Shown in pieces: positions 1 through 64,000 of a stretch of 64,000 nt of DNA. Location: contig CAIRYW010000027.1 of the NCBI GenBank assembly GCA_903882905.1, forward strand, positions 1,031 through 65,030, read 5' to 3'. The first letter of the stretch is position 1, and every line of letters starts with the position of its first letter. A program made the position numbers and the translations under genes. The stretch is from an uncultured bacterium. Its GTDB lineage: Bacteria > Patescibacteriota > Minisyncoccia > Phycocordibacterales > CAIRYW01. The notes beneath the pieces are model-generated. The model ran no database searches. It was not told where the DNA came from and saw only the letters and a list, made by a program, of their open reading frames with translations.

Positions 1-139
1 TTGTCCTCTTTTTCCGTATTCTTTTTTATAGGCAGTAGCAAGAGCGACTGAAACAGCCTCCATTACTTTTTCTCTAGGGATTCCACGCTCTTCTTCTAAT
101 TGTCCTAGAACTGAATTTATTACTTTTAGGTCTATCATG
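1..139 (-). CDS. nusA: Transcription termination/antitermination factor NusA, 5' partial (N-terminus only; the gene runs off the window)
   Basis: Reverse-complement translation from the ATG at 139 gives MIDLKVINSVLGQLEEERGIPREKVMEAVSVALATAYKKEYGKRGQ. This matches the conserved NusA N-terminus (…LPREKIFEALESALATA.KK). Confidence 0.55.
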
Positions 140-232
140 TTTTTATTGCTAATTTCTAAAAAGAAAAGCCCGCCGGTGGGCGAACTTGACCTCCATAGTT
201 TATTATATTCTGGAGGAAAAGTCAAACAAAAA

Positions 233-343
233 AACCAAGGACCGACCTTGAATCTTCACGACTTTGTTTTGTTAGGAGCAGAGCGACTTAGAAAACAAAA
301 AGTGCCCTTGTGGTGAAAAGGTCGGTCCTTGGTTTTTTTTGTT
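233..343. repeat. Long inverted repeat with arms aaccaaggaccgacc / ggtcggtccttggtt enclosing about 75 nt, with T-runs on both flanks. It lies in the divergent nusA-pilB intergenic region
   Basis: Arms at 233-247 and 321-335 are perfect reverse complements. The left arm plus the following 'ttgaatcttca' recurs at 59996-60047, and related 'cccaaggaccg' palindromes occur at 36008 and 61920. Confidence 0.6.
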
Positions 344-393
344 TCGCTATCCACTTTTTGTTTCACCTCTAACACGATATAATTAAAGGAAAT

Positions 394-2133
394 ATGATTA
401 TAAATGTAGAACAACTAGAAAAGTTCGTTATCGATTCAGGGTTAATTTCAAAAACTGATTTTGCTATTGCCAAAAAAGAATCAGAAGAAAAAAATCAAAG
501 CATTGGAAAAGTTTTAATAAGCGAAGGTAAAATAAGCGAAGATGATTTTAGCCGAATCAGTGCCTATATTTTAGGAATTCCTTTTGTTGATTTAAATGAA
601 AAAAAATTAGACCTAGATACACTTTCATTAATTCCAGAGCCAATTGCGAGGAAACACAATCTTATTGCCTTTAAGAAAACTGAAACAGAGCTTGAAGTTG
701 CAATGCTTGATACTGACGATCTTTCAGAAATAGATTTCATCAAGAAAAAAACTGGTTTGAGAATTTTACCAAGACTAACAAACGTAGAGTCAATTAAATC
801 AGGAATACTTCAATATCAAAAAAGTCTTAAAGCAGATTTCGGAGACATTATTAAGACTGAATCAGATTCTCTCCCAACTCATTCAACTGATGATAGTGCG
901 GATGCTTTAAAGAAAATGGCGGAAGATGTTCCTGTGGTTCGAATCGTAGACACTCTACTCAAGCATGCTATTTTACAATCTGCTTCTGATATTCACATTG
1001 AGCCGTATGAGAATGAAGTCATTATCCGTTATCGGGTGGATGGAATACTTCATGATGTTATGATCTTGCCAAAAAATACCGGAGCGGGTATTACCGCTAG
1101 AATTAAAGTTCTTTCAAGTCTTAAGTTAGATGAAAAGAGACTTCCACAAGACGGTAGATTTAAAATTGATATCGGAATTGAAAAAGTTTCTTTTAGAGTT
1201 TCGATGTTGCCAACTTATTATGGTGAAAAAACTGTAATGCGATTACTTCGCGAAAATTCTTCAGGATTTACACTCGAAGGTTTGGGATTTTATGGAGAAG
1301 GTTTAGAAAAAATCCACGAAGCGACAAGACTTACTACTGGAATGTTTTTAACTACAGGACCTACTGGAAGCGGAAAGACAACTACACTTTATACTTTGCT
1401 TGAACTTTTAAACACACCTAATGTAAATATTTCAACGATTGAAGATCCTATCGAGTATCAGATGCAGAGAATCAATCAAACTCAAGTAAAGCCTGAAATT
1501 GGTTTTACTTTTTCCTCAGGATTAAGATCTTTGGTTAGACAAGATCCAGACATAATAATGGTGGGAGAAATTCGAGATAATGAAACAGCATCTCTTGCAA
1601 TTAATGCAGCTCTTACTGGGCACTTAGTGCTTTCAACTTTGCACACAAACTCTGCTGCAGGAGCAATCCCAAGACTTATAGATATGAAATGTGAACCATT
1701 TCTTTTGGTCTCAACAATTAAAATAGTCATTGGGCAGAGGCTTGTGAGAAGATTGGAGAAACCAAAAGATAAATATAAACTTTCTGCATCGGAGTTAAAA
1801 AATCTTATTTCAAAAATCAATGCACCAAAAGTTTTGGAGGTACTTAAAACAGAAAAAATAATTGGTCCAGATGTTGATTGGAAAGATGTGGAGTTTTGGA
1901 AACAAAATCCATCAAAAGAATATCCAGATGGATATCATTCTAGAATTGGTATTTATGAAATTCTTAGAGTCACTCCAACGATTAGGGAACTGATTATGAA
2001 AAATGCTTCTTCGGATGATATTGATATACAAGCAAAAAAAGAAGGAATGCTTTCTATGGTAGAGGATGGAATTGTTAAAGCCGTTAAAGGTTTGACTACC
2101 ATTGAAGAAGTTCTCAGGGTGATTTCAGAGTAA
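394..2133 (+). CDS. pilB: Type IV pilus assembly ATPase PilB (GspE/PilB family)
   Basis: N-terminal GSPII-like domain. Walker A GPTGSGKTT, Asp box, His box (LSTLHTN), typical of secretion ATPases. 579 aa. Confidence 0.9.
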   Translation: MIINVEQLEKFVIDSGLISKTDFAIAKKESEEKNQSIGKVLISEGKISEDDFSRISAYILGIPFVDLNEKKLDLDTLSLIPEPIARKHNLIAFKKTETELEVAMLDTDDLSEIDFIKKKTGLRILPRLTNVESIKSGILQYQKSLKADFGDIIKTESDSLPTHSTDDSADALKKMAEDVPVVRIVDTLLKHAILQSASDIHIEPYENEVIIRYRVDGILHDVMILPKNTGAGITARIKVLSSLKLDEKRLPQDGRFKIDIGIEKVSFRVSMLPTYYGEKTVMRLLRENSSGFTLEGLGFYGEGLEKIHEATRLTTGMFLTTGPTGSGKTTTLYTLLELLNTPNVNISTIEDPIEYQMQRINQTQVKPEIGFTFSSGLRSLVRQDPDIIMVGEIRDNETASLAINAALTGHLVLSTLHTNSAAGAIPRLIDMKCEPFLLVSTIKIVIGQRLVRRLEKPKDKYKLSASELKNLISKINAPKVLEVLKTEKIIGPDVDWKDVEFWKQNPSKEYPDGYHSRIGIYEILRVTPTIRELIMKNASSDDIDIQAKKEGMLSMVEDGIVKAVKGLTTIEEVLRVISE

Positions 2134-2190
2134 GTTTTTGGCATTGTTTCGTAATTTATAAATCCAATAAAAGGTGTTATATTTTTAGGT

Positions 2191-4068
2191 ATGGAAAAAC
2201 CAAATTTCAACAACCCCGAATTTCTCGACAAAAAATATCCAGACCTAGCTGGCTCAAAACCTGTTGAGAGAGCTAGTTTTCAAGCTCGAAGAGACGGAGA
2301 ATCTCCTCATACCAGAGCAGAAAGAGTTGATGCTTACTTAGACAGGCTAGAAAAAGTTTTTAATGCTAAAAATGAAGCAGGAGAAGATCGAGGTTTTGAA
2401 CTTCTGAAACAAATGGTTCTTGATGAATATGTCACCAAACCAGAAGAAATACCAGAATCATACTGGAAACTTCAGGAAAATATTATGCGTGAACGTGGGC
2501 AACTTGGCGACTATCAAAATGCTTCAGAGGAACAAAAAGCAGAAATGAAAAGACAAAACTCCGAAGGAGTGCTTTCTGATCAAAAATCATCTCTTGAACA
2601 GTGGTTAGACTATTTTCATTCCACAGACTCAAATTACATTCCTCGAGAATTAAAATACTGGATTTTTAGAAATGTCATAAAACTTCAAGAATTTGATAAA
2701 GAGAAAAAAGAATTTACAAAAAGATCAAAAGGTACTGTTAAACAATTTCCTGATATTAATTACGAAGCTCTCGGTTATGTTGTTGATGCAGTGATAAAAA
2801 AATATGAAGGAAAACCTCTCGAATGGGAACACGATATCCAACCAGCTGAAAGACAAGTTTTCGAACAACACTTAACTAAAGAAGATTTTTCCAAACTCTA
2901 TGCTTGGGCAAATGAATTAATGAATCCAATTCCTGAGCATCTTCTTCCTGTAAAAGAAGGTAAGTGGAGAAAGTTTGATCAAGACACCGATCCTCATGAA
3001 TTAGTCAAAACTATTCGAGGAAAAGGGACTGGCTGGTGCACAGCCGGTGAGCAAACAGCAAAAACACAATTATCTGCAGGTGATTTTTATGTTTTCTATT
3101 CTTTGGACGACGAAAAAAAACCAACTATCCCAAGAATCGCAATCCGTATGGAAAGTGGAAAAATAGCAGAAGTGCGAGGAGTAGCTTACAAACAAAACCT
3201 CGACCCACACATGGGAAAAGTCTTGGAAGATAAACTCAATGAGTTTCCCGACAAAGATCAATATTTGAAAAAAGAAAGAGATATGCAAAGGCTTACGGAT
3301 ATTGAGAAGAAAACCAAAACAGGAGAAAAACTTTCAAAAACAGAACTGGAATTTATATACGAAATCAACTCTACCATCGAAGGCTTCGGTTATCAAAAAG
3401 ACCCTCGCATTGAAGAAATTAGAAGCAAAAGAAATGTCAAAGAAGATTTGCCAATTCTTTTTGCTTGCGAACCAAGCCAGATTGCCACAAATCAAAATGA
3501 AGTAGATGAAAATACTGTAGCTTACATTGGAAAATGGAACGTAGACATATACAACCAAATCAAACAATATCCAAACATAAAACATATCTACGAATCTTTC
3601 CCAGACAAGAAAATATTTATGATGACACTAGAAACTGACCCAGCAGTAAATTCTCCAGAAACAGCTGAAGCGAAACTAAAAGGAAAATCAATCTATCTAT
3701 CTGACTGGGGAAAAGATATTTTATACAAAACAGAATTCAGTAAGAAAAAAGAAAATTACGAATTGGTAAGGTTTACTGTAGGTGAACTTGGCTTTCCAAA
3801 CGGTGCCACAACAGATGAAATATACGCAAAAGCAGAAACATTAGAATTAGATTTGTGTCCCGCAGAAGTTGGTCCACAACTTCGCTTGTCTTATGAAGGA
3901 AAAGAATGGATGTTGATTGCTATGAAACAAATTACCGACCGCGATGGCTACCCGTGCGTGTTCGACCTGTACGGCGATGGTGCGGGGTTGCCGCTCGATG
4001 GCCGCAATGCCGAGCCAGACTTCAGGTGGCGTTCTGACTTCAAGTTCGTGTTCCTCTCTCGCAAGTAA
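2191..4068 (+). CDS. DGR target (variable) protein. A 625-aa protein with no obvious signal peptide, whose C-terminal about 46 codons are encoded by the variable repeat
   Basis: The 3' end (3927-4065) is a diverged copy of the TR at 4381-4519, differing only at TR adenine positions. The TR is rich in AAC (Asn) codons in the frame of this ORF. Confidence 0.8.
   Translation: MEKPNFNNPEFLDKKYPDLAGSKPVERASFQARRDGESPHTRAERVDAYLDRLEKVFNAKNEAGEDRGFELLKQMVLDEYVTKPEEIPESYWKLQENIMRERGQLGDYQNASEEQKAEMKRQNSEGVLSDQKSSLEQWLDYFHSTDSNYIPRELKYWIFRNVIKLQEFDKEKKEFTKRSKGTVKQFPDINYEALGYVVDAVIKKYEGKPLEWEHDIQPAERQVFEQHLTKEDFSKLYAWANELMNPIPEHLLPVKEGKWRKFDQDTDPHELVKTIRGKGTGWCTAGEQTAKTQLSAGDFYVFYSLDDEKKPTIPRIAIRMESGKIAEVRGVAYKQNLDPHMGKVLEDKLNEFPDKDQYLKKERDMQRLTDIEKKTKTGEKLSKTELEFIYEINSTIEGFGYQKDPRIEEIRSKRNVKEDLPILFACEPSQIATNQNEVDENTVAYIGKWNVDIYNQIKQYPNIKHIYESFPDKKIFMMTLETDPAVNSPETAEAKLKGKSIYLSDWGKDILYKTEFSKKKENYELVRFTVGELGFPNGATTDEIYAKAETLELDLCPAEVGPQLRLSYEGKEWMLIAMKQITDRDGYPCVFDLYGDGAGLPLDGRNAEPDFRWRSDFKFVFLSRK
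3927..4065 (+). repeat. DGR variable repeat (VR), 139 bp
   Basis: Hand alignment to 4381-4519 gives 115/139 identical positions. All 24 differences are at positions where the TR has A. The last 24 nt are identical except one A-to-C. Confidence 0.85.
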
Positions 4069-4380
4069 ACTTTAATTCTTAAACTCTTTGTATTTTTTTG
4101 ATTCTTTAAAACTTTGAATTTTTGATACTTTGAAATTTTTTTTGCTATACTAATTTCGGTTTGGTTAACGAGACGGCTACGGTTTTCTCGAACCTCTCCA
4201 GTTGGCGCATATTGAGAATGCAAATGGCCACGGCTTTTTGCAGAGGATGTGCGTTTTCTTTCAAAAAAAGAAATCAACTTGGTGTGCGATGCTCGAGGAT
4301 TTTCGATTCCAAATAACATACAGCTGAATTTTTGTATTTTTTAAATATTCAAATTGGCAATGGTAAAGATGGCATTGCAT

Positions 4381-4519
4381 ACAAATTACCGACCGCGATG
4401 ACAACCCGAACGTGTTCAACCTGAACAGCGATGATGCGAAGTTGAAACTCAATGGCAACAATGCCAAGCCAGACAACAGGTGGAATTCTGACAACAAGTT
4501 CGTGTTCCTCTCTCGAAAG
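4381..4519 (+). repeat. DGR template repeat (TR), 139 bp, followed by a hairpin (ccgcac ttacaac gtgcgg) and a T-run
   Basis: Invariant partner of the VR. It has 47 adenines, of which 24 are substituted in the VR, and none of the 92 non-A positions differ. It is rich in AAC codons. Confidence 0.85.
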
Positions 4520-4536
4520 TGTTTACTTTTCCGCAC

Positions 4537-4941
4537 TTACAACGTGCGGTTTTTCTTTTCGGGGTTTTCTAGACTTTTTCTCCAGCCACCAAGTATTTTT
4601 CCTATTTCTTCAAGTTTGAGAGCGACTTCCTCATATTGTTTGTGGGAAATGAGTCTGGCTTCCCAAGCTACATGCATTAAAAATTTTAAGGTATCTAAAC
4701 AAAGAATGCATCTGGAGACTTTTTCCGATTTTTTCTCTTTTTCGGTAAAATAGGCTATATATGAAAGTTCCAAAAGATCTAAAAATTTATTTTCAATTCT
4801 CCCGCCAATTGTATAACGTTGGTTTTTTGGAATATGATTAGCAATACTAAGCCAAATCAAATATCCCTCTTTGATTCGTTGGAGAATAGAAGTGTCACCA
4901 CCGAGAGAGAGAGAGAGAGAGAGAGTAGAAGGCTTCGCCAT
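4537..4941 (-). CDS. avd: DGR accessory variability determinant (Avd)-like four-helix-bundle protein (TIGR02436-like)
   Basis: 134 aa. The core …RIKEGYLIWLSIANHIPKNQRYTIGGRIENKFLDLLELSY… resembles the four-helix-bundle / 23S-IVS-protein family typical of Avd. It is encoded antisense to the TR-RT transcript. The N-terminal LSLSLSL is encoded by the (GA)n tract. Confidence 0.6.
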   Translation of the reverse strand: MAKPSTLSLSLSLGGDTSILQRIKEGYLIWLSIANHIPKNQRYTIGGRIENKFLDLLELSYIAYFTEKEKKSEKVSRCILCLDTLKFLMHVAWEARLISHKQYEEVALKLEEIGKILGGWRKSLENPEKKNRTL

Positions 4942-5919
4942 AAATATAAAGATATCATATCTGTAGAAAATTTACTTGCCTCTTGGCGAGAATTTTTGAA
5001 AGATAAGAAAAAGAAAAAAGATGTTGCTGAATTTTCTTTACATTTTTTAGATAATGTTTTTTATTTGCATAATAGTTTGAAGGATAAAACGTATACTCAT
5101 GGTGAATATAAACCGTTCAAAATCTCCGACCCGAAACCTCGTGATATTCACAAAGCTTCGGTTCGCGATAGGTTACTCCACCATGCAATTTACAGAATTC
5201 TATCCCCATATTTTGATGAGAAATTTATTTTTGATTCTTACTCTTGTCGTCTAGGTAAGGGAACGCATAGGGCAATGAATCGTTTTAGATATTTTGCAAG
5301 AAAAGTTTCCAAAAATCATACAAAAACATGCTGGGTACTAAAGTGTGATATCCGTAAATTTTTTGCCAGTATTGACCACCAAATTTTATTTGAAATTTTG
5401 AAGAAAAATATCAGAGACAAAGATATTGTTTGGCTTTTAATACAGGTGATATCAAGTTTTAACACACAATGCAAAACTAATGTCGGTTTACCTCTTGGTA
5501 ATTTAACCTCACAACTTTTGGTAAATATTTATATGAACGAATTTGACCACTTTATGAAAAGACAACTAAAGGTAAAATATTATATTCGTTATGCCGATGA
5601 TTTTGTGATTCTTTCTGAAGATCAAGTTTACCTTGAGAAACTTACCGTACAAATCTATCAATTTTTAGAACAAAAATTAAAACTCTATTTACACCCAAAC
5701 AAAGTGTTTGTTAAAACTTATGCTTCAGGAGTGGATTTCCTTGGATGGGTACACTTTCCAAATCATAGAGTTTTAAGGACAAGTACAAAAAGGAGAATGT
5801 TCAAAAATATTTCAGCTAAAAATTTTTCCTCTTACACAGGACTTTGTGAACACGGAGACGCTCATGAATTATCACAAGAATGTTATAATATTATTAAGAA
5901 AAAAACTGATGAAATTTAA
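4819..5919 (+). CDS. DGR-type reverse transcriptase
   Basis: RT motifs are present, including the YADD box (YIRYADDFVILS). The DGR-specific motif LPLGNLTSQLLVNIY ([I/L]GxxxSQ replaces QGxxxSP) is present. The N-terminus …ENLLASWREFLKDKKK… matches the DGR RT consensus. The size, about 360 aa, is typical. The true start is uncertain, because the ORF-track start overlaps avd on the opposite strand. Confidence 0.85.
   Translation: MVFWNMISNTKPNQISLFDSLENRSVTTERERERESRRLRHKYKDIISVENLLASWREFLKDKKKKKDVAEFSLHFLDNVFYLHNSLKDKTYTHGEYKPFKISDPKPRDIHKASVRDRLLHHAIYRILSPYFDEKFIFDSYSCRLGKGTHRAMNRFRYFARKVSKNHTKTCWVLKCDIRKFFASIDHQILFEILKKNIRDKDIVWLLIQVISSFNTQCKTNVGLPLGNLTSQLLVNIYMNEFDHFMKRQLKVKYYIRYADDFVILSEDQVYLEKLTVQIYQFLEQKLKLYLHPNKVFVKTYASGVDFLGWVHFPNHRVLRTSTKRRMFKNISAKNFSSYTGLCEHGDAHELSQECYNIIKKKTDEI
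4903..4925. repeat. (GA)n dinucleotide microsatellite, about 11.5 units, 23 nt
   Basis: gagagagagagagagagagagag. It lies in the overlap of the predicted 5' ends of avd (minus strand) and the RT ORF (plus strand). Confidence 0.9.
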
Positions 5920-7120
5920 AGTTACATATAAAAATGGCGATAATACAGGTGAAGGGGTTTTTGAAGCTCTTGATAAATTTGAATTGTTTAATGAATTAAA
6001 AAAAGAAGGTCTTTCTCTTATAAAATTTTCAGAAATAAAAAAACATAATTTAAATATCGATATTCCTTTTTTAAGTGCAAATAAAATAAAATTTCATGAC
6101 AGAATTATTTTTGCTAGAAATTTAGGTTCGATGCTCAAAGCAGGACTTCCTCTTTCCAGAGCTCTTCAGGTTATTGAAAAACAGTCCAAGTCGCCCAAGA
6201 TGAAAAGTGTTCTTAACACTCTCATTAAAAATATTGCTGAAGGGAAAACTCTAAATCAATCTCTTTCACTCTTTCCAGAAAATTTTAATTCTTTAGTTAC
6301 ATCAATGGTTAGAGCTGGGGAGGAAAGTGGATCACTTGCCGAATCCTTAAAACTCGTAGCTGATCAAATGGAGAAAAATTATACTTTGATGAAAAAAGTT
6401 AAAGGGGCCATGATCTATCCTGCTATTATCCTTAGTGTCATGGTTGTAATTGGAATTTTGATGCTTGTTTATGTGGTACCGGGTTTGACAGCAACCTTTA
6501 CAGAGCTTCATGCAGATTTACCTTTTTCAACAAAAGTAGTCTTGGGTATAAGTGATTTGCTTCAAAATCATTATATTCTTATGCTTGCTGGTTTAATTGC
6601 AATAATATTTATTTTTATTTCTACGATTCGTACAAAAAAAGGTAAATGGTTTATTGATAGAGCAATTATTAAAATTCCAGTTATTGGTGAAATAGTTGTT
6701 CAAACAAATTCTGCAAGGACCACAAGAACAATGTCTTCACTTCTAGCTTCTGGTGTGGAAGTTGTAAAGTGTGCGCAGATTACCAGAGACGTACTTCAAA
6801 ATTCTTTATATAGAGATGTTATGGAAAAAGTTTCAGTCGCTATCCAAAAAGGGCAACCAATTTCAAAGGTATTTGAAGATTACGAAAGTATTTATCCAGC
6901 TTTTGTTGCGGAAATGGCAAGCGTAGGCGAAGAGACGGGGAAACTCTCTGAAATGTTCGGGCAAACAGCTGAATATTATGAAGAAGAAGTCGAGCAAAAA
7001 ACTAAAGACATGTCGCAGATTGTTGAACCGTTTCTCATGGTAATTATTGGACTTGCAGTAGGTTTCTTTGCTGTTTCTATGATTACTCCAATGTACACAG
7101 TACTTAATAATATTAATTAA
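5846..7120 (+). CDS. pilC: Type IV pilus inner-membrane platform protein PilC (GspF family)
   Basis: Two GspF repeats and 3 TM segments. The probable true start is MKFKV at about 5909, which overlaps the RT stop by a few nt. Confidence 0.85.
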   Translation: MNTETLMNYHKNVIILLRKKLMKFKVTYKNGDNTGEGVFEALDKFELFNELKKEGLSLIKFSEIKKHNLNIDIPFLSANKIKFHDRIIFARNLGSMLKAGLPLSRALQVIEKQSKSPKMKSVLNTLIKNIAEGKTLNQSLSLFPENFNSLVTSMVRAGEESGSLAESLKLVADQMEKNYTLMKKVKGAMIYPAIILSVMVVIGILMLVYVVPGLTATFTELHADLPFSTKVVLGISDLLQNHYILMLAGLIAIIFIFISTIRTKKGKWFIDRAIIKIPVIGEIVVQTNSARTTRTMSSLLASGVEVVKCAQITRDVLQNSLYRDVMEKVSVAIQKGQPISKVFEDYESIYPAFVAEMASVGEETGKLSEMFGQTAEYYEEEVEQKTKDMSQIVEPFLMVIIGLAVGFFAVSMITPMYTVLNNIN

Positions 7121-7657
7121 TTGTTTAAAAAAAATAAATCAAAAATAAAGACCCAGCACCTTTTCCGCTCTGGCGGAAAAGGTGCTGGGTTTAGCTTGAT
7201 CGAAATAATTATTGCATCAGCAGTCATGCTTATTGTTTGGCTTACTGTTTTTTACACTTTTTCGGTACTGACTCAATTTACTTCAAAAAATACAAATTCT
7301 ATAAAAGCTTCTATGCTTCTTGAAGAGGGCAGTGAAGCTCTTCGTTCTCTTAGAGATTCGTCTTGGAAAACAAATATTGCTCCACTTAGTTCTGGTGTGG
7401 ATTATCGACTTTTATATAGTATGTCTACGGATTCTTGGACCATTATTAATGAGCCGTCAATGATTGATGGAAAATTTGATAGAACTTTTTCTCTTTCTGA
7501 TGTTTCAAGAGACTCATCAACTTTTAATGTTGTGTCTTCTGGTGGTGTATTTGATGCAGATAGCAAGAAGGTAGATATAACTGTTTCTTGGTATCAAGGG
7601 AATGCTACAACTAGTGAAAGTTTAGAAACTTATATATTCAATGACTTCAATAAATAA
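7121..7657 (+). CDS. Prepilin-type (class III signal peptide) pilin/pseudopilin
   Basis: G|FSLIEIIIASAVMLIV prepilin cleavage/methylation motif. It has a TTG start. A 17-bp-stem hairpin is encoded inside the leader (7143-7183). Confidence 0.7.
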   Translation: MFKKNKSKIKTQHLFRSGGKGAGFSLIEIIIASAVMLIVWLTVFYTFSVLTQFTSKNTNSIKASMLLEEGSEALRSLRDSSWKTNIAPLSSGVDYRLLYSMSTDSWTIINEPSMIDGKFDRTFSLSDVSRDSSTFNVVSSGGVFDADSKKVDITVSWYQGNATTSESLETYIFNDFNK

Positions 7658-8182
7658 ATGACTAATAACTCAAAACTCAAAATTCATGACTCAGGCTTCA
7701 GTCTCATTGAAATTATTATTTATATTTCTCTATTAGCCATTTTTATTGGGGCCATTACTTGGAGTTTTTCTGTTATTTTTCATTCTTACAATAGGATGAA
7801 AAATGAGCGCGCCGTAGAAAATTCCGCGATGGTTTCAATGGATAGAATAGTTCGAGAAATTAGAAATTCAAAATCTGTTGATTTGGTAAATACAGCAACC
7901 TCAACTCCAAATGGATATTTAACATTAAATAATTTTGATTCATATCAAAATCCTGGAACTGTAAGATTTTATCTTTTAGACAATCGAATTTATGAAGACA
8001 AAAATGGGACAACTTTAGGTCCACTTACTTCAGAAGATACTGATGTTTCATCTTTAGTCTTTAGATATTTCACAAGTGCTAGTTCGACGGGGATAAAAAT
8101 TGAAATGGCAATTCAGGCCTCAAATATTCCTGTGAATAATTTTTATGATTCAGCAATTTTGAGAAATTCATATGAAAACTGA
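7658..8182 (+). CDS. Prepilin-type minor pilin
   Basis: MTNNSKLKIHDSG|FSLIEIIIYISLLAIF, followed by a hydrophobic helix. Confidence 0.7.
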   Translation: MTNNSKLKIHDSGFSLIEIIIYISLLAIFIGAITWSFSVIFHSYNRMKNERAVENSAMVSMDRIVREIRNSKSVDLVNTATSTPNGYLTLNNFDSYQNPGTVRFYLLDNRIYEDKNGTTLGPLTSEDTDVSSLVFRYFTSASSTGIKIEMAIQASNIPVNNFYDSAILRNSYEN

Positions 8183-9608
8183 TAATAAAATTGTAAAAAA
8201 AAATAAAGGGCAGGTCGTCATGGTGACCTTAATATTTTTTATTATTATTTCGCTCACACTTATTTCAGGTGGAACCCTGCCGACAGGAAGTCAGGTAAAA
8301 AATTCAAGCGATTTTTTGAAATCAAAACAAAGTTATATTGCCGCTGATGTGGCAAACGATAATGCGTTTTATATGATAAACAAAGGTCACGAAGTTTCAG
8401 TTGGTGCTACTCTTCCATTTTCCTCTGGAGATCTGTCAGATTCAATAGCTATTACAGATTCGGCAAATAAAAAACAAATAATTACGACTGGAAATTCTAC
8501 TTCAAATACTCGGCTTTCAGAAATAGTTTTGTCCCAAAACTTTGGCTTAAATCTTAAATATGCAATTCAAGCTGGAACGGGCGGGCTAACTATGACAAGA
8601 GGGGCTGTGAACGGGGATGTTTATTCAAACGGGAATATTTCTGGGGGAGAGAATTTAACTATTTCAGGTTCAACGACTGTTGCTTATCGAGATTCAACCA
8701 ACGTCGGTAAAATTATAGGAACTTCAAGCGATTTTAATAAGCCACTCAATATTACAGGAAATGCTTGGGCTCATGAAATTGATTTTACAAAAGTTTTGGG
8801 TACTGGTTTTTGTCAGGTAAAAAATTATTTACTTGATTCATCCGGAAATTCTATAAGTTGTGATACTTCAAAGAGCTCCGATCCAACTTCTTTGAATTTT
8901 CCAATTACAGATACAAATATTTCTGATTGGAAAACTGCAGTCTCAAATCAAACGGATATAGTTTCAGATGTTGATACTTATACAGGAGACATAGATGTGG
9001 GTCACACTGGGACAAGTACTTCGATAAAAAAAATATCTGGAAATTTAACTCTAGCTTGCGATAGTGGAAATCCAGCAAACTTTGGAAATCTTTATGTGAC
9101 AGGGAATATTAATGTAAGTAACGGCTGTCTATTTAATGTAGATGCACTCCATGTCGGAGGAAACCTTTCAATTACAGGAGATGGAATTTTAAATTTAGGT
9201 GAGGTGAGTTTTGTTGGCGGAAGTGTAGCACTTTCCGGTTCAGGAAAAATTCAGCTTGATAGTTCTCTTGGAACTAACAGTGGATACATTATTTCTGGAG
9301 GAATTATGGATTTGTCAGGTAGTGGATCGTTAAATGGTTCTGATGTATCTGGAAGTTTTTTGACTCTAATTACAACAAGTTCAAGCGTAAGTACTGTGAA
9401 TGTTTCCAGTGGTGGTTCTGGTGTTGTTATTTTGGCACCAAATGGAGAAGTTAATCTTTCTAATGGTTCGCTAGGCGGAATAGTTGCTAAGACTGTCAAC
9501 ATTGGTGGAGGAGATTTAACTTATGACTCGAATATGGCGAACATAGTTTTTGGAGGAGTTCCTTTTGGAAAGTGGCATATTCTAGATTGGAGTGAAGTTT
9601 TAAATTAA
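8172..9608 (+). CDS. Large PilX-like minor pilin / pilus tip-associated protein with a Gly/Ser/Asn-rich repetitive (beta-helix-like) C-terminal region
   Basis: The N-terminus KGQVVMVTLIFFIIISLTLISG resembles the PilX N-terminal domain. 478 aa with repeated GN.S.TG / GS.SLNGS segments. Confidence 0.5.
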   Translation: MKTDNKIVKKNKGQVVMVTLIFFIIISLTLISGGTLPTGSQVKNSSDFLKSKQSYIAADVANDNAFYMINKGHEVSVGATLPFSSGDLSDSIAITDSANKKQIITTGNSTSNTRLSEIVLSQNFGLNLKYAIQAGTGGLTMTRGAVNGDVYSNGNISGGENLTISGSTTVAYRDSTNVGKIIGTSSDFNKPLNITGNAWAHEIDFTKVLGTGFCQVKNYLLDSSGNSISCDTSKSSDPTSLNFPITDTNISDWKTAVSNQTDIVSDVDTYTGDIDVGHTGTSTSIKKISGNLTLACDSGNPANFGNLYVTGNINVSNGCLFNVDALHVGGNLSITGDGILNLGEVSFVGGSVALSGSGKIQLDSSLGTNSGYIISGGIMDLSGSGSLNGSDVSGSFLTLITTSSSVSTVNVSSGGSGVVILAPNGEVNLSNGSLGGIVAKTVNIGGGDLTYDSNMANIVFGGVPFGKWHILDWSEVLN

Positions 9609-9672
9609 ATTTCTTATATTTTATAAATTAGCTGTCCTAGTTTGAGGTGTGGTTATTTGCTAGAATATCTCT

Positions 9673-10431
9673 ATGAGTAAAAAAATTATTGTTGCTAATT
9701 GGAAGATGAATCCAAAGTCGACAACTGTTGCAAAATCTATTATTGATTCGATTAAAAAGAGTTTTGGACGAGCAAATTTTAAAGGAAAAAAATCTATTGT
9801 CATTTGCCCACCGAGCGCATATCTTGGAATTTTCGAAAAACTTCCAAAAAATATTTCTCTTGGAGTGCAAGATTTGTCTGTTTATTCAGGTGGAGCACTA
9901 ACAGGAGAAGTTGGGGCAGATATGCTTAAATCAGTTGGAGTAAATTTTTGTATAGTTGGACATTCAGAAAGGAGATCTATGGGAGAAACACCAGAAATTA
10001 TTTCAAAAAAAATTAGAAGAGCATTAGAAAATAAAATCACACCTATAATTTGTATTGGTGAAAAAACTCGCGATGGAGACGGGCAATTTTTTATTGATCT
10101 TCGTTCCAATATTGAATCAACGCTTGCAGGTGTTTCAAAAAATGAAGCCTCAAAAATTATTCTTGCTTATGAACCGCTTTGGGCGATTTCAACTGAGGGA
10201 AAGGGAGCTATCACTCCTGAGCTTTTGCGCGAAACTACAATCTTCATCAGAAGAACTTTGTCAGAATTATATGGAAATAAAATAGGAACAAAGATCGCAA
10301 TTCTTTATGGGGGGTCAGTTAATGCAAAAAATTCAAAGGAGATTGTAACGCTTGGAGGGGTAGATGGTTTGCTTGTCGGAAAATCGAGCCTTAATCCAAA
10401 AGAATTTATTCAGATAGTTTTATCGATATAA
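9673..10431 (+). CDS. tpiA: Triosephosphate isomerase
   Basis: IVANWKMN, …GHSERR…, YEPLWAISTEGKG, ILYGGSV signature segments. Confidence 0.9.
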   Translation: MSKKIIVANWKMNPKSTTVAKSIIDSIKKSFGRANFKGKKSIVICPPSAYLGIFEKLPKNISLGVQDLSVYSGGALTGEVGADMLKSVGVNFCIVGHSERRSMGETPEIISKKIRRALENKITPIICIGEKTRDGDGQFFIDLRSNIESTLAGVSKNEASKIILAYEPLWAISTEGKGAITPELLRETTIFIRRTLSELYGNKIGTKIAILYGGSVNAKNSKEIVTLGGVDGLLVGKSSLNPKEFIQIVLSI

Positions 10432-10432
10432 A

Positions 10433-11614
10433 ATGGCCGTTGATTTACCCTCAATAAAAGATGCTAAAGATCTAAAAGGTAAAACAATTTTACTTAGAAC
10501 TGATTTGAATGTGCCAATAAAAGACGGAAAGGTGACAGATCCATTCAGAATAGAAAGGACTCTTGAAACAATAAAATTCTTAAAAGAAAGCGAAGCAAAA
10601 ATAATTTTAATTTCTCATTTAGAAGACGATAAAGGAACATTAGAACCAGTCGCAAAATATTTGGTTGCAACTTTTCCTACATTAGTTTTTGTAAAAGATA
10701 TTTTTGCTCCTTCAACAAAAAAAGAAGTTTCAAGCATGAAAAACGGAGGTGTAATTTTATTTGAAAACCTTCGTAACTGGCCTGGAGAAAAAACAAATGA
10801 TCCAAATTTTGCAAAGCACTTAGCAAGTTATGCAGATGTTTATGTAAACGAAGCTTTTTCGGTAACACATCGTAACCACGCTTCAGTTGTATTACTTCCA
10901 AAGCTTTTGCCTTCATTTATTGGCATTGAATTTGGGAGGGAAATCAAAGAACTTAGTTTAGCGTTTTACCCAGAACATCCTTTTACCTTAATTTTAGGGG
11001 GAGTAAAATTTGATACTAAATTTCCTTTAGTAAAAAAGTTTTTTAATGTCGCAGACAAAATATTTATTGGCGGGGCAATCGCAAATAGTTTTTTTAAACA
11101 TCAAGGTTTTTTTGTGGGGGATTCTGTTGCTTTTGATTCGCCGGAAATAAAAAATCTGGATGAGGCCGTTAAACTCGGAAAAATTATTTTGCCGACCGAC
11201 CTCCGAGTTCAAAGCAAAGGTTTTATAAACGTAAAAAAACCAAATCAAGTTTCTGTTGGAGAAAAAATATGGGATATCGGTCCACAAACAGAAAAAGAAT
11301 TAAAAAAAATTATAGATGACTCAAAATTTATTGTTTGGAATGGCCCTATGGGATATTTTGAAGAAGGGGCAACACTAGGAAATGATGCATGCGCCAAAGC
11401 AATTGGAGAATCAAAAGCTACCTCTATTGTTGGAGGAGGAGACACAATTGCCTCAATTCAAAAACTTGGAATTATGAATAAAATTTATTTCGTCTCAACT
11501 GGTGGTGGAGCAATGCTCGATTTTTTGGCAAACGGAACTCTTCCTGGGATTGTTGCAATTCAGGAAAATCAAAAAGTAGAAAAAGTTTCTTTTTTCAAAA
11601 ATTTTTTTAAATAA
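10433..11614 (+). CDS. pgk: Phosphoglycerate kinase
   Basis: LLRTDLNVP, …NLRNWPGEK…, VGGGDT, FVSTGGGAMLDFL motifs. Confidence 0.9.
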   Translation: MAVDLPSIKDAKDLKGKTILLRTDLNVPIKDGKVTDPFRIERTLETIKFLKESEAKIILISHLEDDKGTLEPVAKYLVATFPTLVFVKDIFAPSTKKEVSSMKNGGVILFENLRNWPGEKTNDPNFAKHLASYADVYVNEAFSVTHRNHASVVLLPKLLPSFIGIEFGREIKELSLAFYPEHPFTLILGGVKFDTKFPLVKKFFNVADKIFIGGAIANSFFKHQGFFVGDSVAFDSPEIKNLDEAVKLGKIILPTDLRVQSKGFINVKKPNQVSVGEKIWDIGPQTEKELKKIIDDSKFIVWNGPMGYFEEGATLGNDACAKAIGESKATSIVGGGDTIASIQKLGIMNKIYFVSTGGGAMLDFLANGTLPGIVAIQENQKVEKVSFFKNFFK

Positions 11615-11615
11615 A

Positions 11616-11642
11616 ACTTGGAGGTTGAACCTCCAAGTGAAT
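11616..11642 (+). terminator. Rho-independent terminator-like hairpin (cttggaggtt gaa cctccaag)
   Basis: Perfect 9-bp stem immediately after the pgk stop. Confidence 0.5.
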
Positions 11643-11743
11643 ATTGACAAAGAAGTTTTTTAGTAGTACTTTTTTACTTGAACTGTTTTCACCTCCATCG
11701 GGACGCAAGCAATAGAAACGCTTGGAGAATCTGATGGAACAAA

Positions 11744-12238
11744 GTGAAAATCTGTTCATTCAACAAAAAAAAGAAAGAGAGAGTTGGCAGAATGAAAAAA
11801 CGTTATCGTGAAGTTATTAAAAGCATCGCGCTGGTTTGTGCATGTCTCTGGTTAGGCAATCTCCTAATCGACACGAGTCTGCATTTGCAAGGAATCAGGT
11901 TCTTCGCTGGGGCTGCTGGAATGGGCTTGCTTGGTACCTTTATCCTGGCGTGTGTGAATGTTGCGCTGGATTACCTGAAGGCAGGCAAGCCAATTGACCT
12001 CCGCTACATGGTGGACGACGGCTACGTCGTGCGCATCCAGTCGGTTGGGCCAATTGAAAGGGATAGGTCCGGCAAAGACATCGTACCTCTGTTGGTTGAG
12101 CTAAAGCCAGGAGTGACGATTTATTGTCGAGTCACTTATACTCAGGATGTTAAATATAAATCTGGTTACTACTATCGTCACTTTAGTAAAGGGGTTTGGA
12201 AAGATACCCTTGTTCCTATCGAGATGAGTAGGAACTGA
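11744..12238 (+). CDS. Hypothetical membrane protein on a GC-rich islet (about 50-55% GC against about 35% background)
   Basis: ORF with 2 predicted TM helices. Its base composition differs markedly from its neighbours. It is flanked by hairpins at 11616 and 12299. Confidence 0.4.
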   Translation: MKICSFNKKKKERVGRMKKRYREVIKSIALVCACLWLGNLLIDTSLHLQGIRFFAGAAGMGLLGTFILACVNVALDYLKAGKPIDLRYMVDDGYVVRIQSVGPIERDRSGKDIVPLLVELKPGVTIYCRVTYTQDVKYKSGYYYRHFSKGVWKDTLVPIEMSRN

Positions 12239-12298
12239 AACAAAATCTCAAAAGCCTAGACACGTCGAATCCGTGAGCTAGGCATTTTTTTATATATA

Positions 12299-12327
12299 TA
12301 ATTCAACTTGGGAGCGAAGCTCCCAAG
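12299..12327. terminator. Bidirectional terminator-like hairpin (aacttgggagc gaa gctcccaagtt)
   Basis: 11-bp perfect stem between convergent genes. Confidence 0.5.
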
Positions 12328-12333
12328 TTGTGT

Positions 12334-12753
12334 TTAATCTTTTAATTCTTCTCTAATTTTTTCGGCAGTGGCAGAAATTTCACCATCATTATATTTTCTC
12401 TGAGGCCAGAGTTTTAATCCATCTTTTTCAAAACGAGGAACAACATGAAAATGAGTGTGAAAAATTACTTGTCCGCCAGCTGGTTCGTTGTTCATACTTA
12501 TGGTTATTCCTTCGGCATCAACTGCATTTTTTATTGCAACGGCTACTTTTTTTGTGACAAGCGAAAGTCTGGCGAGTGTTTCATCCGGGGTTGTATAAAT
12601 ATTTTCAAAATGATCTTTGGGAATTACAAGAGCGTGTCCTGTATTTACAGGATTAATATCCAAAAATGCCAAAGACCAATCGTCCTCGTAGATTTTTTCT
12701 GAAGGTATCTCTCCTGTAATTATTTTGCAAAAAATGCAATCTTTTTCGTTCAT
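12334..12753 (-). CDS. HIT-family (histidine triad) nucleotide hydrolase
   Basis: HTHFHVVPR triad. The likely start is the internal MNEKDCIFCKI…. The N-terminal extension in the ORF track overlaps the recJ start and is probably not translated. Confidence 0.75.
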   Translation of the reverse strand: MNEKDCIFCKIITGEIPSEKIYEDDWSLAFLDINPVNTGHALVIPKDHFENIYTTPDETLARLSLVTKKVAVAIKNAVDAEGITISMNNEPAGGQVIFHTHFHVVPRFEKDGLKLWPQRKYNDGEISATAEKIREELKD

Positions 12754-12785
12754 GTCTACATTATACCAGATGCTATAATTGGCGA

Positions 12786-14516
12786 ATGAAGAAAGAGTAT
12801 TCCGTAAGGAGAGAATTAACACAGGCCGAATCTGATAGTTTTGCTGGAATTTCATCCCTTTTGTCTCATTTGATGTTTCATAGAGGGATTAGTCCTGCTC
12901 AAGCCGGTTTGTTTTTAGAGCCTTCATTTTTGGAAGAAATTCACGATCCGTTCCTTTTGCATGATATGAAAAAAGCAGTAGAAAGGATTATTAAAGCTAT
13001 AAAAGGGAATGAAAAAATTTGTATATATTCAGACTATGACGCAGATGGACTTTCTGGGGCAACAATTTTTCACGATTTTTTTAAAAAAATAAATTTTAGT
13101 AATTTCATCAATCATATTCCAAATAGAAATGAAGAAGGTTTTGGATTACATAAAGATTCAATTGAGGAAATTGCAAAACAGGGTGTGAATTTGATAATTA
13201 CTGTTGATTGCGGAATTGGAGACGTCGAGGAAGCAAAATTCGCAAAAGGTCTCGGAGTAGATTTAATTATTACTGATCATCACGAGCCTGACAAAATTTT
13301 ACCTGATGCATTCGCAATCGTAAATCCAAAAATTTCTCCAAAGTATCCAGAGAAAATGCTCTGTGGAGCAGCTGTTGCTTGGAAAGTTGTTTGTGCAATT
13401 ATTAAAAAAGGAACCTGCCTGCCGGCAGGCAGGTTTGAGTTGCCTCTAGGATTTGAAAAGTGGATTATGGATGTTGTTGGGATCGCAACTCTTTCGGATA
13501 TGGTTCCACTTGTTGGAGAAAATAGAGTCTTGGCAAAATACGGGATGCTCGTTTTGCGAAAGAGCAAAAGAATCGGAATTCAGAAATTGCTTAGGACTTT
13601 AAAGATTGAAATGAAAAACTTAACTGAAGATGACATTGGATTTATGATAACTCCAAGAATAAACGCAGCATCAAGGATGGGAAAATCTATTGATGCGTTT
13701 CACTTACTTACAACAACTTCAGAAGATGAGGCAAAAGAAATTGTTACAGAACTTGAAAAAATAAATAATGAAAGAAAAATAATCAGTGCTCATCTTTCAA
13801 AGGAAGTGCACAAAATGATGGAAGCAAAATATTCTCCATATTTTTCTAACAAAGTTATTGTAGTTGGAAGTCCAGCATGGAAGCCATCTATTCTTGGAAT
13901 TGTTGCAGGTACTCTTGTTGAAAAAGAAAACAAACCAGTTTTTCTTTGGGGCAAAGAAATGGTGACAGAAAAAATTAAAGGTTCTTGTCGAGCGCCACAA
14001 GGAGTAAGTGTCAAAGCAATTATGGAAAATGTAACTGAAGGAATAATCACGGACTTTGGTGGGCACCATATGGCTGGGGGATTTTCACTTTCAAATGAAA
14101 CAGTGCATTTGTTCGAAGATGAAATTGAGAAAGCATACGAAAAATCCGAAAGTGAAACAAGGGAAATCCCAATTACTTTTGTTGATAGAGAAATTGATGT
14201 GGAGCAAGTTGATTTGAGATTGGTAAATGAAATAGAAAAACTTTCTCCTTTTGGTATGGCGAACGAAAAACCTTTGTTTATTTTTAGCGGAGGAGTTTTT
14301 GAAAAGGTAGATTTTTTTGGAAAAGAAAAGAAACATCTAAAAATTTCTTTGAAAGGAAAAAGTGGAAAAACTATAGAAGCAATTTCTTTTTTTACACCAG
14401 AAGATTTGATAAAAAAATCTGAACAAGGAAAAATTTTAAGAGTTGTAGGAAATGTTGAGAAATCTTTTTTTGGTTGGCCAAAGGCAAGAATAAGAATCAT
14501 CGATATTTTAAACTGA
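12786..14516 (+). CDS. recJ: Single-stranded-DNA-specific exonuclease RecJ
   Basis: DHH domain (IITDHHEP), DHHA1 (GGHHMAGG), C-terminal OB region. 576 aa. Confidence 0.85.
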   Translation: MKKEYSVRRELTQAESDSFAGISSLLSHLMFHRGISPAQAGLFLEPSFLEEIHDPFLLHDMKKAVERIIKAIKGNEKICIYSDYDADGLSGATIFHDFFKKINFSNFINHIPNRNEEGFGLHKDSIEEIAKQGVNLIITVDCGIGDVEEAKFAKGLGVDLIITDHHEPDKILPDAFAIVNPKISPKYPEKMLCGAAVAWKVVCAIIKKGTCLPAGRFELPLGFEKWIMDVVGIATLSDMVPLVGENRVLAKYGMLVLRKSKRIGIQKLLRTLKIEMKNLTEDDIGFMITPRINAASRMGKSIDAFHLLTTTSEDEAKEIVTELEKINNERKIISAHLSKEVHKMMEAKYSPYFSNKVIVVGSPAWKPSILGIVAGTLVEKENKPVFLWGKEMVTEKIKGSCRAPQGVSVKAIMENVTEGIITDFGGHHMAGGFSLSNETVHLFEDEIEKAYEKSESETREIPITFVDREIDVEQVDLRLVNEIEKLSPFGMANEKPLFIFSGGVFEKVDFFGKEKKHLKISLKGKSGKTIEAISFFTPEDLIKKSEQGKILRVVGNVEKSFFGWPKARIRIIDILN

Positions 14517-14570
14517 ATCGATTGACATATTTTCCTTCAAGCACATAATTTATTCAGGAGGTTCCATTTC

Positions 14571-14993
14571 ATGATTGACGATATTGACGAGTTTTTTCGC
14601 TTGTCCTTCACCGACCAGCTTTCTCTTGCTATGGATGATGACTATCCTTGTCCTTGGGATAAGATAGAGATTTCCTCAGGGAGCATGTCGAAGGAGGATA
14701 TTTTAAGTCTCAGAAGGGTAGGAGGAACTGATGACTTAATTTTGAATCGCTTGGTAAAAATGTCTATGCTCGCTGAAGGAAATTTGACGATTTATAGGGA
14801 GTGTTGCGAGAAAGGCAAAGACCAAGCAAGCTCAATTGAGTTAGACATTTTGGAGAATCTAGTTGTTTTGAGAATAAGAGAACTCTTCCCAAAGAAGGGG
14901 ATCTCGCTCAGTGAGAAGTATCACTTTAGGGTGAAAAAATATTCTCTGGAAATATTCAAAAAATCTCCAACAGTTTCAACCCCGCCGAAGTAA
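14571..14993 (+). CDS. Hypothetical protein (GC-richer ORF, no recognisable domain)
   Basis: 140-aa ORF with a possible RBS. Its composition is higher in GC than its neighbours. Confidence 0.35.
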   Translation: MIDDIDEFFRLSFTDQLSLAMDDDYPCPWDKIEISSGSMSKEDILSLRRVGGTDDLILNRLVKMSMLAEGNLTIYRECCEKGKDQASSIELDILENLVVLRIRELFPKKGISLSEKYHFRVKKYSLEIFKKSPTVSTPPK

Positions 14994-15031
14994 TTTAGGC
15001 GGATTTTTTTTTATGTAATATAATTTATTTA

Positions 15032-15790
15032 ATGAATAAAATAATTATTTTTAGTGACGGTTCTTCGAGAGGAAATCCTGGTCCGGGGGGGTGGGCAACG
15101 ATTTTGATTTTTCCTGAAAAAAATCAAAATGAGTTTCGAGGTGAGAGTTTCGAGGTGAGAGTTAAAGAACTTGGAGGAGTAGAAAAAAATACAACTAATA
15201 ACAGAATGGAACTTACAGGAGCTATTGAAGCTTTTTCTTTCCTCGCACCTCGCACCTCACACCTCACAACTTCAGTGACTCTTTATTCCGATTCAAGCTA
15301 CGTAATCAAAGGAATTTCTTCTTGGATAAATGGATGGAAGGCAAATGACTGGAGAACAAAAGATAAAAAAGATGTTTCGAATAAAGATTTATGGCAAAAG
15401 TTGGATGAGGCTTCTTCTGGTTTTGACGTTTCATGGAAGCTAGTATCAGGACATGTTGGAGTAGTTGGAAACGAAAGGTGTGATGAGATAGCGACGGCTT
15501 TTGCTACTGGTGAAACACCAAATCTTTTTGATGGAGCAATATCAGAATACAAAATTCCAATTTTGGATTTGAATGCCGATTCTCTAAAAGTTGAAGAGAA
15601 AAAAAATAAATCAAAAAATTCTGGCAAGGCATATTCATATGTAAGTTTTGTGAATGGAGAAATAAAAATTCATAAAACTTGGGGTGAGTGTGAAGCCAGA
15701 GTAAAAGGGAAATCAAATGTCAGATTTAAAAAGTCTCTATCTAAGATCGATGAAGAAAAGATTGTAGAAGAGTTTACAAGGAATAAGTAA
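15032..15790 (+). CDS. rnhA: Ribonuclease HI with C-terminal extension
   Basis: FSDGSSRGNPGPGGWA…TNNRMEL…DSSYVIKGI… catalytic core. The extension is about 100 aa and Lys-rich. Short tandem/inverted repeats lie at 15131-15165 and 15241-15270. Confidence 0.8.
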   Translation: MNKIIIFSDGSSRGNPGPGGWATILIFPEKNQNEFRGESFEVRVKELGGVEKNTTNNRMELTGAIEAFSFLAPRTSHLTTSVTLYSDSSYVIKGISSWINGWKANDWRTKDKKDVSNKDLWQKLDEASSGFDVSWKLVSGHVGVVGNERCDEIATAFATGETPNLFDGAISEYKIPILDLNADSLKVEEKKNKSKNSGKAYSYVSFVNGEIKIHKTWGECEARVKGKSNVRFKKSLSKIDEEKIVEEFTRNK

Positions 15791-15796
15791 TAAGAC

Positions 15797-15841
15797 TTGG
15801 AGGAAAAACCTCCGCAAGAGGAATTACCTCCAAGTCTAAGA
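15797..15841 (+). terminator. Nested hairpin terminator-like element (gacttggagg … cctccaagtc, with inner cctccgcaagagg)
   Basis: Same architecture as the elements at 31178 and 42548. Confidence 0.45.
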
Positions 15842-15857
15842 GAGTAATTTTGAAAAA

Positions 15858-17345
15858 ATGATCGGTAAAATAGTTTGTTTTTTTCTTACAGGATGTTTGT
15901 TGGGAGTATTTATTACTTCCATAAATTTAATCCCTAAATATTTTGGGGTATTTTTTCTTTTGATTTCAGTTTCCTTTCTGGTTTCGGGTATTTTAGAAGA
16001 AAAATTATATAAAAAAGATTCTTTTATCTTATTTCTTATATCCGTTTTCTTTCTCGGTATTTTTGTTGGAGGACTAAGATTTAATGAAGTAGAGAAAAAT
16101 TTTTCTGATTCTGAATTAAATAAATACAATGGCCAGAAAATAATTCTCAGTGGATTTGAAAAAAGAGAACTGAGTTCGTCGGGAGGTAACCAGAGATTTA
16201 TTTTTAAAGCAGATGAAATTGTCACTGAATTTGGTAGAGAAAAAGTTAATTCAGGTTCAAATATTTTATTAGTAGTTCCTGAAAATTTTGAGTATTCATA
16301 CGGTGAAGGTTTAGAAATTCGAGGCAGTTTGAAACCGATTAAAAATTTTGATGATTCTTTTGACTATGCTTCGTATGAAAAAAAAGATGGAGTACTATAT
16401 GAAATTTATTTTCCGCAAATAATAACGGACAACGGATTTACAGGAAATATTTTCTTACAGAAAATTTATTTGGTAAAAAGTTATTTAGAAGAAAATATCA
16501 CGAAATATTTTTTGGAGCCGTACTCGTCTCTACTTGATGGAATGGTTATCGCTGGCAAAGCTGCGTTGCCAAAAAATCTCTCTGATTCTTTTTTACACGC
16601 AGGTATTGTTCATATTGTAGTTTTATCTGGTTACAATATCGCTTTGGTTATTTCATTTGCAACTATAATTTTTTCTGGTATTCACATAAGACGGAGAATT
16701 TTTGTTATCTTTTTTCTCCTAATAGTTTTTTGTTTAATGGCAGGACTTTCGGCTTCAGTTATTCGCGCAGCAATTGCAGCGGTTATAGGATTATCTGGAA
16801 AAATTTTAGGGAGAAAAATTAGGCAGAATAGAGCATTGCTTCTTGGAGCTACTTTAATGGTTTTATGGAATCCATATACATTAGTTTTTGATCCATCTTT
16901 TGCATTAACTTTTCTTGCTACTTTTGCAATTATAAATGTCTCACCTGTTATGGAAGAAAAATTAATTGGAATTACTGAAAGATTTGGAGTGAGAGAAATT
17001 TTAGCTCAAACAATTTCGGCTGAAATTTTAGTGACACCTTATATCCTCTATCAAATGGGAAATTTTTCTGTCTTGGCCCCTGTTACAAATATTTTGGTTT
17101 TGCCAGTTGTACCTTTTATAACTATTGGAGGAATAATTTTGGGAGTGTTTGGTTTTTTGGGATACATTCTTTATCCATTAATTTTAGCTCTGCAATTTTC
17201 ACTTGCTTGGGTTGTGTTTGTGGCGCAAATGATAAATAAAATTCCTGGGAGTTTTGTTTATCTTGCAAATTTCTCGATTTTCTCATGTCTAGCTATATAT
17301 TTTTTAGAATTGGTTTTGTATTTTGTCTTTAGAAAAAAAACTTAA
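15858..17345 (+). CDS. comEC: ComEC/Rec2-family DNA internalisation channel protein (competence domain only, no MBL domain)
   Basis: Multi-TM protein. LHAGIVHIVVLSGYNIALV matches the ComEC competence-domain signature (…SHLLAISGLH…). Confidence 0.7.
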   Translation: MIGKIVCFFLTGCLLGVFITSINLIPKYFGVFFLLISVSFLVSGILEEKLYKKDSFILFLISVFFLGIFVGGLRFNEVEKNFSDSELNKYNGQKIILSGFEKRELSSSGGNQRFIFKADEIVTEFGREKVNSGSNILLVVPENFEYSYGEGLEIRGSLKPIKNFDDSFDYASYEKKDGVLYEIYFPQIITDNGFTGNIFLQKIYLVKSYLEENITKYFLEPYSSLLDGMVIAGKAALPKNLSDSFLHAGIVHIVVLSGYNIALVISFATIIFSGIHIRRRIFVIFFLLIVFCLMAGLSASVIRAAIAAVIGLSGKILGRKIRQNRALLLGATLMVLWNPYTLVFDPSFALTFLATFAIINVSPVMEEKLIGITERFGVREILAQTISAEILVTPYILYQMGNFSVLAPVTNILVLPVVPFITIGGIILGVFGFLGYILYPLILALQFSLAWVVFVAQMINKIPGSFVYLANFSIFSCLAIYFLELVLYFVFRKKT

Positions 17346-17448
17346 TAAGTACTTGAAATATCTTTGGTTAGAAGTATAGTTTAAATTAACAAGGTCTTTG
17401 TCACAGGTATTTTAAACTACCCAAAGACCTTCTACTGGAGGGTTTGCA

Positions 17449-17841
17449 ATGTCGAATAGGTTCAGCGGGGCATTTTTTTCTTATGATCGCAAGGAAGAAG
17501 TCCAAAAAAGGGAAGTTCATAGTAGTCGTAAAGGAATGGATCAGGCGAGATTTCACCCAAAGAAGGGTTTCATTATTGAATACGATCCTCGGGGGCAATT
17601 TGGAACGATTTTTGTGAGCGAAGGGGAAAAGCGCTGTACTTTTCCATGCAACGCCCGAAAATCGGTGATGATCAAAAGGGGAAAGGGGGGGAAGCCTTAT
17701 CTTTCCAATGAGTTGCGCAAGAAGGTCAAAAGTAGTGTGGGACAAAAAGTGGTGGTTACTGAGGGTTTTTTGAATGGGGACAGTCAGCCATCTGCACTCT
17801 GGGCACCACTCGAAATTTGGACTTCTTGTGGAGGTCAATAA
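17449..17841 (+). CDS. Hypothetical protein (GC-rich ORF)
   Basis: GGAGG 7 nt upstream of the ATG. A 148-aa ORF on the opposite strand (17401-17847) overlaps it completely. Strand choice is uncertain. Confidence 0.3.
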   Translation: MSNRFSGAFFSYDRKEEVQKREVHSSRKGMDQARFHPKKGFIIEYDPRGQFGTIFVSEGEKRCTFPCNARKSVMIKRGKGGKPYLSNELRKKVKSSVGQKVVVTEGFLNGDSQPSALWAPLEIWTSCGGQ

Positions 17842-17865
17842 CCGCAAAGAACATTGCGGTATTTT

Positions 17866-18480
17866 TTATTCCTTTGCGTCGTCGAATCTTTTTTCTACTA
17901 CAGCTTGATTTGTTGCCATTAAATAGCTTTCAACATATTTCTTTTTGTCTCCTGGAACATAATCGAGCATGTATGAGTGTTCCCACATATCAATTCCATA
18001 AATAAAATCCAGACCATTTAATTGTCCAAGGTGTTGTTCGTCTACCCATGCATTTAAGAGTCTGTCAGATTTTTTGTCGTAATAAAGAATTGCCCATCCG
18101 ATTCCTCTTGTCATACAAAGTGATTTAAATTTTTCAAACCAGGCCATTGAGCTTCCGAAATCTTTTACCATTTGTTTTGAAAGCGCACTTTCTGCATTTC
18201 CGTGATTTACTCCGCCTTCTAGTTGTTCAAAATAATATTCATGGTTTCGTATCCCATTGAATTCAAAAGCGAATCGTCTCTGCATTTCATTAATTGCGTA
18301 GGTTGTGCCGGGTCCCATTGGAGTTGTTGGATCTGTATATTTACTCATCTCACCAATTGTTTCTAAAATCAAATTTGCGTGTTTTACATAGCCTGAGTAA
18401 AGCTTCAAATGCTCATCAATTGTTTTTTGAGAAATCCCTTCAATTGTTGGTATGTTAAATTTTTGTTCTGTGAATGTCAT
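17866..18480 (-). CDS. Fe/Mn superoxide dismutase
   Basis: N-terminal helical hairpin with …HH.KHH…-type segments and the C-terminal DMWEHSYMLDY metal-ligand motif. Confidence 0.85.
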   Translation of the reverse strand: MTFTEQKFNIPTIEGISQKTIDEHLKLYSGYVKHANLILETIGEMSKYTDPTTPMGPGTTYAINEMQRRFAFEFNGIRNHEYYFEQLEGGVNHGNAESALSKQMVKDFGSSMAWFEKFKSLCMTRGIGWAILYYDKKSDRLLNAWVDEQHLGQLNGLDFIYGIDMWEHSYMLDYVPGDKKKYVESYLMATNQAVVEKRFDDAKE

Positions 18481-18562
18481 ATTTTTAGTTTTAATTTATA
18501 ACTCCAAACTTCTATTAATTGTATCAAACTATGACGAGTAAGGGATTCTTTTGTTACAAAAA

Positions 18563-18590
18563 AGCCCCGCCTGAAAGGCGGGGCTTTTTT
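18563..18590. terminator. Bidirectional rho-independent terminator (agccccgcc tgaaa ggcggggct)
   Basis: 9-bp GC stem with T-runs on both sides. The same element in opposite orientation is at 26253-26279. Confidence 0.7.
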
Positions 18591-18599
18591 GTTTTTAAT

Positions 18600-18839
18600 T
18601 TAAATTAAACCAGCAGTCTTAAGAGTTTTGTATGCTCCGTTTTTCTGGATAGTCTTTATAGCTTTTGTTGAAAGCACAAGGGAAATACTTCTTTGTAGTT
18701 CAGGAATAAAAATTTTCTTCTTTTGAAGGTTTACTTGAACGCGCTTTTTTCCACAAGGATTAAACTTAGTCGCACGAGTGCGGTTTGAGTATTTTCCTTG
18801 CATTTTTGATGTTTTTTGTGTGATTGGACAGGTTTTCAT
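18600..18839 (-). CDS. rpmB: Ribosomal protein L28
   Basis: 79 aa, basic. The MKTCPITQK…NRTRATKFNPCGKKRVQVNLQKK pattern matches L28. Confidence 0.75.
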   Translation of the reverse strand: MKTCPITQKTSKMQGKYSNRTRATKFNPCGKKRVQVNLQKKKIFIPELQRSISLVLSTKAIKTIQKNGAYKTLKTAGLI

Positions 18840-18896
18840 GATTATTTTTTTACGCTAGCTTTGCTACGTAATTCCAAGATGTTATCATAAGCGCTA

Positions 18897-19511
18897 ATGC
18901 AAATCAACTTTATCTTCGCAATTGTGACACTTATAGTGTCTGTTATCCTTCATGAAATTTCACATGGTTATGCCGCTTATTTTTTGGGTGATCCAACAGC
19001 AAAGTATCAAGGGAGACTTTCTTTGAACCCTTTGAAGCATATTGATATGTTTGGTTCAATTATTTTTCCAGCAATTTCATATTTAATCGGTGGAGTTATT
19101 TTTGGTTGGGCAAAGCCGGTTCCTTACAATCCATATAATTTAAAAGGTGGAAAATGGGGCGAAGCGGTTGTGGCAGTTGCGGGTCCTTCTGCAAATATTT
19201 TTCTAGCTTTGGTTTTTTCAATATATGTTAGGTTTGCTGGCGTCGGTGCTTTTAGTGTTTCTGCTGTGACGCTCGCTTCTTATATAGTGCTTGTAAATAT
19301 TTATTTGGCTATATTTAATCTTATTCCTATTCCTCCACTTGATGGTTCAAGGATACTGGGTGCACTTTTTCCTCTTCAATTCAGAAACTTTGTACATAAA
19401 ATTGAAGGTTACTCATTTATTATTCTTATTTTTTTTGTTGTATTTCTAGCTGGTTTTATTCAACCCTTAGTTTCTTTTTTGTTTCACTTGTTCACAGGTT
19501 TGGCTTTGTAA
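18897..19511 (+). CDS. Site-2 protease family (M50-like) membrane zinc metalloprotease
   Basis: HEISHG (HExxH) within TM1, multi-TM, and …LNPLKHID… typical of the SpoIVFB/S2P-like family. Confidence 0.65.
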   Translation: MQINFIFAIVTLIVSVILHEISHGYAAYFLGDPTAKYQGRLSLNPLKHIDMFGSIIFPAISYLIGGVIFGWAKPVPYNPYNLKGGKWGEAVVAVAGPSANIFLALVFSIYVRFAGVGAFSVSAVTLASYIVLVNIYLAIFNLIPIPPLDGSRILGALFPLQFRNFVHKIEGYSFIILIFFVVFLAGFIQPLVSFLFHLFTGLAL

Positions 19512-19564
19512 TTTCTTGTATTAGGCATAAACTTAAATCTGAGTTATGTATATCAAACTGAACC

Positions 19565-19730
19565 TTCGCAGGCGCCTTGACGCCATGTCACGTTCCTTCA
19601 ACTTTAATTTGCGCCAAATTGGCAGGCGTATTAGCGCAAGAAAGCGTGTTCCTGATTTTATCAGGTGCGGTCGGTTTTAAGCCGATAAAGCATTTCGTTT
19701 AGCGAGAGCCTTCTGTCTCGCTATTTTTTT
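19565..19730 (+). ncRNA. Candidate structured ncRNA or leader ending in a rho-independent terminator (gcgagagcc ttc tgtctcgc + T7), upstream of rpsL
   Basis: GC-richer 160-nt segment with several local hairpins (ggcgccttgacgcc; cctgattttatcagg) and no plausible ORF. Confidence 0.3.
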
Positions 19731-19823
19731 GCTCACATATTCAAAGGCTATTGCATTTATCGCCGGTTCATATTAAAGTATTCGAAAGCTTCATTTGGGG
19801 CTTTTTTGTTTCAGTAGAAAAAA

Positions 19824-20240
19824 ATGTCAACAATAAATCAATTAATCAGAAAACCAAGAAGACAAAAGGAAAAAAAGCTTAAAGCTGGAGCCCTTAGACG
19901 TGGTTTTAATGCTCTAAAAAACAAACCAACTTTTTACTGTTCATCATTTAAGAGAGGGGTTTGTACAAAAGTAACCACAAAGACTCCAAAGAAACCTAAC
20001 TCAGCTATCAGAAAAATTGCGAGAGTGCGTCTTACAAATGGGTTGGAAGTAACAGCTTATATCCCAGGTGAAGGACACAATCTCCAAGAACACTCAGTGG
20101 TAGTTCTAAGAGGAGGAAAGGTTAGAGACGTAGGACTTCGATACACAATTGTTCGAGGTGTACTTGATGCTGCGGGAGTAGAAAAGAGAAGAAAAGAAAG
20201 ATCAATGTATGGTACAAAAAGACCTAAAGCAGCTAATTAA
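19824..20240 (+). CDS. rpsL: Ribosomal protein S12
   Basis: STINQLIRK…PKKPNSA.RK…[24 protein letters not shown]. Confidence 0.95.
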
Positions 20241-20275
20241 TCTATCAACTGTAAACTATAAACTTTAAACTAATT

Positions 20276-20746
20276 ATGCGAAGACCAGTAAAAAACAGAA
20301 ATATTGTAAAGGAAGACATTCAGTTTAACTCTGAAAAGATTTCTAAATTCATAAACTACGTTATGGGAAGCGGAAAGAAAAATGCTGCTCGAAAAATTGT
20401 TTATGGAGCACTAGAAAAAATCAAAGAAGATTTGAAAGTTGAAAATCCTTTGGAAATTTTTGAAAGTGCACTGAAGAATACAGGACCACTTATGGAAGTT
20501 CGCTCAAGAAGAGTTGGAGGAGCTAACTATCAAGTTCCAAGAGAAATCCGTGTACAAAGAAGAGATTTTCTTTCAATGAAGTGGATTATCGAAGCTGCCC
20601 GAAACAAAAAAGGAAAACCAATGCACTTAAAACTTGCAGAAGAAATTATTTCAGCTCACAAGAATGAAGGTGAAGCAGTTAAAAAGCGTGAGAACACTCA
20701 CAAGATGGCAGAAGCTAACAAGGCCTTTGCCCACTTTGCTTGGTAG
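20276..20746 (+). CDS. rpsG: Ribosomal protein S7
   Basis: Conserved S7 core (…GKK..A..I.Y.A…RR.GGA.YQVP…). Confidence 0.9.
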   Translation: MRRPVKNRNIVKEDIQFNSEKISKFINYVMGSGKKNAARKIVYGALEKIKEDLKVENPLEIFESALKNTGPLMEVRSRRVGGANYQVPREIRVQRRDFLSMKWIIEAARNKKGKPMHLKLAEEIISAHKNEGEAVKKRENTHKMAEANKAFAHFAW

Positions 20747-20914
20747 ACAGATTAAAATTTTTGAAAATTTCGTCGTTAGATTTTCCGTTCGCTTCCGCGC
20801 AGTATTTTTAATACAGCTTGGGCGCGATACTCAAATCTGCCTAGAACTTTTCTAAAAATTTTAATCTTTCGTGTAATTTATTAAAAAATAATTAATTAAT
20901 AGAAATATATTTTT

Positions 20915-23056
20915 ATGGAACGTGATTATCCTTTAGAAAAAGTTAGAAATTTCGGTATTATTGCGCATATCGATGCGGGTAAGACAACAACTTCTGAGCG
21001 TGTTTTGTATTACACAGGAATGAGTCACAAGATTGGAGAAGTGCACGAAGGAGAAGCTGTTACTGACTGGATGGAACAGGAAAAAGAGAGAGGAATCACA
21101 ATTACTGCAGCGGCTATTACATGTTTCTGGAACCCAACATATATGGGAACTGATAAATCTTTGATGCATCGTTTTAATATTATCGATACACCTGGTCACG
21201 TGGACTTTACAGTGGAAGTAGAAAGATCACTTAAAGTTCTTGACGGAGGAGTTGTGGTTTTTGACGGAGTAGCGGGAGTAGAACCGCAATCAGAAACAGT
21301 TTGGAGACAGGCTGATAAATATCATGTACCAAGAATTTGTTTCATAAACAAACTTGATAGAATTGGAGCTTCATTTGAAAGAAGTTATGCATCTATTCTT
21401 GAAAGATTAAATAAACACGCAGTAAGAATGCAGATTCCTATTGGAGAAGAAGATAAGCATGAAGGAGTAATTGATCTTATGAAAATGAAGGCTTATTACT
21501 TTGAAGGTGATATGGGAAGTACTGTCCGGGAAGCTGAAATTCCTTCTGAATATCTTGCAGACGCAACAAAATACCGAGCAGAACTTGTAGAAAGAATTGT
21601 AGAACACGATGATGATTTAATGACAGCTTTTCTTGAAGGAAAAGAAATTGCAATGCCAGTTCTAAAAGAAACTTTGAGAAAGGCAACAATTGAAAACAAA
21701 ATTTACCCAGTATTTACTGGTTCAGCATTGAAGAACAAAGGAGTTCAATTGATTCTTGATGCTGTTGTTGAATATCTTCCATCTCCACTCGATATTCCTC
21801 CAGTAAAAGGACTTGATCCAAAAACCGGTGAAGAAATTGTCAGACACGCATCAGATACAGAGCCTTTTTCTGCACTCGCATTTAAATTACAGACAGACCC
21901 ATTCGTAGGTCAGCTCACATTCTTTAGAGTTTATTCTGGAACAATCGAATCAGGAACTTATATTTACAACTCAACAACAGGAAACAAAGAAAGACTTGGA
22001 AGAATCGTTCGACTTCAAGCAAACAAAAGAGAAGAAGTAAAAAAAGTTTACGCTGGAGAAATTGCAGCAGCGGTGAGTTTGAAAGAAGCAAAAACATCTC
22101 ACACTTTTTGTGACGAAAATCAACCGATTATTCTTGATCCAATTAAATTTGCTGAACCGGTTGTATCCCTCCGAATTGAACCAAAAACAAAAGCTGATCA
22201 AGAGAAAATGGGTATGGCTTTGAAAAAACTTGGAGATGAGGATCCAACATTTAGAATTTCTTCAAACACAGAAACAGGAGAAACAATTATTTCTGGAATG
22301 GGAGAGCTTCACTTGGAAATTATGATTGATCGTATGAAGAGAGAATTTGCCGTTGAAGCAAACGTTGGTAAGCCTCAGGTAGCATACAGAGAAACAATTT
22401 TGGGAACTGCAGAAGCAGAACACAAATACATCAAGCAATCTGGAGGAAAAGGACAATACGGTCACGTTAAACTTAATATCAAACCACTTCAACCTCTTGA
22501 AGAAGGTAAAAAACTTCCTAAGAACGTTAAGAGAGAAGAAGGGTTTGAATTTATTGATTCAATTAAGGGAGGAGTTATTCCACAAGAATTTATTCCTGCT
22601 GTTATGAAAGGTGTTAAAGAGGGAATGGATAGAGGAATTGTTGCTGGTTTCCACTTAACAAATATTTCTTGTGAACTTACTTATGGTTCTTACCACGATG
22701 TGGACTCATCTGAAATTGCATACAAAATCGCCGCTTCTCAAGCTTTTCAAGACGCAGCAAAAAGAGCTCGCCCAGTTATTCTTGAGCCAATCATGAAAAT
22801 TGAAGTTGTTACTCCAGAAAAATTCATGGGAGACGTAACAGGAAATCTAAACTCAAAGAGAGCTCAAATTATTTCTATGGGTGAGAGAGGTCAAAACAAA
22901 GTTCTTGTTGCAACGGTGCCGCTTTCTGAAATGTTTGGTTACACAACTTCTCTTCGATCACTTACAGAAGGACGCGCTTCATCAACAATGGAATTTGATC
23001 ACTACGATGTAGTTCCAGCAAACATTGAAAAGGTGATTGTGGAATCAAGAAAGTAA
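20915..23056 (+). CDS. fusA: Elongation factor G
   Basis: [27 protein letters not shown]-domain motifs. 713 aa. Confidence 0.95.
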
Positions 23057-23076
23057 AATAATTAAAGTTGAAAAAA

Positions 23077-23108
23077 GCCCCGTTCGCCTAGGCAGACGGG
23101 GTTTTTTT
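23077..23108 (+). terminator. Rho-independent terminator after fusA
   Basis: agccccgttcgcctaggcagacggggt followed by T7. Confidence 0.65.
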
Positions 23109-23144
23109 CTTGTATTTTTTTCTAATTACTTTAATATAAGTTTT

Positions 23145-23585
23145 ATGAATATTGTGTTCCTTCCGTCGGTTAGCCTGGCTTCTTTGGCCTTAACTCTTCT
23201 CGCAATGCTCGGTGTGTCTGTTGTGATTCTTTTCATCCCAAACCCTATTACTGTGTGGAAGCGCTTCCATCCAGTTAAACAAGAAGAAATGCCAGATCGC
23301 TTCTGGTATAAAGTTCTCGAGGTGATTCGAAAAGATGGCGCAATCATATTACATCTCAGGGAGAACCGTTTTCCTGGAAAGGAATTGTTTTGCACCCTGC
23401 GGCAAGAAGATGGGTGCGAAAGGATTGAGTACCGCGAGCACGTTCTTTCAAAACATAGTCTTGATCTATGTGTTTCATTTTTATCTCACCGCCGCATAGA
23501 CGGAGAGACGATATGGTGCATGGATTTTGACACGAAAGAAAGTTGCAATATTTCGCACGTACTTTGGCGGTTTAATAATCCCTGA
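23145..23585 (+). CDS. Hypothetical small membrane protein (GC-rich region)
   Basis: Internal ATG after the fusA terminator. N-terminal TM (VFLPSVSLASLALTLLAMLGVSVVILF). Other-strand ORFs are low-complexity. Confidence 0.3.
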   Translation: MNIVFLPSVSLASLALTLLAMLGVSVVILFIPNPITVWKRFHPVKQEEMPDRFWYKVLEVIRKDGAIILHLRENRFPGKELFCTLRQEDGCERIEYREHVLSKHSLDLCVSFLSHRRIDGETIWCMDFDTKESCNISHVLWRFNNP

Positions 23586-23702
23586 GTCACATCGAATTGA
23601 AATCTCGTAAATTTCAAACCCGGATTTAGTCCGGTATTTTTTTTGCCAAAATTGACTTTTTTGTTGAATAAAGATAATTTTACTTTGGTAAATTTGAAAA
23701 TC

Positions 23703-23963
23703 ATGAAAACCAATCCTAATGAAAGAGAGTTGCACGAGTTTGGTGCACTCTGTGCAAAACTCGGAGGAATCTTCGGGTCTGACCTGCATAGAATCCTCGA
23801 ATCAATCAATGGGTCTTTTGAGGCAAAAAGGCTCATTGGTCTTGCGCTTGGACAAGAAAAAAACGAGGTGTTTCTAAAAAAGGTTGATCCTGATGACATG
23901 TCTTTCGTAGGGCTTTGTTTCAGCGACATCTATGCTCCGCTGTGCGAAGTTTTCTTCAGTTAA
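23703..23963 (+). CDS. Hypothetical small protein
   Basis: ORF MKTNPNERELHEFGALCAKLGG…. A competing minus-strand ORF is low-complexity. Weak call. Confidence 0.2.
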   Translation: MKTNPNERELHEFGALCAKLGGIFGSDLHRILESINGSFEAKRLIGLALGQEKNEVFLKKVDPDDMSFVGLCFSDIYAPLCEVFFS

Positions 23964-24330
23964 TAATTCTCTGTTCCTTCCAATCTGGCGACCATTCAAT
24001 GGCGTCATTTTTTTTGCAAAAAAAATCGCCAGAGAAATTATTTTTTCTTATGGCGCTTTAGTTTTTTGGGATCGTGAACCCATTTGTATCTTAGTGCCTC
24101 ATGAATGGTGAAGATACAATAGGTTTCTCTAGGGAATTCAATTTTTTCAGGAATTTTTTTGAAGGAACTGAACCTTCTTGCTTTTTTGGGTTTTTCAACC
24201 CGACCCCTTTTTTTACCGAGAAACTTTTCAGTTTTTAAGAACATTACCACGTAAAAAATTTCCATAGCTAAGAATATTCTATTAAATTTAATCCCAATAA
24301 GCGAATAATAATTTTTTTTGTATAAAAAAT

Positions 24331-24349
24331 GGAGCGCTGTTGGCGCTCC
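24331..24349 (-). terminator. Rho-independent terminator for the minus-strand tyrA/ACT gene
   Basis: ggagcgcc aaca ggcgctcc, followed by T-run on the minus strand. Confidence 0.55.
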
Positions 24350-24967
24350 TTAGGAAACAACTTTTATAGAAACATCTCGCCACTTTTCGATTTCTTCCAG
24401 CGTAAGTCGCACAGCGTCCGAAGATTTTGAGGATTCGAAACTGATTGAAAATTGTAGCTGGTTTCCGTCGATTGCAGCAAAGTTGAAACCTGTCAGGTTG
24501 ATGTCTCGTTTACCGAATGCTCTGAGTATTCTTTCTCCAAGTCTTGGTTTGTCGTCTGCCTTGGAGTACTCGAGAATGATTGAGTTCTTGCCGTAGATCG
24601 TTTTGGTTACAGCAATCTGACGTTGAAAAAGGGTGTCGGCTTCTTTGATCACATCGTGACCAAAGTGGGCTTTAGCTTTTGCAAAGAGATTGCGTAGTCC
24701 TCGGCGATTTTTCTTTTCAATCATCCGCACAAGTCTGGTGTCCAGTTTGACTCTCCTTTGAAAAGTTTCCAGCGAAACTGGATTTTCGAGGAGCATGTCG
24801 ATGTAGAGATCGGCATTATGGTTCAGAAGTCGTCCCATGAGCGAGAACATCACTCGGTAGAACGGACTTGTGAAAGCCAGACTTTTTTGGACTGAGATTC
24901 CCATCTCTGCGATCATTACCGCATTGATGAGGTTACTCATATGAGGGTTAGTTTGCACGCCCTGCAT
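24350..24967 (-). CDS. C-terminal part of a prephenate dehydrogenase-like protein plus ACT regulatory domain. It is in frame with, and separated by a single TAA from, the upstream ORF
   Basis: ACT-like C-terminus (…RLGERILRAFGKRDINLTGFNFAAIDGNQLQFSISFESS…). Same reading frame as 24980-26071. Confidence 0.5.
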   Translation of the reverse strand: MQGVQTNPHMSNLINAVMIAEMGISVQKSLAFTSPFYRVMFSLMGRLLNHNADLYIDMLLENPVSLETFQRRVKLDTRLVRMIEKKNRRGLRNLFAKAKAHFGHDVIKEADTLFQRQIAVTKTIYGKNSIILEYSKADDKPRLGERILRAFGKRDINLTGFNFAAIDGNQLQFSISFESSKSSDAVRLTLEEIEKWRDVSIKVVS

Positions 24968-24979
24968 ATAAATATCATG

Positions 24980-26071
24980 TTAGGTTGGATTGCTCCACTC
25001 GATTTTCATCTCAGTTCTTGCGAGCAGATTAACCACCCAAGTTTTCCATTCAGGTTTTTTAAGCCTTGCTGGACAAACAACCATTGTTTGGTCGTTAAAC
25101 GACAGACTTGGGGCAAACATCGGGTGAAACCCGATCACTTGAGCTTTGCTTTTGAGCATTTCGCGTACCGCGGGACTTTTGACGGAAGTGATATCCATCG
25201 CAAGTTTGTCCTCGGTCAGGTATTTGGCTACCGATCGGATAACACTGGGTGTTTTTCTAATCGGCAAAGCGAAAGCAACCACATCAGCCTTTCTCGCCAC
25301 ATCTGAATTTTTCAGACCGGTCTTTTCTTTGGGATCAGACCAAATGACGTTTAAACCAATTCCAGTAGCGAATTTCTCGAGTGCTTTTCCAAATTTCCCG
25401 TGGCCGATGATGCCAAAGGTCAAAGCTTTTACTTCGGCTTTGTTTTCCAGAAGTTGGAAGGTTGTTATGTTCCTTTGAATGTCCTGGATATTTTCGGCAA
25501 GCACACGAAGTCCGTAGGGTTTTGCTGCACGTTTAGGTGAGATTGATCCAAACGCTTTAGTTTTGCCGGAAACGAATTTCGCCGCATAGCCTGTGGAATC
25601 GCAGTTACTTCTTTTGTTTGCGGTGATACCGATGCTGTCGAGGAATTTTCCGCACTGACCGATTGCCTCTTCTTTTGAGAAGACTCTTTCCAACTGGTCG
25701 ATTGAGGTGATGTTTTTTGGGACAAGCAAGCAGTGATTGACCCGAAGTTTGAGAGTGTCGACGACTGAAAAATCGTAACCCAAACCACGAAGTCTATTTA
25801 CCTCATCCGTTACGCTTTTTACTTCTCCTTTTGTAGAGTTGTGGATCGGGATGACTCCAAATCCAGGGCTTTCAGATAGTTGCTTGAGCAGGTTGTTGTG
25901 ACTCCCGCAAAAAACAATCTCATACTCACCTTTTTTCCATCCCCGTCGGCGGATGAACTCACAAGCTGCATCATGCCCATTTGTGAAGGCATCAAGTACT
26001 AATATTCGTTTTTTCATAGGTTTTTCTTTGTTTCCTGATGTAAATGAACTGCTCCGTCTGGAGCAAAACAC
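24980..26071 (-). CDS. Prephenate dehydratase domain fused to prephenate/arogenate dehydrogenase NAD-binding domain (PheA-TyrA-like). It terminates at an in-frame TAA
   Basis: PDT signature (…GVIPIHNSTKGEV…, …LRVLAENIQD…) followed by TyrA-like GIIGHGKFG Rossmann and …VIGFHPMFAP…. About 45% GC. Confidence 0.6.
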   Translation of the reverse strand: MFCSRRSSSFTSGNKEKPMKKRILVLDAFTNGHDAACEFIRRRGWKKGEYEIVFCGSHNNLLKQLSESPGFGVIPIHNSTKGEVKSVTDEVNRLRGLGYDFSVVDTLKLRVNHCLLVPKNITSIDQLERVFSKEEAIGQCGKFLDSIGITANKRSNCDSTGYAAKFVSGKTKAFGSISPKRAAKPYGLRVLAENIQDIQRNITTFQLLENKAEVKALTFGIIGHGKFGKALEKFATGIGLNVIWSDPKEKTGLKNSDVARKADVVAFALPIRKTPSVIRSVAKYLTEDKLAMDITSVKSPAVREMLKSKAQVIGFHPMFAPSLSFNDQTMVVCPARLKKPEWKTWVVNLLARTEMKIEWSNPT

Positions 26072-26252
26072 TTGCTTCAGAGGTTTATGTTTGAATATTG
26101 ATGTTTAGTACCTTAAAAGTCAATTATTTCGGAAAACGTTTGACATTAAAAAACAAAGTAGTAGCATTTAAATATAAATGATTAACAAATTTTATTTTCA
26201 GTATTTCTTTAAGAACTGCCCGAAAGGCTAGGTTTTTTGATTTTTAATCTTA

Positions 26253-26279
26253 AAGCCCCGCCTTTCAGGCGGGGCTTTT
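26253..26279. terminator. Bidirectional terminator (agccccgcc tttca ggcggggct), reverse complement of the element at 18563
   Basis: Identical arms in opposite orientation. Confidence 0.65.
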
Positions 26280-26313
26280 GTTTGTCGGAAAGTGCGTCTA
26301 ATATCAGGCTCAC

Positions 26314-26748
26314 TTGTCGGGAAACAAAAAAATGAAAAATATTTTAATTTTGAAGGTTAGTGGGATCGCTGACCTTCGACAGTACATTGCCGCCATTGGA
26401 GAATTTCTTCAAGGTATTTCCTTGTTTATTGTCCCTGCAGACTCGCAGGTACAACTGAATGGGGACGTTCCGGATGGCGTGGTTGTTTTAAAGCATGAGG
26501 AAGAAGGTCGTGAGTGGAGGATTATCCAGGTCGGCAATACCTGCCGATTTGAAAAGCCACCAGTCACCGTGCCGATTGTCCACTTATACAGACCTGCGTT
26601 TTCTACTATTATCAAGTTGCTCGAGCGCTTGAATTCAGAGGACGAAGAGAAAATATCTGGAGTCTATCTGGAGAATTCTCTGCCAGGAATTGCCGGGTCT
26701 ATTGCTTCGGCCCTTGTGAAATTTGGTCCTCAGCCCAAACAACCCTAG
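26314..26748 (+). CDS. Hypothetical protein (GC-rich, about 50%)
   Basis: 144-aa ORF. The likely start is MKNILILKV at 26332. It is followed by two hairpins. Confidence 0.35.
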   Translation: MSGNKKMKNILILKVSGIADLRQYIAAIGEFLQGISLFIVPADSQVQLNGDVPDGVVVLKHEEEGREWRIIQVGNTCRFEKPPVTVPIVHLYRPAFSTIIKLLERLNSEDEEKISGVYLENSLPGIAGSIASALVKFGPQPKQP

Positions 26749-26777
26749 TTAGCGGTCCCTCGACCGCTATTTTTTAT

Positions 26778-26817
26778 ACCCAGCACCTTCTTTTTTTCCA
26801 AAAAAGAAGGTGCTGGG
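26778..26817. repeat. Palindromic element cccagcaccttcttttttt cc aaaaaagaaggtgctggg (18-bp stem)
   Basis: Shares its 'cccagcacctt…aaggtgctggg' arms with the hairpin at 7143-7183. Confidence 0.7.
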
Positions 26818-27040
26818 TTGACATCTTTTTGACTATTGTGATAGTATGACCATCACGCAATTTGCGGTGTTTTTTGTATTTTAAATAGATTCAAATGGCA
26901 CCAAGTTTGCTATAAGAAGGTAAAAAAATCTTCGCCCGAAGCGAAGATACGGTTTCTAAGTTACTTCTGAAATGACCTTCGCGCTTATTTCAGAGGAGAA
27001 TTAGAACCAAAATTATTAAAGTAACTATTAAATAAATCAT

Positions 27041-28231
27041 ATGGCAGAAGCTTTTGATAGATCAAAGCCTCACGTAAACGTAGGTACAATTGGTCACGTA
27101 GACCACGGAAAGACAACTCTTACCGCGGCTATTTTGAGTGTTCTTAGTAGAAATGGAAACGACGTAAAACTTAAGGCAGTTGATCAAATTGACAACGCGC
27201 CAGAAGAAAAGGCTAGAGGAATTACAATTAACCTTTCACACAACGAGTATTCAACTGCAACTCGTCACTACGCTCACATTGATGCTCCTGGACACGCCGA
27301 CTACATCAAAAACATGATTACTGGTGCTGCCCAAATGGACGGTGCAATTCTTGTTATTGCTGCAACTGACGGTGTTATGCCACAAACAAGAGAACACGTT
27401 CTTCTTGCAAAACAAGTAGGTGTGCCAAAGATGATTGTTTTCTTAAACAAATGTGACATGGTTGATGATAAAGAACTTATTGACCTTGTTGAAGAAGAAG
27501 TAAGAGAGCTTCTAGAGAAGCAAGGTTTTGACAAAGATTGTCCAGTTATTAAGGGTTCAGCTCTTAAAGCTCTTGAATCAAAGGACAACAATGATGAATG
27601 GGCAAAGAAAATCCTAGAACTCGTTGATGCTCTTGATACATACATTCCAGTTCCTGTGCGCGAAACCGACAAACCTTTCCTTATGCCTATTGAAGATATT
27701 TTCTCAATTGAAGGTAGAGGAACAGTGGTTACAGGAAGAATTGAAAGAGGGCTTATCAAAGTTGGTGAAGAAGTTGAAATTATCGGTATCAAACCAACAG
27801 CAAAGACTACAGTTACTGGAATTGAAATGTTCAATAAACAACTTACTGAAGGAATGGCTGGAGATAACGCCGGAATACTTCTAAGAGGTACAAAGAAAGA
27901 AGATTTGACACGTGGTCAGGTTCTAGCAAAGACCGGTTCAGTAACACCACACACAGAATTCACATCAGAAGTTTATATCTTGAAGAAAGAAGAAGGAGGA
28001 AGACACACACCATTCTTTACAGGATACAAACCACAGTTTTACATCAGAACAACTGACGTAACAGGAGAAGTAACACTAAATGCTGGTGTAGAAATGGTTA
28101 TGCCAGGAGATACAGTTACATTTAACGTTAAATTGGTTGCGCCTGTAGCCCTTGAGGAAAAGCAAAGATTTGCTATCCGCGAAGGTGGAAAGACTGTAGG
28201 TGCTGGAGTTGTCACAAAAGTGATCAAGTAA
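27041..28231 (+). CDS. tuf: Elongation factor Tu
   Basis: [22 protein letters not shown] motifs. 396 aa. Confidence 0.95.
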
Positions 28232-28235
28232 ATTA

Positions 28236-28330
28236 AGGAGCAAAGCGACTATAATTTCTTGACCATGTTAAATCTTTTGCGAAGCAAAAGAAAAATCTAA
28301 AGATTTTTATTTAACAGGGTTAGGATTATC
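28236..28330 (+). promoter_or_regulatory. Conserved structured intergenic element (aggagc..gcgactataatttcttgaccatgttaaat … tttatttaacagggtt) between tuf and rpsJ. Possible S10-operon leader / internal promoter
   Basis: A near-identical 5' segment and the 'ccMtgttaaat…atttaacaggg' long-range complement recur at 46768-46925. The 5' segment alone recurs at 38363-38400. Confidence 0.45.
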
Positions 28331-28340
28331 TAAGCTCACT

Positions 28341-28721
28341 TTGTTCGCAAAGAAAATCCTAATGGTTACAAAAAAAACAACAAAAACAAAAGAGACAAAG
28401 AAGCCTACTGAGACGGTATCTAAACTTCGCATTCGTGTTAGAGCCTACGATCACAAAATTCTTGATGCATCAGTGCGTCAGATTATGGACACAGCCCTTA
28501 GATTTGATGCAAAAGTTTTAGGACCAATTCCGCTTCCTACAGAAATTAGAAAATACACAGTTAATAGAGCATCTTTCGTTTACAAAAATGCCAGAGAACA
28601 GTTCGAGATGCGAACACACAAAAGATTGATCGATATTGAAAACCCAAATGGAAAAGTAATTGAAGCACTTTCAAATCTTTCTCTTCCATCTGGAGTAAAT
28701 ATCGACATAAAAATGATGTAA
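28341..28721 (+). CDS. rpsJ: Ribosomal protein S10 (with short Lys/Thr-rich N-terminal extension; the start may be the internal M at 28362)
   Basis: The …[24 protein letters not shown]… core is classic S10. Confidence 0.9.
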
Positions 28722-28730
28722 TCCAAAAAT

Positions 28731-29351
28731 ATGAAATTCGCCCTAGCAAAAAAAATAAATATGACAAATCTTTTCGATAAAGACGGAAAGGTTCATGTGG
28801 TCACAGCTGTAGAAGCTACACCTTCTTTTGTAGTTCAAGTTAAGACAGCAAAAAAAGATGGTTACTCTGCAGTTCAGCTAGGTTTTGGTGAAAGAAAGAA
28901 AAAAAATATTGCTAAACCACAGCTTGGACACATGAAAGAAATTGGAGCTTTTGAAGTTCTAAGAGAATTCAGAACAAAAGATACTGATACAGCTATGACA
29001 GCTGGAGACAAAATTACACCAGTTGAAATCTTTGCAGAAGGTGATGCAATCACAGTCTCAGGGGTTACAAAAGGAAAAGGTTTTCAAGGTGTAGTTAAGA
29101 GACATAATTTCAAAGGAGGTCCAAGAAGTCATGGACAAAAGCACTCTGAAAGAGAACCAGGATCAATTTCAGGAGGAACAAGAGAAGGAGGTAGAGTTCC
29201 AAAGGGAATGAGAATGGCCGGCAGAATGGGAAGCAACAAAATTACAATCAAAGGATTGAATGTGGTTGCAATCGACAAAGATAATTCAATTATTTACATC
29301 AAAGGTGCAGTACCTGGAAGAAAAGGAACACTTCTTGAAATAAAAGGCTAA
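28731..29351 (+). CDS. rplC: Ribosomal protein L3
   Basis: Conserved L3 sequence and position after rpsJ. Confidence 0.9.
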   Translation: MKFALAKKINMTNLFDKDGKVHVVTAVEATPSFVVQVKTAKKDGYSAVQLGFGERKKKNIAKPQLGHMKEIGAFEVLREFRTKDTDTAMTAGDKITPVEIFAEGDAITVSGVTKGKGFQGVVKRHNFKGGPRSHGQKHSEREPGSISGGTREGGRVPKGMRMAGRMGSNKITIKGLNVVAIDKDNSIIYIKGAVPGRKGTLLEIKG

Positions 29352-29360
29352 ACCACGACT

Positions 29361-30026
29361 ATGGCAAACGTAAAAACATACACATCAAAAGGAAAAGAAT
29401 CAGGAGAAATCACACTTCCAGAAAAAGTATTCGGTGTTAAGTGGAATGCAAACTTGGTTCACCAAGTTATAACTTCTCTCATGTCATCAAAAAGAAATGG
29501 TACAGCACACGCAAAGACAAGAGGTGAAGTAAGAGGAGGAGGAAAGAAACCTTGGAAACAAAAGGGTACAGGACGCGCAAGACACGGTTCATCAAGATCA
29601 CCTATCTGGGTTGGTGGAGGAACTACACACGGTCCAAGAAACGACAAAAATTACGATAGAAAAGTAAACGTTAAGCAGAATGCAAAAGCATTGGCTTCAA
29701 TTCTTTCTGCAAAACTTCGTGATGGAGAAATAATCTTCGTTGACGAAATTAGTTTCAAAGCTCCAAAGACAAAGGATGCAAGAGACGTGATGATCAATCT
29801 TGCAAAAATTAAAGGATTTGAAAGATTGAGTAAAAAAACAAATGCTGCATTGATTGCACTTTCTGGAAAAAGTCAGGAAGTTGAAAAAAGTTTCAGAAAT
29901 ATTGGAAGTGTTTCAGTTCTTGAGACAAGAAACATCAATCCAATTGAAGCACTGAAATACAAATATATTTTGATTGAAAATCCAACAAAGTCAGTAAAAA
30001 TCTTAGAAGATAGAATTTCAAAATAA
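29361..30026 (+). CDS. rplD: Ribosomal protein L4
   Basis: …GGGKKPWKQKGTGRARHGS…. Confidence 0.9.
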   Translation: MANVKTYTSKGKESGEITLPEKVFGVKWNANLVHQVITSLMSSKRNGTAHAKTRGEVRGGGKKPWKQKGTGRARHGSSRSPIWVGGGTTHGPRNDKNYDRKVNVKQNAKALASILSAKLRDGEIIFVDEISFKAPKTKDARDVMINLAKIKGFERLSKKTNAALIALSGKSQEVEKSFRNIGSVSVLETRNINPIEALKYKYILIENPTKSVKILEDRISK

Positions 30027-30031
30027 ACAGT

Positions 30032-30313
30032 ATGAAAAAAGAACCATCACAAATTGTCTCAAGACCAAGAATAACCGAAAAATCAGCTTTTGGTGTAGAG
30101 AAAGGAGTTTATACTTTTGAAGTTTCAAAAGATTCAAACAAGGAATCAATCAAACAAGCAATCAAAGTCTTGTACAAAGTGAATCCGAGAAAAATTGCTA
30201 TTGTAAAATTACCTTCAAAAAAAGTTTTTTCAAGAGGAAAAAATGGAAAACAATCAGCAATTAAAAAAGCTTACGTTTTTCTAAAAAAAGGAGAGAAGAT
30301 TGATTTGGCATAA
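30032..30313 (+). CDS. rplW: Ribosomal protein L23
   Basis: Conserved L23 core. Order within the operon. Confidence 0.85.
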   Translation: MKKEPSQIVSRPRITEKSAFGVEKGVYTFEVSKDSNKESIKQAIKVLYKVNPRKIAIVKLPSKKVFSRGKNGKQSAIKKAYVFLKKGEKIDLA

Positions 30314-30327
30314 TAATTTTTAATAAT

Positions 30328-31170
30328 ATGAAAAGCTACAGACCATACACAAAATCAAGAAGACACATGACGAACGTTTCTTTTAGAGGCGTTTTGACTA
30401 CGAATGAACCCACAAAATCTTTGACAAAAGGTTTCCAGAGATCAGTTGGTAGAAATAACTTGGGAAGAGTAACAACTCGCCACAAGGGAGGAGGTCACAA
30501 AAGACTTTTCAGAGATGTTGATTTTACTTACAACAAAAAAGATATCCCAGCTAAAATTGCATCAATAGAATACGATCCAAACAGATCAGGTTTCATTGGA
30601 CTTGCAGTTTATCGCGACGGAGAAAAAAGATATATTCTTATTCCAAAATCAGTAAAAGTTGGTGATACTTTTGTAGTTTCAGAAAAAACAGACATCAAAC
30701 CAGGAAACAGAATGAGCTTGAAAAACATTCCTGTAGGTGCTTTTGTTTATAACATTGAAATTAAACAAAATGGAGGAGCAAAACTTGCAAGATCAGCTGG
30801 AATTTATGCTGAAGTTGTTGCTCAAGATGAAGGATTTACTTCAATTAAAATGCCATCAACTGAAGTTAGAAAAATTGTTGACGCTTGTTTTGCCTCACTA
30901 GGTGAAGTATCAAACGAAGAACACCATCTTCGAAACTTCGGAAAAGCTGGAAGAAGCAGATGGATGGGTATCAAACCAACCGTTCGCGGAACTGCTATGA
31001 ATCCAGTAGACCACCCATACGGAGGAGGAGAAGGAAGACAAGGACGAGGAACACGAAGAGCAAAATCAGTTTACGGAAAGCCAACAGGAAAGGGACAGAA
31101 ATCAAGAACACCAAAGAAATACTCAAACAAATTCATTGTTTCAAGAAGAGTTGTTGGGAAGAAACGATAA
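30328..31170 (+). CDS. rplB: Ribosomal protein L2
   Basis: …HKGGGHKRLFR…, …PVDHPYGGGEG… motifs. Confidence 0.95.
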   Translation: MKSYRPYTKSRRHMTNVSFRGVLTTNEPTKSLTKGFQRSVGRNNLGRVTTRHKGGGHKRLFRDVDFTYNKKDIPAKIASIEYDPNRSGFIGLAVYRDGEKRYILIPKSVKVGDTFVVSEKTDIKPGNRMSLKNIPVGAFVYNIEIKQNGGAKLARSAGIYAEVVAQDEGFTSIKMPSTEVRKIVDACFASLGEVSNEEHHLRNFGKAGRSRWMGIKPTVRGTAMNPVDHPYGGGEGRQGRGTRRAKSVYGKPTGKGQKSRTPKKYSNKFIVSRRVVGKKR

Positions 31171-31177
31171 TAAATCT

Positions 31178-31219
31178 TTTGGAGGTAATTCCTCCTCTTG
31201 AGAGGTTTTTCCTCCAAAA
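31178..31219. repeat. Nested hairpin element ttggaggtaattcctcctcttgagaggtttttcctccaa (copy 1)
   Basis: 39/41 identical to 42548-42588. Outer arms cttggagg/cctccaag, inner cctc(c)tc..gagagg stem. Confidence 0.7.
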
Positions 31220-31257
31220 ATTGTCCTCTCGAAAATTTTTTGACGAAATAACAGGAA

Positions 31258-31284
31258 AGCCCCGCCTCCGGCGGGGCTTTCCTT
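31258..31284 (+). terminator. Rho-independent terminator (agccccgcc tcc ggcggggct)
   Basis: GC stem with flanking A/T runs. It ends the S10 operon segment before the island. Confidence 0.6.
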
Positions 31285-31357
31285 ATATTTGTACCAATTT
31301 ATGGTTTTCGACACCACATAATCACGAATTTTAACTAATTTTGTTTAAATTTTATCT

Positions 31358-31431
31358 TAATATCGTGAAAATTAGCCTTTTTTCTCTGTTTTTCACGATT
31401 ATGTTGACAATATCGTGAAAAGGACTATAAT
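31358..31431 (+). promoter_or_regulatory. Sigma70-like promoter (TTGACA-16-TATAAT) of the fic gene, overlapped by three copies of a 12-nt operator-like motif (atatcgtgaaaa x2 direct, ttttcacgat inverted)
   Basis: ttgaca at 31404-31409, tataat at 31426-31431, ATG at 31438. Motif copies at 31358-31372, 31390-31400 and 31408-31422. Confidence 0.5.
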
Positions 31432-31437
31432 TTCATT

Positions 31438-32310
31438 ATGGCAAATACATTAAATGCTTTAAATAAAATCAAAAATCTAAGGGAAAGGTATTACAAAGTA
31501 TCAACTGGCAAAGAATCTTTATTAAAACTTATAAGCGAGACAGAAATTCCTGAACAAGTTTATAACTCTAACGCTATAGAAAACAGCACTCTTTCTCTTG
31601 AGGAGACAGAAAAAATACTTTTACAAATTGATCTTGATCGCTATATCTCAGAGCGAGAAATATTTGAAGCAAAAAATCTTGCACGAGTTGTTTCATATAC
31701 AGAAAAAAAAGCCAAAGAGCAAGAGCTTACTCTTGATGTCATTTTATCACTTCATAAAATGCTTATTTCAAATATTCGAGATGATATTGCTGGAAGATTT
31801 CGTATTAATAATGAATATGTTCGTGTTGGAAGCCATATTGCTCCAAAGCCAGCGGAAGTAATATCTCGATTAGAAAAAACAATTGCAGAATATAATGCCT
31901 CGAGCCATGAAAATATTGTGAAGCGTATTGCAAGATTGCATTTAGAGTTTGAATACACACATCCATTTTGTGACGGAAACGGAAGAATTGGTCGTGTTAT
32001 AAATAATTATTTACTTATACGAGAAGGATTTGTACCGATTAATATTAAATTCATCGATAGAAAAAAATATTATGATGCATTCAGAGAGTTTGATGAAAAA
32101 GGTAGTGCATCAATAATGGAGGAAATTGTTGCAAAAGCTATTACGAATAGTTATCACAAGAGACTTGCTTATTTAGAGGAAAAAGAGATTGTAACTCTTT
32201 TTGAATATTCCAAAAGAAAAAAAATATCTCATTCAAATTTAATTAATAAAGCAAATCGACAAACTATTGAAGCTTTTCTCGAAAAAGGTATTTGGAAAAT
32301 TGGTATTTAA
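31438..32310 (+). CDS. Fic-domain protein (putative AMPylase) with N-terminal auto-inhibitory motif (class II Fic)
   Basis: Fic core HPFCDGNGRIGR (HPFx[D/E]GNGRxxR). N-terminal SNAIEN fits the inhibitory [S/T]xxxE[G/N] motif. Confidence 0.85.
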   Translation: MANTLNALNKIKNLRERYYKVSTGKESLLKLISETEIPEQVYNSNAIENSTLSLEETEKILLQIDLDRYISEREIFEAKNLARVVSYTEKKAKEQELTLDVILSLHKMLISNIRDDIAGRFRINNEYVRVGSHIAPKPAEVISRLEKTIAEYNASSHENIVKRIARLHLEFEYTHPFCDGNGRIGRVINNYLLIREGFVPINIKFIDRKKYYDAFREFDEKGSASIMEEIVAKAITNSYHKRLAYLEEKEIVTLFEYSKRKKISHSNLINKANRQTIEAFLEKGIWKIGI

Positions 32311-32399
32311 AAACCACTAATCACTATCCATTACACCCGCACACTATCTACTATATTCAATCCATTGCTTTTATCTGTGGGGGGGGGTAAAATCTAACT

Positions 32400-32855
32400 A
32401 TGTTAAAAAACTTTTTCTTAGACTGGAAGGGAAAATTATTATTAATTTGTTTACTAGGTATTGGAGGATCAGTTTTATATTTTTCAGATACTCAAATTTC
32501 TAATGCCCAAGCAATGGGAGGTGGGGGATATAGTTGTCCTCCTCCCACTGTTGGTTGGAATGGGACATGTATTTGTCCTGTGGGGGCTGATGCAGCACTT
32601 CAAAAAAGATGCGACCAAGCTCTTCAGGGTAATAAAACTATTGATGCACCCACAAAAAGAATTCCTATCACATCTATAGCTCCTACTTTAAAATCACAAT
32701 GGAGTTATAACGTAAGTTTTGATGCCAATGATTTTAAAGCTGCCCCAACTGATGCACATGGTAATCCTTATGGTTCTAGCCGTATTCCCTCATTGAGTAA
32801 TGTTATAGATTTTAAGAATCTAACGATCGGTATTGTTGTGGGAGTTAAATTTTAA
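32400..32855 (+). CDS. Hypothetical secreted/membrane-anchored small protein
   Basis: N-terminal hydrophobic segment LLLICLLGIGGSVLYF. Cys-containing. 151 aa. Confidence 0.4.
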   Translation: MLKNFFLDWKGKLLLICLLGIGGSVLYFSDTQISNAQAMGGGGYSCPPPTVGWNGTCICPVGADAALQKRCDQALQGNKTIDAPTKRIPITSIAPTLKSQWSYNVSFDANDFKAAPTDAHGNPYGSSRIPSLSNVIDFKNLTIGIVVGVKF

Positions 32856-32866
32856 TTTAATAAAAA

Positions 32867-34165
32867 ATGAAAAATAATTATTCAAAATTAGTTTCAATAG
32901 CAACCCTTGTTTTATGTATCTTAGTATTTCCATCTTTATCTTCTGCTCAAACCGTTAATAATTTCTCCGTTAAAAATCTAAATTATTATTATGGTACAGA
33001 CCCAAAAACCAAAATAAAAGATGCGGTGGTGACTTTTGATTTAGATATAACCGCAACAAGTTCAGACTTCAAGTTCTACAAAGACGGACTTGCGGTCATT
33101 AGTTCTGCAAGTTCTGTGGGGGATACAAGTATACAGACCTATACACCAAACATGGTTGATAATGGTAGTTATTATACGATTCATGCGGGAGATACAGGGA
33201 CTTTAAACATTATGACCACGTGGGACGCAAAATACGTACCCGTACTTAATTCTTCAACAAAGTTCTATTTTGCTTTTTCTGAAAAAAATCTTCCTATTAC
33301 TATACCACCAATCACCATCCTCACCCCAACCAATGGAACCAACTGGAAGATAGGATCAAATCAATCATTTGTACTTGCGAAGAATAACATCCCAACAACT
33401 GCCTATATGCAAGTGAGTCTTACACCATCTTCTGGTGGTTTTGGTGCCATGCTCTCAATTTCTCTAACAAATTCTAGTTCTAACACTAACTTTCCGTTTG
33501 CTGTGCCAACAAGTCTCCAATCAGGAGGACTTTTAAGACAACTTACTCCCGGAGCATATAAATTAAAAGTAGTTTTCTATGATAAAGGTTTTTGTTCATC
33601 TTGTGGTCAACCCGCAACTAATATCATAGGACAATCAGATGGTAATTTAACTGTAAATATTTTAGCTGCAAGCTGTACACCAAAACCAACTCTGAATTGT
33701 ACGGCAGATTATAGTCCAGTTTGTGGTTCTGATGGAAAAACCTATGGTAATGCTTGCCAAGCTACAAAATTATGTGTGACGTATACAAACGGAGCTTGTG
33801 CTCCTGCACCATCTCCCACCCCAACCACTACTCCAACTCCTACTCCAACACCTTTACCATCTCCTTCTCTCGGACAATGTTATTCTGCAACACCTAAAAA
33901 TTATCCAGCTTGTTGCAATATAAATAATGATTCAAGTGCAAAATCTATTTGGCAATCTGGGGTTGCAGGTAACTGGGCGAAGTTTCCAAAAAGTTGTAGT
34001 GAGTATCCCGGTTATACAATTACGCCATCAAAAACAATAACTCCTCCAGCACTCAACACAATTTCTTTGAATCAAAACAGCGCACCAACTCAAACCGCAA
34101 GTGCATATGATTCTATTAAGATTCTTCTCAATCAGATTTCAAACACTTTGGATTCTCTAAAATAA
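32867..34165 (+). CDS. Secreted protein with C-terminal Kazal-type serine-protease-inhibitor domain and Pro/Thr-rich linker
   Basis: Signal peptide (…VFPSLSSAQT). Kazal signature C..C.ADYSPVCGSDGKTYGNACQA..LC. Followed by PSPTPTTTPTPTPTP. Confidence 0.7.
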   Translation: MKNNYSKLVSIATLVLCILVFPSLSSAQTVNNFSVKNLNYYYGTDPKTKIKDAVVTFDLDITATSSDFKFYKDGLAVISSASSVGDTSIQTYTPNMVDNGSYYTIHAGDTGTLNIMTTWDAKYVPVLNSSTKFYFAFSEKNLPITIPPITILTPTNGTNWKIGSNQSFVLAKNNIPTTAYMQVSLTPSSGGFGAMLSISLTNSSSNTNFPFAVPTSLQSGGLLRQLTPGAYKLKVVFYDKGFCSSCGQPATNIIGQSDGNLTVNILAASCTPKPTLNCTADYSPVCGSDGKTYGNACQATKLCVTYTNGACAPAPSPTPTTTPTPTPTPLPSPSLGQCYSATPKNYPACCNINNDSSAKSIWQSGVAGNWAKFPKSCSEYPGYTITPSKTITPPALNTISLNQNSAPTQTASAYDSIKILLNQISNTLDSLK

Positions 34166-34200
34166 AAATAAAGATTAAATCGAAGTAGTATCAAAAAACA

Positions 34201-34230
34201 AAAAACCGCCAAAAAACGGTTTTTTGTTTT
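34201..34230 (+). terminator. Terminator-like hairpin (aaaaaccg ccaaaaaa cggttttt)
   Basis: It overlaps the ORF-track start of the next gene, whose true start is therefore probably the ATG at 34257. Confidence 0.5.
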
Positions 34231-35993
34231 TTGATAATTATGAGATAATTTTACTAATGAATTCAAAGAATTTATTTAGATCGTCTTTAATTACATTTTC
34301 TCTTTTTGTTATTTTCTCTTTTCTTCTTATTCCAAAAACTGCTTCTGCGGATAATGGTTTTTTTAGTTTTTTAAATTCTTTTTTTCCACAATCAAGTCAA
34401 TCACAGACTCCTTCTTTAAGTAGTGAAGATTTAGCAAAACTTATTCAACCTTCAATTGTACGTATTGTCAGAGAGACAAAAGGTAATGTTGTTTTACATT
34501 CCGATTTTGCTCTTGATTACTTGAATCTAAAGGTTCTGACTGTACCCTTAAGTAAACCAATTAATATTCCTGTTGACGATATAGTTACTGGAACTGGTTT
34601 CATGATTACTCCAGAAGGACACATAATGTCTAATTCGCACGTTGTTTCAAGTCAAGAATCTGTCAATAATGTAGTAGCCCAGTTAATACTCTATCTAATT
34701 AAAAAAGATGGATCCAAACTTACCGTTGATGAGCAAAATACAATAATTAATAATGCAAGCAGTACTGAAGGATTAAAAGCATATGAAAAATTAGGAACAG
34801 ATTTAACAGATTCAATGTTGAAGGATGTTACTCTTGAGGCAACTACTACAATTACTGTCTTAAATCCAAAATCCACTGCAGATAATTTAGCGGATTTTAT
34901 TAAAGACGGATTTCCAGCAACAGTTGTTAGTGTAAATGATAATTTTTCAAAAGATCAAAGAGATGTTGCTATAATAAAGATTAATAAGGATAATCTCCCT
35001 GCCATTCCGGTTTCAAGTGATGTTTCGACTTCAAGTTTAGTTACGGGCCAAAAAATATTTGCTTTTGGTTTTCCTTCTACGGCAGATCTTAATAAAAAAC
35101 TTGGACATGATATTGTCGTGCCAACATATACTTCTGGCACCATAAGCGCATTAAAATCCTCTGATGCTGGAGATTTTCAAATAATTGAAACAGATACAAA
35201 AATATCTTCTGGTTCGAGTGGAAGCCCGGCTTTTGATGAAAATGGAAATGTGATTGGAATCATGACATATGCAACAAGCAATTCAGATAGTAACGGCGAT
35301 ACTTTTGCTTTCGCCTTACCAATTGGAGTAATCAAGCCAATTGTTGATAGCGCTAATGTTATTTCTGGACCAGGGGCTCTCTATGAGCACTTTACAAAGG
35401 GTCTAAATTTACTTTCAAAAAAACATTGTGCATTGGCAATAACTGAATTTGAATCAGCAAAAAATACTAATGGAGAATTTCCTGTTAATACAAGTTTCAT
35501 TGATTCATATATGAATCAATGTAAGACAATGCAAGCTAATGGATTAGCTCTTGATACAGAGCAGCAGCAGTTTCTTCAAAACATAAAACCTTATCAATTA
35601 TGGGTTCCAGTTTTGTTAGTAATATTTATTTTCGTAATATGCCTTATCTTTGTAATTGTTTTCTTTTCAAAAAAAATGAAAAAAGAAGAAGAGGAAATAT
35701 ACGCACTAAGAGCTAGAGGTCAAATGTCATCAGTTAGTGTTCCGCCGACAATAACTCCTGTTCTGATTCCAAAAGTTGAAGTAAAAGTTGAAAAAAAGCC
35801 AGAAGAAGTTAGTGTAGAAAAAAATACACCGCCAGCTGTAAAAGGGAGGGTAGAAATGATAGTAGATTATATAAATAAGAGTAAGACAGAGAATAAAGAA
35901 CTTGGATTAACTGTAATTGATCTAAGAAGCCAAGGATATAGCGATGATGAAATTCAGCAAGGATTTAATTTGGTAAATAAAGTAGACCTTTAA
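34224..35993 (+). CDS. Membrane-anchored trypsin-like (S1/HtrA-like) serine protease with cytoplasmic C-terminal tail
   Basis: His (GTGFMITPEGHIMSNSHVV), Asp (DVAIIKI) and Ser (GSSGSPAF) catalytic-triad contexts. N-terminal signal/TM and a second TM (LWVPVLLVIFIFVICLIFVIVFF) before a charged tail. Confidence 0.7.
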   Translation: MFFDNYEIILLMNSKNLFRSSLITFSLFVIFSFLLIPKTASADNGFFSFLNSFFPQSSQSQTPSLSSEDLAKLIQPSIVRIVRETKGNVVLHSDFALDYLNLKVLTVPLSKPINIPVDDIVTGTGFMITPEGHIMSNSHVVSSQESVNNVVAQLILYLIKKDGSKLTVDEQNTIINNASSTEGLKAYEKLGTDLTDSMLKDVTLEATTTITVLNPKSTADNLADFIKDGFPATVVSVNDNFSKDQRDVAIIKINKDNLPAIPVSSDVSTSSLVTGQKIFAFGFPSTADLNKKLGHDIVVPTYTSGTISALKSSDAGDFQIIETDTKISSGSSGSPAFDENGNVIGIMTYATSNSDSNGDTFAFALPIGVIKPIVDSANVISGPGALYEHFTKGLNLLSKKHCALAITEFESAKNTNGEFPVNTSFIDSYMNQCKTMQANGLALDTEQQQFLQNIKPYQLWVPVLLVIFIFVICLIFVIVFFSKKMKKEEEEIYALRARGQMSSVSVPPTITPVLIPKVEVKVEKKPEEVSVEKNTPPAVKGRVEMIVDYINKSKTENKELGLTVIDLRSQGYSDDEIQQGFNLVNKVDL

Positions 35994-36007
35994 TTTCACT
36001 ACCCACA

Positions 36008-36043
36008 TTACCCAAGGACCGTCCTTGGGTAGTTTATCCACAG
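36008..36043. repeat. 36-nt repeat attacccaaggaccgtccttgggtagtttatccacag (copy 1). It contains the perfect palindrome cccaaggaccgtccttggg
   Basis: 33/37 identical to 61920-61956. Confidence 0.65.
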
Positions 36044-36267
36044 CACCTCTTATTTTCGCACCAGTAGGTGATACCCGGGAGCGGTATAAGTCGTTTCACT
36101 CCTAAGAAAATAAAGTCGTCCACAGGGTATTTATTGCTAATCATATTCCAAGCTAGTACTGAGACTAATTTGACACAAAGCTTAATTTTGTATAGTATTT
36201 AGCGCACGCTCTTACAAGGGCTATTTATTTTATTCTGACTATATAAGTCGGAACAAAAACTTAATTT

Positions 36268-36621
36268 ATGTCACGATCAGTCAAAAAAGGACCATATGTC
36301 GACGAAAAGCTTCTAAAGAAGATTGCCGGCAAAAAACCACAGGAATCTGGGGTTATTAAGACTTGGGCGAGAGCAAGCCAGATTGCACCAGAAATGGTGG
36401 GATTTATCTTTGGCGTCCACAACGGAAAATCACATATAGAAGTTTTTGTCACCGAGGATATGGTAGGTCACCGACTCGGTGAATTTTCTTTAACAAGAAA
36501 ATTCGTTAAACACGGAGGAAAAATGCAAAAAGAACAAGATTTAGCAAAGAAAGATGCTGAACTTGCAGCTGCAAAAAGTGCTAAAGCAGCAACCGAAACT
36601 CCAGTCGGAGCTAAAAAATAA
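36268..36621 (+). CDS. rpsS: Ribosomal protein S19 (with Ala/Lys-rich C-terminal extension)
   Basis: [19 protein letters not shown]… classic S19 N-terminus. Confidence 0.9.
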
Positions 36622-36626
36622 TCACC

Positions 36627-37019
36627 ATGACAGTCGCAACCCTAAAAAATTATCGCCAATCACCTAGAAAAGTTAGGCTAATTGCTGACTTAGTTCGAGG
36701 AAAATCAATCGATTCAGCCGAGAATATTTTGACTTTTGCTGTAAAAAGATCTTCTCCAGTGATTCTTAAACTGATCAAATCAGCTGTCGCGAATGCTACA
36801 AACAATTCTGGTGTTTCAAAGGAATCACTTTTCATTAAGACAATTACAGTGAATAAGGGTGTTGTTTTGAAGCGTTCAATGCCAAGAGCTCGTGGTTCTG
36901 CTTCAGCAATCCGCAAACACACAAGTATTGTCAAAGTTGAGCTTGGAATTAGAGAAGTAAAAGCTCCAAAACCAAAGGTTTTAAAAGCTAAAAACCCAAA
37001 GCTAGAAGCTAAGAATTAA
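36627..37019 (+). CDS. rplV: Ribosomal protein L22
   Basis: Conserved L22 core and operon position. Confidence 0.9.
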   Translation: MTVATLKNYRQSPRKVRLIADLVRGKSIDSAENILTFAVKRSSPVILKLIKSAVANATNNSGVSKESLFIKTITVNKGVVLKRSMPRARGSASAIRKHTSIVKVELGIREVKAPKPKVLKAKNPKLEAKN

Positions 37020-37023
37020 TAAC

Positions 37024-37686
37024 ATGTCACATACCGTTCATCCATATTCACATAGATTAGGAACAATCAGAGACTGGAAAAGTCGATGGTTTGCTGTAAA
37101 TTCAAAGTACCGTGAATTCCTAAAAGGTGACATTCTTCTTCGCGAACACCTAGAGAAAAAACTTAAAGGTATGTATGTTAGTGGCGTGGAAATCGAAAGA
37201 GGAGCAAAAACAATCAGAGTAGTTATCACAACTTCTCGTCCTGGAATTATTATCGGCAGAAATGGTGAATCAGCAGAAAAACTCAGAAAAGATATAAATA
37301 CTTTTTTGAACAGAAACAAACTTTCAACTGGTCAAGAATTAAAACTTGATGTAGAAGAAATTAAATCTCCAGAATCAAATGCAATGATTGTCGCAATGCT
37401 TATGGCAGAAGGTTTGGAGAAAAGAATGCCTTTCAGAAGAGTAATGAAGCAAACAGTTGAAAAAGTTATGGCAAATAGAGGAGTTGAAGGAGTAAAGATT
37501 TATTTAGGTGGACGATTGGGAGGTGCTGATATGGCAAGATCTGAGACTTTGAAGAAGGGAAGAATACCACTTCAGACAATTAGAGCTGATATTGATTATG
37601 CAGAATACAGAGCAACTATCCCTCAAGGCGATTTAGGTATAAAAGTTTGGATTTACAGAGGTGAAATTTTTAATAAAGAAAAATAA
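37024..37686 (+). CDS. rpsC: Ribosomal protein S3
   Basis: KH domain and S3-C domain. …VHPYSHRLG.IRDWKSRWFA…. Confidence 0.9.
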   Translation: MSHTVHPYSHRLGTIRDWKSRWFAVNSKYREFLKGDILLREHLEKKLKGMYVSGVEIERGAKTIRVVITTSRPGIIIGRNGESAEKLRKDINTFLNRNKLSTGQELKLDVEEIKSPESNAMIVAMLMAEGLEKRMPFRRVMKQTVEKVMANRGVEGVKIYLGGRLGGADMARSETLKKGRIPLQTIRADIDYAEYRATIPQGDLGIKVWIYRGEIFNKEK

Positions 37687-37700
37687 TTTAATTTACTACC

Positions 37701-38120
37701 ATGTTATTCCCTAAAAAAGTAAAACACAGAAAATGGCAAAGTGCCCGAAGAAACTTTTCAAAGTTGAAAACTGAAACTCGTGGTACTACAGTTTCTTTTG
37801 GCTCACATGGCCTTAAAGCTACAGCTTATGCAAGAGTAAAATCAAATCAAATAGAATCAGCAAGAAAAGTTGTAGCAAGATCAATCGGAAAAACAGGCAA
37901 GATGTGGATTAGAATTTTCCCAGACAGACCATATACATCAAAACCGCCAGAAGTTCCCATGGGAAACGGAAAGGGGGATCCAGATGGATACTGTTTTGAG
38001 GTTTACCCAGGACGTGTCATTTTTGAAGTAGATGGTCTTGCAGAAAAAGACGCTAAGGAAGCTCTAAGAAAAGCTGGAACAAAACTTCCAATGAAAACTA
38101 AAATCTTCGCTCGAGTATAA
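37701..38120 (+). CDS. rplP: Ribosomal protein L16
   Basis: MLFPKKVKHRK… and a conserved core. Confidence 0.9.
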   Translation: MLFPKKVKHRKWQSARRNFSKLKTETRGTTVSFGSHGLKATAYARVKSNQIESARKVVARSIGKTGKMWIRIFPDRPYTSKPPEVPMGNGKGDPDGYCFEVYPGRVIFEVDGLAEKDAKEALRKAGTKLPMKTKIFARV

Positions 38121-38132
38121 CCAACAGAAAAG

Positions 38133-38375
38133 ATGAAAATTAACGAAATTAGACAAAAGAATAAAGAGCAAATAGAAAAGCTCATCCACGATCAAAGAGA
38201 AAAACTCAAGGATTTGATGTTTGGTTCTGCTGGAGCTCGTGAAAAAAATGTAAAACTTCAAAAGACTTTGAAAAAAGATATTGCAAGATTTATTACTGTT
38301 TTAAATGAAGTAAAGAAAGAAGTCGTAGTAGAAACAAAGAAAGCAGAGGTAAAAGTTAGTAAAATAAGGAGCTAG
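38133..38375 (+). CDS. rpmC: Ribosomal protein L29
   Basis: Helical 80-aa protein, …LRMQ.A.G.L… type, in the expected position. Confidence 0.8.
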   Translation: MKINEIRQKNKEQIEKLIHDQREKLKDLMFGSAGAREKNVKLQKTLKKDIARFITVLNEVKKEVVVETKKAEVKVSKIRS

Positions 38376-38559
38376 CGACTATATTTTACTAACCCTAACA
38401 AATTTTTTTAAACAAATTTACAAAATTATGAAAATCAATACCACATACAACATATTGAAAATAAAAATCAGTTTGCCAACTGATTTTTGTGGTGATTTAA
38501 ATAAAAAAACTTGCGAGGGTCATTATTTTACTAATTCACTACGCTCATAAGAAAAATAT

Positions 38560-38820
38560 ATGAAAATCAAATCAGAAAAAACAGTGAAAGTTTCAAAGGG
38601 CAAGATCCTAGAAGGAGTTGTCGTTTCAGATAAGATGAAAGATACTTGCAGTGTTGCTGTTGAACGTTATGTTAAGCTTCCAAAATACGGAAAATATGTC
38701 ACAAGAACAAAAAAGTATCTTGCTGACGACAAAGGAAACACAAAGAAAATTGGAGATAAAGTAACAATTCAGGAATGTTCACCGATTTCAAAGAGAAAGT
38801 CATTTAAAGTAATTAATTAA
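38560..38820 (+). CDS. rpsQ: Ribosomal protein S17
   Basis: …GVVVSDKM.KT..V.VER…HP.YGK… S17 OB-fold. Confidence 0.9.
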   Translation: MKIKSEKTVKVSKGKILEGVVVSDKMKDTCSVAVERYVKLPKYGKYVTRTKKYLADDKGNTKKIGDKVTIQECSPISKRKSFKVIN

Positions 38821-38825
38821 AAACC

Positions 38826-39197
38826 ATGATCCAGCCAAGAAGTATAGTCCAAATAGCAGACAACACCGGAGCCAAAATAGGCAGAATTTTCAAAGTACTT
38901 GGCTCAAGTAAAAAAAGATATGCTGAAATTGGAGAAATTGTTGTACTTTCAGTACAAAAAGCTGAACCAAGAAAAGCTATCAAAAAGAAAGATGTACTTC
39001 AGGCTGTAGTTGTGAGACAAAAGCAACCAATTAGAAGAAAGGACGGCTCATATATTCGTTTTGATGAAAACGCAGTCGTTATCATTGAAAAAGGAAAGAA
39101 GGATCCAATTGGAGGAAGAATCTTCGGTCCAATTCCAAGAGAAATTGCAGAAGCAGGATTTCAAAAAATTGCATCACTTGCACCTGAAATCGTTTAA
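38826..39197 (+). CDS. rplN: Ribosomal protein L14
   Basis: MIQPRSIVQIADNTGAK… classic L14. Confidence 0.95.
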   Translation: MIQPRSIVQIADNTGAKIGRIFKVLGSSKKRYAEIGEIVVLSVQKAEPRKAIKKKDVLQAVVVRQKQPIRRKDGSYIRFDENAVVIIEKGKKDPIGGRIFGPIPREIAEAGFQKIASLAPEIV

Positions 39198-39206
39198 ATA
39201 AAAAAT

Positions 39207-39443
39207 ATGAAAATTAAAAAAGGAGACAACATAATAGTAATTGCGGGAAAAGACAAAGGTAAGACTGGAAAAGTCAGCAAGGTTTTTCCTAAGAATAATT
39301 CAGTTCTTGTTCCTGGAATCAATATCAAGAAAAAACACCAAAAGCCAAGAAGTCAAAATCAAAAAGGTCAGATTATCGATATCCCAACACCAATTGACGC
39401 TTCAAATGTTTCCATTGAGGCAAAAGTTAAGAAGGCTAAATAA
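39207..39443 (+). CDS. rplX: Ribosomal protein L24
   Basis: MKIKKGDNIIVIAGKDKGKTGKV… KOW motif. Confidence 0.9.
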   Translation: MKIKKGDNIIVIAGKDKGKTGKVSKVFPKNNSVLVPGINIKKKHQKPRSQNQKGQIIDIPTPIDASNVSIEAKVKKAK

Positions 39444-39448
39444 ATCAT

Positions 39449-39988
39449 ATGATTTCCATCAAAGAAAAACAGAAAAAAGCATTTGCACATCTTAAGTCAC
39501 AATTTGGTTACAAAAATGTTATGCAGGCCCCAAAGCTTGTTAAGGTCATTGTAACAACTGGAGTTGGAAAAGTTGCTGACAAAAAGAAAAAGGAGCTTAT
39601 TTCAGACAGACTAGCAAAAATTACAGGTCAGAAAGTTGCTCCAAGACAAGCAAAGAAGTCAATCGCGAGTTTTAAAGTTAGAGCAGGCGACCAAATTGGT
39701 TACCAAGTGACTCTACGAGAAGCAAGAATGTTTGATTTTCTAGATAAGCTTGTTGATATCGCTCTTCCTCGAACAAAAGACTTTAGAGGTCTTAATGCAA
39801 AGGCGATTGATGAAATGGGTAACGTAACTTTTGGAATCAAAGAACACACAATTTTCCCAGAAACTTCAGATGAAGATGTGCGCGATGTTTTCAGTCTTGC
39901 TATCACAGTTGTTGTAACATCAAAAGACAAGAAGGAAACAGAAGAATTTCTAAGATACCTAGGCTTCCCTTGGAGTAAAGTTAAATAA
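39449..39988 (+). CDS. rplE: Ribosomal protein L5
   Basis: Conserved L5 core. Confidence 0.9.
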   Translation: MISIKEKQKKAFAHLKSQFGYKNVMQAPKLVKVIVTTGVGKVADKKKKELISDRLAKITGQKVAPRQAKKSIASFKVRAGDQIGYQVTLREARMFDFLDKLVDIALPRTKDFRGLNAKAIDEMGNVTFGIKEHTIFPETSDEDVRDVFSLAITVVVTSKDKKETEEFLRYLGFPWSKVK

Positions 39989-40017
39989 TCAATATCTAAT
40001 CTATTTTAAATTTAAAA

Positions 40018-40048
40018 ACCGCGAAGTGGAAAACCTTTGCGGTTTTTT
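40018..40048 (+). terminator. Terminator-like hairpin after rplE (aaaccgc…gcggttt + T-run)
   Basis: A 7-bp stem and T6. It overlaps the ORF-track start of the next gene, suggesting that gene starts at the MKKYF ATG at about 40121. Confidence 0.45.
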
Positions 40049-42529
40049 ACTATGTGTATGATAGAATTTACACAGTGGTTTACTATTAATTGGCGAAAAA
40101 TAATCTTAAATTTTTTTATGAAAAAATATTTTAGAATCTTGCTTAGTGCATTAGTTATTAGTACATCTTTTTTTCTATCTCCTCAGTCTCTTTTTGCACA
40201 GCAAACAGCGACTTCAACTGATGGTTTATCCGATCAACATTTCACTACAGTCAATGTAATTGATGAGCTGTTTCAAGATAAAGCATATGTGATAGGTGAT
40301 ACAGTTAACGGTAGTTTTGTATTAAAGAATACCAACACCTATGATGTACCGGAAGTTTATTATGTAATGTCAATTTTAACAGGGTTTGATGAAAACACCC
40401 TTAAGGCAAAAGGACAATTTGGTGATACCGAAAGACAAGGGCCTATTTTTGTCTCAAAGAATTCAGATAAAACAATAAATTTTTCCTACAAAATTCCTCA
40501 GTTTTTTGACAACACCCAAAAAGGAGAAAAGATTGTACTTCACGTTGAAGCATATTCATCTTCTGGCGTGAGAATGGGGTGGTTTGATAAAGAAATAAAA
40601 ATAGAAAATCTGACAAAACAATTAGCTGAGGTTTTTAATACTAGTATTGAGGTTAATAATAAAGAATTTACTCCAAAGCAAGGCCCGACTGTTCTAGATG
40701 GACAGAAAGCAAATTTTAATGTCGTTCTATACAATAGCAGTTCTTCCGATGTAACTATTTTCCCTGAGATAACAATTCATGATCGCCAACCATCAACTCC
40801 AGTTATCGGAAATAAAACTTATGATCCAATAGTTCTTCCTGCAGGTTTGTATGTTGAGGAAAGTTTTGAGCTTCCACAATTCGACAATTTTAAAGGAGTC
40901 TACGCTGGAAAATTTCGTTTTACCGATGGTAAAGATAACGATGTAGCTGAAGGTGTATATCTTCGATATATTGTTGGTGAAGATTATGGGACCATTCAGT
41001 CTGTGACTATTGATAAAACATCTGTAGCGGAAGGAGACATATTTAATTCTTCTGTTGTATACACAGGACCAGCCACCAATATCAACACATCTCAACCAAC
41101 ACTTGGAGAAGGAACGATGAATGTCAGTATTACAAATGAAAAAGGGGAAATTGTTGCAAGTTCAACACAAAACATTGCTCTAGATACTAATACTGACAAT
41201 AAAACAGTTAATTTTAATCTTGAAGCTCAAAGAGATGCTTCACAACTTTTTGTTTCAGTTATTATGAAAAAAGATAATCAAATACTTGCCACTTACTCAT
41301 CTCGTCTCACGGATCCAGAAAAAGTATTACCTAAACAAAGCCAAAATTTCTCTCTCTATATAATTGCTGCTATTTTGTTTGGAATTATTATCTTAATTAT
41401 TTTAATTGCACTTTTTCTTAAAATGAAAAAACGAAATACAATAATGTTTCTCGCTTTAGGCTCTTTATTTGTTGGGGGTATGTTTGCACCAGGTCATGCT
41501 TCTGCAGCCCTTTATGCTTTGAGCATTAACAGTCCATATGATGGGCAACAAGTAAATGCTGGAGCAACATTTTCTTCTTCGGGTTCTGGTGGTATTAAGG
41601 TATGTGGAAATGAATCAGCTAACTTTACTTTAAGTCTTGGATTTCAAGGTCAGGGGCGTTCAGGTAGTTGTTCAATGGCATCGCACTCTTCTTGTAGTGA
41701 TAAAAGAGTTTGTGATAGCCATGGCCATAATTGTCACACTAAGCAGGTTTGCCAAGGCGATGAAAATTTTTATAATCTCCCTTGTAGTGTAGGGACAACT
41801 TTTACCGCTCCACAAGTACCTGGCTCGTATAAATTATATTTGAGTTATGGAGCTAGTTTTTCTGCTGGTTGGGGTAATGCGTCAGAGTCTGGTTCTACAT
41901 TCGTTAACGTAAATGTAGTCTGTCCTACTGGAACAACTTGTGCAAATTCGCCAGTTCCACTACAAAGCTTAACTGGTGGCGGTGGAGGCAACGCTACCAC
42001 CACCTCTATCTGCACCCCAAAACTCGCCTGCTCAGGAACAAAAATAACTGATGGATGTAATCCAGATATTGATTGTCAGGCTGTTAATGGAGCAGGTTCA
42101 ACATGTAGTCCTACAACTCTTACATGTACAAAATCAGCCGCACAAATATATATAGATACAAACGGAGGTACTAACCTTCCATCAGGACAAGTCGTAATAA
42201 AAGATTTTAAAGCTAATACCATCAATCCATATAATTCAACTAACGGAACCGGAGGAAATTGCAGTCCAGTCTTTAACCTATTAACAGAAGACAAATACTC
42301 AACCTGTACTATCACTGGATCAGCTCAAGGTGATCAAACATACACATATCCCATTGTTACACCTAAGACATTGAGCGACAGTAAAGTTAAGAGCGAAACA
42401 CAGTACAAATTAACTTGTGGTGAAAACCTCCCTGACCCAAAAACAGGAGCAACAACTACCTTAACTGGTACCTCTACCAAATATGCTACTTGTTACATCA
42501 ATGCTAGCTTTAGTGAGGTGAATCCGTAG
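40037..42529 (+). CDS. Large secreted/surface protein inserted in the ribosomal cluster. It has an N-terminal signal peptide, a central pair of hydrophobic segments, and a C-terminal Cys/Gly/Thr-rich domain
   Basis: Signal LLSALVISTSFFLSPQSLFAQQ. Central IIAAILFGIIILIILIALFL then MKKRNTIMFLALGSLFVGGMFAPGHASA (a second signal-peptide-like segment). C-terminal region has many Cys and GGGG runs. Confidence 0.5.
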   Translation: MRFFTMCMIEFTQWFTINWRKIILNFFMKKYFRILLSALVISTSFFLSPQSLFAQQTATSTDGLSDQHFTTVNVIDELFQDKAYVIGDTVNGSFVLKNTNTYDVPEVYYVMSILTGFDENTLKAKGQFGDTERQGPIFVSKNSDKTINFSYKIPQFFDNTQKGEKIVLHVEAYSSSGVRMGWFDKEIKIENLTKQLAEVFNTSIEVNNKEFTPKQGPTVLDGQKANFNVVLYNSSSSDVTIFPEITIHDRQPSTPVIGNKTYDPIVLPAGLYVEESFELPQFDNFKGVYAGKFRFTDGKDNDVAEGVYLRYIVGEDYGTIQSVTIDKTSVAEGDIFNSSVVYTGPATNINTSQPTLGEGTMNVSITNEKGEIVASSTQNIALDTNTDNKTVNFNLEAQRDASQLFVSVIMKKDNQILATYSSRLTDPEKVLPKQSQNFSLYIIAAILFGIIILIILIALFLKMKKRNTIMFLALGSLFVGGMFAPGHASAALYALSINSPYDGQQVNAGATFSSSGSGGIKVCGNESANFTLSLGFQGQGRSGSCSMASHSSCSDKRVCDSHGHNCHTKQVCQGDENFYNLPCSVGTTFTAPQVPGSYKLYLSYGASFSAGWGNASESGSTFVNVNVVCPTGTTCANSPVPLQSLTGGGGGNATTTSICTPKLACSGTKITDGCNPDIDCQAVNGAGSTCSPTTLTCTKSAAQIYIDTNGGTNLPSGQVVIKDFKANTINPYNSTNGTGGNCSPVFNLLTEDKYSTCTITGSAQGDQTYTYPIVTPKTLSDSKVKSETQYKLTCGENLPDPKTGATTTLTGTSTKYATCYINASFSEVNP

Positions 42530-42547
42530 GGAAATCCAGTAGACAGA

Positions 42548-42588
42548 CTTGGAGGTAAGTCCTCCTCTTGAGAGGTCTTTCCTCCAAG
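42548..42588. repeat. Nested hairpin element cttggaggtaagtcctcctcttgagaggtctttcctccaag (copy 2)
   Basis: Near-identical to 31178-31219. Confidence 0.7.
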
Positions 42589-42624
42589 TTATATTCAAAT
42601 TTCTGGATTCCCGCTTCCGCGGGG

Positions 42625-42670
42625 ATGACAACCAAAAAGTCAAATTTTCAAAGGACAATCCTTTGAAAAT
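42625..42670. repeat. Perfect 21-bp-stem hairpin aaaagtcaaattttcaaagga caat cctttgaaaatttgactttt
   Basis: Perfect inverted repeat in the 360-bp intergenic region before rpsN. Flanked by other hairpins (cccgcttccgcgggg; ttgatgatttt…aaatcatcaa). Confidence 0.7.
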
Positions 42671-42888
42671 TTGACTTTTTTACTGTCGCTTGTTATCCTC
42701 TAAGGAAGCTCATTTTGAGCTTTTTTGTTTCCTTTAAGAAGGGACAGAATCGGGAGTACAGCGATTTGCTCATGTGGCACTTCATTACCCCTTAAACTTT
42801 TTACCGTTGTATTTCTGGGTTTTTCTCGGAATTTAACGGCAAAAAGTTTATAGGTTGATGATTTTCGCTAAATCCTAAATCATCAAAA

Positions 42889-43074
42889 ATGGCAAAAAAA
42901 TCAACAATTGCAAGAGCAAAGAAAACACCAAAATTCTCATCAAGAATAGTGAGAAGATGTTTCCGTTGCGGAAGAAAGCGCGGTTATATGCGCGATTTTG
43001 GTATGTGTAGAATCTGTTTTAGAGAAGCGGCTAATGAAGGTAAACTTCCAGGTATAAAAAAATCATCATGGTAA
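42889..43074 (+). CDS. rpsN: Ribosomal protein S14 (zinc-binding type Z)
   Basis: 61 aa with CxxC…CxxC (RCFRCGRK…GMCRICFRE). Confidence 0.9.
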
Positions 43075-43466
43075 ACAGCAAAGTAGCAAACCTAATAATT
43101 AAAATTAAGAATGCCGGTCTTGCACGTCAGGAGACTACGGTTGTTCCTTATTCAAAGTTTTCAGAAGCAATCTTAAAGGTTCTTCAAGAAAAAGGATTTA
43201 TTACATCTTTCAGTAAAGATAGTAAGGGCAAAAAAATAGTTAAGGATATGGAAATTGTACTAGCATACGAAAATGGTCAGCCAAAAATTACAGAAGCAAA
43301 GCTTATGTCTAAGCTTTCAAAAAGAATTTACGGAGGATCATCAGACATCAAACCGGTTAAGAATAATTACGGATTACTTGTAGTTTCAACTTCAAAAGGA
43401 GTGCTTTCAGGCGACGACGCAAAGAAAGCAAAGGTCGGAGGAGAATTATTGTTTAAAGTTTGGTAA
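43068..43466 (+). CDS. rpsH: Ribosomal protein S8
   Basis: Conserved S8 core. Confidence 0.9.
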
Positions 43467-44008
43467 AAAATATGTCACGACTTGCAAAACAACCAATATT
43501 GATTCCTTCCGGTGTTGAAATTACAGTCAACAGTAATATTCTTTCTGTAAAAGGACCAAAAGGAAAAATTGAAAAAAAAATAAATGAAAAAGCAAATGTT
43601 GAAATAAAAGATGGGCACATTGTTATTCCGTTTACTATGGAAAGTTCAGGTACAGTAAAATCACTTGCAGGAACAATTGCTTCTCACGTTTTAAATATGA
43701 TAGAGGGTGTCACAAAAGGTTTTGAGAAAAAGCTTATTCTTGAAGGAGTTGGATTCAAGGCAGATATCAAAGGAAAAGAACTTGTTTGTGCTCTTGGTTT
43801 TTCACATCCTGTTCCTATGACAATTCCAGAAGGACTAGAAGTAAAATCAGAAAAGGGTATAGTAACAATATCAGGAATTGATAAGGAATTGGTTGGAAGT
43901 TTTGCAGCTTTTGTTCGCGGACAGAAGAAACCAGAACCTTACAAAGGAAAGGGTTTTAGATACAGTGATGAAGTGATTAACAGAAAACAAGGAAAGAAAA
44001 CTGTTTAA
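43460..44008 (+). CDS. rplF: Ribosomal protein L6
   Basis: MSRLAKQPI.IP.GVE…KGPKG… L6 repeats. Confidence 0.9.
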   Translation: MVKNMSRLAKQPILIPSGVEITVNSNILSVKGPKGKIEKKINEKANVEIKDGHIVIPFTMESSGTVKSLAGTIASHVLNMIEGVTKGFEKKLILEGVGFKADIKGKELVCALGFSHPVPMTIPEGLEVKSEKGIVTISGIDKELVGSFAAFVRGQKKPEPYKGKGFRYSDEVINRKQGKKTV

Positions 44009-44022
44009 TCAAATATAAATAT

Positions 44023-44373
44023 ATGGCAAAGACAAACCAAAAAACAATAAAAAGAGAAGCAAGAAAGAGAAGAATCCGTTCAAAGGTATCGGGTACTTTG
44101 GAGCGACCTCGTGTTTCAATTTTTAAATCAAATAAATTTATTTATGCTCAGCTTATAAATGATGAAGAAAGTAAAACAATTGTTGCTTGCTCAAGTGCTA
44201 TAGAAGGAAAAGGAAATAAGACAGAAAAGGCAACAAAAACAGGAAAAGATTTTGCAAAACAAATCCAAGCGAAGGGAGTAAAGAAGATAGTTTTTGATAG
44301 AGGAGGTTACATTTACACAGGAAGGATAAAGGCCTTTGCTGATGCTTTAAGAGAATCAGGATTGGATTTTTAA
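44023..44373 (+). CDS. rplR: Ribosomal protein L18
   Basis: Conserved L18 core. Confidence 0.9.
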   Translation: MAKTNQKTIKREARKRRIRSKVSGTLERPRVSIFKSNKFIYAQLINDEESKTIVACSSAIEGKGNKTEKATKTGKDFAKQIQAKGVKKIVFDRGGYIYTGRIKAFADALRESGLDF

Positions 44374-44382
44374 TTTAAATTT

Positions 44383-45039
44383 ATGTCAGAACCAGAAATC
44401 ACAACAGAAGAAAAAGAAATTATAGCTCCAGAAATTGCTCTAGACACATCAGCCGATGTAGTTGCCGACGTTGCTATGCCTGTAAAGCCAGCTTTTGGAA
44501 GTAACTCTTCTTTTGGTGGCTTTGGAGACAGAAAAAGAAACACAAGACCTCAGAGAAAAACAAAGAGGGATCCAAGATCAAAACCAGAATACGATCAGAG
44601 AATGATTAACATCAGAAGAGTAACCAGAGTTTCATCTGGAGGACGAAGATTTAGCTTTTCAGTTGTTGTAGTTGTTGGAAATCACAAAGGCTCAGTTGGA
44701 ATTGCTACTGGAAAGGCTGGAGATACAACACTTGCAATTGATAAGGCATACAGAGCAGCAAAGAAAAATGCTATCCAAGTAAAACTTCTGAAGAATATGT
44801 CTATTCCTCACGAAGTTCAGGAAAAATTTAAAGGTTCAGTTGTTTCAATTTCACCAGCAAAGGGAAAAGGAATGATTGCTGGAAGTGCTGCTCGTGATGT
44901 TATCGAGCTTGCTGGTATCAAAGATGTAAACGCAAAGATTCACTCAGCATCAAAAAATAAACTAAACATCGCACAAGCAACAATTAAAGCCCTTCAAGCT
45001 CTTAGAGAGCCAAAGAAATTTGAAAGACAATCTAAATAA
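44383..45039 (+). CDS. rpsE: Ribosomal protein S5 with about 70-aa N-terminal extension
   Basis: The S5 core starts about …INIRRVTRVSSGGRRFSFSVVVVVGN…. Confidence 0.9.
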   Translation: MSEPEITTEEKEIIAPEIALDTSADVVADVAMPVKPAFGSNSSFGGFGDRKRNTRPQRKTKRDPRSKPEYDQRMINIRRVTRVSSGGRRFSFSVVVVVGNHKGSVGIATGKAGDTTLAIDKAYRAAKKNAIQVKLLKNMSIPHEVQEKFKGSVVSISPAKGKGMIAGSAARDVIELAGIKDVNAKIHSASKNKLNIAQATIKALQALREPKKFERQSK

Positions 45040-45044
45040 ATTTT

Positions 45045-45485
45045 ATGCAAATACACCAAGTAAAAAGAACACATAAAAGAAAGAGTCCAAAAGAAATTGG
45101 ACGTGGAGGTAAAAGAGGTAAGACCTCAGGAAGAGGAACAAAAGGCCAGAAAGCTAGAGCTGGTAGAAAACTTCGCCCAGAAATTAGAGAAGTTATAAAA
45201 AAGATTCCAAAGCTTCGTGGTTATTTCTTTAATAGTATCCAAACAAAACCTGTTGTTGTAAAACTTTCACAGATTGAAAAAACTTTCAAAGCGGGTGAGG
45301 AAGTAACTCCAAAAGCTCTTGCTGAAAAAGGTCTAGTTTCAACATACAAAGGCAAGGTATCAAAAATTAAAATTCTTATTGGCCAGAAAGACGAAAAAAT
45401 TCCAAGTAAAATTTCATTTAAAGGAGTTTTGGTTTCTAAGAGTGCCTTAGAAGCAATAGAAAAAGCTGGAGGTAGTGTATCTTAA
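45045..45485 (+). CDS. rplO: Ribosomal protein L15
   Basis: …RGGKRGKTSGRGTKGQKARAG… Note that it follows rpsE directly, with no rpmD/L30. Confidence 0.9.
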   Translation: MQIHQVKRTHKRKSPKEIGRGGKRGKTSGRGTKGQKARAGRKLRPEIREVIKKIPKLRGYFFNSIQTKPVVVKLSQIEKTFKAGEEVTPKALAEKGLVSTYKGKVSKIKILIGQKDEKIPSKISFKGVLVSKSALEAIEKAGGSVS

Positions 45486-46758
45486 AATGCCCAAGGTAAC
45501 AGAAAAATTAAAACTGATTTTCGGGGACAAAGCTCTAAGAATGAGAATTATTTTTACCCTTGTCGGCTTGGCAATTTTTAGAGTGCTTGCAGCAATTCCA
45601 ATTCCTGGAATCAACAAAATTGCACTTGCCAATTTTTTCCAAAATAATCAATTCTTTGGACTTCTGAATGTATTTTCAGGAGGTGGACTTTCAAATCTTT
45701 CTCTTGTAATGCTTGGAGTTGGTCCTTATATTACCGCTTCAATCATTATGCAGCTTTTGACTATGATGTCGGAAAAACTTAAGGCTATTTATCAAGAAGA
45801 AGGAGAAATAGGAAGAAAAAAATTCAGTCAGTGGACAAGACTTGTTTCAATTCCACTTTCTGCACTGCAAGCTTTTGGCTTTATGATACTTTTGAGTAAA
45901 CAAGGAGTTTTAACATCATTGTCTACTTCTGATTTTGTAATAAACATTATCGTCATCACCGCAGGTTCAGCCCTTCTAATGTGGATTGGTGAGCTTATTA
46001 CTGAATTTGGAATTGGAAACGGAACATCACTTATCATTTTTGCAGGAATTATTGCGGCGGCTCCGACTTCAATTGGTAGACTTCTTTTCTCATACGACGC
46101 AAGTCAACTTCCTCTTTATCTTGGACTTGCAGTTGCTGCAGCAGCAGTAATCTACGCAGTGGTCTTTATTACAGAAGCTGAAAGACCAATTCCTGTAACA
46201 TATGCAAAGCGAGTTCGTGGAAACAAAATGTTTGGAGGAATTTCAACTTATCTTCCACTTCGATTAAACCAAGCTGGTGTGATTCCAATTATTTTTGCTC
46301 TTTCACTTCTTCTATTTCCTCAGATGATTTTGCAGTTTATTAAAGGAGCAAGTACTGGTGTAATTTCTGATGTTTCGAATGTGCTTCTAGGCTGGCTTGC
46401 AAACAACTGGATTTACGGGGCTATGTATTTCTTTTTTGTCTTTGTTTTCACATATTTCTATACAGCAGTAACTTTTGATCCAAAGATGATTTCAGAAAAT
46501 CTTCAAAAGAGTGGAGCATTTATTCCAGGAGTTCGTCCAGGCGGGTCAACTGCAGAATATCTTGGTAAAGTTACTACTCGCATAACATTAGTTGGAGCTC
46601 TTTTCTTGGGTATTATTGCAGTTCTACCTCTAGCAATAAAAGCATTTACAGGAATCACATCTATTGCAATTGGAGGAACCGCTCTGCTTATCGTTGTTTC
46701 TGTAGTTATTGATTTGATAAAAAGAATTGATGCTCAGATTTCTATGAGGGAGTATTAA
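45475..46758 (+). CDS. secY: Preprotein translocase subunit SecY
   Basis: 10 TM. Conserved SecY segments (…GNGTSLIIFAGI…). Confidence 0.95.
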   Translation: MYLKMPKVTEKLKLIFGDKALRMRIIFTLVGLAIFRVLAAIPIPGINKIALANFFQNNQFFGLLNVFSGGGLSNLSLVMLGVGPYITASIIMQLLTMMSEKLKAIYQEEGEIGRKKFSQWTRLVSIPLSALQAFGFMILLSKQGVLTSLSTSDFVINIIVITAGSALLMWIGELITEFGIGNGTSLIIFAGIIAAAPTSIGRLLFSYDASQLPLYLGLAVAAAAVIYAVVFITEAERPIPVTYAKRVRGNKMFGGISTYLPLRLNQAGVIPIIFALSLLLFPQMILQFIKGASTGVISDVSNVLLGWLANNWIYGAMYFFFVFVFTYFYTAVTFDPKMISENLQKSGAFIPGVRPGGSTAEYLGKVTTRITLVGALFLGIIAVLPLAIKAFTGITSIAIGGTALLIVVSVVIDLIKRIDAQISMREY

Positions 46759-46767
46759 GAAATTCAG

Positions 46768-46960
46768 GAGCCTACTGGCGACTATAATTTCTTAACCCTG
46801 TTAAATAATTTTTCTTTGAAAAATTAAATTTGATAATTTAGTAAAAAAACTGCGATAATGAAAAGTTGTAGTAAAATAAATTGTTCACATCTCTAAAAAT
46901 ATCAAATTTATTTAACAGGGTGATGATTTTAAAAGCTCGCGCTGCTCGCTAAAAAATCAT
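46768..46960 (+). promoter_or_regulatory. Second full copy of the structured intergenic element (aggagc…ggcgactataatttcttaaccctgttaaata … tatttaacagggtg), ending in a terminator (gatgatttt…aaaatcatc + T7)
   Basis: The 5' 30 nt are near-identical to 28236-28265. A complementary 3' segment is present. Confidence 0.45.
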
Positions 46961-47077
46961 CATTTTTTTGCTTGTTTAGGATACAAGATAAATTAATATT
47001 GAAAATAAAAAACAGTTTAGCAAAACTGTTTTTTAGAGCAATGATAATTAAAATTCATTCTGGGGCAATTTTGTTAC

Positions 47078-47557
47078 CTAACGAGTTTTTTCTTTAGGAT
47101 GATCCAAGGATAAATTTATATCATTAATAATTTCATCAAGTCTATGGTTACTTTTTACATAATACTTACTTACACCCAAATTAACGTAGGATTTTATAGT
47201 ATCTGATCCTTCCGTATTTGAAACCACAAAAATTGGAATATTATTCCATCTTCCTCCATTAGCTTTAAATTTTTTTACAAAATCAATACCATTTTCTTTA
47301 CCAAGTAGATTGTGGTCAAGCCAGATAGCATCGATTTTTTCTAAGTCTTCAAGATAATCTAGAGCTTGTTTTATACTGCGAGCAGCAATAACTCCCAAAC
47401 CATTTGTTTCAAGCATTGCATCAAAGACCTGATCAACACTACGAGCGTTAATAACACCAAAACCATTCTTCTCAAGCTTTGCATTAACCGCTTCGAGCAA
47501 TGGTCTCTCATCTTCTATAACCAAAATTGTTTTCTTTTTTATTGATTTTTTTTTCAT
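47078..47557 (-). CDS. Response-regulator receiver domain protein (CheY-like) with an internal about 17-aa tandem duplication
   Basis: KKTILVIEDERPLLEAV…D.IWLDHNL. Duplicated GFGVINARSVDQVFDAMLE / GLGVIAARSIKQALDYLED. Confidence 0.7.
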   Translation of the reverse strand: MKKKSIKKKTILVIEDERPLLEAVNAKLEKNGFGVINARSVDQVFDAMLETNGLGVIAARSIKQALDYLEDLEKIDAIWLDHNLLGKENGIDFVKKFKANGGRWNNIPIFVVSNTEGSDTIKSYVNLGVSKYYVKSNHRLDEIINDINLSLDHPKEKTR

Positions 47558-47583
47558 ATTTTTTATAAATAAACCCTTAATTA

Positions 47584-48936
47584 TTAAGATAATTTTTTTA
47601 TCATCCCATTTACAGGAAATGACACAAAAAATTTTGTACCTCTATTTTCTTTGGGGGACTCGAACCAAATTTTCCCGCCAGAATTTTCAACGATTGATTT
47701 TACGATATAAAGTCCTAAGCCAGTTCCGTCAGTGTCTTTGTCGCGAACATTGTCTGCACGAAAGAGTTTTAAAAAAATCTTACTGTGTTGATTTTTTGGA
47801 ATGCCGTAACCAGTATCTGTAACTTTTAAAAGAACATTTTTTTTATCTTTTAAGGAAATTGACATTCTTATTTTGCCTTTTTTAGGAGTGTATTTTACAG
47901 CATTAGATAAAATATTTTGAACTACCATTCGTAAAAGCTTTGGGTCGGCATTTATTAGCGGGATTTTTTCTGATGAAAATGAAAAATTTATTACTTTGGT
48001 GTTAATTTGTGGTCTTTGTTCATCTATTACATTTTGTGTCAGCTCCGTTATATCTGTTGGTTTTGGTTCCATGGTAAATGTTCCAAGTTCTAGGCGAGAA
48101 ACATCTAATAGGGCGTTTACTAGCTCAACCATTCTCTGGTTGCTGTGATATACCTCTTCTAAATATTTTTGCTGTTTTGGATTTAGCTCTCCAACATCTC
48201 CAGCCAAAAGCATTTCTGCGTACCAGTTTACAGTAGAAAGGGGGGTTCGAAGTTGGTGTGAAGCGAGTGAAACAAACTCTGTCTTAGCTTTGTCAATTTG
48301 ACGCTCATTTGTAATATCTCTAAAAACTTTAATTGTACCGATAACTTTTTTATTTAGAATTACAGGCGTTACCATAATTGCTAGAGGGATTTTTGTCTTG
48401 TTTTTTCTTGTGTAATAAATAGGATCTGTAGTATTAGTTGCAACCGTTGTGTTAGTGTGTAGAGCAATACTGACAGGATCTTTTTCAAGTGGAATGACAA
48501 CTCCTCTTTCATCCTCCAGAGAGATAGTCTTATAGAAAACTTTTCCAACAACATCTGTACTTTTCCTTTCAAGCAGCTTTTCAGCTGTTTTATTCATAAG
48601 AATAATTTTTCCGATTTTATCGGTAGCAATCAATCCATCACCAATTGAAAGGAGGATTGCTTCCTCTTTTGCTCTAGCCATTTCTAGACTTTTTGTTCTT
48701 TCAAGTACTTTCTTCTCAAGAGTCTCACGAGATTTTTTTAGTTTTTCGGCAGTGATGAGAAGTTTACGTCTTACGTTTTCTTTTTCTTTAGCAGTTGCAG
48801 CAAGTTGTTTTGCCTTAAGACTAAGCATGTTTGCAGTTACAACAAGTTTCCGTCTAACACTTTCTTTTTCTTCAGCTAAAATTTTCAGTTTGAAAATTGT
48901 GTCATTTGACGTGGAAAAGATTGTTTTTTTATCCAT
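47584..48936 (-). CDS. Sensor histidine kinase (coiled-coil/PAS-like N-terminus, HisKA, HATPase_c)
   Basis: H-box LASHQLRTPLSTV. N, G1 (DTGYGIP) and G2 (GTGLGL) boxes. Confidence 0.85.
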   Translation of the reverse strand: MDKKTIFSTSNDTIFKLKILAEEKESVRRKLVVTANMLSLKAKQLAATAKEKENVRRKLLITAEKLKKSRETLEKKVLERTKSLEMARAKEEAILLSIGDGLIATDKIGKIILMNKTAEKLLERKSTDVVGKVFYKTISLEDERGVVIPLEKDPVSIALHTNTTVATNTTDPIYYTRKNKTKIPLAIMVTPVILNKKVIGTIKVFRDITNERQIDKAKTEFVSLASHQLRTPLSTVNWYAEMLLAGDVGELNPKQQKYLEEVYHSNQRMVELVNALLDVSRLELGTFTMEPKPTDITELTQNVIDEQRPQINTKVINFSFSSEKIPLINADPKLLRMVVQNILSNAVKYTPKKGKIRMSISLKDKKNVLLKVTDTGYGIPKNQHSKIFLKLFRADNVRDKDTDGTGLGLYIVKSIVENSGGKIWFESPKENRGTKFFVSFPVNGMIKKLS

Positions 48937-48941
48937 AGGTG

Positions 48942-49331
48942 TTATTTGTTCTCCAATATGCTTTCAATTTTTTTTACGATGTCATATAGCTTCCAATCTG
49001 ATTTAATTAAGTAATATGTAGGTCTGCTAGGTATTTTGTAATCTATTAGTTGTTCTTTACTTGCACTCAAGTTGGTAAGAATGATGACTGGGACTTTTTC
49101 ACCCCAAGAATCCTCTCGGATTTTTTTTAGTGATGCCATTCCGTCCATTTCTGGCATGATAATATCAAGAAGTATAAGGTCTGGATGTTTTGATAATGCA
49201 ATTTGTACACCTTCTCTACCATTTTTTGCTTCGATAGGTATAAAGTTTTTAGCTAGGAGAAAATCAACGAGAGCTCCCCGTAAGCTTTTCTCATCTTCAA
49301 CGATAAGTATGGTTTTTTTTGTATTGTCCAA
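48942..49331 (-). CDS. Single-domain response regulator (receiver)
   Basis: ILIVEDE…DLILLDIIMPEMDG…. Confidence 0.8.
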   Translation of the reverse strand: MDNTKKTILIVEDEKSLRGALVDFLLAKNFIPIEAKNGREGVQIALSKHPDLILLDIIMPEMDGMASLKKIREDSWGEKVPVIILTNLSASKEQLIDYKIPSRPTYYLIKSDWKLYDIVKKIESILENK

Positions 49332-49465
49332 TGTTTTGGATTAATCATGAATTAATAAAATATTATCTGTTACAACCGAGCCGTTGGAGCTTCTAAACCA
49401 TTACAACAAAGAAAAACCTATAAAATAGGGAGTAGGTAGACTTTTAGAATTTTCTCGTGTTTTGG

Positions 49466-49942
49466 CTATATACGGTTGTAAAGAATTTTGAGCTTTTCAA
49501 GTCCTCTGCAGGTTTGTACTGCGATTGTATTCTTTGACTTACCTGTGATGTTTGAAATTTCTTCAAGTGTGAAATCCTTCATGTAGCGCATAGTCATAAC
49601 CTCCTGATACATTTTTGGAAGTTGCAGGATCAATAGAGAAGCACCTTTTCCATCGAATATATTGGCAATACGTTCTGTATCGTCGTTACTGGGTTCATAC
49701 CCGGCCTCAAGCAGAACATCGAGAGAAGTAGATTTATGTTTTCTATATTCATCGATAATTAGGTTATTTAAAATGTGGTAAAGAAAGGCCTTCATTGTAT
49801 CTATTTTGCCTCCTTTGATGAGATAGCTCCATGTTTTTATGAAAGTACTTTGTACCAAATCTTCGCCAAGTGAATGGTCGTTTATCTTAAAAAAAGCATG
49901 AGAATTAAGAGATTTACTAAAATCTTCATAAGCAGCACTCAA
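49466..49942 (-). CDS. Sigma-70 family (ECF-type) RNA polymerase sigma factor
   Basis: Region 2 (…VQSTFIKTW…) and region 4 HTH (…LEEISNITGKSKNTIAVQTCRGLEKLK…). Confidence 0.7.
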   Translation of the reverse strand: MSAAYEDFSKSLNSHAFFKINDHSLGEDLVQSTFIKTWSYLIKGGKIDTMKAFLYHILNNLIIDEYRKHKSTSLDVLLEAGYEPSNDDTERIANIFDGKGASLLILQLPKMYQEVMTMRYMKDFTLEEISNITGKSKNTIAVQTCRGLEKLKILYNRI

Positions 49943-50315
49943 TATTTTTTTTGCTTGTTTCTCTCTTTTGAGTTGAGTGCCATATTGTTTAAGCCGGATG
50001 GACCGGTATTTGATTACGAAGTATTAAATAGGTATTTATTACTAGGAGTAAAGTCTCAGATATTTTTCTGCTGAAAAATTCTGCGACCCCGACTCGGCAC
50101 GTCTGCCTCCGTCTTTGAATTGCTCCAAGCATTCGCAATTCAACTTACACTTAGCATAGCACGTTACGTTATTAATGCTAATTTTTTTAATTGATAATAA
50201 AGCCTTTTCTAAAGTTTCGGTAATCAAACATCAGTTCTTGCGACACAGTTATGTAAGTAGGGTCGAAATAAAAAAAATATTCATCGAATTATAAAAACTT
50301 AATTTAAACAAATAT

Positions 50316-50675
50316 ATGAAATCAATAATCACAAGTATCTTAGGAATGGCAGTTTTAGCAGTATTACCAATCACGACTTTTGCTTCAACTTACCAATACG
50401 TAAACACAGATGGAAATGTTCAATCAACAGTTGCTAATAGTGCATCAGATGCATTACTTGTAAGTAATCTCGGGGCAAATAGTGGAGTAATGTTAGTTTC
50501 TTCTAGTAATGTTGTCTTCCAAACTAATGTACCAGTAAACACAATTGGAGTTGGATCAAACACATACGCTTACGTTAACACTAATGGAAATATTCAATAT
50601 GTAAACGCTAACAGTCCTGCGCAAGCATTGACAGTTTCTAACCTTGGAGCAAATAGTGGAGTAATGGCAATCTAA
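50316..50675 (+). CDS. Small secreted protein with two tandem about 50-aa repeats
   Basis: Signal peptide. Repeats YQYVNTDGNVQSTVANSASDALLVSNLGANSGVM / YAYVNTNGNIQYVNANSPAQALTVSNLGANSGVM. Confidence 0.5.
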   Translation: MKSIITSILGMAVLAVLPITTFASTYQYVNTDGNVQSTVANSASDALLVSNLGANSGVMLVSSSNVVFQTNVPVNTIGVGSNTYAYVNTNGNIQYVNANSPAQALTVSNLGANSGVMAI

Positions 50676-50720
50676 TTCGTTACGTATAATTTTTCTTTCT
50701 TTTATGTGTAAAAGACAATA

Positions 50721-50744
50721 AGCCGCCCCGAAGGGGCGGCTTTG
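50721..50744 (+). terminator. Rho-independent terminator (agccgcccc gaa ggggcggct)
   Basis: 9-bp GC stem + TTT. Confidence 0.6.
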
Positions 50745-50776
50745 AAATTTACTAATTTTCCTATAATATAGTCTTT

Positions 50777-51385
50777 ATGAAACCGCAATTATTTGTATTT
50801 TTCGGAAGAAGTGGCTGTGGCAAGGGTACTCAGACAACTCTTTTAACAAAATATTTAAACGAGACAGATCCAAACGCTGGAGTTTTTTATGTTTCAACAG
50901 GAGATGAATTTAGAAAACTGATTAGTGGCGATACTTACACAGGTAAAAAATTAAAAGATATTGTGGATGGTGGCCAGTTTGCGCCAGAATTTTTGGCGTC
51001 AATGTTATGGGCAAATGTTATGACTAGGGAATATAAAGAGAGAATGCATATGATCATTGACGGTTCTCCACGTAAGATCCCGGAAGCTCTTGTTTTTGAC
51101 TCAGTTGCCCCATTTTACGGCTTTGACAAGGTCAAAATGATCTACATGAATGTGTCCTCGGAGTGGGCAACAGACAAGCTTTTGAAGCGCGCAGAGGCAC
51201 AGGGAAGAAAGGATGATACTGCAGAAGCTATCGCAAAAAGGATGAAAGCTTTTGACGATTTTCTTTATCCCGTAATTCTTTCATATAAGAATAGAGATGA
51301 TGTAGATTTTAGAGAAATTAATGGAGAGCAGTCAATCGAAAAAGTCCACGCGGATATAATGTCTGTATTAGAACTTTCAAAATGA
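50777..51385 (+). CDS. adk: Adenylate kinase (divergent)
   Basis: P-loop GRSGCGKGTQ (Gx(P)GxGKGTQ). Position between secY and map. Confidence 0.7.
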   Translation: MKPQLFVFFGRSGCGKGTQTTLLTKYLNETDPNAGVFYVSTGDEFRKLISGDTYTGKKLKDIVDGGQFAPEFLASMLWANVMTREYKERMHMIIDGSPRKIPEALVFDSVAPFYGFDKVKMIYMNVSSEWATDKLLKRAEAQGRKDDTAEAIAKRMKAFDDFLYPVILSYKNRDDVDFREINGEQSIEKVHADIMSVLELSK

Positions 51386-52149
51386 GTAAAATAAAAACAG
51401 AAGCAGAAATAAAAATTTTAAAAGAAGGTGGGAAAAAATTAGCAAACATCTTAAGGACTCTTGCAAAAGAAGTTAAACCAGGTGTTTCCACTTGGTTTTT
51501 GAATGAGAAAACAAAAAGCTTGATTGATAAAGCTGGAGCAAAAGCCGCTTTTTTAAATTATGTTCCTGAGGGAGCTTCAAGACCTTATCCTGCTGTAATT
51601 TGTATATCGATAAATGATGAAATTGTTCATGGAATTCCAAATGAAAATCCAAAAACTTTAAAAGATGGAGATATTGTAAAACTTGATTGCGGAATTTCTT
51701 ATAAAGGACTTTTTACAGATTCTGCGGTCACGGTTATTGCGGGTCTTGGGGACAAAAATGCTCTTAAATTAATTCGTGCCACGGAAGAAGCTTTGATTGC
51801 CGCAATAAAAATTGCTGTCCCAGGAAGAAAAATAAATGATATTGGTGCTGTTATAGAAAAAATTGCAAGAAAGAGAGGCTTTGCACCCGCAAGAGATTTA
51901 GGAGGGCATTCAGTAGGGCACGCAATTCATGAAGAACCATATATCCCAAATTATAAAATGTCAGGTAAAAGCGCTGTCATCGAAGAAGGAATGGTTTTGG
52001 CGATTGAACCAATGCTTGTTGAAAAAAAAGGAGATATAAAATTAAATGCTGATGGTTGGACATATTCCACCAAAGACGGCGGGCGCGCAGCACACGCTGA
52101 GCACACAATAGTTGTTCGCAAATCCCGCCCTGAAATTTTGACTCTGTAA
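51382..52149 (+). CDS. map: Methionine aminopeptidase type I
   Basis: Pita-bread fold motifs (…DCG..YKGLFTDSA.T…, …GHS.GH.IHE.P…). Confidence 0.9.
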   Translation: MSKIKTEAEIKILKEGGKKLANILRTLAKEVKPGVSTWFLNEKTKSLIDKAGAKAAFLNYVPEGASRPYPAVICISINDEIVHGIPNENPKTLKDGDIVKLDCGISYKGLFTDSAVTVIAGLGDKNALKLIRATEEALIAAIKIAVPGRKINDIGAVIEKIARKRGFAPARDLGGHSVGHAIHEEPYIPNYKMSGKSAVIEEGMVLAIEPMLVEKKGDIKLNADGWTYSTKDGGRAAHAEHTIVVRKSRPEILTL

Positions 52150-52179
52150 TCTTTAGGTAATTAGTTATACAATTATTAA

Positions 52180-52896
52180 ATGAAAAACATGAATAAAGTT
52201 TTTTTTGCCTTACTTTTATTAGTCGTTATTGTTGGCATAACCATATTTACATATAATCCATTCAAAAAAAATGGTGAGACGAAGATTGAAAATATTGATG
52301 GGCAGTTATATCAGGTTCAAGATTATGCTCCTAATTGGGGACAAAAAGGTTTTAGGGCAACATCCACTAGTACTTCTACAGATCAGTACTCCGAATGGAA
52401 AACATATTCAGATGAAAAATATGGAATTAATTTTAAATACCCTAAAGAATGGGGAGACGTTTTGCCACACGATGAAGGCGATGGTATGTATGTATTTCGC
52501 ATAGCTACTGACAATAATAAGACAAGCAATTGTGTTCCTGTTCTTGGCCCGGATTGTAAGACTAGTCCAGATGTCTTAATTGCAATTCGAAAAGGAGAGG
52601 GTTTTAATCAATTTGTATCGGAGACAGAGTCACGCAAGCAAACCGATTCAGTTAAGAAAATTGTAGGGGGTATCACAGCTGTCTCTTATACATTTGTTCT
52701 ACCAATAGATACTCCTAGTATAGGTCCGCGTCTTGGTTATAATAAAGTTGTATTAGTTGGTTTGCAAAAATCAGACAAGACATTTATTGAGGTGGCTTTT
52801 ACGAGTCCAACGAAATATAAACAAGGCGACGCTCAGGCGTACAATACGTCTGATTTTGAAAATTTCCTTTCGACTGTTGTATTCACAAGCATCTGA
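52180..52896 (+). CDS. Hypothetical membrane-anchored extracytoplasmic protein
   Basis: N-terminal TM (FFALLLLVVIVGITIF). No recognisable domain. Confidence 0.4.
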   Translation: MKNMNKVFFALLLLVVIVGITIFTYNPFKKNGETKIENIDGQLYQVQDYAPNWGQKGFRATSTSTSTDQYSEWKTYSDEKYGINFKYPKEWGDVLPHDEGDGMYVFRIATDNNKTSNCVPVLGPDCKTSPDVLIAIRKGEGFNQFVSETESRKQTDSVKKIVGGITAVSYTFVLPIDTPSIGPRLGYNKVVLVGLQKSDKTFIEVAFTSPTKYKQGDAQAYNTSDFENFLSTVVFTSI

Positions 52897-52958
52897 GATT
52901 TAAAGAATAAATAGATTGCATAAAGAATTCAAATAATTTTGATGATATAATTTGAAGC

Positions 52959-55736
52959 ATGGAGAAGTCCTCAAACATAGAAATTACAGAAAAATTTTCT
53001 TCACCTGAAGCGGAAATTAAATTTCTCAAAGAGAGAATTGCTATTCGAGAGAAAGAACTTTCAAAAGATTTTGAAAATGTTGATAAAGACAATGTTATTC
53101 GTGAAGAAATACGACGATATGCTGCAGCGCATCCAGATGATTTACTTGCAAAAGGGCACAAGATAATTGCTTCAGAAGCCAAAGAAATTGCACTTGAATT
53201 AACACCAGAGACCCACGATAAAAAGATGGAAGAACTTTTGACATTGCTTTCCGAAAAGGGATTAAAAAACACTCTCTCTGTTGTTCAAATGATGGGTAAT
53301 CCACACATTCAAGACGATTTCCATAGGTTTTTAGTTCAGTTTTTTAAAGCTGGATTTTTGAATGAAAAAGATAAAAAAGAACAAGTTGTAAAATCACTTG
53401 GCTATACTTTGTTTGAAGTGGCATTTCCTGAAGATAAAAAAAGTAATGAAGAAAGCAAAAAACCACTTGAAGAAATTATTTCTTCAATGGAGCAGTGGTA
53501 CGAAGGTGTGCTTTCTTCAGGACAGAATGATCCAATAACTTTAGAGCTCGCAAATGCAGAAGGTTCAGCGGAAACTGTTTTTTATATTTCAGTACCAGAT
53601 AGTCTTAAAAATATTTTCGAAAAACAACTTCTTTCAGTTTTTCCAAAAGCAAAAATTTATGAGAAAAAAGATGACTATAATGTTTTCAATTATTCCGGAG
53701 TTTCTATTGCTGCCGAGGCACATTTGATGGGTAATCCAATTTTTCCATTAAAAATTTATGATCAATTTGATTATGATCCTTTAAATGTTGTTTTAAATGC
53801 TTTCTCAAAAATCGAAAGAGATGGTGAGGGTGCTTCAATACAGTTTGTTATAACTCGAGATAACGATGGTTATCTTGGTAGATACAAACAAGCTCTACAG
53901 GCAATCCAAAATGGAATGCCACTCAAAAAAGCAATAGATGTCCGCCATAGTTTGATAGGAGAATTTTCTAAGACTGTAAAAGATATTGCAAAGGGAGAAA
54001 TAAAGGCATTATTTACCGAGGAAACAGAGAAAAAAGATGAGAACAACGAGGTCTCTGTCGAGGAGATAAAAAGAAAAGTTGCAACACCAATTGTTCATAC
54101 AAACATACGTGTTCTTGCATCTGCTCCTACGAGAGAAAAAGCTGAAGATATATTGCACTCAATTGTGGCTTCGTTTGGTCAATTTGAAAATACTTTAGGT
54201 ACAACACTTATTTGGAAAGAATTTTCAAATAAAAATTTTGAGGAATTATTTAAAGAATTTTCTTTTAGATCATTTAATAAATCAAAAAGTATTCCGCTTT
54301 CTATAGGAGAAGTTACTTCTTTAATTCATTTCCCACAAGAAAATATCACTTCACCACATCTAAAGACTGCAGTTTCCAGAAGTGCACCAGCACCAGTCGG
54401 CTTACAGCAAGATGGAGTTTTGCTTGGAGTAAACAAAGATAGAAATATTCAAACACATATTTATATGTCAGATGAAGATCGTCTAAGACATTTGTATGTT
54501 ATTGGACAAACTGGAACAGGAAAAACTACTTTCCTCAAAGATATGATCGCCCAAGATATTCAAAGAGGTGCAGGTGTTTGTATGATTGATCCGCACGGAA
54601 ATGATATTCAAGATATTCTCTCAATTATTCCGCCAGAGCGAGTGAATGATGTCATTTATTTTGACCCTGGATATGCAGCACGTCCTATGGCTTTAAATAT
54701 GCTTGAGTATGATGTAAATTTTCCTGAGCAAAAAACTTTTGTCGTAAACGAAATGCTTTCGATTTTCAATAAACTTTTTGATATGAAAGTTGCTGGAGGT
54801 CCAATGTTTGAACAATACTTTAGAAATGCAGTACTTCTTGTGATGGAAGATCCAGAAACAGGGAATACTCTTTTTGATGTTTCTCGTGTACTTTCTGATA
54901 AAAATTTCCGTGAATTAAAACTCACAAAGTGTAATAATCCAATTGTTGTTCAATTTTGGCGTGAGATTGCTGCGAAAGCAGGTGGTGAGGCCTCACTTCA
55001 AAACATTGTGCCTTATATCACAAGTAAGTTTGACGTTTTTCTCGCAAACGACATAATGCGACCGATTATTTCTCAAGAAAAATCTGTTTTCAATTTCCGC
55101 GATATTATGGATAACAAAAAAATTCTTTTAGTGAATCTTTCAAAAGGGCGCTTAGGAGATATAAATGCAAATCTTATCGGCCTTATCATCGTCGGAAAAA
55201 TTTTGATGGCAGCTCTTTCTCGAGCAGACTCTTTTGGAAAAGATTTTCCTCCGTTTTATCTTTATATTGATGAATTCCAAAATATTACAACTGATTCTAT
55301 TTCCCAAATTCTTTCTGAAGCGAGAAAGTATCAACTATCACTTACAATTGCCAATCAATTTATTGCTCAGCTTGAAGATGATATAAAAGATTCTGTCTTT
55401 GGAAACGTTGGCTCGATTGCAGCTTTTAGAGTTGGAGCAGAAGATGCAGAATATTTAGAAAAACAATTTGAACCAGTATTTACTCAATCTGATTTAATGA
55501 ATATTGATAACAGAAATGCATACATAAAATTACTTTCAAAAGGCAGACCAGTTAGACCGTTTAGTTTGGAAACTTTACCTTTCCCAAGAGGGGACTTAAG
55601 CCGAGCAGACAAAATGAAAGAGCTTTCATATTTAACATATGGAAAAGATCGCAAGGAAGTTGAATCAGAAATTCGCCGCAAATATGAAATGGGAAGAACT
55701 CCACCTGTACCTCAACCTAATCCTTTTGCTTCTTAA
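52959..55736 (+). CDS. Large P-loop ATPase of the HerA/FtsK-TraD/VirD4-like (DUF87-type) superfamily with about 480-aa N-terminal domain of unknown function
   Basis: Walker A GQTGTGKTT. Walker B LYIDEFQN. SEARKYQLSLTIANQ resembles the E.RKYG..L.L.TQ motif of DUF87/TraD-type ATPases. Confidence 0.5.
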   Translation: MEKSSNIEITEKFSSPEAEIKFLKERIAIREKELSKDFENVDKDNVIREEIRRYAAAHPDDLLAKGHKIIASEAKEIALELTPETHDKKMEELLTLLSEKGLKNTLSVVQMMGNPHIQDDFHRFLVQFFKAGFLNEKDKKEQVVKSLGYTLFEVAFPEDKKSNEESKKPLEEIISSMEQWYEGVLSSGQNDPITLELANAEGSAETVFYISVPDSLKNIFEKQLLSVFPKAKIYEKKDDYNVFNYSGVSIAAEAHLMGNPIFPLKIYDQFDYDPLNVVLNAFSKIERDGEGASIQFVITRDNDGYLGRYKQALQAIQNGMPLKKAIDVRHSLIGEFSKTVKDIAKGEIKALFTEETEKKDENNEVSVEEIKRKVATPIVHTNIRVLASAPTREKAEDILHSIVASFGQFENTLGTTLIWKEFSNKNFEELFKEFSFRSFNKSKSIPLSIGEVTSLIHFPQENITSPHLKTAVSRSAPAPVGLQQDGVLLGVNKDRNIQTHIYMSDEDRLRHLYVIGQTGTGKTTFLKDMIAQDIQRGAGVCMIDPHGNDIQDILSIIPPERVNDVIYFDPGYAARPMALNMLEYDVNFPEQKTFVVNEMLSIFNKLFDMKVAGGPMFEQYFRNAVLLVMEDPETGNTLFDVSRVLSDKNFRELKLTKCNNPIVVQFWREIAAKAGGEASLQNIVPYITSKFDVFLANDIMRPIISQEKSVFNFRDIMDNKKILLVNLSKGRLGDINANLIGLIIVGKILMAALSRADSFGKDFPPFYLYIDEFQNITTDSISQILSEARKYQLSLTIANQFIAQLEDDIKDSVFGNVGSIAAFRVGAEDAEYLEKQFEPVFTQSDLMNIDNRNAYIKLLSKGRPVRPFSLETLPFPRGDLSRADKMKELSYLTYGKDRKEVESEIRRKYEMGRTPPVPQPNPFAS

Positions 55737-55755
55737 AATTTTTTAAAATAAAAAA

Positions 55756-55787
55756 ACCAGTGAGATTTATCTCACTGGTTTTTTTCT
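55756..55787. terminator. Bidirectional terminator (accagtgagatttatctcactggt + T-run) between convergent genes
   Basis: Perfect stem. A/T runs on both sides. Confidence 0.6.
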
Positions 55788-55793
55788 ATAAAA

Positions 55794-56297
55794 TTATTTT
55801 CTTGGTTGAGTGTATTTTTGATGAACTGTTTCGTAATCGAAAAGTTCTGAGTCACTAAACCAGTGTGCGATTTCAAGTTTTGCTTCTTCAGCGTCTCCAG
55901 AAGCGTGAATAAGATTTGGAATTCCAATTTCATTTTTGTCAGCATGTCCAAAACTCATATGAGAATAATCTCCGCGGATTGTTCCAGGAAGTGCACTTTT
56001 TGGTTCTGTTGCTCCAACCATTTTTCTAACGAGTGACGCTGCTTCAATACCTTCAAGAACCATTGCAATTACAGGGCCTGTATTCATCATTGCAAGTGTT
56101 ACATCAAAAGCCTTTTGGCCACGTCGAGAAATCATCTTTCCAATATTTTCATAGTGGTGATAATAATGATCATATGATGGATGAATCATTTTTGCTCCAA
56201 CAATTTTTAGGCCAACTTTCTCAAAACGATTAAGAATTTCTCCTACGATGCCTCTTTGAACGCAATCTGGCTTAAATATGACTAGTGTTTTTTCCAT
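55794..56297 (-). CDS. ndk: Nucleoside diphosphate kinase
   Basis: …TLVIFKPD…, NLIHASGD-type active-site context. Confidence 0.85.
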   Translation of the reverse strand: MEKTLVIFKPDCVQRGIVGEILNRFEKVGLKIVGAKMIHPSYDHYYHHYENIGKMISRRGQKAFDVTLAMMNTGPVIAMVLEGIEAASLVRKMVGATEPKSALPGTIRGDYSHMSFGHADKNEIGIPNLIHASGDAEEAKLEIAHWFSDSELFDYETVHQKYTQPRK

Positions 56298-56573
56298 ATA
56301 GTTTTTTATGTCTTGTAATTAATTATGTACGAGCACTATACCAAATTTTTTTTCTTTCAGCCACAGGAGTTTTTTCTTTTTACAAAAGGGAACCCTTTAT
56401 AAAATTTGTGAAGGGGTTGACTGTTGATAAAATATTTTTTCTTTTACTCTATAAAACCCTTATGAAAAAAGACTTTCTTGATTTTATGTTTATTTATCCA
56501 CAACATACGCACCTTTTATCCACTTTTTTTATTGCGGAGCTTTAAAAAGAGTCCATACTGAATACAGGTTACG

Positions 56574-56685
56574 AAGCGGTATTGCCTTAACTTATGATCA
56601 AATTAGGGAGCACTACTTTCGGAAAGCTTTGGCTCTCCGTCGAATGCACCCACCTAACTTACGTTAGGCGCAATACCGCTAATCG
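56574..56685. ncRNA. Candidate structured ncRNA. Long-range stem gcggtattg/caataccgc enclosing local hairpins (cctaac ttac gttagg and others)
   Basis: GC-richer about 110-nt intergenic block with no ORF. Strand and identity undetermined. Confidence 0.25.
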
Positions 56686-56769
56686 TATCCGAAGAAAGAA
56701 TCTCTACTTGTTAGGGATTTTTTCTTTGCTTACTTTTTACTTAAAGTAAAAGTATAATATCCATACTTC

Positions 56770-57150
56770 ATGCCAAACAGAAATACATATCTTTTCTTGA
56801 GTCTCGGAATATTTTTATTACTCTTTATTGTTCATCTATTTGCAACGATGACGGGCTTGTATTGGATTTCTGGTTGGTTTGATAGTATTTCTCACTTAAT
56901 AGGCGGTTTTGGAATCTTTTTTGTTCTTGCTTACGTATTCTCTTTTAAAGGAAGATTTCCATCTTTCAGATCGGTGGTTGCGGTTTCTCTTTTGATAGGT
57001 GTCATATGGGAATTATTTGAGTTAAGATACGGTATAACTTCTATTTCAAGTCACAGGTATTCTTTTGATACATCAAGTGACTTATTTTTTGATATTGTTG
57101 GAGGATTTTTAGCTTTTTTAATTACAAAAAAATATGGACGATCAAAATAA
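56770..57150 (+). CDS. Hypothetical small integral membrane protein (4 TM)
   Basis: Hydropathy. No motif. Confidence 0.45.
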   Translation: MPNRNTYLFLSLGIFLLLFIVHLFATMTGLYWISGWFDSISHLIGGFGIFFVLAYVFSFKGRFPSFRSVVAVSLLIGVIWELFELRYGITSISSHRYSFDTSSDLFFDIVGGFLAFLITKKYGRSK

Positions 57151-58540
57151 AAAGAAAAGAAAATTAAAACTTACTTTTGCATCTGGTGCTACAACTGTTA
57201 CAGGAGCAAATTTTGTCTTAGAGACGATGCCAGAAGAGGGAAGTTCCGAGGAAAAAGTTTTTGTCATGGTTGATTGTGGACTTGTTCAAGGAGATGCAGA
57301 TCCAAGAGAAAATACAAAACCTTTTACATATGATCCTTCAAAAATAAATTATCTTTTAATTACTCACGCTCATATTGATCACATTGGGAGAATACCAAAA
57401 TTTGTTAAAGATGGTTTTAAAGGAAAAATTTTTTCTACAATTGAAACAAAAGAAATTGCACCGATTATGTTTAGGGATGCAGCAAACTTAATGCTTCATG
57501 AGGCAGAAAAAACAGGCAACCCTCCGCTTTATCTCGAAAGTGATATTAATGACGCAATGAATCTTTGGAAGGAAATTTCCTATCACGAATCCTTTAAACT
57601 ATCAGGGGGTTTTGAAGTTGAAGCAAAGGATGCTGGGCATATTCTCGGCTCGGCAATGTATGAATTTACTTACAACGGTACAAAAATAGTTTTCACGGGT
57701 GATTTGGGTAATTCTCCGTCACCTCTTCTTCGAGATACAGAAAAAATTATTGATGCAAATTATTTAATTATGGAAAGCGTTTATGGGGACAGAAATCATG
57801 AGACAACTAATGAAAGAAAGGATAAATTGGAAAATATTATTGAGGATAGTGTAAAAAGAGGAGGGACTTTAATTATTCCTTCTTTTTCATTAGAAAAGAC
57901 TCAAAACCTTTTGTTTGAAATGAATTCTCTGGTGGAAGAGAAAAGAGTGCCTGAAGTTCCAGTATTTCTTGATTCTCCTTTAGCTATGAAAGTGACAGAT
58001 ATTTACATGAAAGAAAGAAAAAACTTTAATGAAACTGCATTAGAGAAAATCAAAAATGGTGATGATTTATTCTTTTTTCCAAAATTAAAAATCATAAGGA
58101 GTGCTGAAGAAAGTAAGGAATTGATTAAAGAACCAAATCCAAAAATTATTATTGCCGGTAGTGGTATGTCTACAGGAGGAAGGATTTTACATCATGAGGT
58201 TAATTATTTACCAGATCCAAAAAGCACAATTCTTCTTACTGGGTATCAATCTTTTGGAACATTAGGTAGGCAAATTGCTAATCATCAAAAATCCGTAAAT
58301 ATTTTTGGAAATCGAGTTGCTGTAAATGCAGTTGTTGAAAGCATCGATGGGTATTCGTCCCATAAGGATTCGGATCATCTTTTAGAATTTGTAAGTTTCA
58401 CTAGAGACACTTTAAAAAAAGTTTTTCCAGTTATGGGAGAGCCAAAATCTTCTATGTTCCTTGCACAAAAAATTGAAGATTATTTAGGTGTTGAAACATA
58501 CCACCCAGAGGATGGGGAGTCTGTGATATTATCTTGTTAA
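57134..58540 (+). CDS. MBL-fold hydrolase of the beta-CASP (RNA-metabolising) family
   Basis: Metallo-beta-lactamase motif ITHAHIDHIG (HxHxDH). Downstream D/H ligands. beta-CASP-like C-terminal region. Confidence 0.65.
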   Translation: MDDQNKKKRKLKLTFASGATTVTGANFVLETMPEEGSSEEKVFVMVDCGLVQGDADPRENTKPFTYDPSKINYLLITHAHIDHIGRIPKFVKDGFKGKIFSTIETKEIAPIMFRDAANLMLHEAEKTGNPPLYLESDINDAMNLWKEISYHESFKLSGGFEVEAKDAGHILGSAMYEFTYNGTKIVFTGDLGNSPSPLLRDTEKIIDANYLIMESVYGDRNHETTNERKDKLENIIEDSVKRGGTLIIPSFSLEKTQNLLFEMNSLVEEKRVPEVPVFLDSPLAMKVTDIYMKERKNFNETALEKIKNGDDLFFFPKLKIIRSAEESKELIKEPNPKIIIAGSGMSTGGRILHHEVNYLPDPKSTILLTGYQSFGTLGRQIANHQKSVNIFGNRVAVNAVVESIDGYSSHKDSDHLLEFVSFTRDTLKKVFPVMGEPKSSMFLAQKIEDYLGVETYHPEDGESVILSC

Positions 58541-58568
58541 CTTTTTTAAAATTAATTAATTAAAACAA

Positions 58569-59204
58569 ATGGCAGATTCAGAGCAGAAAAATAACACAGA
58601 TATTTTGGATGAAAATAGGCATGGACATTTCGATATAAAAATTTGTGTTTCTGGGGCAGCAGAATTAAATCATTTAAATCCACGAGTCCATGATATTGCA
58701 AAAGAATTAGGAAAGCAGATTACTCTTCAAGGAGCAGCTATAGTAACGGGTGCAACAACAGGTTTTCCCTTTTGGGCAGCAATGGGGGCAAAAGAAGCAG
58801 GAGGAAAATCAATTGGATTTTCACCAGCTAAAAATGAAAAAGAACATGTTGAAACCTACAGATTACCTTTAGATTTTATGGATATCATTATTTATACAGG
58901 TTTTGGTTATCCTGGGAGAGATTTAGAACTTACACGTTCTTCAGATGGAATAATCATTGGTCCTGGTAGAATCGGAACTTTTCATGAATTCACTATTGCT
59001 TTTGAAGACGGTAAACCTATTGGTGTATTGACTAGTGATGATTGGGAAACAGACGAAATTATTAAAACAATTTTGGATAAAAGTAACAGGCAAACAGAGA
59101 ATCAGGTAATTTTTGACTCAGATCCAAAAATTTTAGTGGCAAAAATTATTGAAATGGTAAAGAAAAATAAAGTTAACGATACCTATAAAGATAAAGCGTA
59201 TTAG
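58569..59204 (+). CDS. Rossmann-fold LOG/TIGR00725-like (SLOG) protein
   Basis: …ICVSGAAE… GAAIVTGATTG… PGRIGTFHEF pattern resembles the LOG/DprA-like nucleotide-binding family. Weak. Confidence 0.35.
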   Translation: MADSEQKNNTDILDENRHGHFDIKICVSGAAELNHLNPRVHDIAKELGKQITLQGAAIVTGATTGFPFWAAMGAKEAGGKSIGFSPAKNEKEHVETYRLPLDFMDIIIYTGFGYPGRDLELTRSSDGIIIGPGRIGTFHEFTIAFEDGKPIGVLTSDDWETDEIIKTILDKSNRQTENQVIFDSDPKILVAKIIEMVKKNKVNDTYKDKAY

Positions 59205-59234
59205 GTAAACCGATAGGTAACTGTTTAAAGAAAA

Positions 59235-59267
59235 AGCACCGCCCTAGGTGGTGCTTTTTCTTTTTTT
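59235..59267. terminator. Bidirectional terminator (agcaccgccctaggtggtgct + T-run)
   Basis: Perfect 8-bp stem between convergent genes. Confidence 0.6.
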
Positions 59268-59293
59268 GTATATTGTTAACTTGAACTGGCTTC

Positions 59294-59638
59294 CTACATC
59301 ACTTTTTCAACAACTTTTTGGAAAGTAGATGGATTTTCTATCGCAAGAGCAGCGAGCATTTTTCTGTTTAGTTTGACGTTTGCTTTGTTCATCTTATCAA
59401 TGAACTTACTGTATGAAATACCTGCTGTTTTCAAAGGAATTGAAATAACAACTTGCCAATCTCCTCTTCTGTCAGCTTTTTTGTCTTTTCTGTGAGCAAA
59501 AGAATATCTGCCAGCGTGAACTATTGCCTCGTAAGCTTGTTTTTCTTTTGTTCCTCTGCCGAAACGATATCCTTTTACAGCTTTTAGGACATTTCTTCTT
59601 GTTTTGAGTGCGTTTACTCCTTTCTTAACTCTTGTCAT
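59294..59638 (-). CDS. rplT: Ribosomal protein L20
   Basis: MTRVKKGVNALKTRR…AYEAIVHAGRYSFAHRKDKK…. Confidence 0.9.
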   Translation of the reverse strand: MTRVKKGVNALKTRRNVLKAVKGYRFGRGTKEKQAYEAIVHAGRYSFAHRKDKKADRRGDWQVVISIPLKTAGISYSKFIDKMNKANVKLNRKMLAALAIENPSTFQKVVEKVM

Positions 59639-59670
59639 GTAAGTAGTGGTTAGTTATTAGTAATTAAAAT

Positions 59671-59853
59671 TTAAAAGTTTAAATATCTACGTTTCTCACC
59701 GGTGCTCATTGGAAAGTTTCCTTGCCTCTTTTTTTCTAGCTGCTTTCCTCTAGATTCTTTTGCATTGAAATGGTTTTGACCCGGCGCTCTGGCCTTGATT
59801 TTACCGTTTTTACTGACCTTCAATCTTTTTGAAAAAGACTTATTTGTTTTCAT
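59671..59853 (-). CDS. rpmI: Ribosomal protein L35
   Basis: 60-aa Lys-rich protein. MKTNKSFSKRLKVSKNGKI…. In the infC-rpmI-rplT order. Confidence 0.75.
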   Translation of the reverse strand: MKTNKSFSKRLKVSKNGKIKARAPGQNHFNAKESRGKQLEKKRQGNFPMSTGEKRRYLNF

Positions 59854-59995
59854 TTTTAATGCTTTATTTATGTATAATTTTAATCTTTGGCAAACCTACA
59901 AAAGCCAAGTTTTTAATGACTTTTACTTCAATCTCAATAAATAGATACTAGAAGAAGTTCGTACAATTCTACCTATATCTAGCTAAATGTCAACA

Positions 59996-60047
59996 AAAAC
60001 CAAGGACTGTCCTTAAATCTTCAGAAAGGACAGTCCTTGGTTTTTTA
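59996..60047. terminator. Terminator hairpin aaccaaggactgtcctt aaatcttcagaa aggacagtccttggtt + T-run (infC terminator). A member of the 'ccaaggac' palindrome family
   Basis: 16-bp stem. The left arm plus 'aaatcttca' matches 233-257. Confidence 0.65.
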
Positions 60048-60059
60048 AGGTTTAAATTT

Positions 60060-60566
60060 TTAGGATCTCTGTTTCTCGATTACGGCATTTAGGCCCTTTG
60101 GACCCCTTTTTGGTTCATCCATGGTGTAAGGCACAGATATAAGCTTCAGGATTCTATCAAGTCTTACTTTAAGGAAATTTGTATCTAGCATCTTTGATCT
60201 TCCTGTGAGAAATAGGTCTAATTTTACTTTGTGACCCTCAGTAAGCCATTCAGAGATTTTTTTTGCTTTAAGTATTAGATCGTGTTCTCCAGTACCAATT
60301 TTGATTTGAAGCGATTTTACTTCAGTGCTTTTTGATTTAGATTTTGCAACCTTTTGCTTTTTACTTTCTTGATATTGGTATTTTCCAAAATCTTGAATTT
60401 TTGCAATAGGAGGGAGTGCGTTAGGGGAGATTTCGATTAGGTCAAGTCCTGCATCTTTGGCTTTTGCCAACGCTTCTGCAAATGGCAACACACCTAGATT
60501 TTCTCCTTCTTCATCTATAACTCGGAGCTCTTTAGCTCGGATTTGATTATTTATTCGTGGTTCCAA
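60060..60566 (-). CDS. infC: Translation initiation factor IF-3
   Basis: …INNQIRAKELRVIDEEGENLGVL… and C-terminal domain. The start codon is uncertain; IF-3 commonly uses an atypical start. Confidence 0.85.
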   Translation of the reverse strand: MEPRINNQIRAKELRVIDEEGENLGVLPFAEALAKAKDAGLDLIEISPNALPPIAKIQDFGKYQYQESKKQKVAKSKSKSTEVKSLQIKIGTGEHDLILKAKKISEWLTEGHKVKLDLFLTGRSKMLDTNFLKVRLDRILKLISVPYTMDEPKRGPKGLNAVIEKQRS

Positions 60567-60729
60567 TTAATTTATTTACTCTAATTATTGGCAAAATATT
60601 AGCATGAATTTAGGTAGCTTACAATTAAAGCTAATTTTAATTAATTTACAAGCTGTGCATAACTTGTGTACATTCGGTGAATATCGGGTGTATAATTTGT
60701 GTAAATAAAAACCGCAACCCCTTACTCTA

Positions 60730-61003
60730 AAACATATGAATCCTTCTCCTAGCTCTTTGTTTGAAGACAGTTTGTTGGTTCGTTGCCTCCGTCAAGAGGA
60801 AAGAGAGATCGACAGCCCTCTCAACCTACTTGGCACTGCCCAAGTCATCCACGATGATCCTCATTCAAGACCAGGATCGTCAATCATCCACTACCTCGTC
60901 AGTGGAGGTCTCGGAAGACACCGGCATGCGTTTCTCGCAGCGCAACACAATTGACTCTGTTCTTTCATAGCGCCACGACTTCTCCTTGAAGTTCGCGGCA
61001 TTT
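60730..61003 (+). ncRNA. Candidate GC-rich non-coding segment ending in a plus-strand terminator-like hairpin (gccacgacttctccttgaagttcgcggc + T7)
   Basis: About 50% GC block between two minus-strand genes. Only weak overlapping ORFs of 69-72 aa. The terminator is oriented for plus-strand transcription. Confidence 0.25.
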
Positions 61004-61012
61004 TTTTGGAAA

Positions 61013-61894
61013 TTAATTACTTATTTTAATTTGATTTTCTGCATTCAAAACCATTTCAGCTTTTCCGTTGTAAGGCTTATTTGTTCCTGAAACTAAAATA
61101 GTTTTTCCAATATAGGTTGAAAGATTTTTAAAATTCTTAATGTTTTCTGAAAATATTACTACACTGAAAGGACAATTCTTGTAGCTAGAACAATAATCAA
61201 AAAAAGTCATTCCTCCTGTTGATTTATAAATATTTATTATTTTTCCTTTGACAGTAAGACTTTCTCCAATATGGTCGGGAGCTTCTTTGTAATCAATTAT
61301 TTTTGAATAATCTACAGGATTTGTTGTTGTGCTTGTTCCATTATTTACTACAAGTATTTTTTTCAAGATATTTTCATATTGGCTACGCAAATTTTCATTA
61401 GTTCCAACCTCAAGAACTTCGTCGTTTGCTGTTGTAGCAGAAGATGTCCAGTTATAACTTCCAGAAGCAAAAGCTTTTTCGCTGACAATAGTTTTAATAT
61501 GCATAATACCGTCTTGATGCTTTTCCGTTTCTATATTTATTCCCGCAGACTGAAGTTTTTCTATGATCGGTTTTTCGTATGGGTCGGTTGAGTTTACTCT
61601 GTCAGTTATTCCCTGAACAATTACTCCACGATTTTTTGCATTAATTAATGCATCGACAATATTTTCCTTTGTAAATTCATAAATAGCGAAGTAAATATAT
61701 TTTTGCGCTCCGTTAATAATGTTGATTATTTCTTGGTCATTTTGCATTTTGCCTAGACTATAGACAACTCGAGTATCACTTTGTTTAGAAGATCCTAAAA
61801 ATTTATGTCCAATAAAAATACCAACAAGCAAAATAGCAATTGCAATTCCTAAATAAATAATTTTTCTTTTGAAATCCGATCCTTTAGATTCCAT
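61013..61894 (-). CDS. Membrane-anchored phospholipase-D-family (HKD-motif) nuclease-like protein
   Basis: N-terminal TM. HKD-like MHIKTIVSEKAFASGSYNWT (H.K….[D/E]……GS.N). Confidence 0.6.
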   Translation of the reverse strand: MESKGSDFKRKIIYLGIAIAILLVGIFIGHKFLGSSKQSDTRVVYSLGKMQNDQEIINIINGAQKYIYFAIYEFTKENIVDALINAKNRGVIVQGITDRVNSTDPYEKPIIEKLQSAGINIETEKHQDGIMHIKTIVSEKAFASGSYNWTSSATTANDEVLEVGTNENLRSQYENILKKILVVNNGTSTTTNPVDYSKIIDYKEAPDHIGESLTVKGKIINIYKSTGGMTFFDYCSSYKNCPFSVVIFSENIKNFKNLSTYIGKTILVSGTNKPYNGKAEMVLNAENQIKISN

Positions 61895-61919
61895 ATAACA
61901 ATATTCTACACCATCTCAA

Positions 61920-61956
61920 ATTACCCAAGGACCGACCTATGGTACTTTATCCACAG
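61920..61956. repeat. 36-nt repeat attacccaaggaccgacctatggtactttatccacag (copy 2)
   Basis: 33/37 match to 36008-36043. It overlaps the ORF-track start of the Nudix gene. Confidence 0.65.
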
Positions 61957-62571
61957 GTAATTTATATGAGTTATAATTATGATGTGGAAATACAACGTCC
62001 AAAATCAAAGCAACCAATTCCAGAGAATGCTAAAAGGGTTTTTAGCGGAATTCTTTTTGATGTTTATCATTGGGAACAGGAACTTTACGACGGCACAAGA
62101 ACTATTTTTGAAAAACTGAAAAGACAGGATACTGTTGTTATTTTTGGAGTACTAGATAATGGAAATATATTACTTTCGGAACAAGAACAACCAGGGAAAG
62201 AACCTTTTATAGGCGGGCTCGGTGGAAGAGTCGAAAAAGATGAGGATGTTTTGACTGCTGCGAAAAGAGAATTTTTGGAAGAAAGTGGTTTTGAGGCAGA
62301 AAGATTTATTCTTTGGCGAGCAGAACATCCTACTTCCAAAATCGATTGGGTAATTTACACATTTGTTGCAAAGGGCTTAAAAAAAGTTTCAGATTTGAAT
62401 TTAGACGGAGGAGAAAAAATAAAAATCAAAGAAGTTTCTTTTGATAATTTTTTAGAAATTTCAAAGGAGCATAATTTTTCTGAAAAGGAGATAGTGATTG
62501 AACTTCAGGAAGCTGTTTATGACCCAAAGAAAAAGGAAGAGCTAAAAAAACTTTTTGATCCGAAGAATTAA
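61939..62571 (+). CDS. Nudix hydrolase
   Basis: Nudix box GGRVEKDEDVLTAAKREFLEESGF. The true start is possibly the internal MSYNYD at 61966. Confidence 0.75.
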   Translation: MVLYPQVIYMSYNYDVEIQRPKSKQPIPENAKRVFSGILFDVYHWEQELYDGTRTIFEKLKRQDTVVIFGVLDNGNILLSEQEQPGKEPFIGGLGGRVEKDEDVLTAAKREFLEESGFEAERFILWRAEHPTSKIDWVIYTFVAKGLKKVSDLNLDGGEKIKIKEVSFDNFLEISKEHNFSEKEIVIELQEAVYDPKKKEELKKLFDPKN

Positions 62572-62647
62572 TGTTTTACGAGTTAATTCGTCTGTATAGC
62601 TATGGTACAATTAGGAGCATAAAAGTTTAAGTGTCCTAAAAAATTTC

Positions 62648-64000
62648 ATGAATATTATTTCTATTAAAAAACGTATACCAAAATTTGCTAAAAACAAATA
62701 TTTTATTATTGGAGTAGTCGTTGTTGTGATTATTTTAATTTACTTATTCACGAGAGGTAAGAGTGCATCTGGAATTGAATCATCACCGGCCGCAATGGGT
62801 AATGTAATTGAAAAAGTAAGTGTTACGGGCACAGTAACACCAATTGGTAAGGCGGATTTGGCTTTTCAAAAAGGAGGAGTTGTTAGAGCTATAAATTTCA
62901 AAGTTGGGGATCAGGTAAAAAGAGGTGATGTTATTGCATCCTTAGATAGTGCTGATGATCGAGCAAATTTGGCTGGAGTACAGGCTAGTCTTGCTGATCT
63001 ACAAAGAGGTTTGCGTCCAGAAGAATTAGCTTTTGATCAATCAAATGTTAATAATGCTTCGACGACTTTGAATAATGCAAAAAGTGTTGCTTTGAATGCT
63101 TCTCGAGATGGTTACGTAAAAACGCAAAATGCAGTTTTTAATTATTCAGATAATTTCTTTAATAACGCACAGAGCTCAAATCCAACAATCAATATTCAAA
63201 CAGATTCTTATAATCAATCAAACAATTTGAATAACGAAAGATTGGTTGTTACCGACGCATTTAAAAATTGGAAATCAGATCTTGATTCTTCGTCTGGGAT
63301 TGGAGCAAGTAAATTACTTTCAAATTCGGAGAGTAATTTAAATACAATAAAAAATTTCTTGGGTGACGTATCTGCCGTAGTAAATAAATTAACACCAAAC
63401 GGATCATCTCTTTCTCAGGCGCAAATAGACAGCTATGTATCTGCGATGAATACAGCACTTTCAAACTTAAATACAGCTATTTCTTCTGTGACAAATGCAG
63501 ATACTGCACTTAAGAGTGCCTCTTCTGGATACGATCAAGCAGTTAATCAATTTGCAGTCCAAAAAGCTGGGTCATCACAGGATATGATTGATGCTGCTCA
63601 AGCAAAAGTTGACGCAGCACAAGCTGCACTTAATAAAGATAGTATATTTTCACCGATTGATGGACTACTTACAAAAGCTGATCCAAATGTTGGTGAGTTT
63701 GTTTCTCCAGGTGTAAATACTTTTGGAGTGATAAGTAACGGACAATTTAAAATTGATGCCTTTGTACCAGAAGCCGATATTGCAAAAGTTGCAATAAACA
63801 ATAGTGCGGATGTGACTTTAGATGCCTATGGATCGAACGTTATTTTTAAAGCAACCGTCACCGCAATTGATCCTGCTGAAACAGTGCTTCAAGGAGTTCC
63901 AACGTATAAAGTGACTTTGCAATTTATTCAAAAAGATGACCGTATTCGTTCGGGCATGACAGCAAATACTGATATTTTGACTCATGAAAAAGATAACGTT
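62648..64000 (+). CDS. Efflux-pump periplasmic adaptor (membrane fusion protein, HlyD/MacA-like), 3' partial (runs off the window)
   Basis: N-terminal TM. Biotinyl/lipoyl-like segment (VTGTVTPIGKADLAFQKGGVVRAINFKVGDQVKRGDVIASLD). Long coiled-coil. C-terminal beta-barrel segment (…PIDGLLTKADPNVGEFVSPG…). The open frame continues to the window end. Confidence 0.65.
   Translation, partial: MNIISIKKRIPKFAKNKYFIIGVVVVVIILIYLFTRGKSASGIESSPAAMGNVIEKVSVTGTVTPIGKADLAFQKGGVVRAINFKVGDQVKRGDVIASLDSADDRANLAGVQASLADLQRGLRPEELAFDQSNVNNASTTLNNAKSVALNASRDGYVKTQNAVFNYSDNFFNNAQSSNPTINIQTDSYNQSNNLNNERLVVTDAFKNWKSDLDSSSGIGASKLLSNSESNLNTIKNFLGDVSAVVNKLTPNGSSLSQAQIDSYVSAMNTALSNLNTAISSVTNADTALKSASSGYDQAVNQFAVQKAGSSQDMIDAAQAKVDAAQAALNKDSIFSPIDGLLTKADPNVGEFVSPGVNTFGVISNGQFKIDAFVPEADIAKVAINNSADVTLDAYGSNVIFKATVTAIDPAETVLQGVPTYKVTLQFIQKDDRIRSGMTANTDILTHEKDNV

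Follow-up and report, generated by a model that had tools for sequence, protein, structure and literature searches.

We find that, in the Paceibacteria relatives surveyed here, the rplB-rpsS junction is a gene slot that routinely stands open and changes fast. The S10 ribosomal-protein string, in which this junction lies, is normally among the most conserved gene orders. In the stretch of DNA analyzed (the window; 64,000 nucleotides), which comes from a Paceibacteria (CPR) MAG, the two genes are separated by four ORFs on their own strand. It is likely that this segment is a local filling, built up in steps, of a junction in the ribosomal-protein cluster that is open across the clade.

Layout of the locus

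A preliminary description of the window had noted that four genes split the S10 string between rplB and rpsS, and the ORF listing bears this out. DNA comparison with the closest relative (L083) places the variable segment proper at 31172-36167. Terminators, promoters, and co-transcription are consensus-level predictions throughout. The features of the locus are as follows:

30328-31170, +, rplB (L2), left conserved flank; the upstream transcription unit is predicted to end with it
31179-31217, +, 39-nt nested-hairpin repeat; second copy at 42549-42587
31253-31283, no strand assigned, predicted intrinsic-terminator hairpin after rplB; 14-bp stem with 10 GC pairs
31360-31431, +, predicted Fic promoter and operator; TTGACA at 31404-31409, 16-nt spacer, TATAAT at 31426-31431
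31360-31371 and 31410-31421, putative Fic operator boxes ATATCGTGAAAA, with an inverted copy TTTTCACGAT at 31390-31399
31438-32310, +, class II (FICD-like) Fic protein, 290 aa, cytoplasmic
32379-32387, +, G9 homopolymer, 12 nt upstream of the orf2 start
32400-32855, +, orf2, a 151-aa orphan with a hydrophobic N-terminal segment (residues 11-31)
32867-34165, +, exported modular Kazal protein, 432 aa
33674-33799, +, Kazal domain (residues 270-311), six Cys
34194-34256, +, decayed terminator hairpin and conserved leader upstream of the protease, homologous to the block behind rplB in L083 and L003
34257-35993, +, membrane-anchored S1 (HtrA-like, no PDZ) serine protease, 578 aa; alternative upstream start TTG at 34224
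36004-36043, +, hairpin-containing repeat TACCCAAGGACCGTCCTTGGGTA, 3' of the protease; second copy at 61917-61956 (88%)
36170-36221, +, predicted rpsS promoter and leader hairpin; TTGACA, 17-nt spacer, TAGTAT
36268-36621, +, rpsS (S19); the downstream transcription unit is predicted to begin with it

The junction in related genomes

We surveyed 81 related loci (the 80 genomes closest in rplB and one metagenome contig). The two genes are adjacent (gap ≤150 bp) in 12 of the 81 and 150-500 bp apart in 6. Gaps of 0.5-2 kb occur in 22 loci and gaps above 2 kb in another 22, with a maximum of 9.6 kb, while 11 further loci have no rpsS within at least 3 kb of rplB. The rplE-rpsN and rpsJ-rplC junctions are often open too (tight in 13/47 and 33/71, respectively), and tuf-rpsJ is somewhat open (tight in 58/69). 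Each of the remaining 17 junctions is tight in 90% or more of genomes (for rplP-rpmC, of the 33 loci in which the short rpmC was detected).

Gap contents in relatives include PG_binding, Kre9-like Ig, PKD, and CAP proteins, an alpha/beta hydrolase, DUF3298, and TruD; another filling comprises rplJ-rplL and a mechanosensitive-channel-type protein. In some related genomes, rplS comes after rplB. Exported proteins were not significantly enriched in the gaps (31% versus 24%, P = 0.11), and a surface-protein theme is limited to the nearest relatives. Thus, the insertion, first taken as something unusual, occupies a junction that is open in most related Paceibacteria and has unrelated contents. Because the junction is an open, fast-changing slot, we do not regard the four genes as a purpose-built inhibitor, protease, and effector module.

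The junction is predicted to be a transcription boundary, with a terminator behind rplB and a conserved promoter and leader hairpin before rpsS. A terminator hairpin likewise lies immediately 3' of rplB in three relatives (L083, L003, and L004). Of the 44 genomes in which the gap measures 500 bp or more, 34 have a TTGACA...TA promoter before rpsS; the 11 genomes with gaps shorter than 120 bp have none. In the window, the leader hairpin is GCTCTTACAAGGGC, followed by a U-rich tract, and the conserved right flank begins here. The S10 string would then be cut into two transcription units, the first closed by the rplB terminator and the second opened by a strong rpsS promoter of its own with a short leader hairpin. 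Insertion, rearrangement, and loss would be tolerated in the stretch from terminator to promoter, which would explain why contents differ from genome to genome.

Chromosomal integration or variability hot spots between conserved core genes similarly combine conserved flanks with differing content built up stepwise. Unlike those hot spots, the slot described here lies inside the S10 string, involves three specific junctions across a whole clade, and is framed by a predicted terminator and a dedicated promoter and leader, with no integrase or att-like repeats seen. We found no description of such an S10 slot in the literature searched.

Stepwise assembly

L083 is the nearest relative of the window (92% and 96% amino acid identity in rplB and rpsS, respectively). 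Their DNA is 87% identical up to 31171 and 84% identical from 36168. Within the gap, the protease alone is shared, at the same junction (61% amino acid and 71% nucleotide identity). The four window genes are absent from this site in relatives, except for the protease, which is present in the nearest one. Furthermore, the terminator-plus-leader block that stands behind rplB in L083 and L003 recurs before the L083 protease, and a decayed copy precedes the window protease.

These patterns indicate that the contents are a mosaic assembled in steps, in which the protease, a signal-peptide-bearing, membrane-anchored, PDZ-less HtrA-like enzyme of a Patescibacteria-wide family, is the older resident. 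A self-contained cassette of a class II Fic, a predicted AMP-transferase, with its promoter and three operator boxes, entered later between the rplB terminator and the protease. The other later additions are orf2, an orphan small exported Cys protein, and a modular surface protein, likewise exported and orphan, that acquired a single canonical Kazal domain (P1 Ala).

Alternatively, the arrangement could be an assembly chimera, mis-joined at the highly conserved Fic gene so that part of the island comes from another co-occurring CPR genome. The rplB-Fic junction rests on a single 70.5-kb contig, and two independent assemblies (L001 and L002) break off within Fic and within the protease, as would be expected of conserved sequence shared among co-occurring strains. 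However, three assemblies are 100% identical over 32039-34975 (Fic 3' end, orf2, Kazal gene, and protease 5' part), and L083 independently backs the position of the protease between rplB and rpsS. Fic composition (GC 0.30, GC3 0.17) is within the range of the other non-ribosomal genes of the window, at its low end (GC 0.30-0.38, GC3 0.19-0.30). The finding of an open junction holds without the window contig. We thus consider a chimera very improbable.

A CPR-wide Fic cassette

The first inserted gene had been described as a class II Fic protein with its own SNAIEN inhibitory motif. We confirm this assignment: the ORF matches Pfam Fic (E = 1.3e-21), contains the Fic motif HPFCDGNGRIGR, and has SNAIEN aligned to TVAIEG of human FICD. 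FICD is also its top PDB match, by sequence and by fold. The core HPFxDGNGRxxR is shared with human FICD/HYPE and bacterial class II Fic proteins (CdFic, SoFic, and BT_2513). Unlike FICD, the window protein has neither TPR nor membrane anchor. It also differs from FICD and class II Fic proteins in a distinct, highly conserved 55-aa C-terminal domain and in a conserved upstream operator that travels along with it. The predicted topology of this domain is beta-alpha-alpha-alpha-beta, with a model pLDDT of 63, and it is at most a candidate DNA-binding domain.

The predicted Fic promoter matches the consensus at 12 of 12 positions. The layout of boxes and promoter is kept before the orthologues in L091, L095 (Moranbacteria), and L097 (Peregrinibacteria), and DNA similarity among orthologue loci spans exactly the interval from the first box to the stop codon. 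The cassette is probably repressed or autoregulated.

Searches returned more than 8000 Fic matches. The best 119 of these (query excluded) have 75-87% identity, all but one at least 79%, cover 98-100% of the query, and come from many CPR lineages. Among orthologues, pS is 0.74-0.84 (saturated) versus a pN of 0.09-0.15, with dN/dS below 0.05. Their neighborhoods are unlike from genome to genome. Fic is a CPR-wide, self-contained, very strongly conserved cytoplasmic gene, and its CPR-specific clade is under unusually strong purifying selection, unlike known class II Fic proteins. Hydropathy analysis found no hydrophobic segment. With no export signal and a dN/dS below 0.05, the effector role proposed earlier is unlikely.

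Could the segment have come in recently by horizontal transfer, as a mobile genetic island (an integrative element or phage remnant) inserted into the operon? Its content is missing at the site in relatives, short dispersed repeats lie at both ends, and the L097 Fic orthologue is near an rve integrase gene and an AbiEii gene. Yet no integrase, recombinase, tRNA gene, or flanking direct repeats were found in or beside 31172-36167, and its GC, GC3, and tetranucleotide usage are genome-typical. L083 carries an orthologous protease at this site. In addition, the synonymous sites of Fic are saturated against every orthologue compared, its GC matches the host genome, and no close Fic relative was found in IMG/VR. 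A recent mobile origin is thus very unlikely.

A further reading, to which we give little credence, is an anti-phage defense islet with a SoFic-type single-gene defense Fic and the protease as a second component. Among PADLOC models, Fic matches PDC-S04 (1.6e-32) and SoFic (1.1e-26), and the protease weakly matches PDC-M35A and the protease part of RT-Protease_XI (5e-13). The Fic orthologues of L095 and L097 each adjoin a second Fic gene, the latter also near the AbiEii gene mentioned above and an IS. However, the PADLOC matches are domain-level, to the Fic and S1 folds. Defense genes are normally patchy and fast-evolving, whereas this Fic is 80-87% identical across CPR lineages under the constraint described above. 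The catalytic domain of the exported, membrane-anchored protease lies outside the cell, an ill fit for an intracellular defense effector.

Exported proteins

Hydropathy analysis identifies signal-type N-termini in orf2, the Kazal protein, and the protease, in agreement with the initial reading of orf2 as a small secreted protein. orf2 has five Cys, four of them after the hydrophobic segment; a search of 1.84 billion representatives returned only orf2 itself.

The Kazal protein consists of a signal peptide, an N-terminal domain, a weakly supported Ig-like middle, the Kazal domain, a Pro/Thr linker, a four-cysteine segment, and a tail. Its N-terminal domain is ~33% identical to the N-terminus of a 610-aa island protein of L083, and its 27-aa C-terminal tail is 70% identical to the C-terminus of a 767-aa protein of the same relative. 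No full-length homologue was found, including within CPR.

The Kazal identity proposed from the sequence holds. The domain matches Kazal_1 (E = 7.5e-7, over the gathering score) and ovomucoid third domain (E = 1e-6 to 2e-10), and its AF2 model (pLDDT 81) retrieves Kazal-type inhibitors at Foldseek ranks 1-43. It superposes on Kazal inhibitors, e.g., LDTI (0.8 Å over 37 columns). The reactive loop is C-T-A-D-Y with P1 Ala, and the supporting Asn in TYGNAC is conserved. The C1-C3 spacing and the PVCGSDGKTYGNxC core match OMTKY3 and other Kazal domains (MEROPS I1), as do P3 Cys, P2 Thr, P2' Tyr, and the supporting Asn. It differs from known Kazal inhibitors as a single domain inside a 432-aa bacterial surface-type protein, with a C4-C5 spacing of x5 (x2 or x3 in known types), a short C-terminal part, and P1 Ala. 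Its most likely role is that of a standard-mechanism serine-protease inhibitor working at the cell surface, directed perhaps at the neighboring protease or at foreign or host proteases. The remark that Kazal domains are rare in bacteria was overstated: metagenomes yielded at least 314 comparable stretches, and many of these come from prokaryote-like contigs with a high GC content and dense gene packing. Within CPR, the window Kazal protein nonetheless has no full-length relative.

The protease was correctly described as membrane-anchored and trypsin-like, with a cytoplasmic tail and an intact triad. It matches Trypsin_2 (E = 1.6e-22) and comprises a signal peptide, a protease domain with a ~100-aa insert between His and Asp, a Cys-containing helical region, a transmembrane helix (452-470), and a 108-aa cytoplasmic tail. 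The triad (H128, D236, and S321) is invariant in 29 family members, and the signal peptide-helix-tail architecture is common to the whole family. Its top PDB matches are Deg1, HTRA1, and DegP. The S1C-type domain and GxSGS/GP serine motif are shared with HtrA/DegP/DegS and human HTRA1; the absence of a PDZ domain, the insert, and the C-terminal membrane helix and tail set it apart. Its probable role is in the quality control or processing of envelope proteins.

The four genes had been read as one host-interaction or self-protection module acquired as an island, with the Kazal protein as cognate inhibitor of the protease and Fic as a delivered effector. HtrA-type proteases prefer small aliphatic P1 residues, which the canonical loop with P1 Ala fits. 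The Kazal and protease genes share a strand, a 91-bp gap with just a decayed hairpin separates them, and both products are extracytoplasmic. No intact terminator intervenes, so the protease is probably transcribed together with orf2 and the Kazal gene. Eukaryotic HTRA1 (IGFBP, Kazal-like, protease, PDZ) also unites a Kazal-like module with an HtrA protease, in a single chain (PMC7351529). In the window, by contrast, the Kazal domain is on a separate protein encoded by a neighboring gene.

The adjacency may reflect a real functional pair, but it is supported by no comparison made here. A Kazal neighbor is absent from all six other contexts examined for the protease family in Patescibacteria (the L083 orthologue and five further members). 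Conversely, 80 metagenomic loci encoding similar Kazal domains all lack such a protease within 6 kb. With no full-length relative of the Kazal protein, the pairing is unique to one genome. Fic, with its own promoter, no signal peptide, and unrelated neighborhoods across CPR, does not behave as part of a co-inherited unit, and comparison with L083 indicates that the genes arrived at different times. We consider a single module unlikely and favor stepwise filling of an open junction.

Repeats

The repeat and terminator reported at the island start, and the repeat near its end, are both present. The region 31171-31295 has a fold z of −7.1. The nested-hairpin repeat at 31179-31217 was found in no related locus compared. 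Its two window copies differ by 2 mismatches (0 such pairs expected by chance), and the second sits just 3' of an 830-aa gene inserted in rplE-rpsN. The G9 tract upstream of orf2 is the sole G or C run of at least 8 in the window, and its length is the same in the 100%-identical contigs L001 and L002.

Gene order and content between rplB and rpsS

The source genome belongs to the Paceibacteria (Parcubacteria, CPR), with an rplB 66 to 89% identical to those of MAGs labelled Paceibacterota, Zambryskibacteria, Nomurabacteria, and similar. In the canonical S10 operon, rpsJ-rplC-rplD-rplW-rplB-rpsS-rplV-rpsC-rplP-rpmC-rpsQ are expected to be contiguous as one unit. Here, the ORF map reads tuf, rpsJ, rplC, rplD, rplW, rplB, four plus-strand ORFs, rpsS, rplV, rpsC onward, and the gap between rplB and rpsS is 5097 bp.

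Genes at the rplB–rpsS junction (window positions)
30328–31170, plus strand: rplB (ORF map)
31438–32310, plus strand: Fic protein (ORF map, Pfam Fic)
32400–32855, plus strand: orf2 (ORF map)
32867–34165, plus strand: 432-aa Kazal protein (ORF map, Kazal_1)
34257 (ATG)–35993, plus strand: protease (ORF map, Trypsin_2)
36268–36621, plus strand: rpsS (ORF map)

The preliminary description saw a coherent accessory module in these genes, with a Fic protein beside a Kazal inhibitor and its cognate protease. Its structural statements on all four genes are borne out by the ORF map, Pfam, PDB matches, alignments, and hydropathy, and repeat and hairpin searches show that the nested-hairpin repeat, terminator, and 3' repeat it reported are real. 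The genes, their domains, and the interruption are as described, but the reading as one coherent module is only partly supported: the junction is an open one, and its content appears to have been gathered stepwise. Two results are of more interest than the module reading, namely, the clade-wide opening of this junction and a CPR-wide Fic cassette.

The second gene, orf2, encodes a hydrophobic N-terminal segment; Pfam and NCBIfam profile searches assigned it to no family, and a search of 1.84 billion representatives returned only orf2 itself. Rfam and tRNA scans of the window gave no match. The join between rplB and Fic rests on a single contig, and other assemblies break within Fic.

Open junctions across the clade

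Our synteny survey took in one metagenome contig and the best 80 among 457 confirmed rplB relatives; in each of the 80 genomes fetched via rplB, we located the neighboring ribosomal-protein genes. We find that rplB and rpsS are adjacent (≤150 bp) in 12 of 73 informative genomes. The gap is 150 to 500 bp in 6 genomes, 0.5 to 2 kb in 22, and more than 2 kb in another 22 (maximum 9.6 kb), while in 11 genomes rpsS was not found within at least 3 kb of rplB. Two other junctions are often open: rplE|rpsN (tight in 13/47) and rpsJ|rplC (tight in 33/71). The tuf|rpsJ junction is open to a lesser degree (tight in 58/69), and the remaining 17 are tight in at least 90% of genomes in which both genes were detected.

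What fills the rplB–rpsS gap varies. Nearest relatives carry PG_binding, Kre9-like Ig, PKD, and CAP proteins together with an alpha/beta hydrolase; one subclade carries rplJ-rplL and a mechanosensitive-channel-type protein; still other gaps hold DUF3298 proteins or TruD, and another subclade has rplS directly 3' of rplB. No homologues of the four window proteins occur in this gap among the 80 genomes fetched via rplB. The four genes are therefore not universal in relatives at this position, and a protease orthologue was found there only in L083, the locus of the nearest relative. Only among the closest relatives do we keep the idea that the slots specifically house surface proteins: the excess of exported proteins is not significant for rplB|rpsS (P = 0.11) and is weak for rplE|rpsN (P = 0.017).

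Ribosomal-protein gene order serves as a near-universal constant, underlying phylogenomic markers, binning checks, and operon models. In a large CPR clade, three junctions stand open as a rule and have their own promoter and leader. This bears on how expression is organized in reduced genomes, and matters for tools that assume ribosomal-protein contiguity. Open slots are also natural places to search for the fast-evolving surface proteins of episymbionts. A literature search for split ribosomal operons in CPR found nothing relevant, and we found no description in the searchable literature of a clade-wide, junction-specific opening with a dedicated rpsS promoter and leader.

A predicted transcription boundary

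Signals on both sides of the gap suggest that the rplB|rpsS junction is a transcription boundary. A strong predicted terminator hairpin lies 3' of rplB in the window, in L083, and in two other related loci (L003 and L004). Upstream of rpsS is a near-consensus predicted promoter (TTGACA, 16 to 19 nt, TA-rich -10), after which come a short hairpin and a U-rich tract. A simple pattern search detected this promoter in 34 of the 44 genomes whose gap measures 500 bp or more, and in none (0 of 11) of those whose gap is shorter than 120 bp. The post-promoter GC-rich hairpin (36199–36232 in the window), with the U-rich tract next to it, is present in about 30 of 37 genomes. Its stem sequence varies while pairing is kept, at the loci L003, L004, L006, L008, and L083 and at about 25 others. 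The hairpin has no Rfam match and could be an attenuator, a 5' stabilizing stem-loop, or a ribosomal-protein autoregulatory leader. DNA similarity between the window and L083 ends exactly at the rplB stop (31171) and restarts at the -35 box (36168).

Stepwise assembly of the island

L083 is an ENA metagenome contig whose rplB and rpsS are 92% and 96% identical to those of the window. Its 9.6-kb gap holds an orthologous protease (61% aa and 71% nt identity) and five other genes, without Fic, orf2, or a Kazal domain. Directly 3' of its rplB is a block consisting of the terminator hairpin plus TGTTTTTYRATAATCATGAGATAATTTT; L003 has a similar hairpin at the same place, without the trailing sequence. 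L083 repeats the entire block upstream of its protease, and the window retains a decayed copy upstream of its own. In the simplest history, the ancestor would have had rplB, the terminator, and then the protease, with Fic, orf2, and the Kazal gene inserted afterwards, upstream of the protease, in the lineage of the window.

A mobile genomic island is improbable here. There is no integrase or recombinase, tRNA gene, or flanking att-type direct repeat in the island or at its borders, where the repeats do not form a flanking pair. The GC, GC3, and tetranucleotide composition of the island is ordinary for the genome.

An ultra-conserved Fic cassette

By motif and fold, the Fic protein is a predicted class II (FICD-like) AMP-transferase. 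It matches Pfam Fic (E = 1.3e-21) and carries the active-site motif HxFx(D/E)GNGRxxR as HPFCDGNGRIGR (residues 175–186), in which H175, P176, F177, D179, G180, N181, G182, R183, G185, and R186 are invariant in 36 orthologues. The inhibitory motif (S/T)xxxE(G/N) is present in an N-terminal helix of the same polypeptide as an invariant S44-N-A-I-E48-N49, which aligns to TVAIEG of human FICD, the best PDB match (1.4e-20). An AlphaFold2 (AF2) model of low confidence (pLDDT 63) gave 56 Foldseek PDB matches at E ≤ 0.001, FICD being first (E = 2e-8); the 50 listed are all Fic-domain proteins.

The Fic search returned more than 8000 matches. The top 119 besides the query are 75 to 87% identical (all but one at least 79%) at 98 to 100% coverage, and they span Paceibacterota, Moranbacteria, Azambacteria, Staskawiczbacteria, Nomurabacteria, Peregrinibacteria, and others. 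The protein, 80 to 87% identical across many Patescibacteria lineages, is more conserved across CPR than ribosomal protein L2. Against three orthologues, pS is 0.74 to 0.84 (saturated) and pN 0.09 to 0.15, with dN/dS below 0.05, and the GC of each copy matches that of its own host. Saturated synonymous sites and host-adapted GC rule out a recent horizontal spread; this pattern indicates an ancient divergence under very strong purifying selection. No close relative was found in IMG/VR.

Neighborhoods of the orthologues are unrelated. The gene is found next to rpsT, among hydrolases together with a second Fic, or next to a second Fic in the vicinity of AbiEii and an IS. Upstream of it lie three conserved boxes, (A/T)A(T/C)CGTGAAAA, two direct and one inverted, one of them between the -35 and -10. 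A consensus promoter is conserved together with this three-box operator. DNA similarity starts at the first box and stops at the stop codon, so the unit is a promoter-operator-gene cassette, which sets Fic apart from ordinary island cargo.

Extent of the Fic cassette
31360–32310: window
4604–5565: L091, a locus with a Fic orthologue
5925–6879: L095, Moranbacteria
5950–6876: L097, Peregrinibacteria

Hydropathy gives the Fic protein no export signal. Its invariant 55-aa C-terminus is predicted, in the same low-confidence model, as beta-alpha-alpha-alpha-beta. Fic may regulate itself; Pfam and PDB sequence searches gave no hit that would identify the C-terminus as a wHTH. PADLOC Fic models match the protein and a defense role is possible, but the conservation pattern argues against it. 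A literature search for Fic in CPR found nothing relevant, and we found no description of this CPR-wide, ultra-conserved cassette in the searchable literature. With its co-conserved operator, it may point to an important, unstudied AMPylation pathway in CPR.

The membrane protease

The catalytic triad of the protease (Trypsin_2, E = 1.6e-22) is intact on alignment, a point on which the preliminary description had made its reading depend: H128, D236, and S321 are invariant in 29 family members. The best PDB matches are Deg1 and HTRA1. The protein shares the triad, set in a chymotrypsin fold, with the HtrA/DegP family (S1C with PDZ) but lacks the C-terminal PDZ: no PDZ family matches at E ≤ 0.1 in Pfam, and none of the NCBIfam HtrA, DegP, and DegS models comes close to its cut-off. 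Its C-terminal part is made up instead of a Cys-containing helical region, one TM helix, and a tail on the cytoplasmic side. Hydropathy predicts a signal peptide, one membrane helix (452–470), and a tail of 108 aa.

A conserved, C-terminal cytoplasmic motif of ~45 aa (..G(Y/W)S(D/E)xEIxxA/G..; residues about 532–578, 35850–35990; family alignment columns 718–771) is common to a subset of the family and matches no Pfam family. In another Patescibacteria genome (locus L084, 8001–9659), moreover, a family member with 37% identity separates nusG from rplK, which are likewise translation genes that are normally contiguous.

The Kazal protein and its proposed pairing with the protease

A signal peptide is predicted for the 432-aa protein, and its Kazal domain matches Kazal_1 at 29.5 bits, where the cut-off is 21. 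Six cysteines (270, 278, 286, 297, 303, and 311) follow the Kazal pattern with its PVCG-x-DG-x-TY-x-N-x-C core, SPVCGSDGKTYGNAC; the C4–C5 spacing, x5, is atypical of known Kazal types. The region also models as Kazal (AF2 pLDDT 81), in keeping with the preliminary description: Foldseek ranks 1 to 43 are all Kazal-type inhibitors, nearly all at probability 0.97 to 1.00, followed by Kazal-like follistatin-type modules (target-normalized TM-score up to 0.84). Ovomucoid third domains match with E values of 1e-6 to 2e-10, and the reactive loop aligns with OMTKY3 as C-T-A-D-Y (P3 Cys, P2 Thr, P1 Ala, P2' Tyr).

No full-length relative was found among 5.8 billion proteins. Homologues of the non-Kazal parts are limited to L083 island proteins and are partial: the N-terminal domain is 33% identical to a 610-aa protein, and the last 27 residues are 70% identical to a 767-aa protein. 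This 27-residue tail (..SAYDxIKILLxQISxxLxSLK; residues 406–432, 34084–34162; L083 12872–12952) is common to two otherwise unrelated island-encoded exported proteins, and may be a sorting or anchoring signal.

Could the Kazal protein and the neighboring protease form a functional pair? Their genes adjoin, with a decayed terminator between them, both proteins are predicted to be extracytoplasmic, and the Kazal loop is canonical by alignment, with P1 Ala. There is also a precedent in HTRA1, a single chain that contains both a Kazal-like module and an HtrA protease (PMC7351529). However, co-occurrence was found from neither side. Six other protease-family members, including the same-site orthologue, have no Kazal neighbor; most adjoin housekeeping genes, one of them between nusG and rplK. 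From the Kazal side, 0 of the 80 metagenomic loci with the most similar Kazal domains have a protease detectable by the family HMM within 6 kb. Nor are Kazal domains of this sort very rare on prokaryote-like contigs in a metagenome scan with this single domain, which tempers the preliminary statement that they are rare in bacteria. We conclude from sequence and model that the domain is probably a true inhibitor module of the standard-mechanism type that a lineage-specific surface protein has recruited. A literature search for Kazal domains in CPR found nothing relevant. For protease control at the interface between symbiont and host, this CPR surface protein with its canonical Kazal domain offers a concrete candidate.

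A G9 homopolymer (32379–32387), the only G or C run of at least 8 in the 64 kb, precedes the orf2 start codon by 12 nt. Slipped-strand switching of the exported-protein genes could occur here; the tract does not vary in length across three identical assemblies.

A broader interpretation

FICD controls BiP. An encompassing interpretation, which we consider improbable, is that the three open junctions (rplB|rpsS, rplE|rpsN, and rpsJ|rplC) are selectively maintained docking slots of Paceibacteria, each framed by a terminator and a dedicated promoter with leader hairpin. Envelope and host-interface genes would be swapped in and out there, beside the genes that a minimal genome expresses most strongly. 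The occupants here would be a trans-acting pair of Kazal protein and HtrA-like protease, a bacterial counterpart of cis HTRA1 and possibly G9-switched. Next to them would be an FICD-like regulator, CPR-wide and near-essential, which might act on a chaperone as FICD does.

Other interruptions in the window

A second filled slot is present in the window. Between rplE and rpsN (S14, 61 aa; 42889–43074) is an 830-aa exported ORF (40037–42529, likely start 40118). Its product combines a signal peptide and a hydrophobic helix with a C-terminal half rich in cysteine (19 Cys), and neither Pfam nor PADLOC assigns it to a family. Next come the 39-nt nested-hairpin repeat in its second copy (42549–42587), a repeat absent from the related loci searched, and a palindromic terminator with a 20-bp stem (42636–42678).

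The str operon is split too, with ~4 kb (23057–27040) between fusA (20915–23056) and tuf (27041–28231). This gap holds minus-strand prephenate dehydratase/dehydrogenase-like genes (24350–24967 and 24980–26071). The latter, the larger of the two, has a GC of 0.45 and a GC3 of 0.45 (window medians, 0.34 and 0.23) and may have been acquired recently.

Finally, an intergenic element occurs in three copies: after tuf (28228–28345), after rpmC (38368–38565), and after secY (46752–47080). Its arms, GGAGC..GCGACTATAATTTCTTAACCCTGTTAAAT and TTATTTAACAGGGT, form a long inverted repeat enclosing a variable loop, consistent with a MITE-like element or a structured RNA. All relatives have a tight rpmC|rpsQ junction, which the copy here makes wider.
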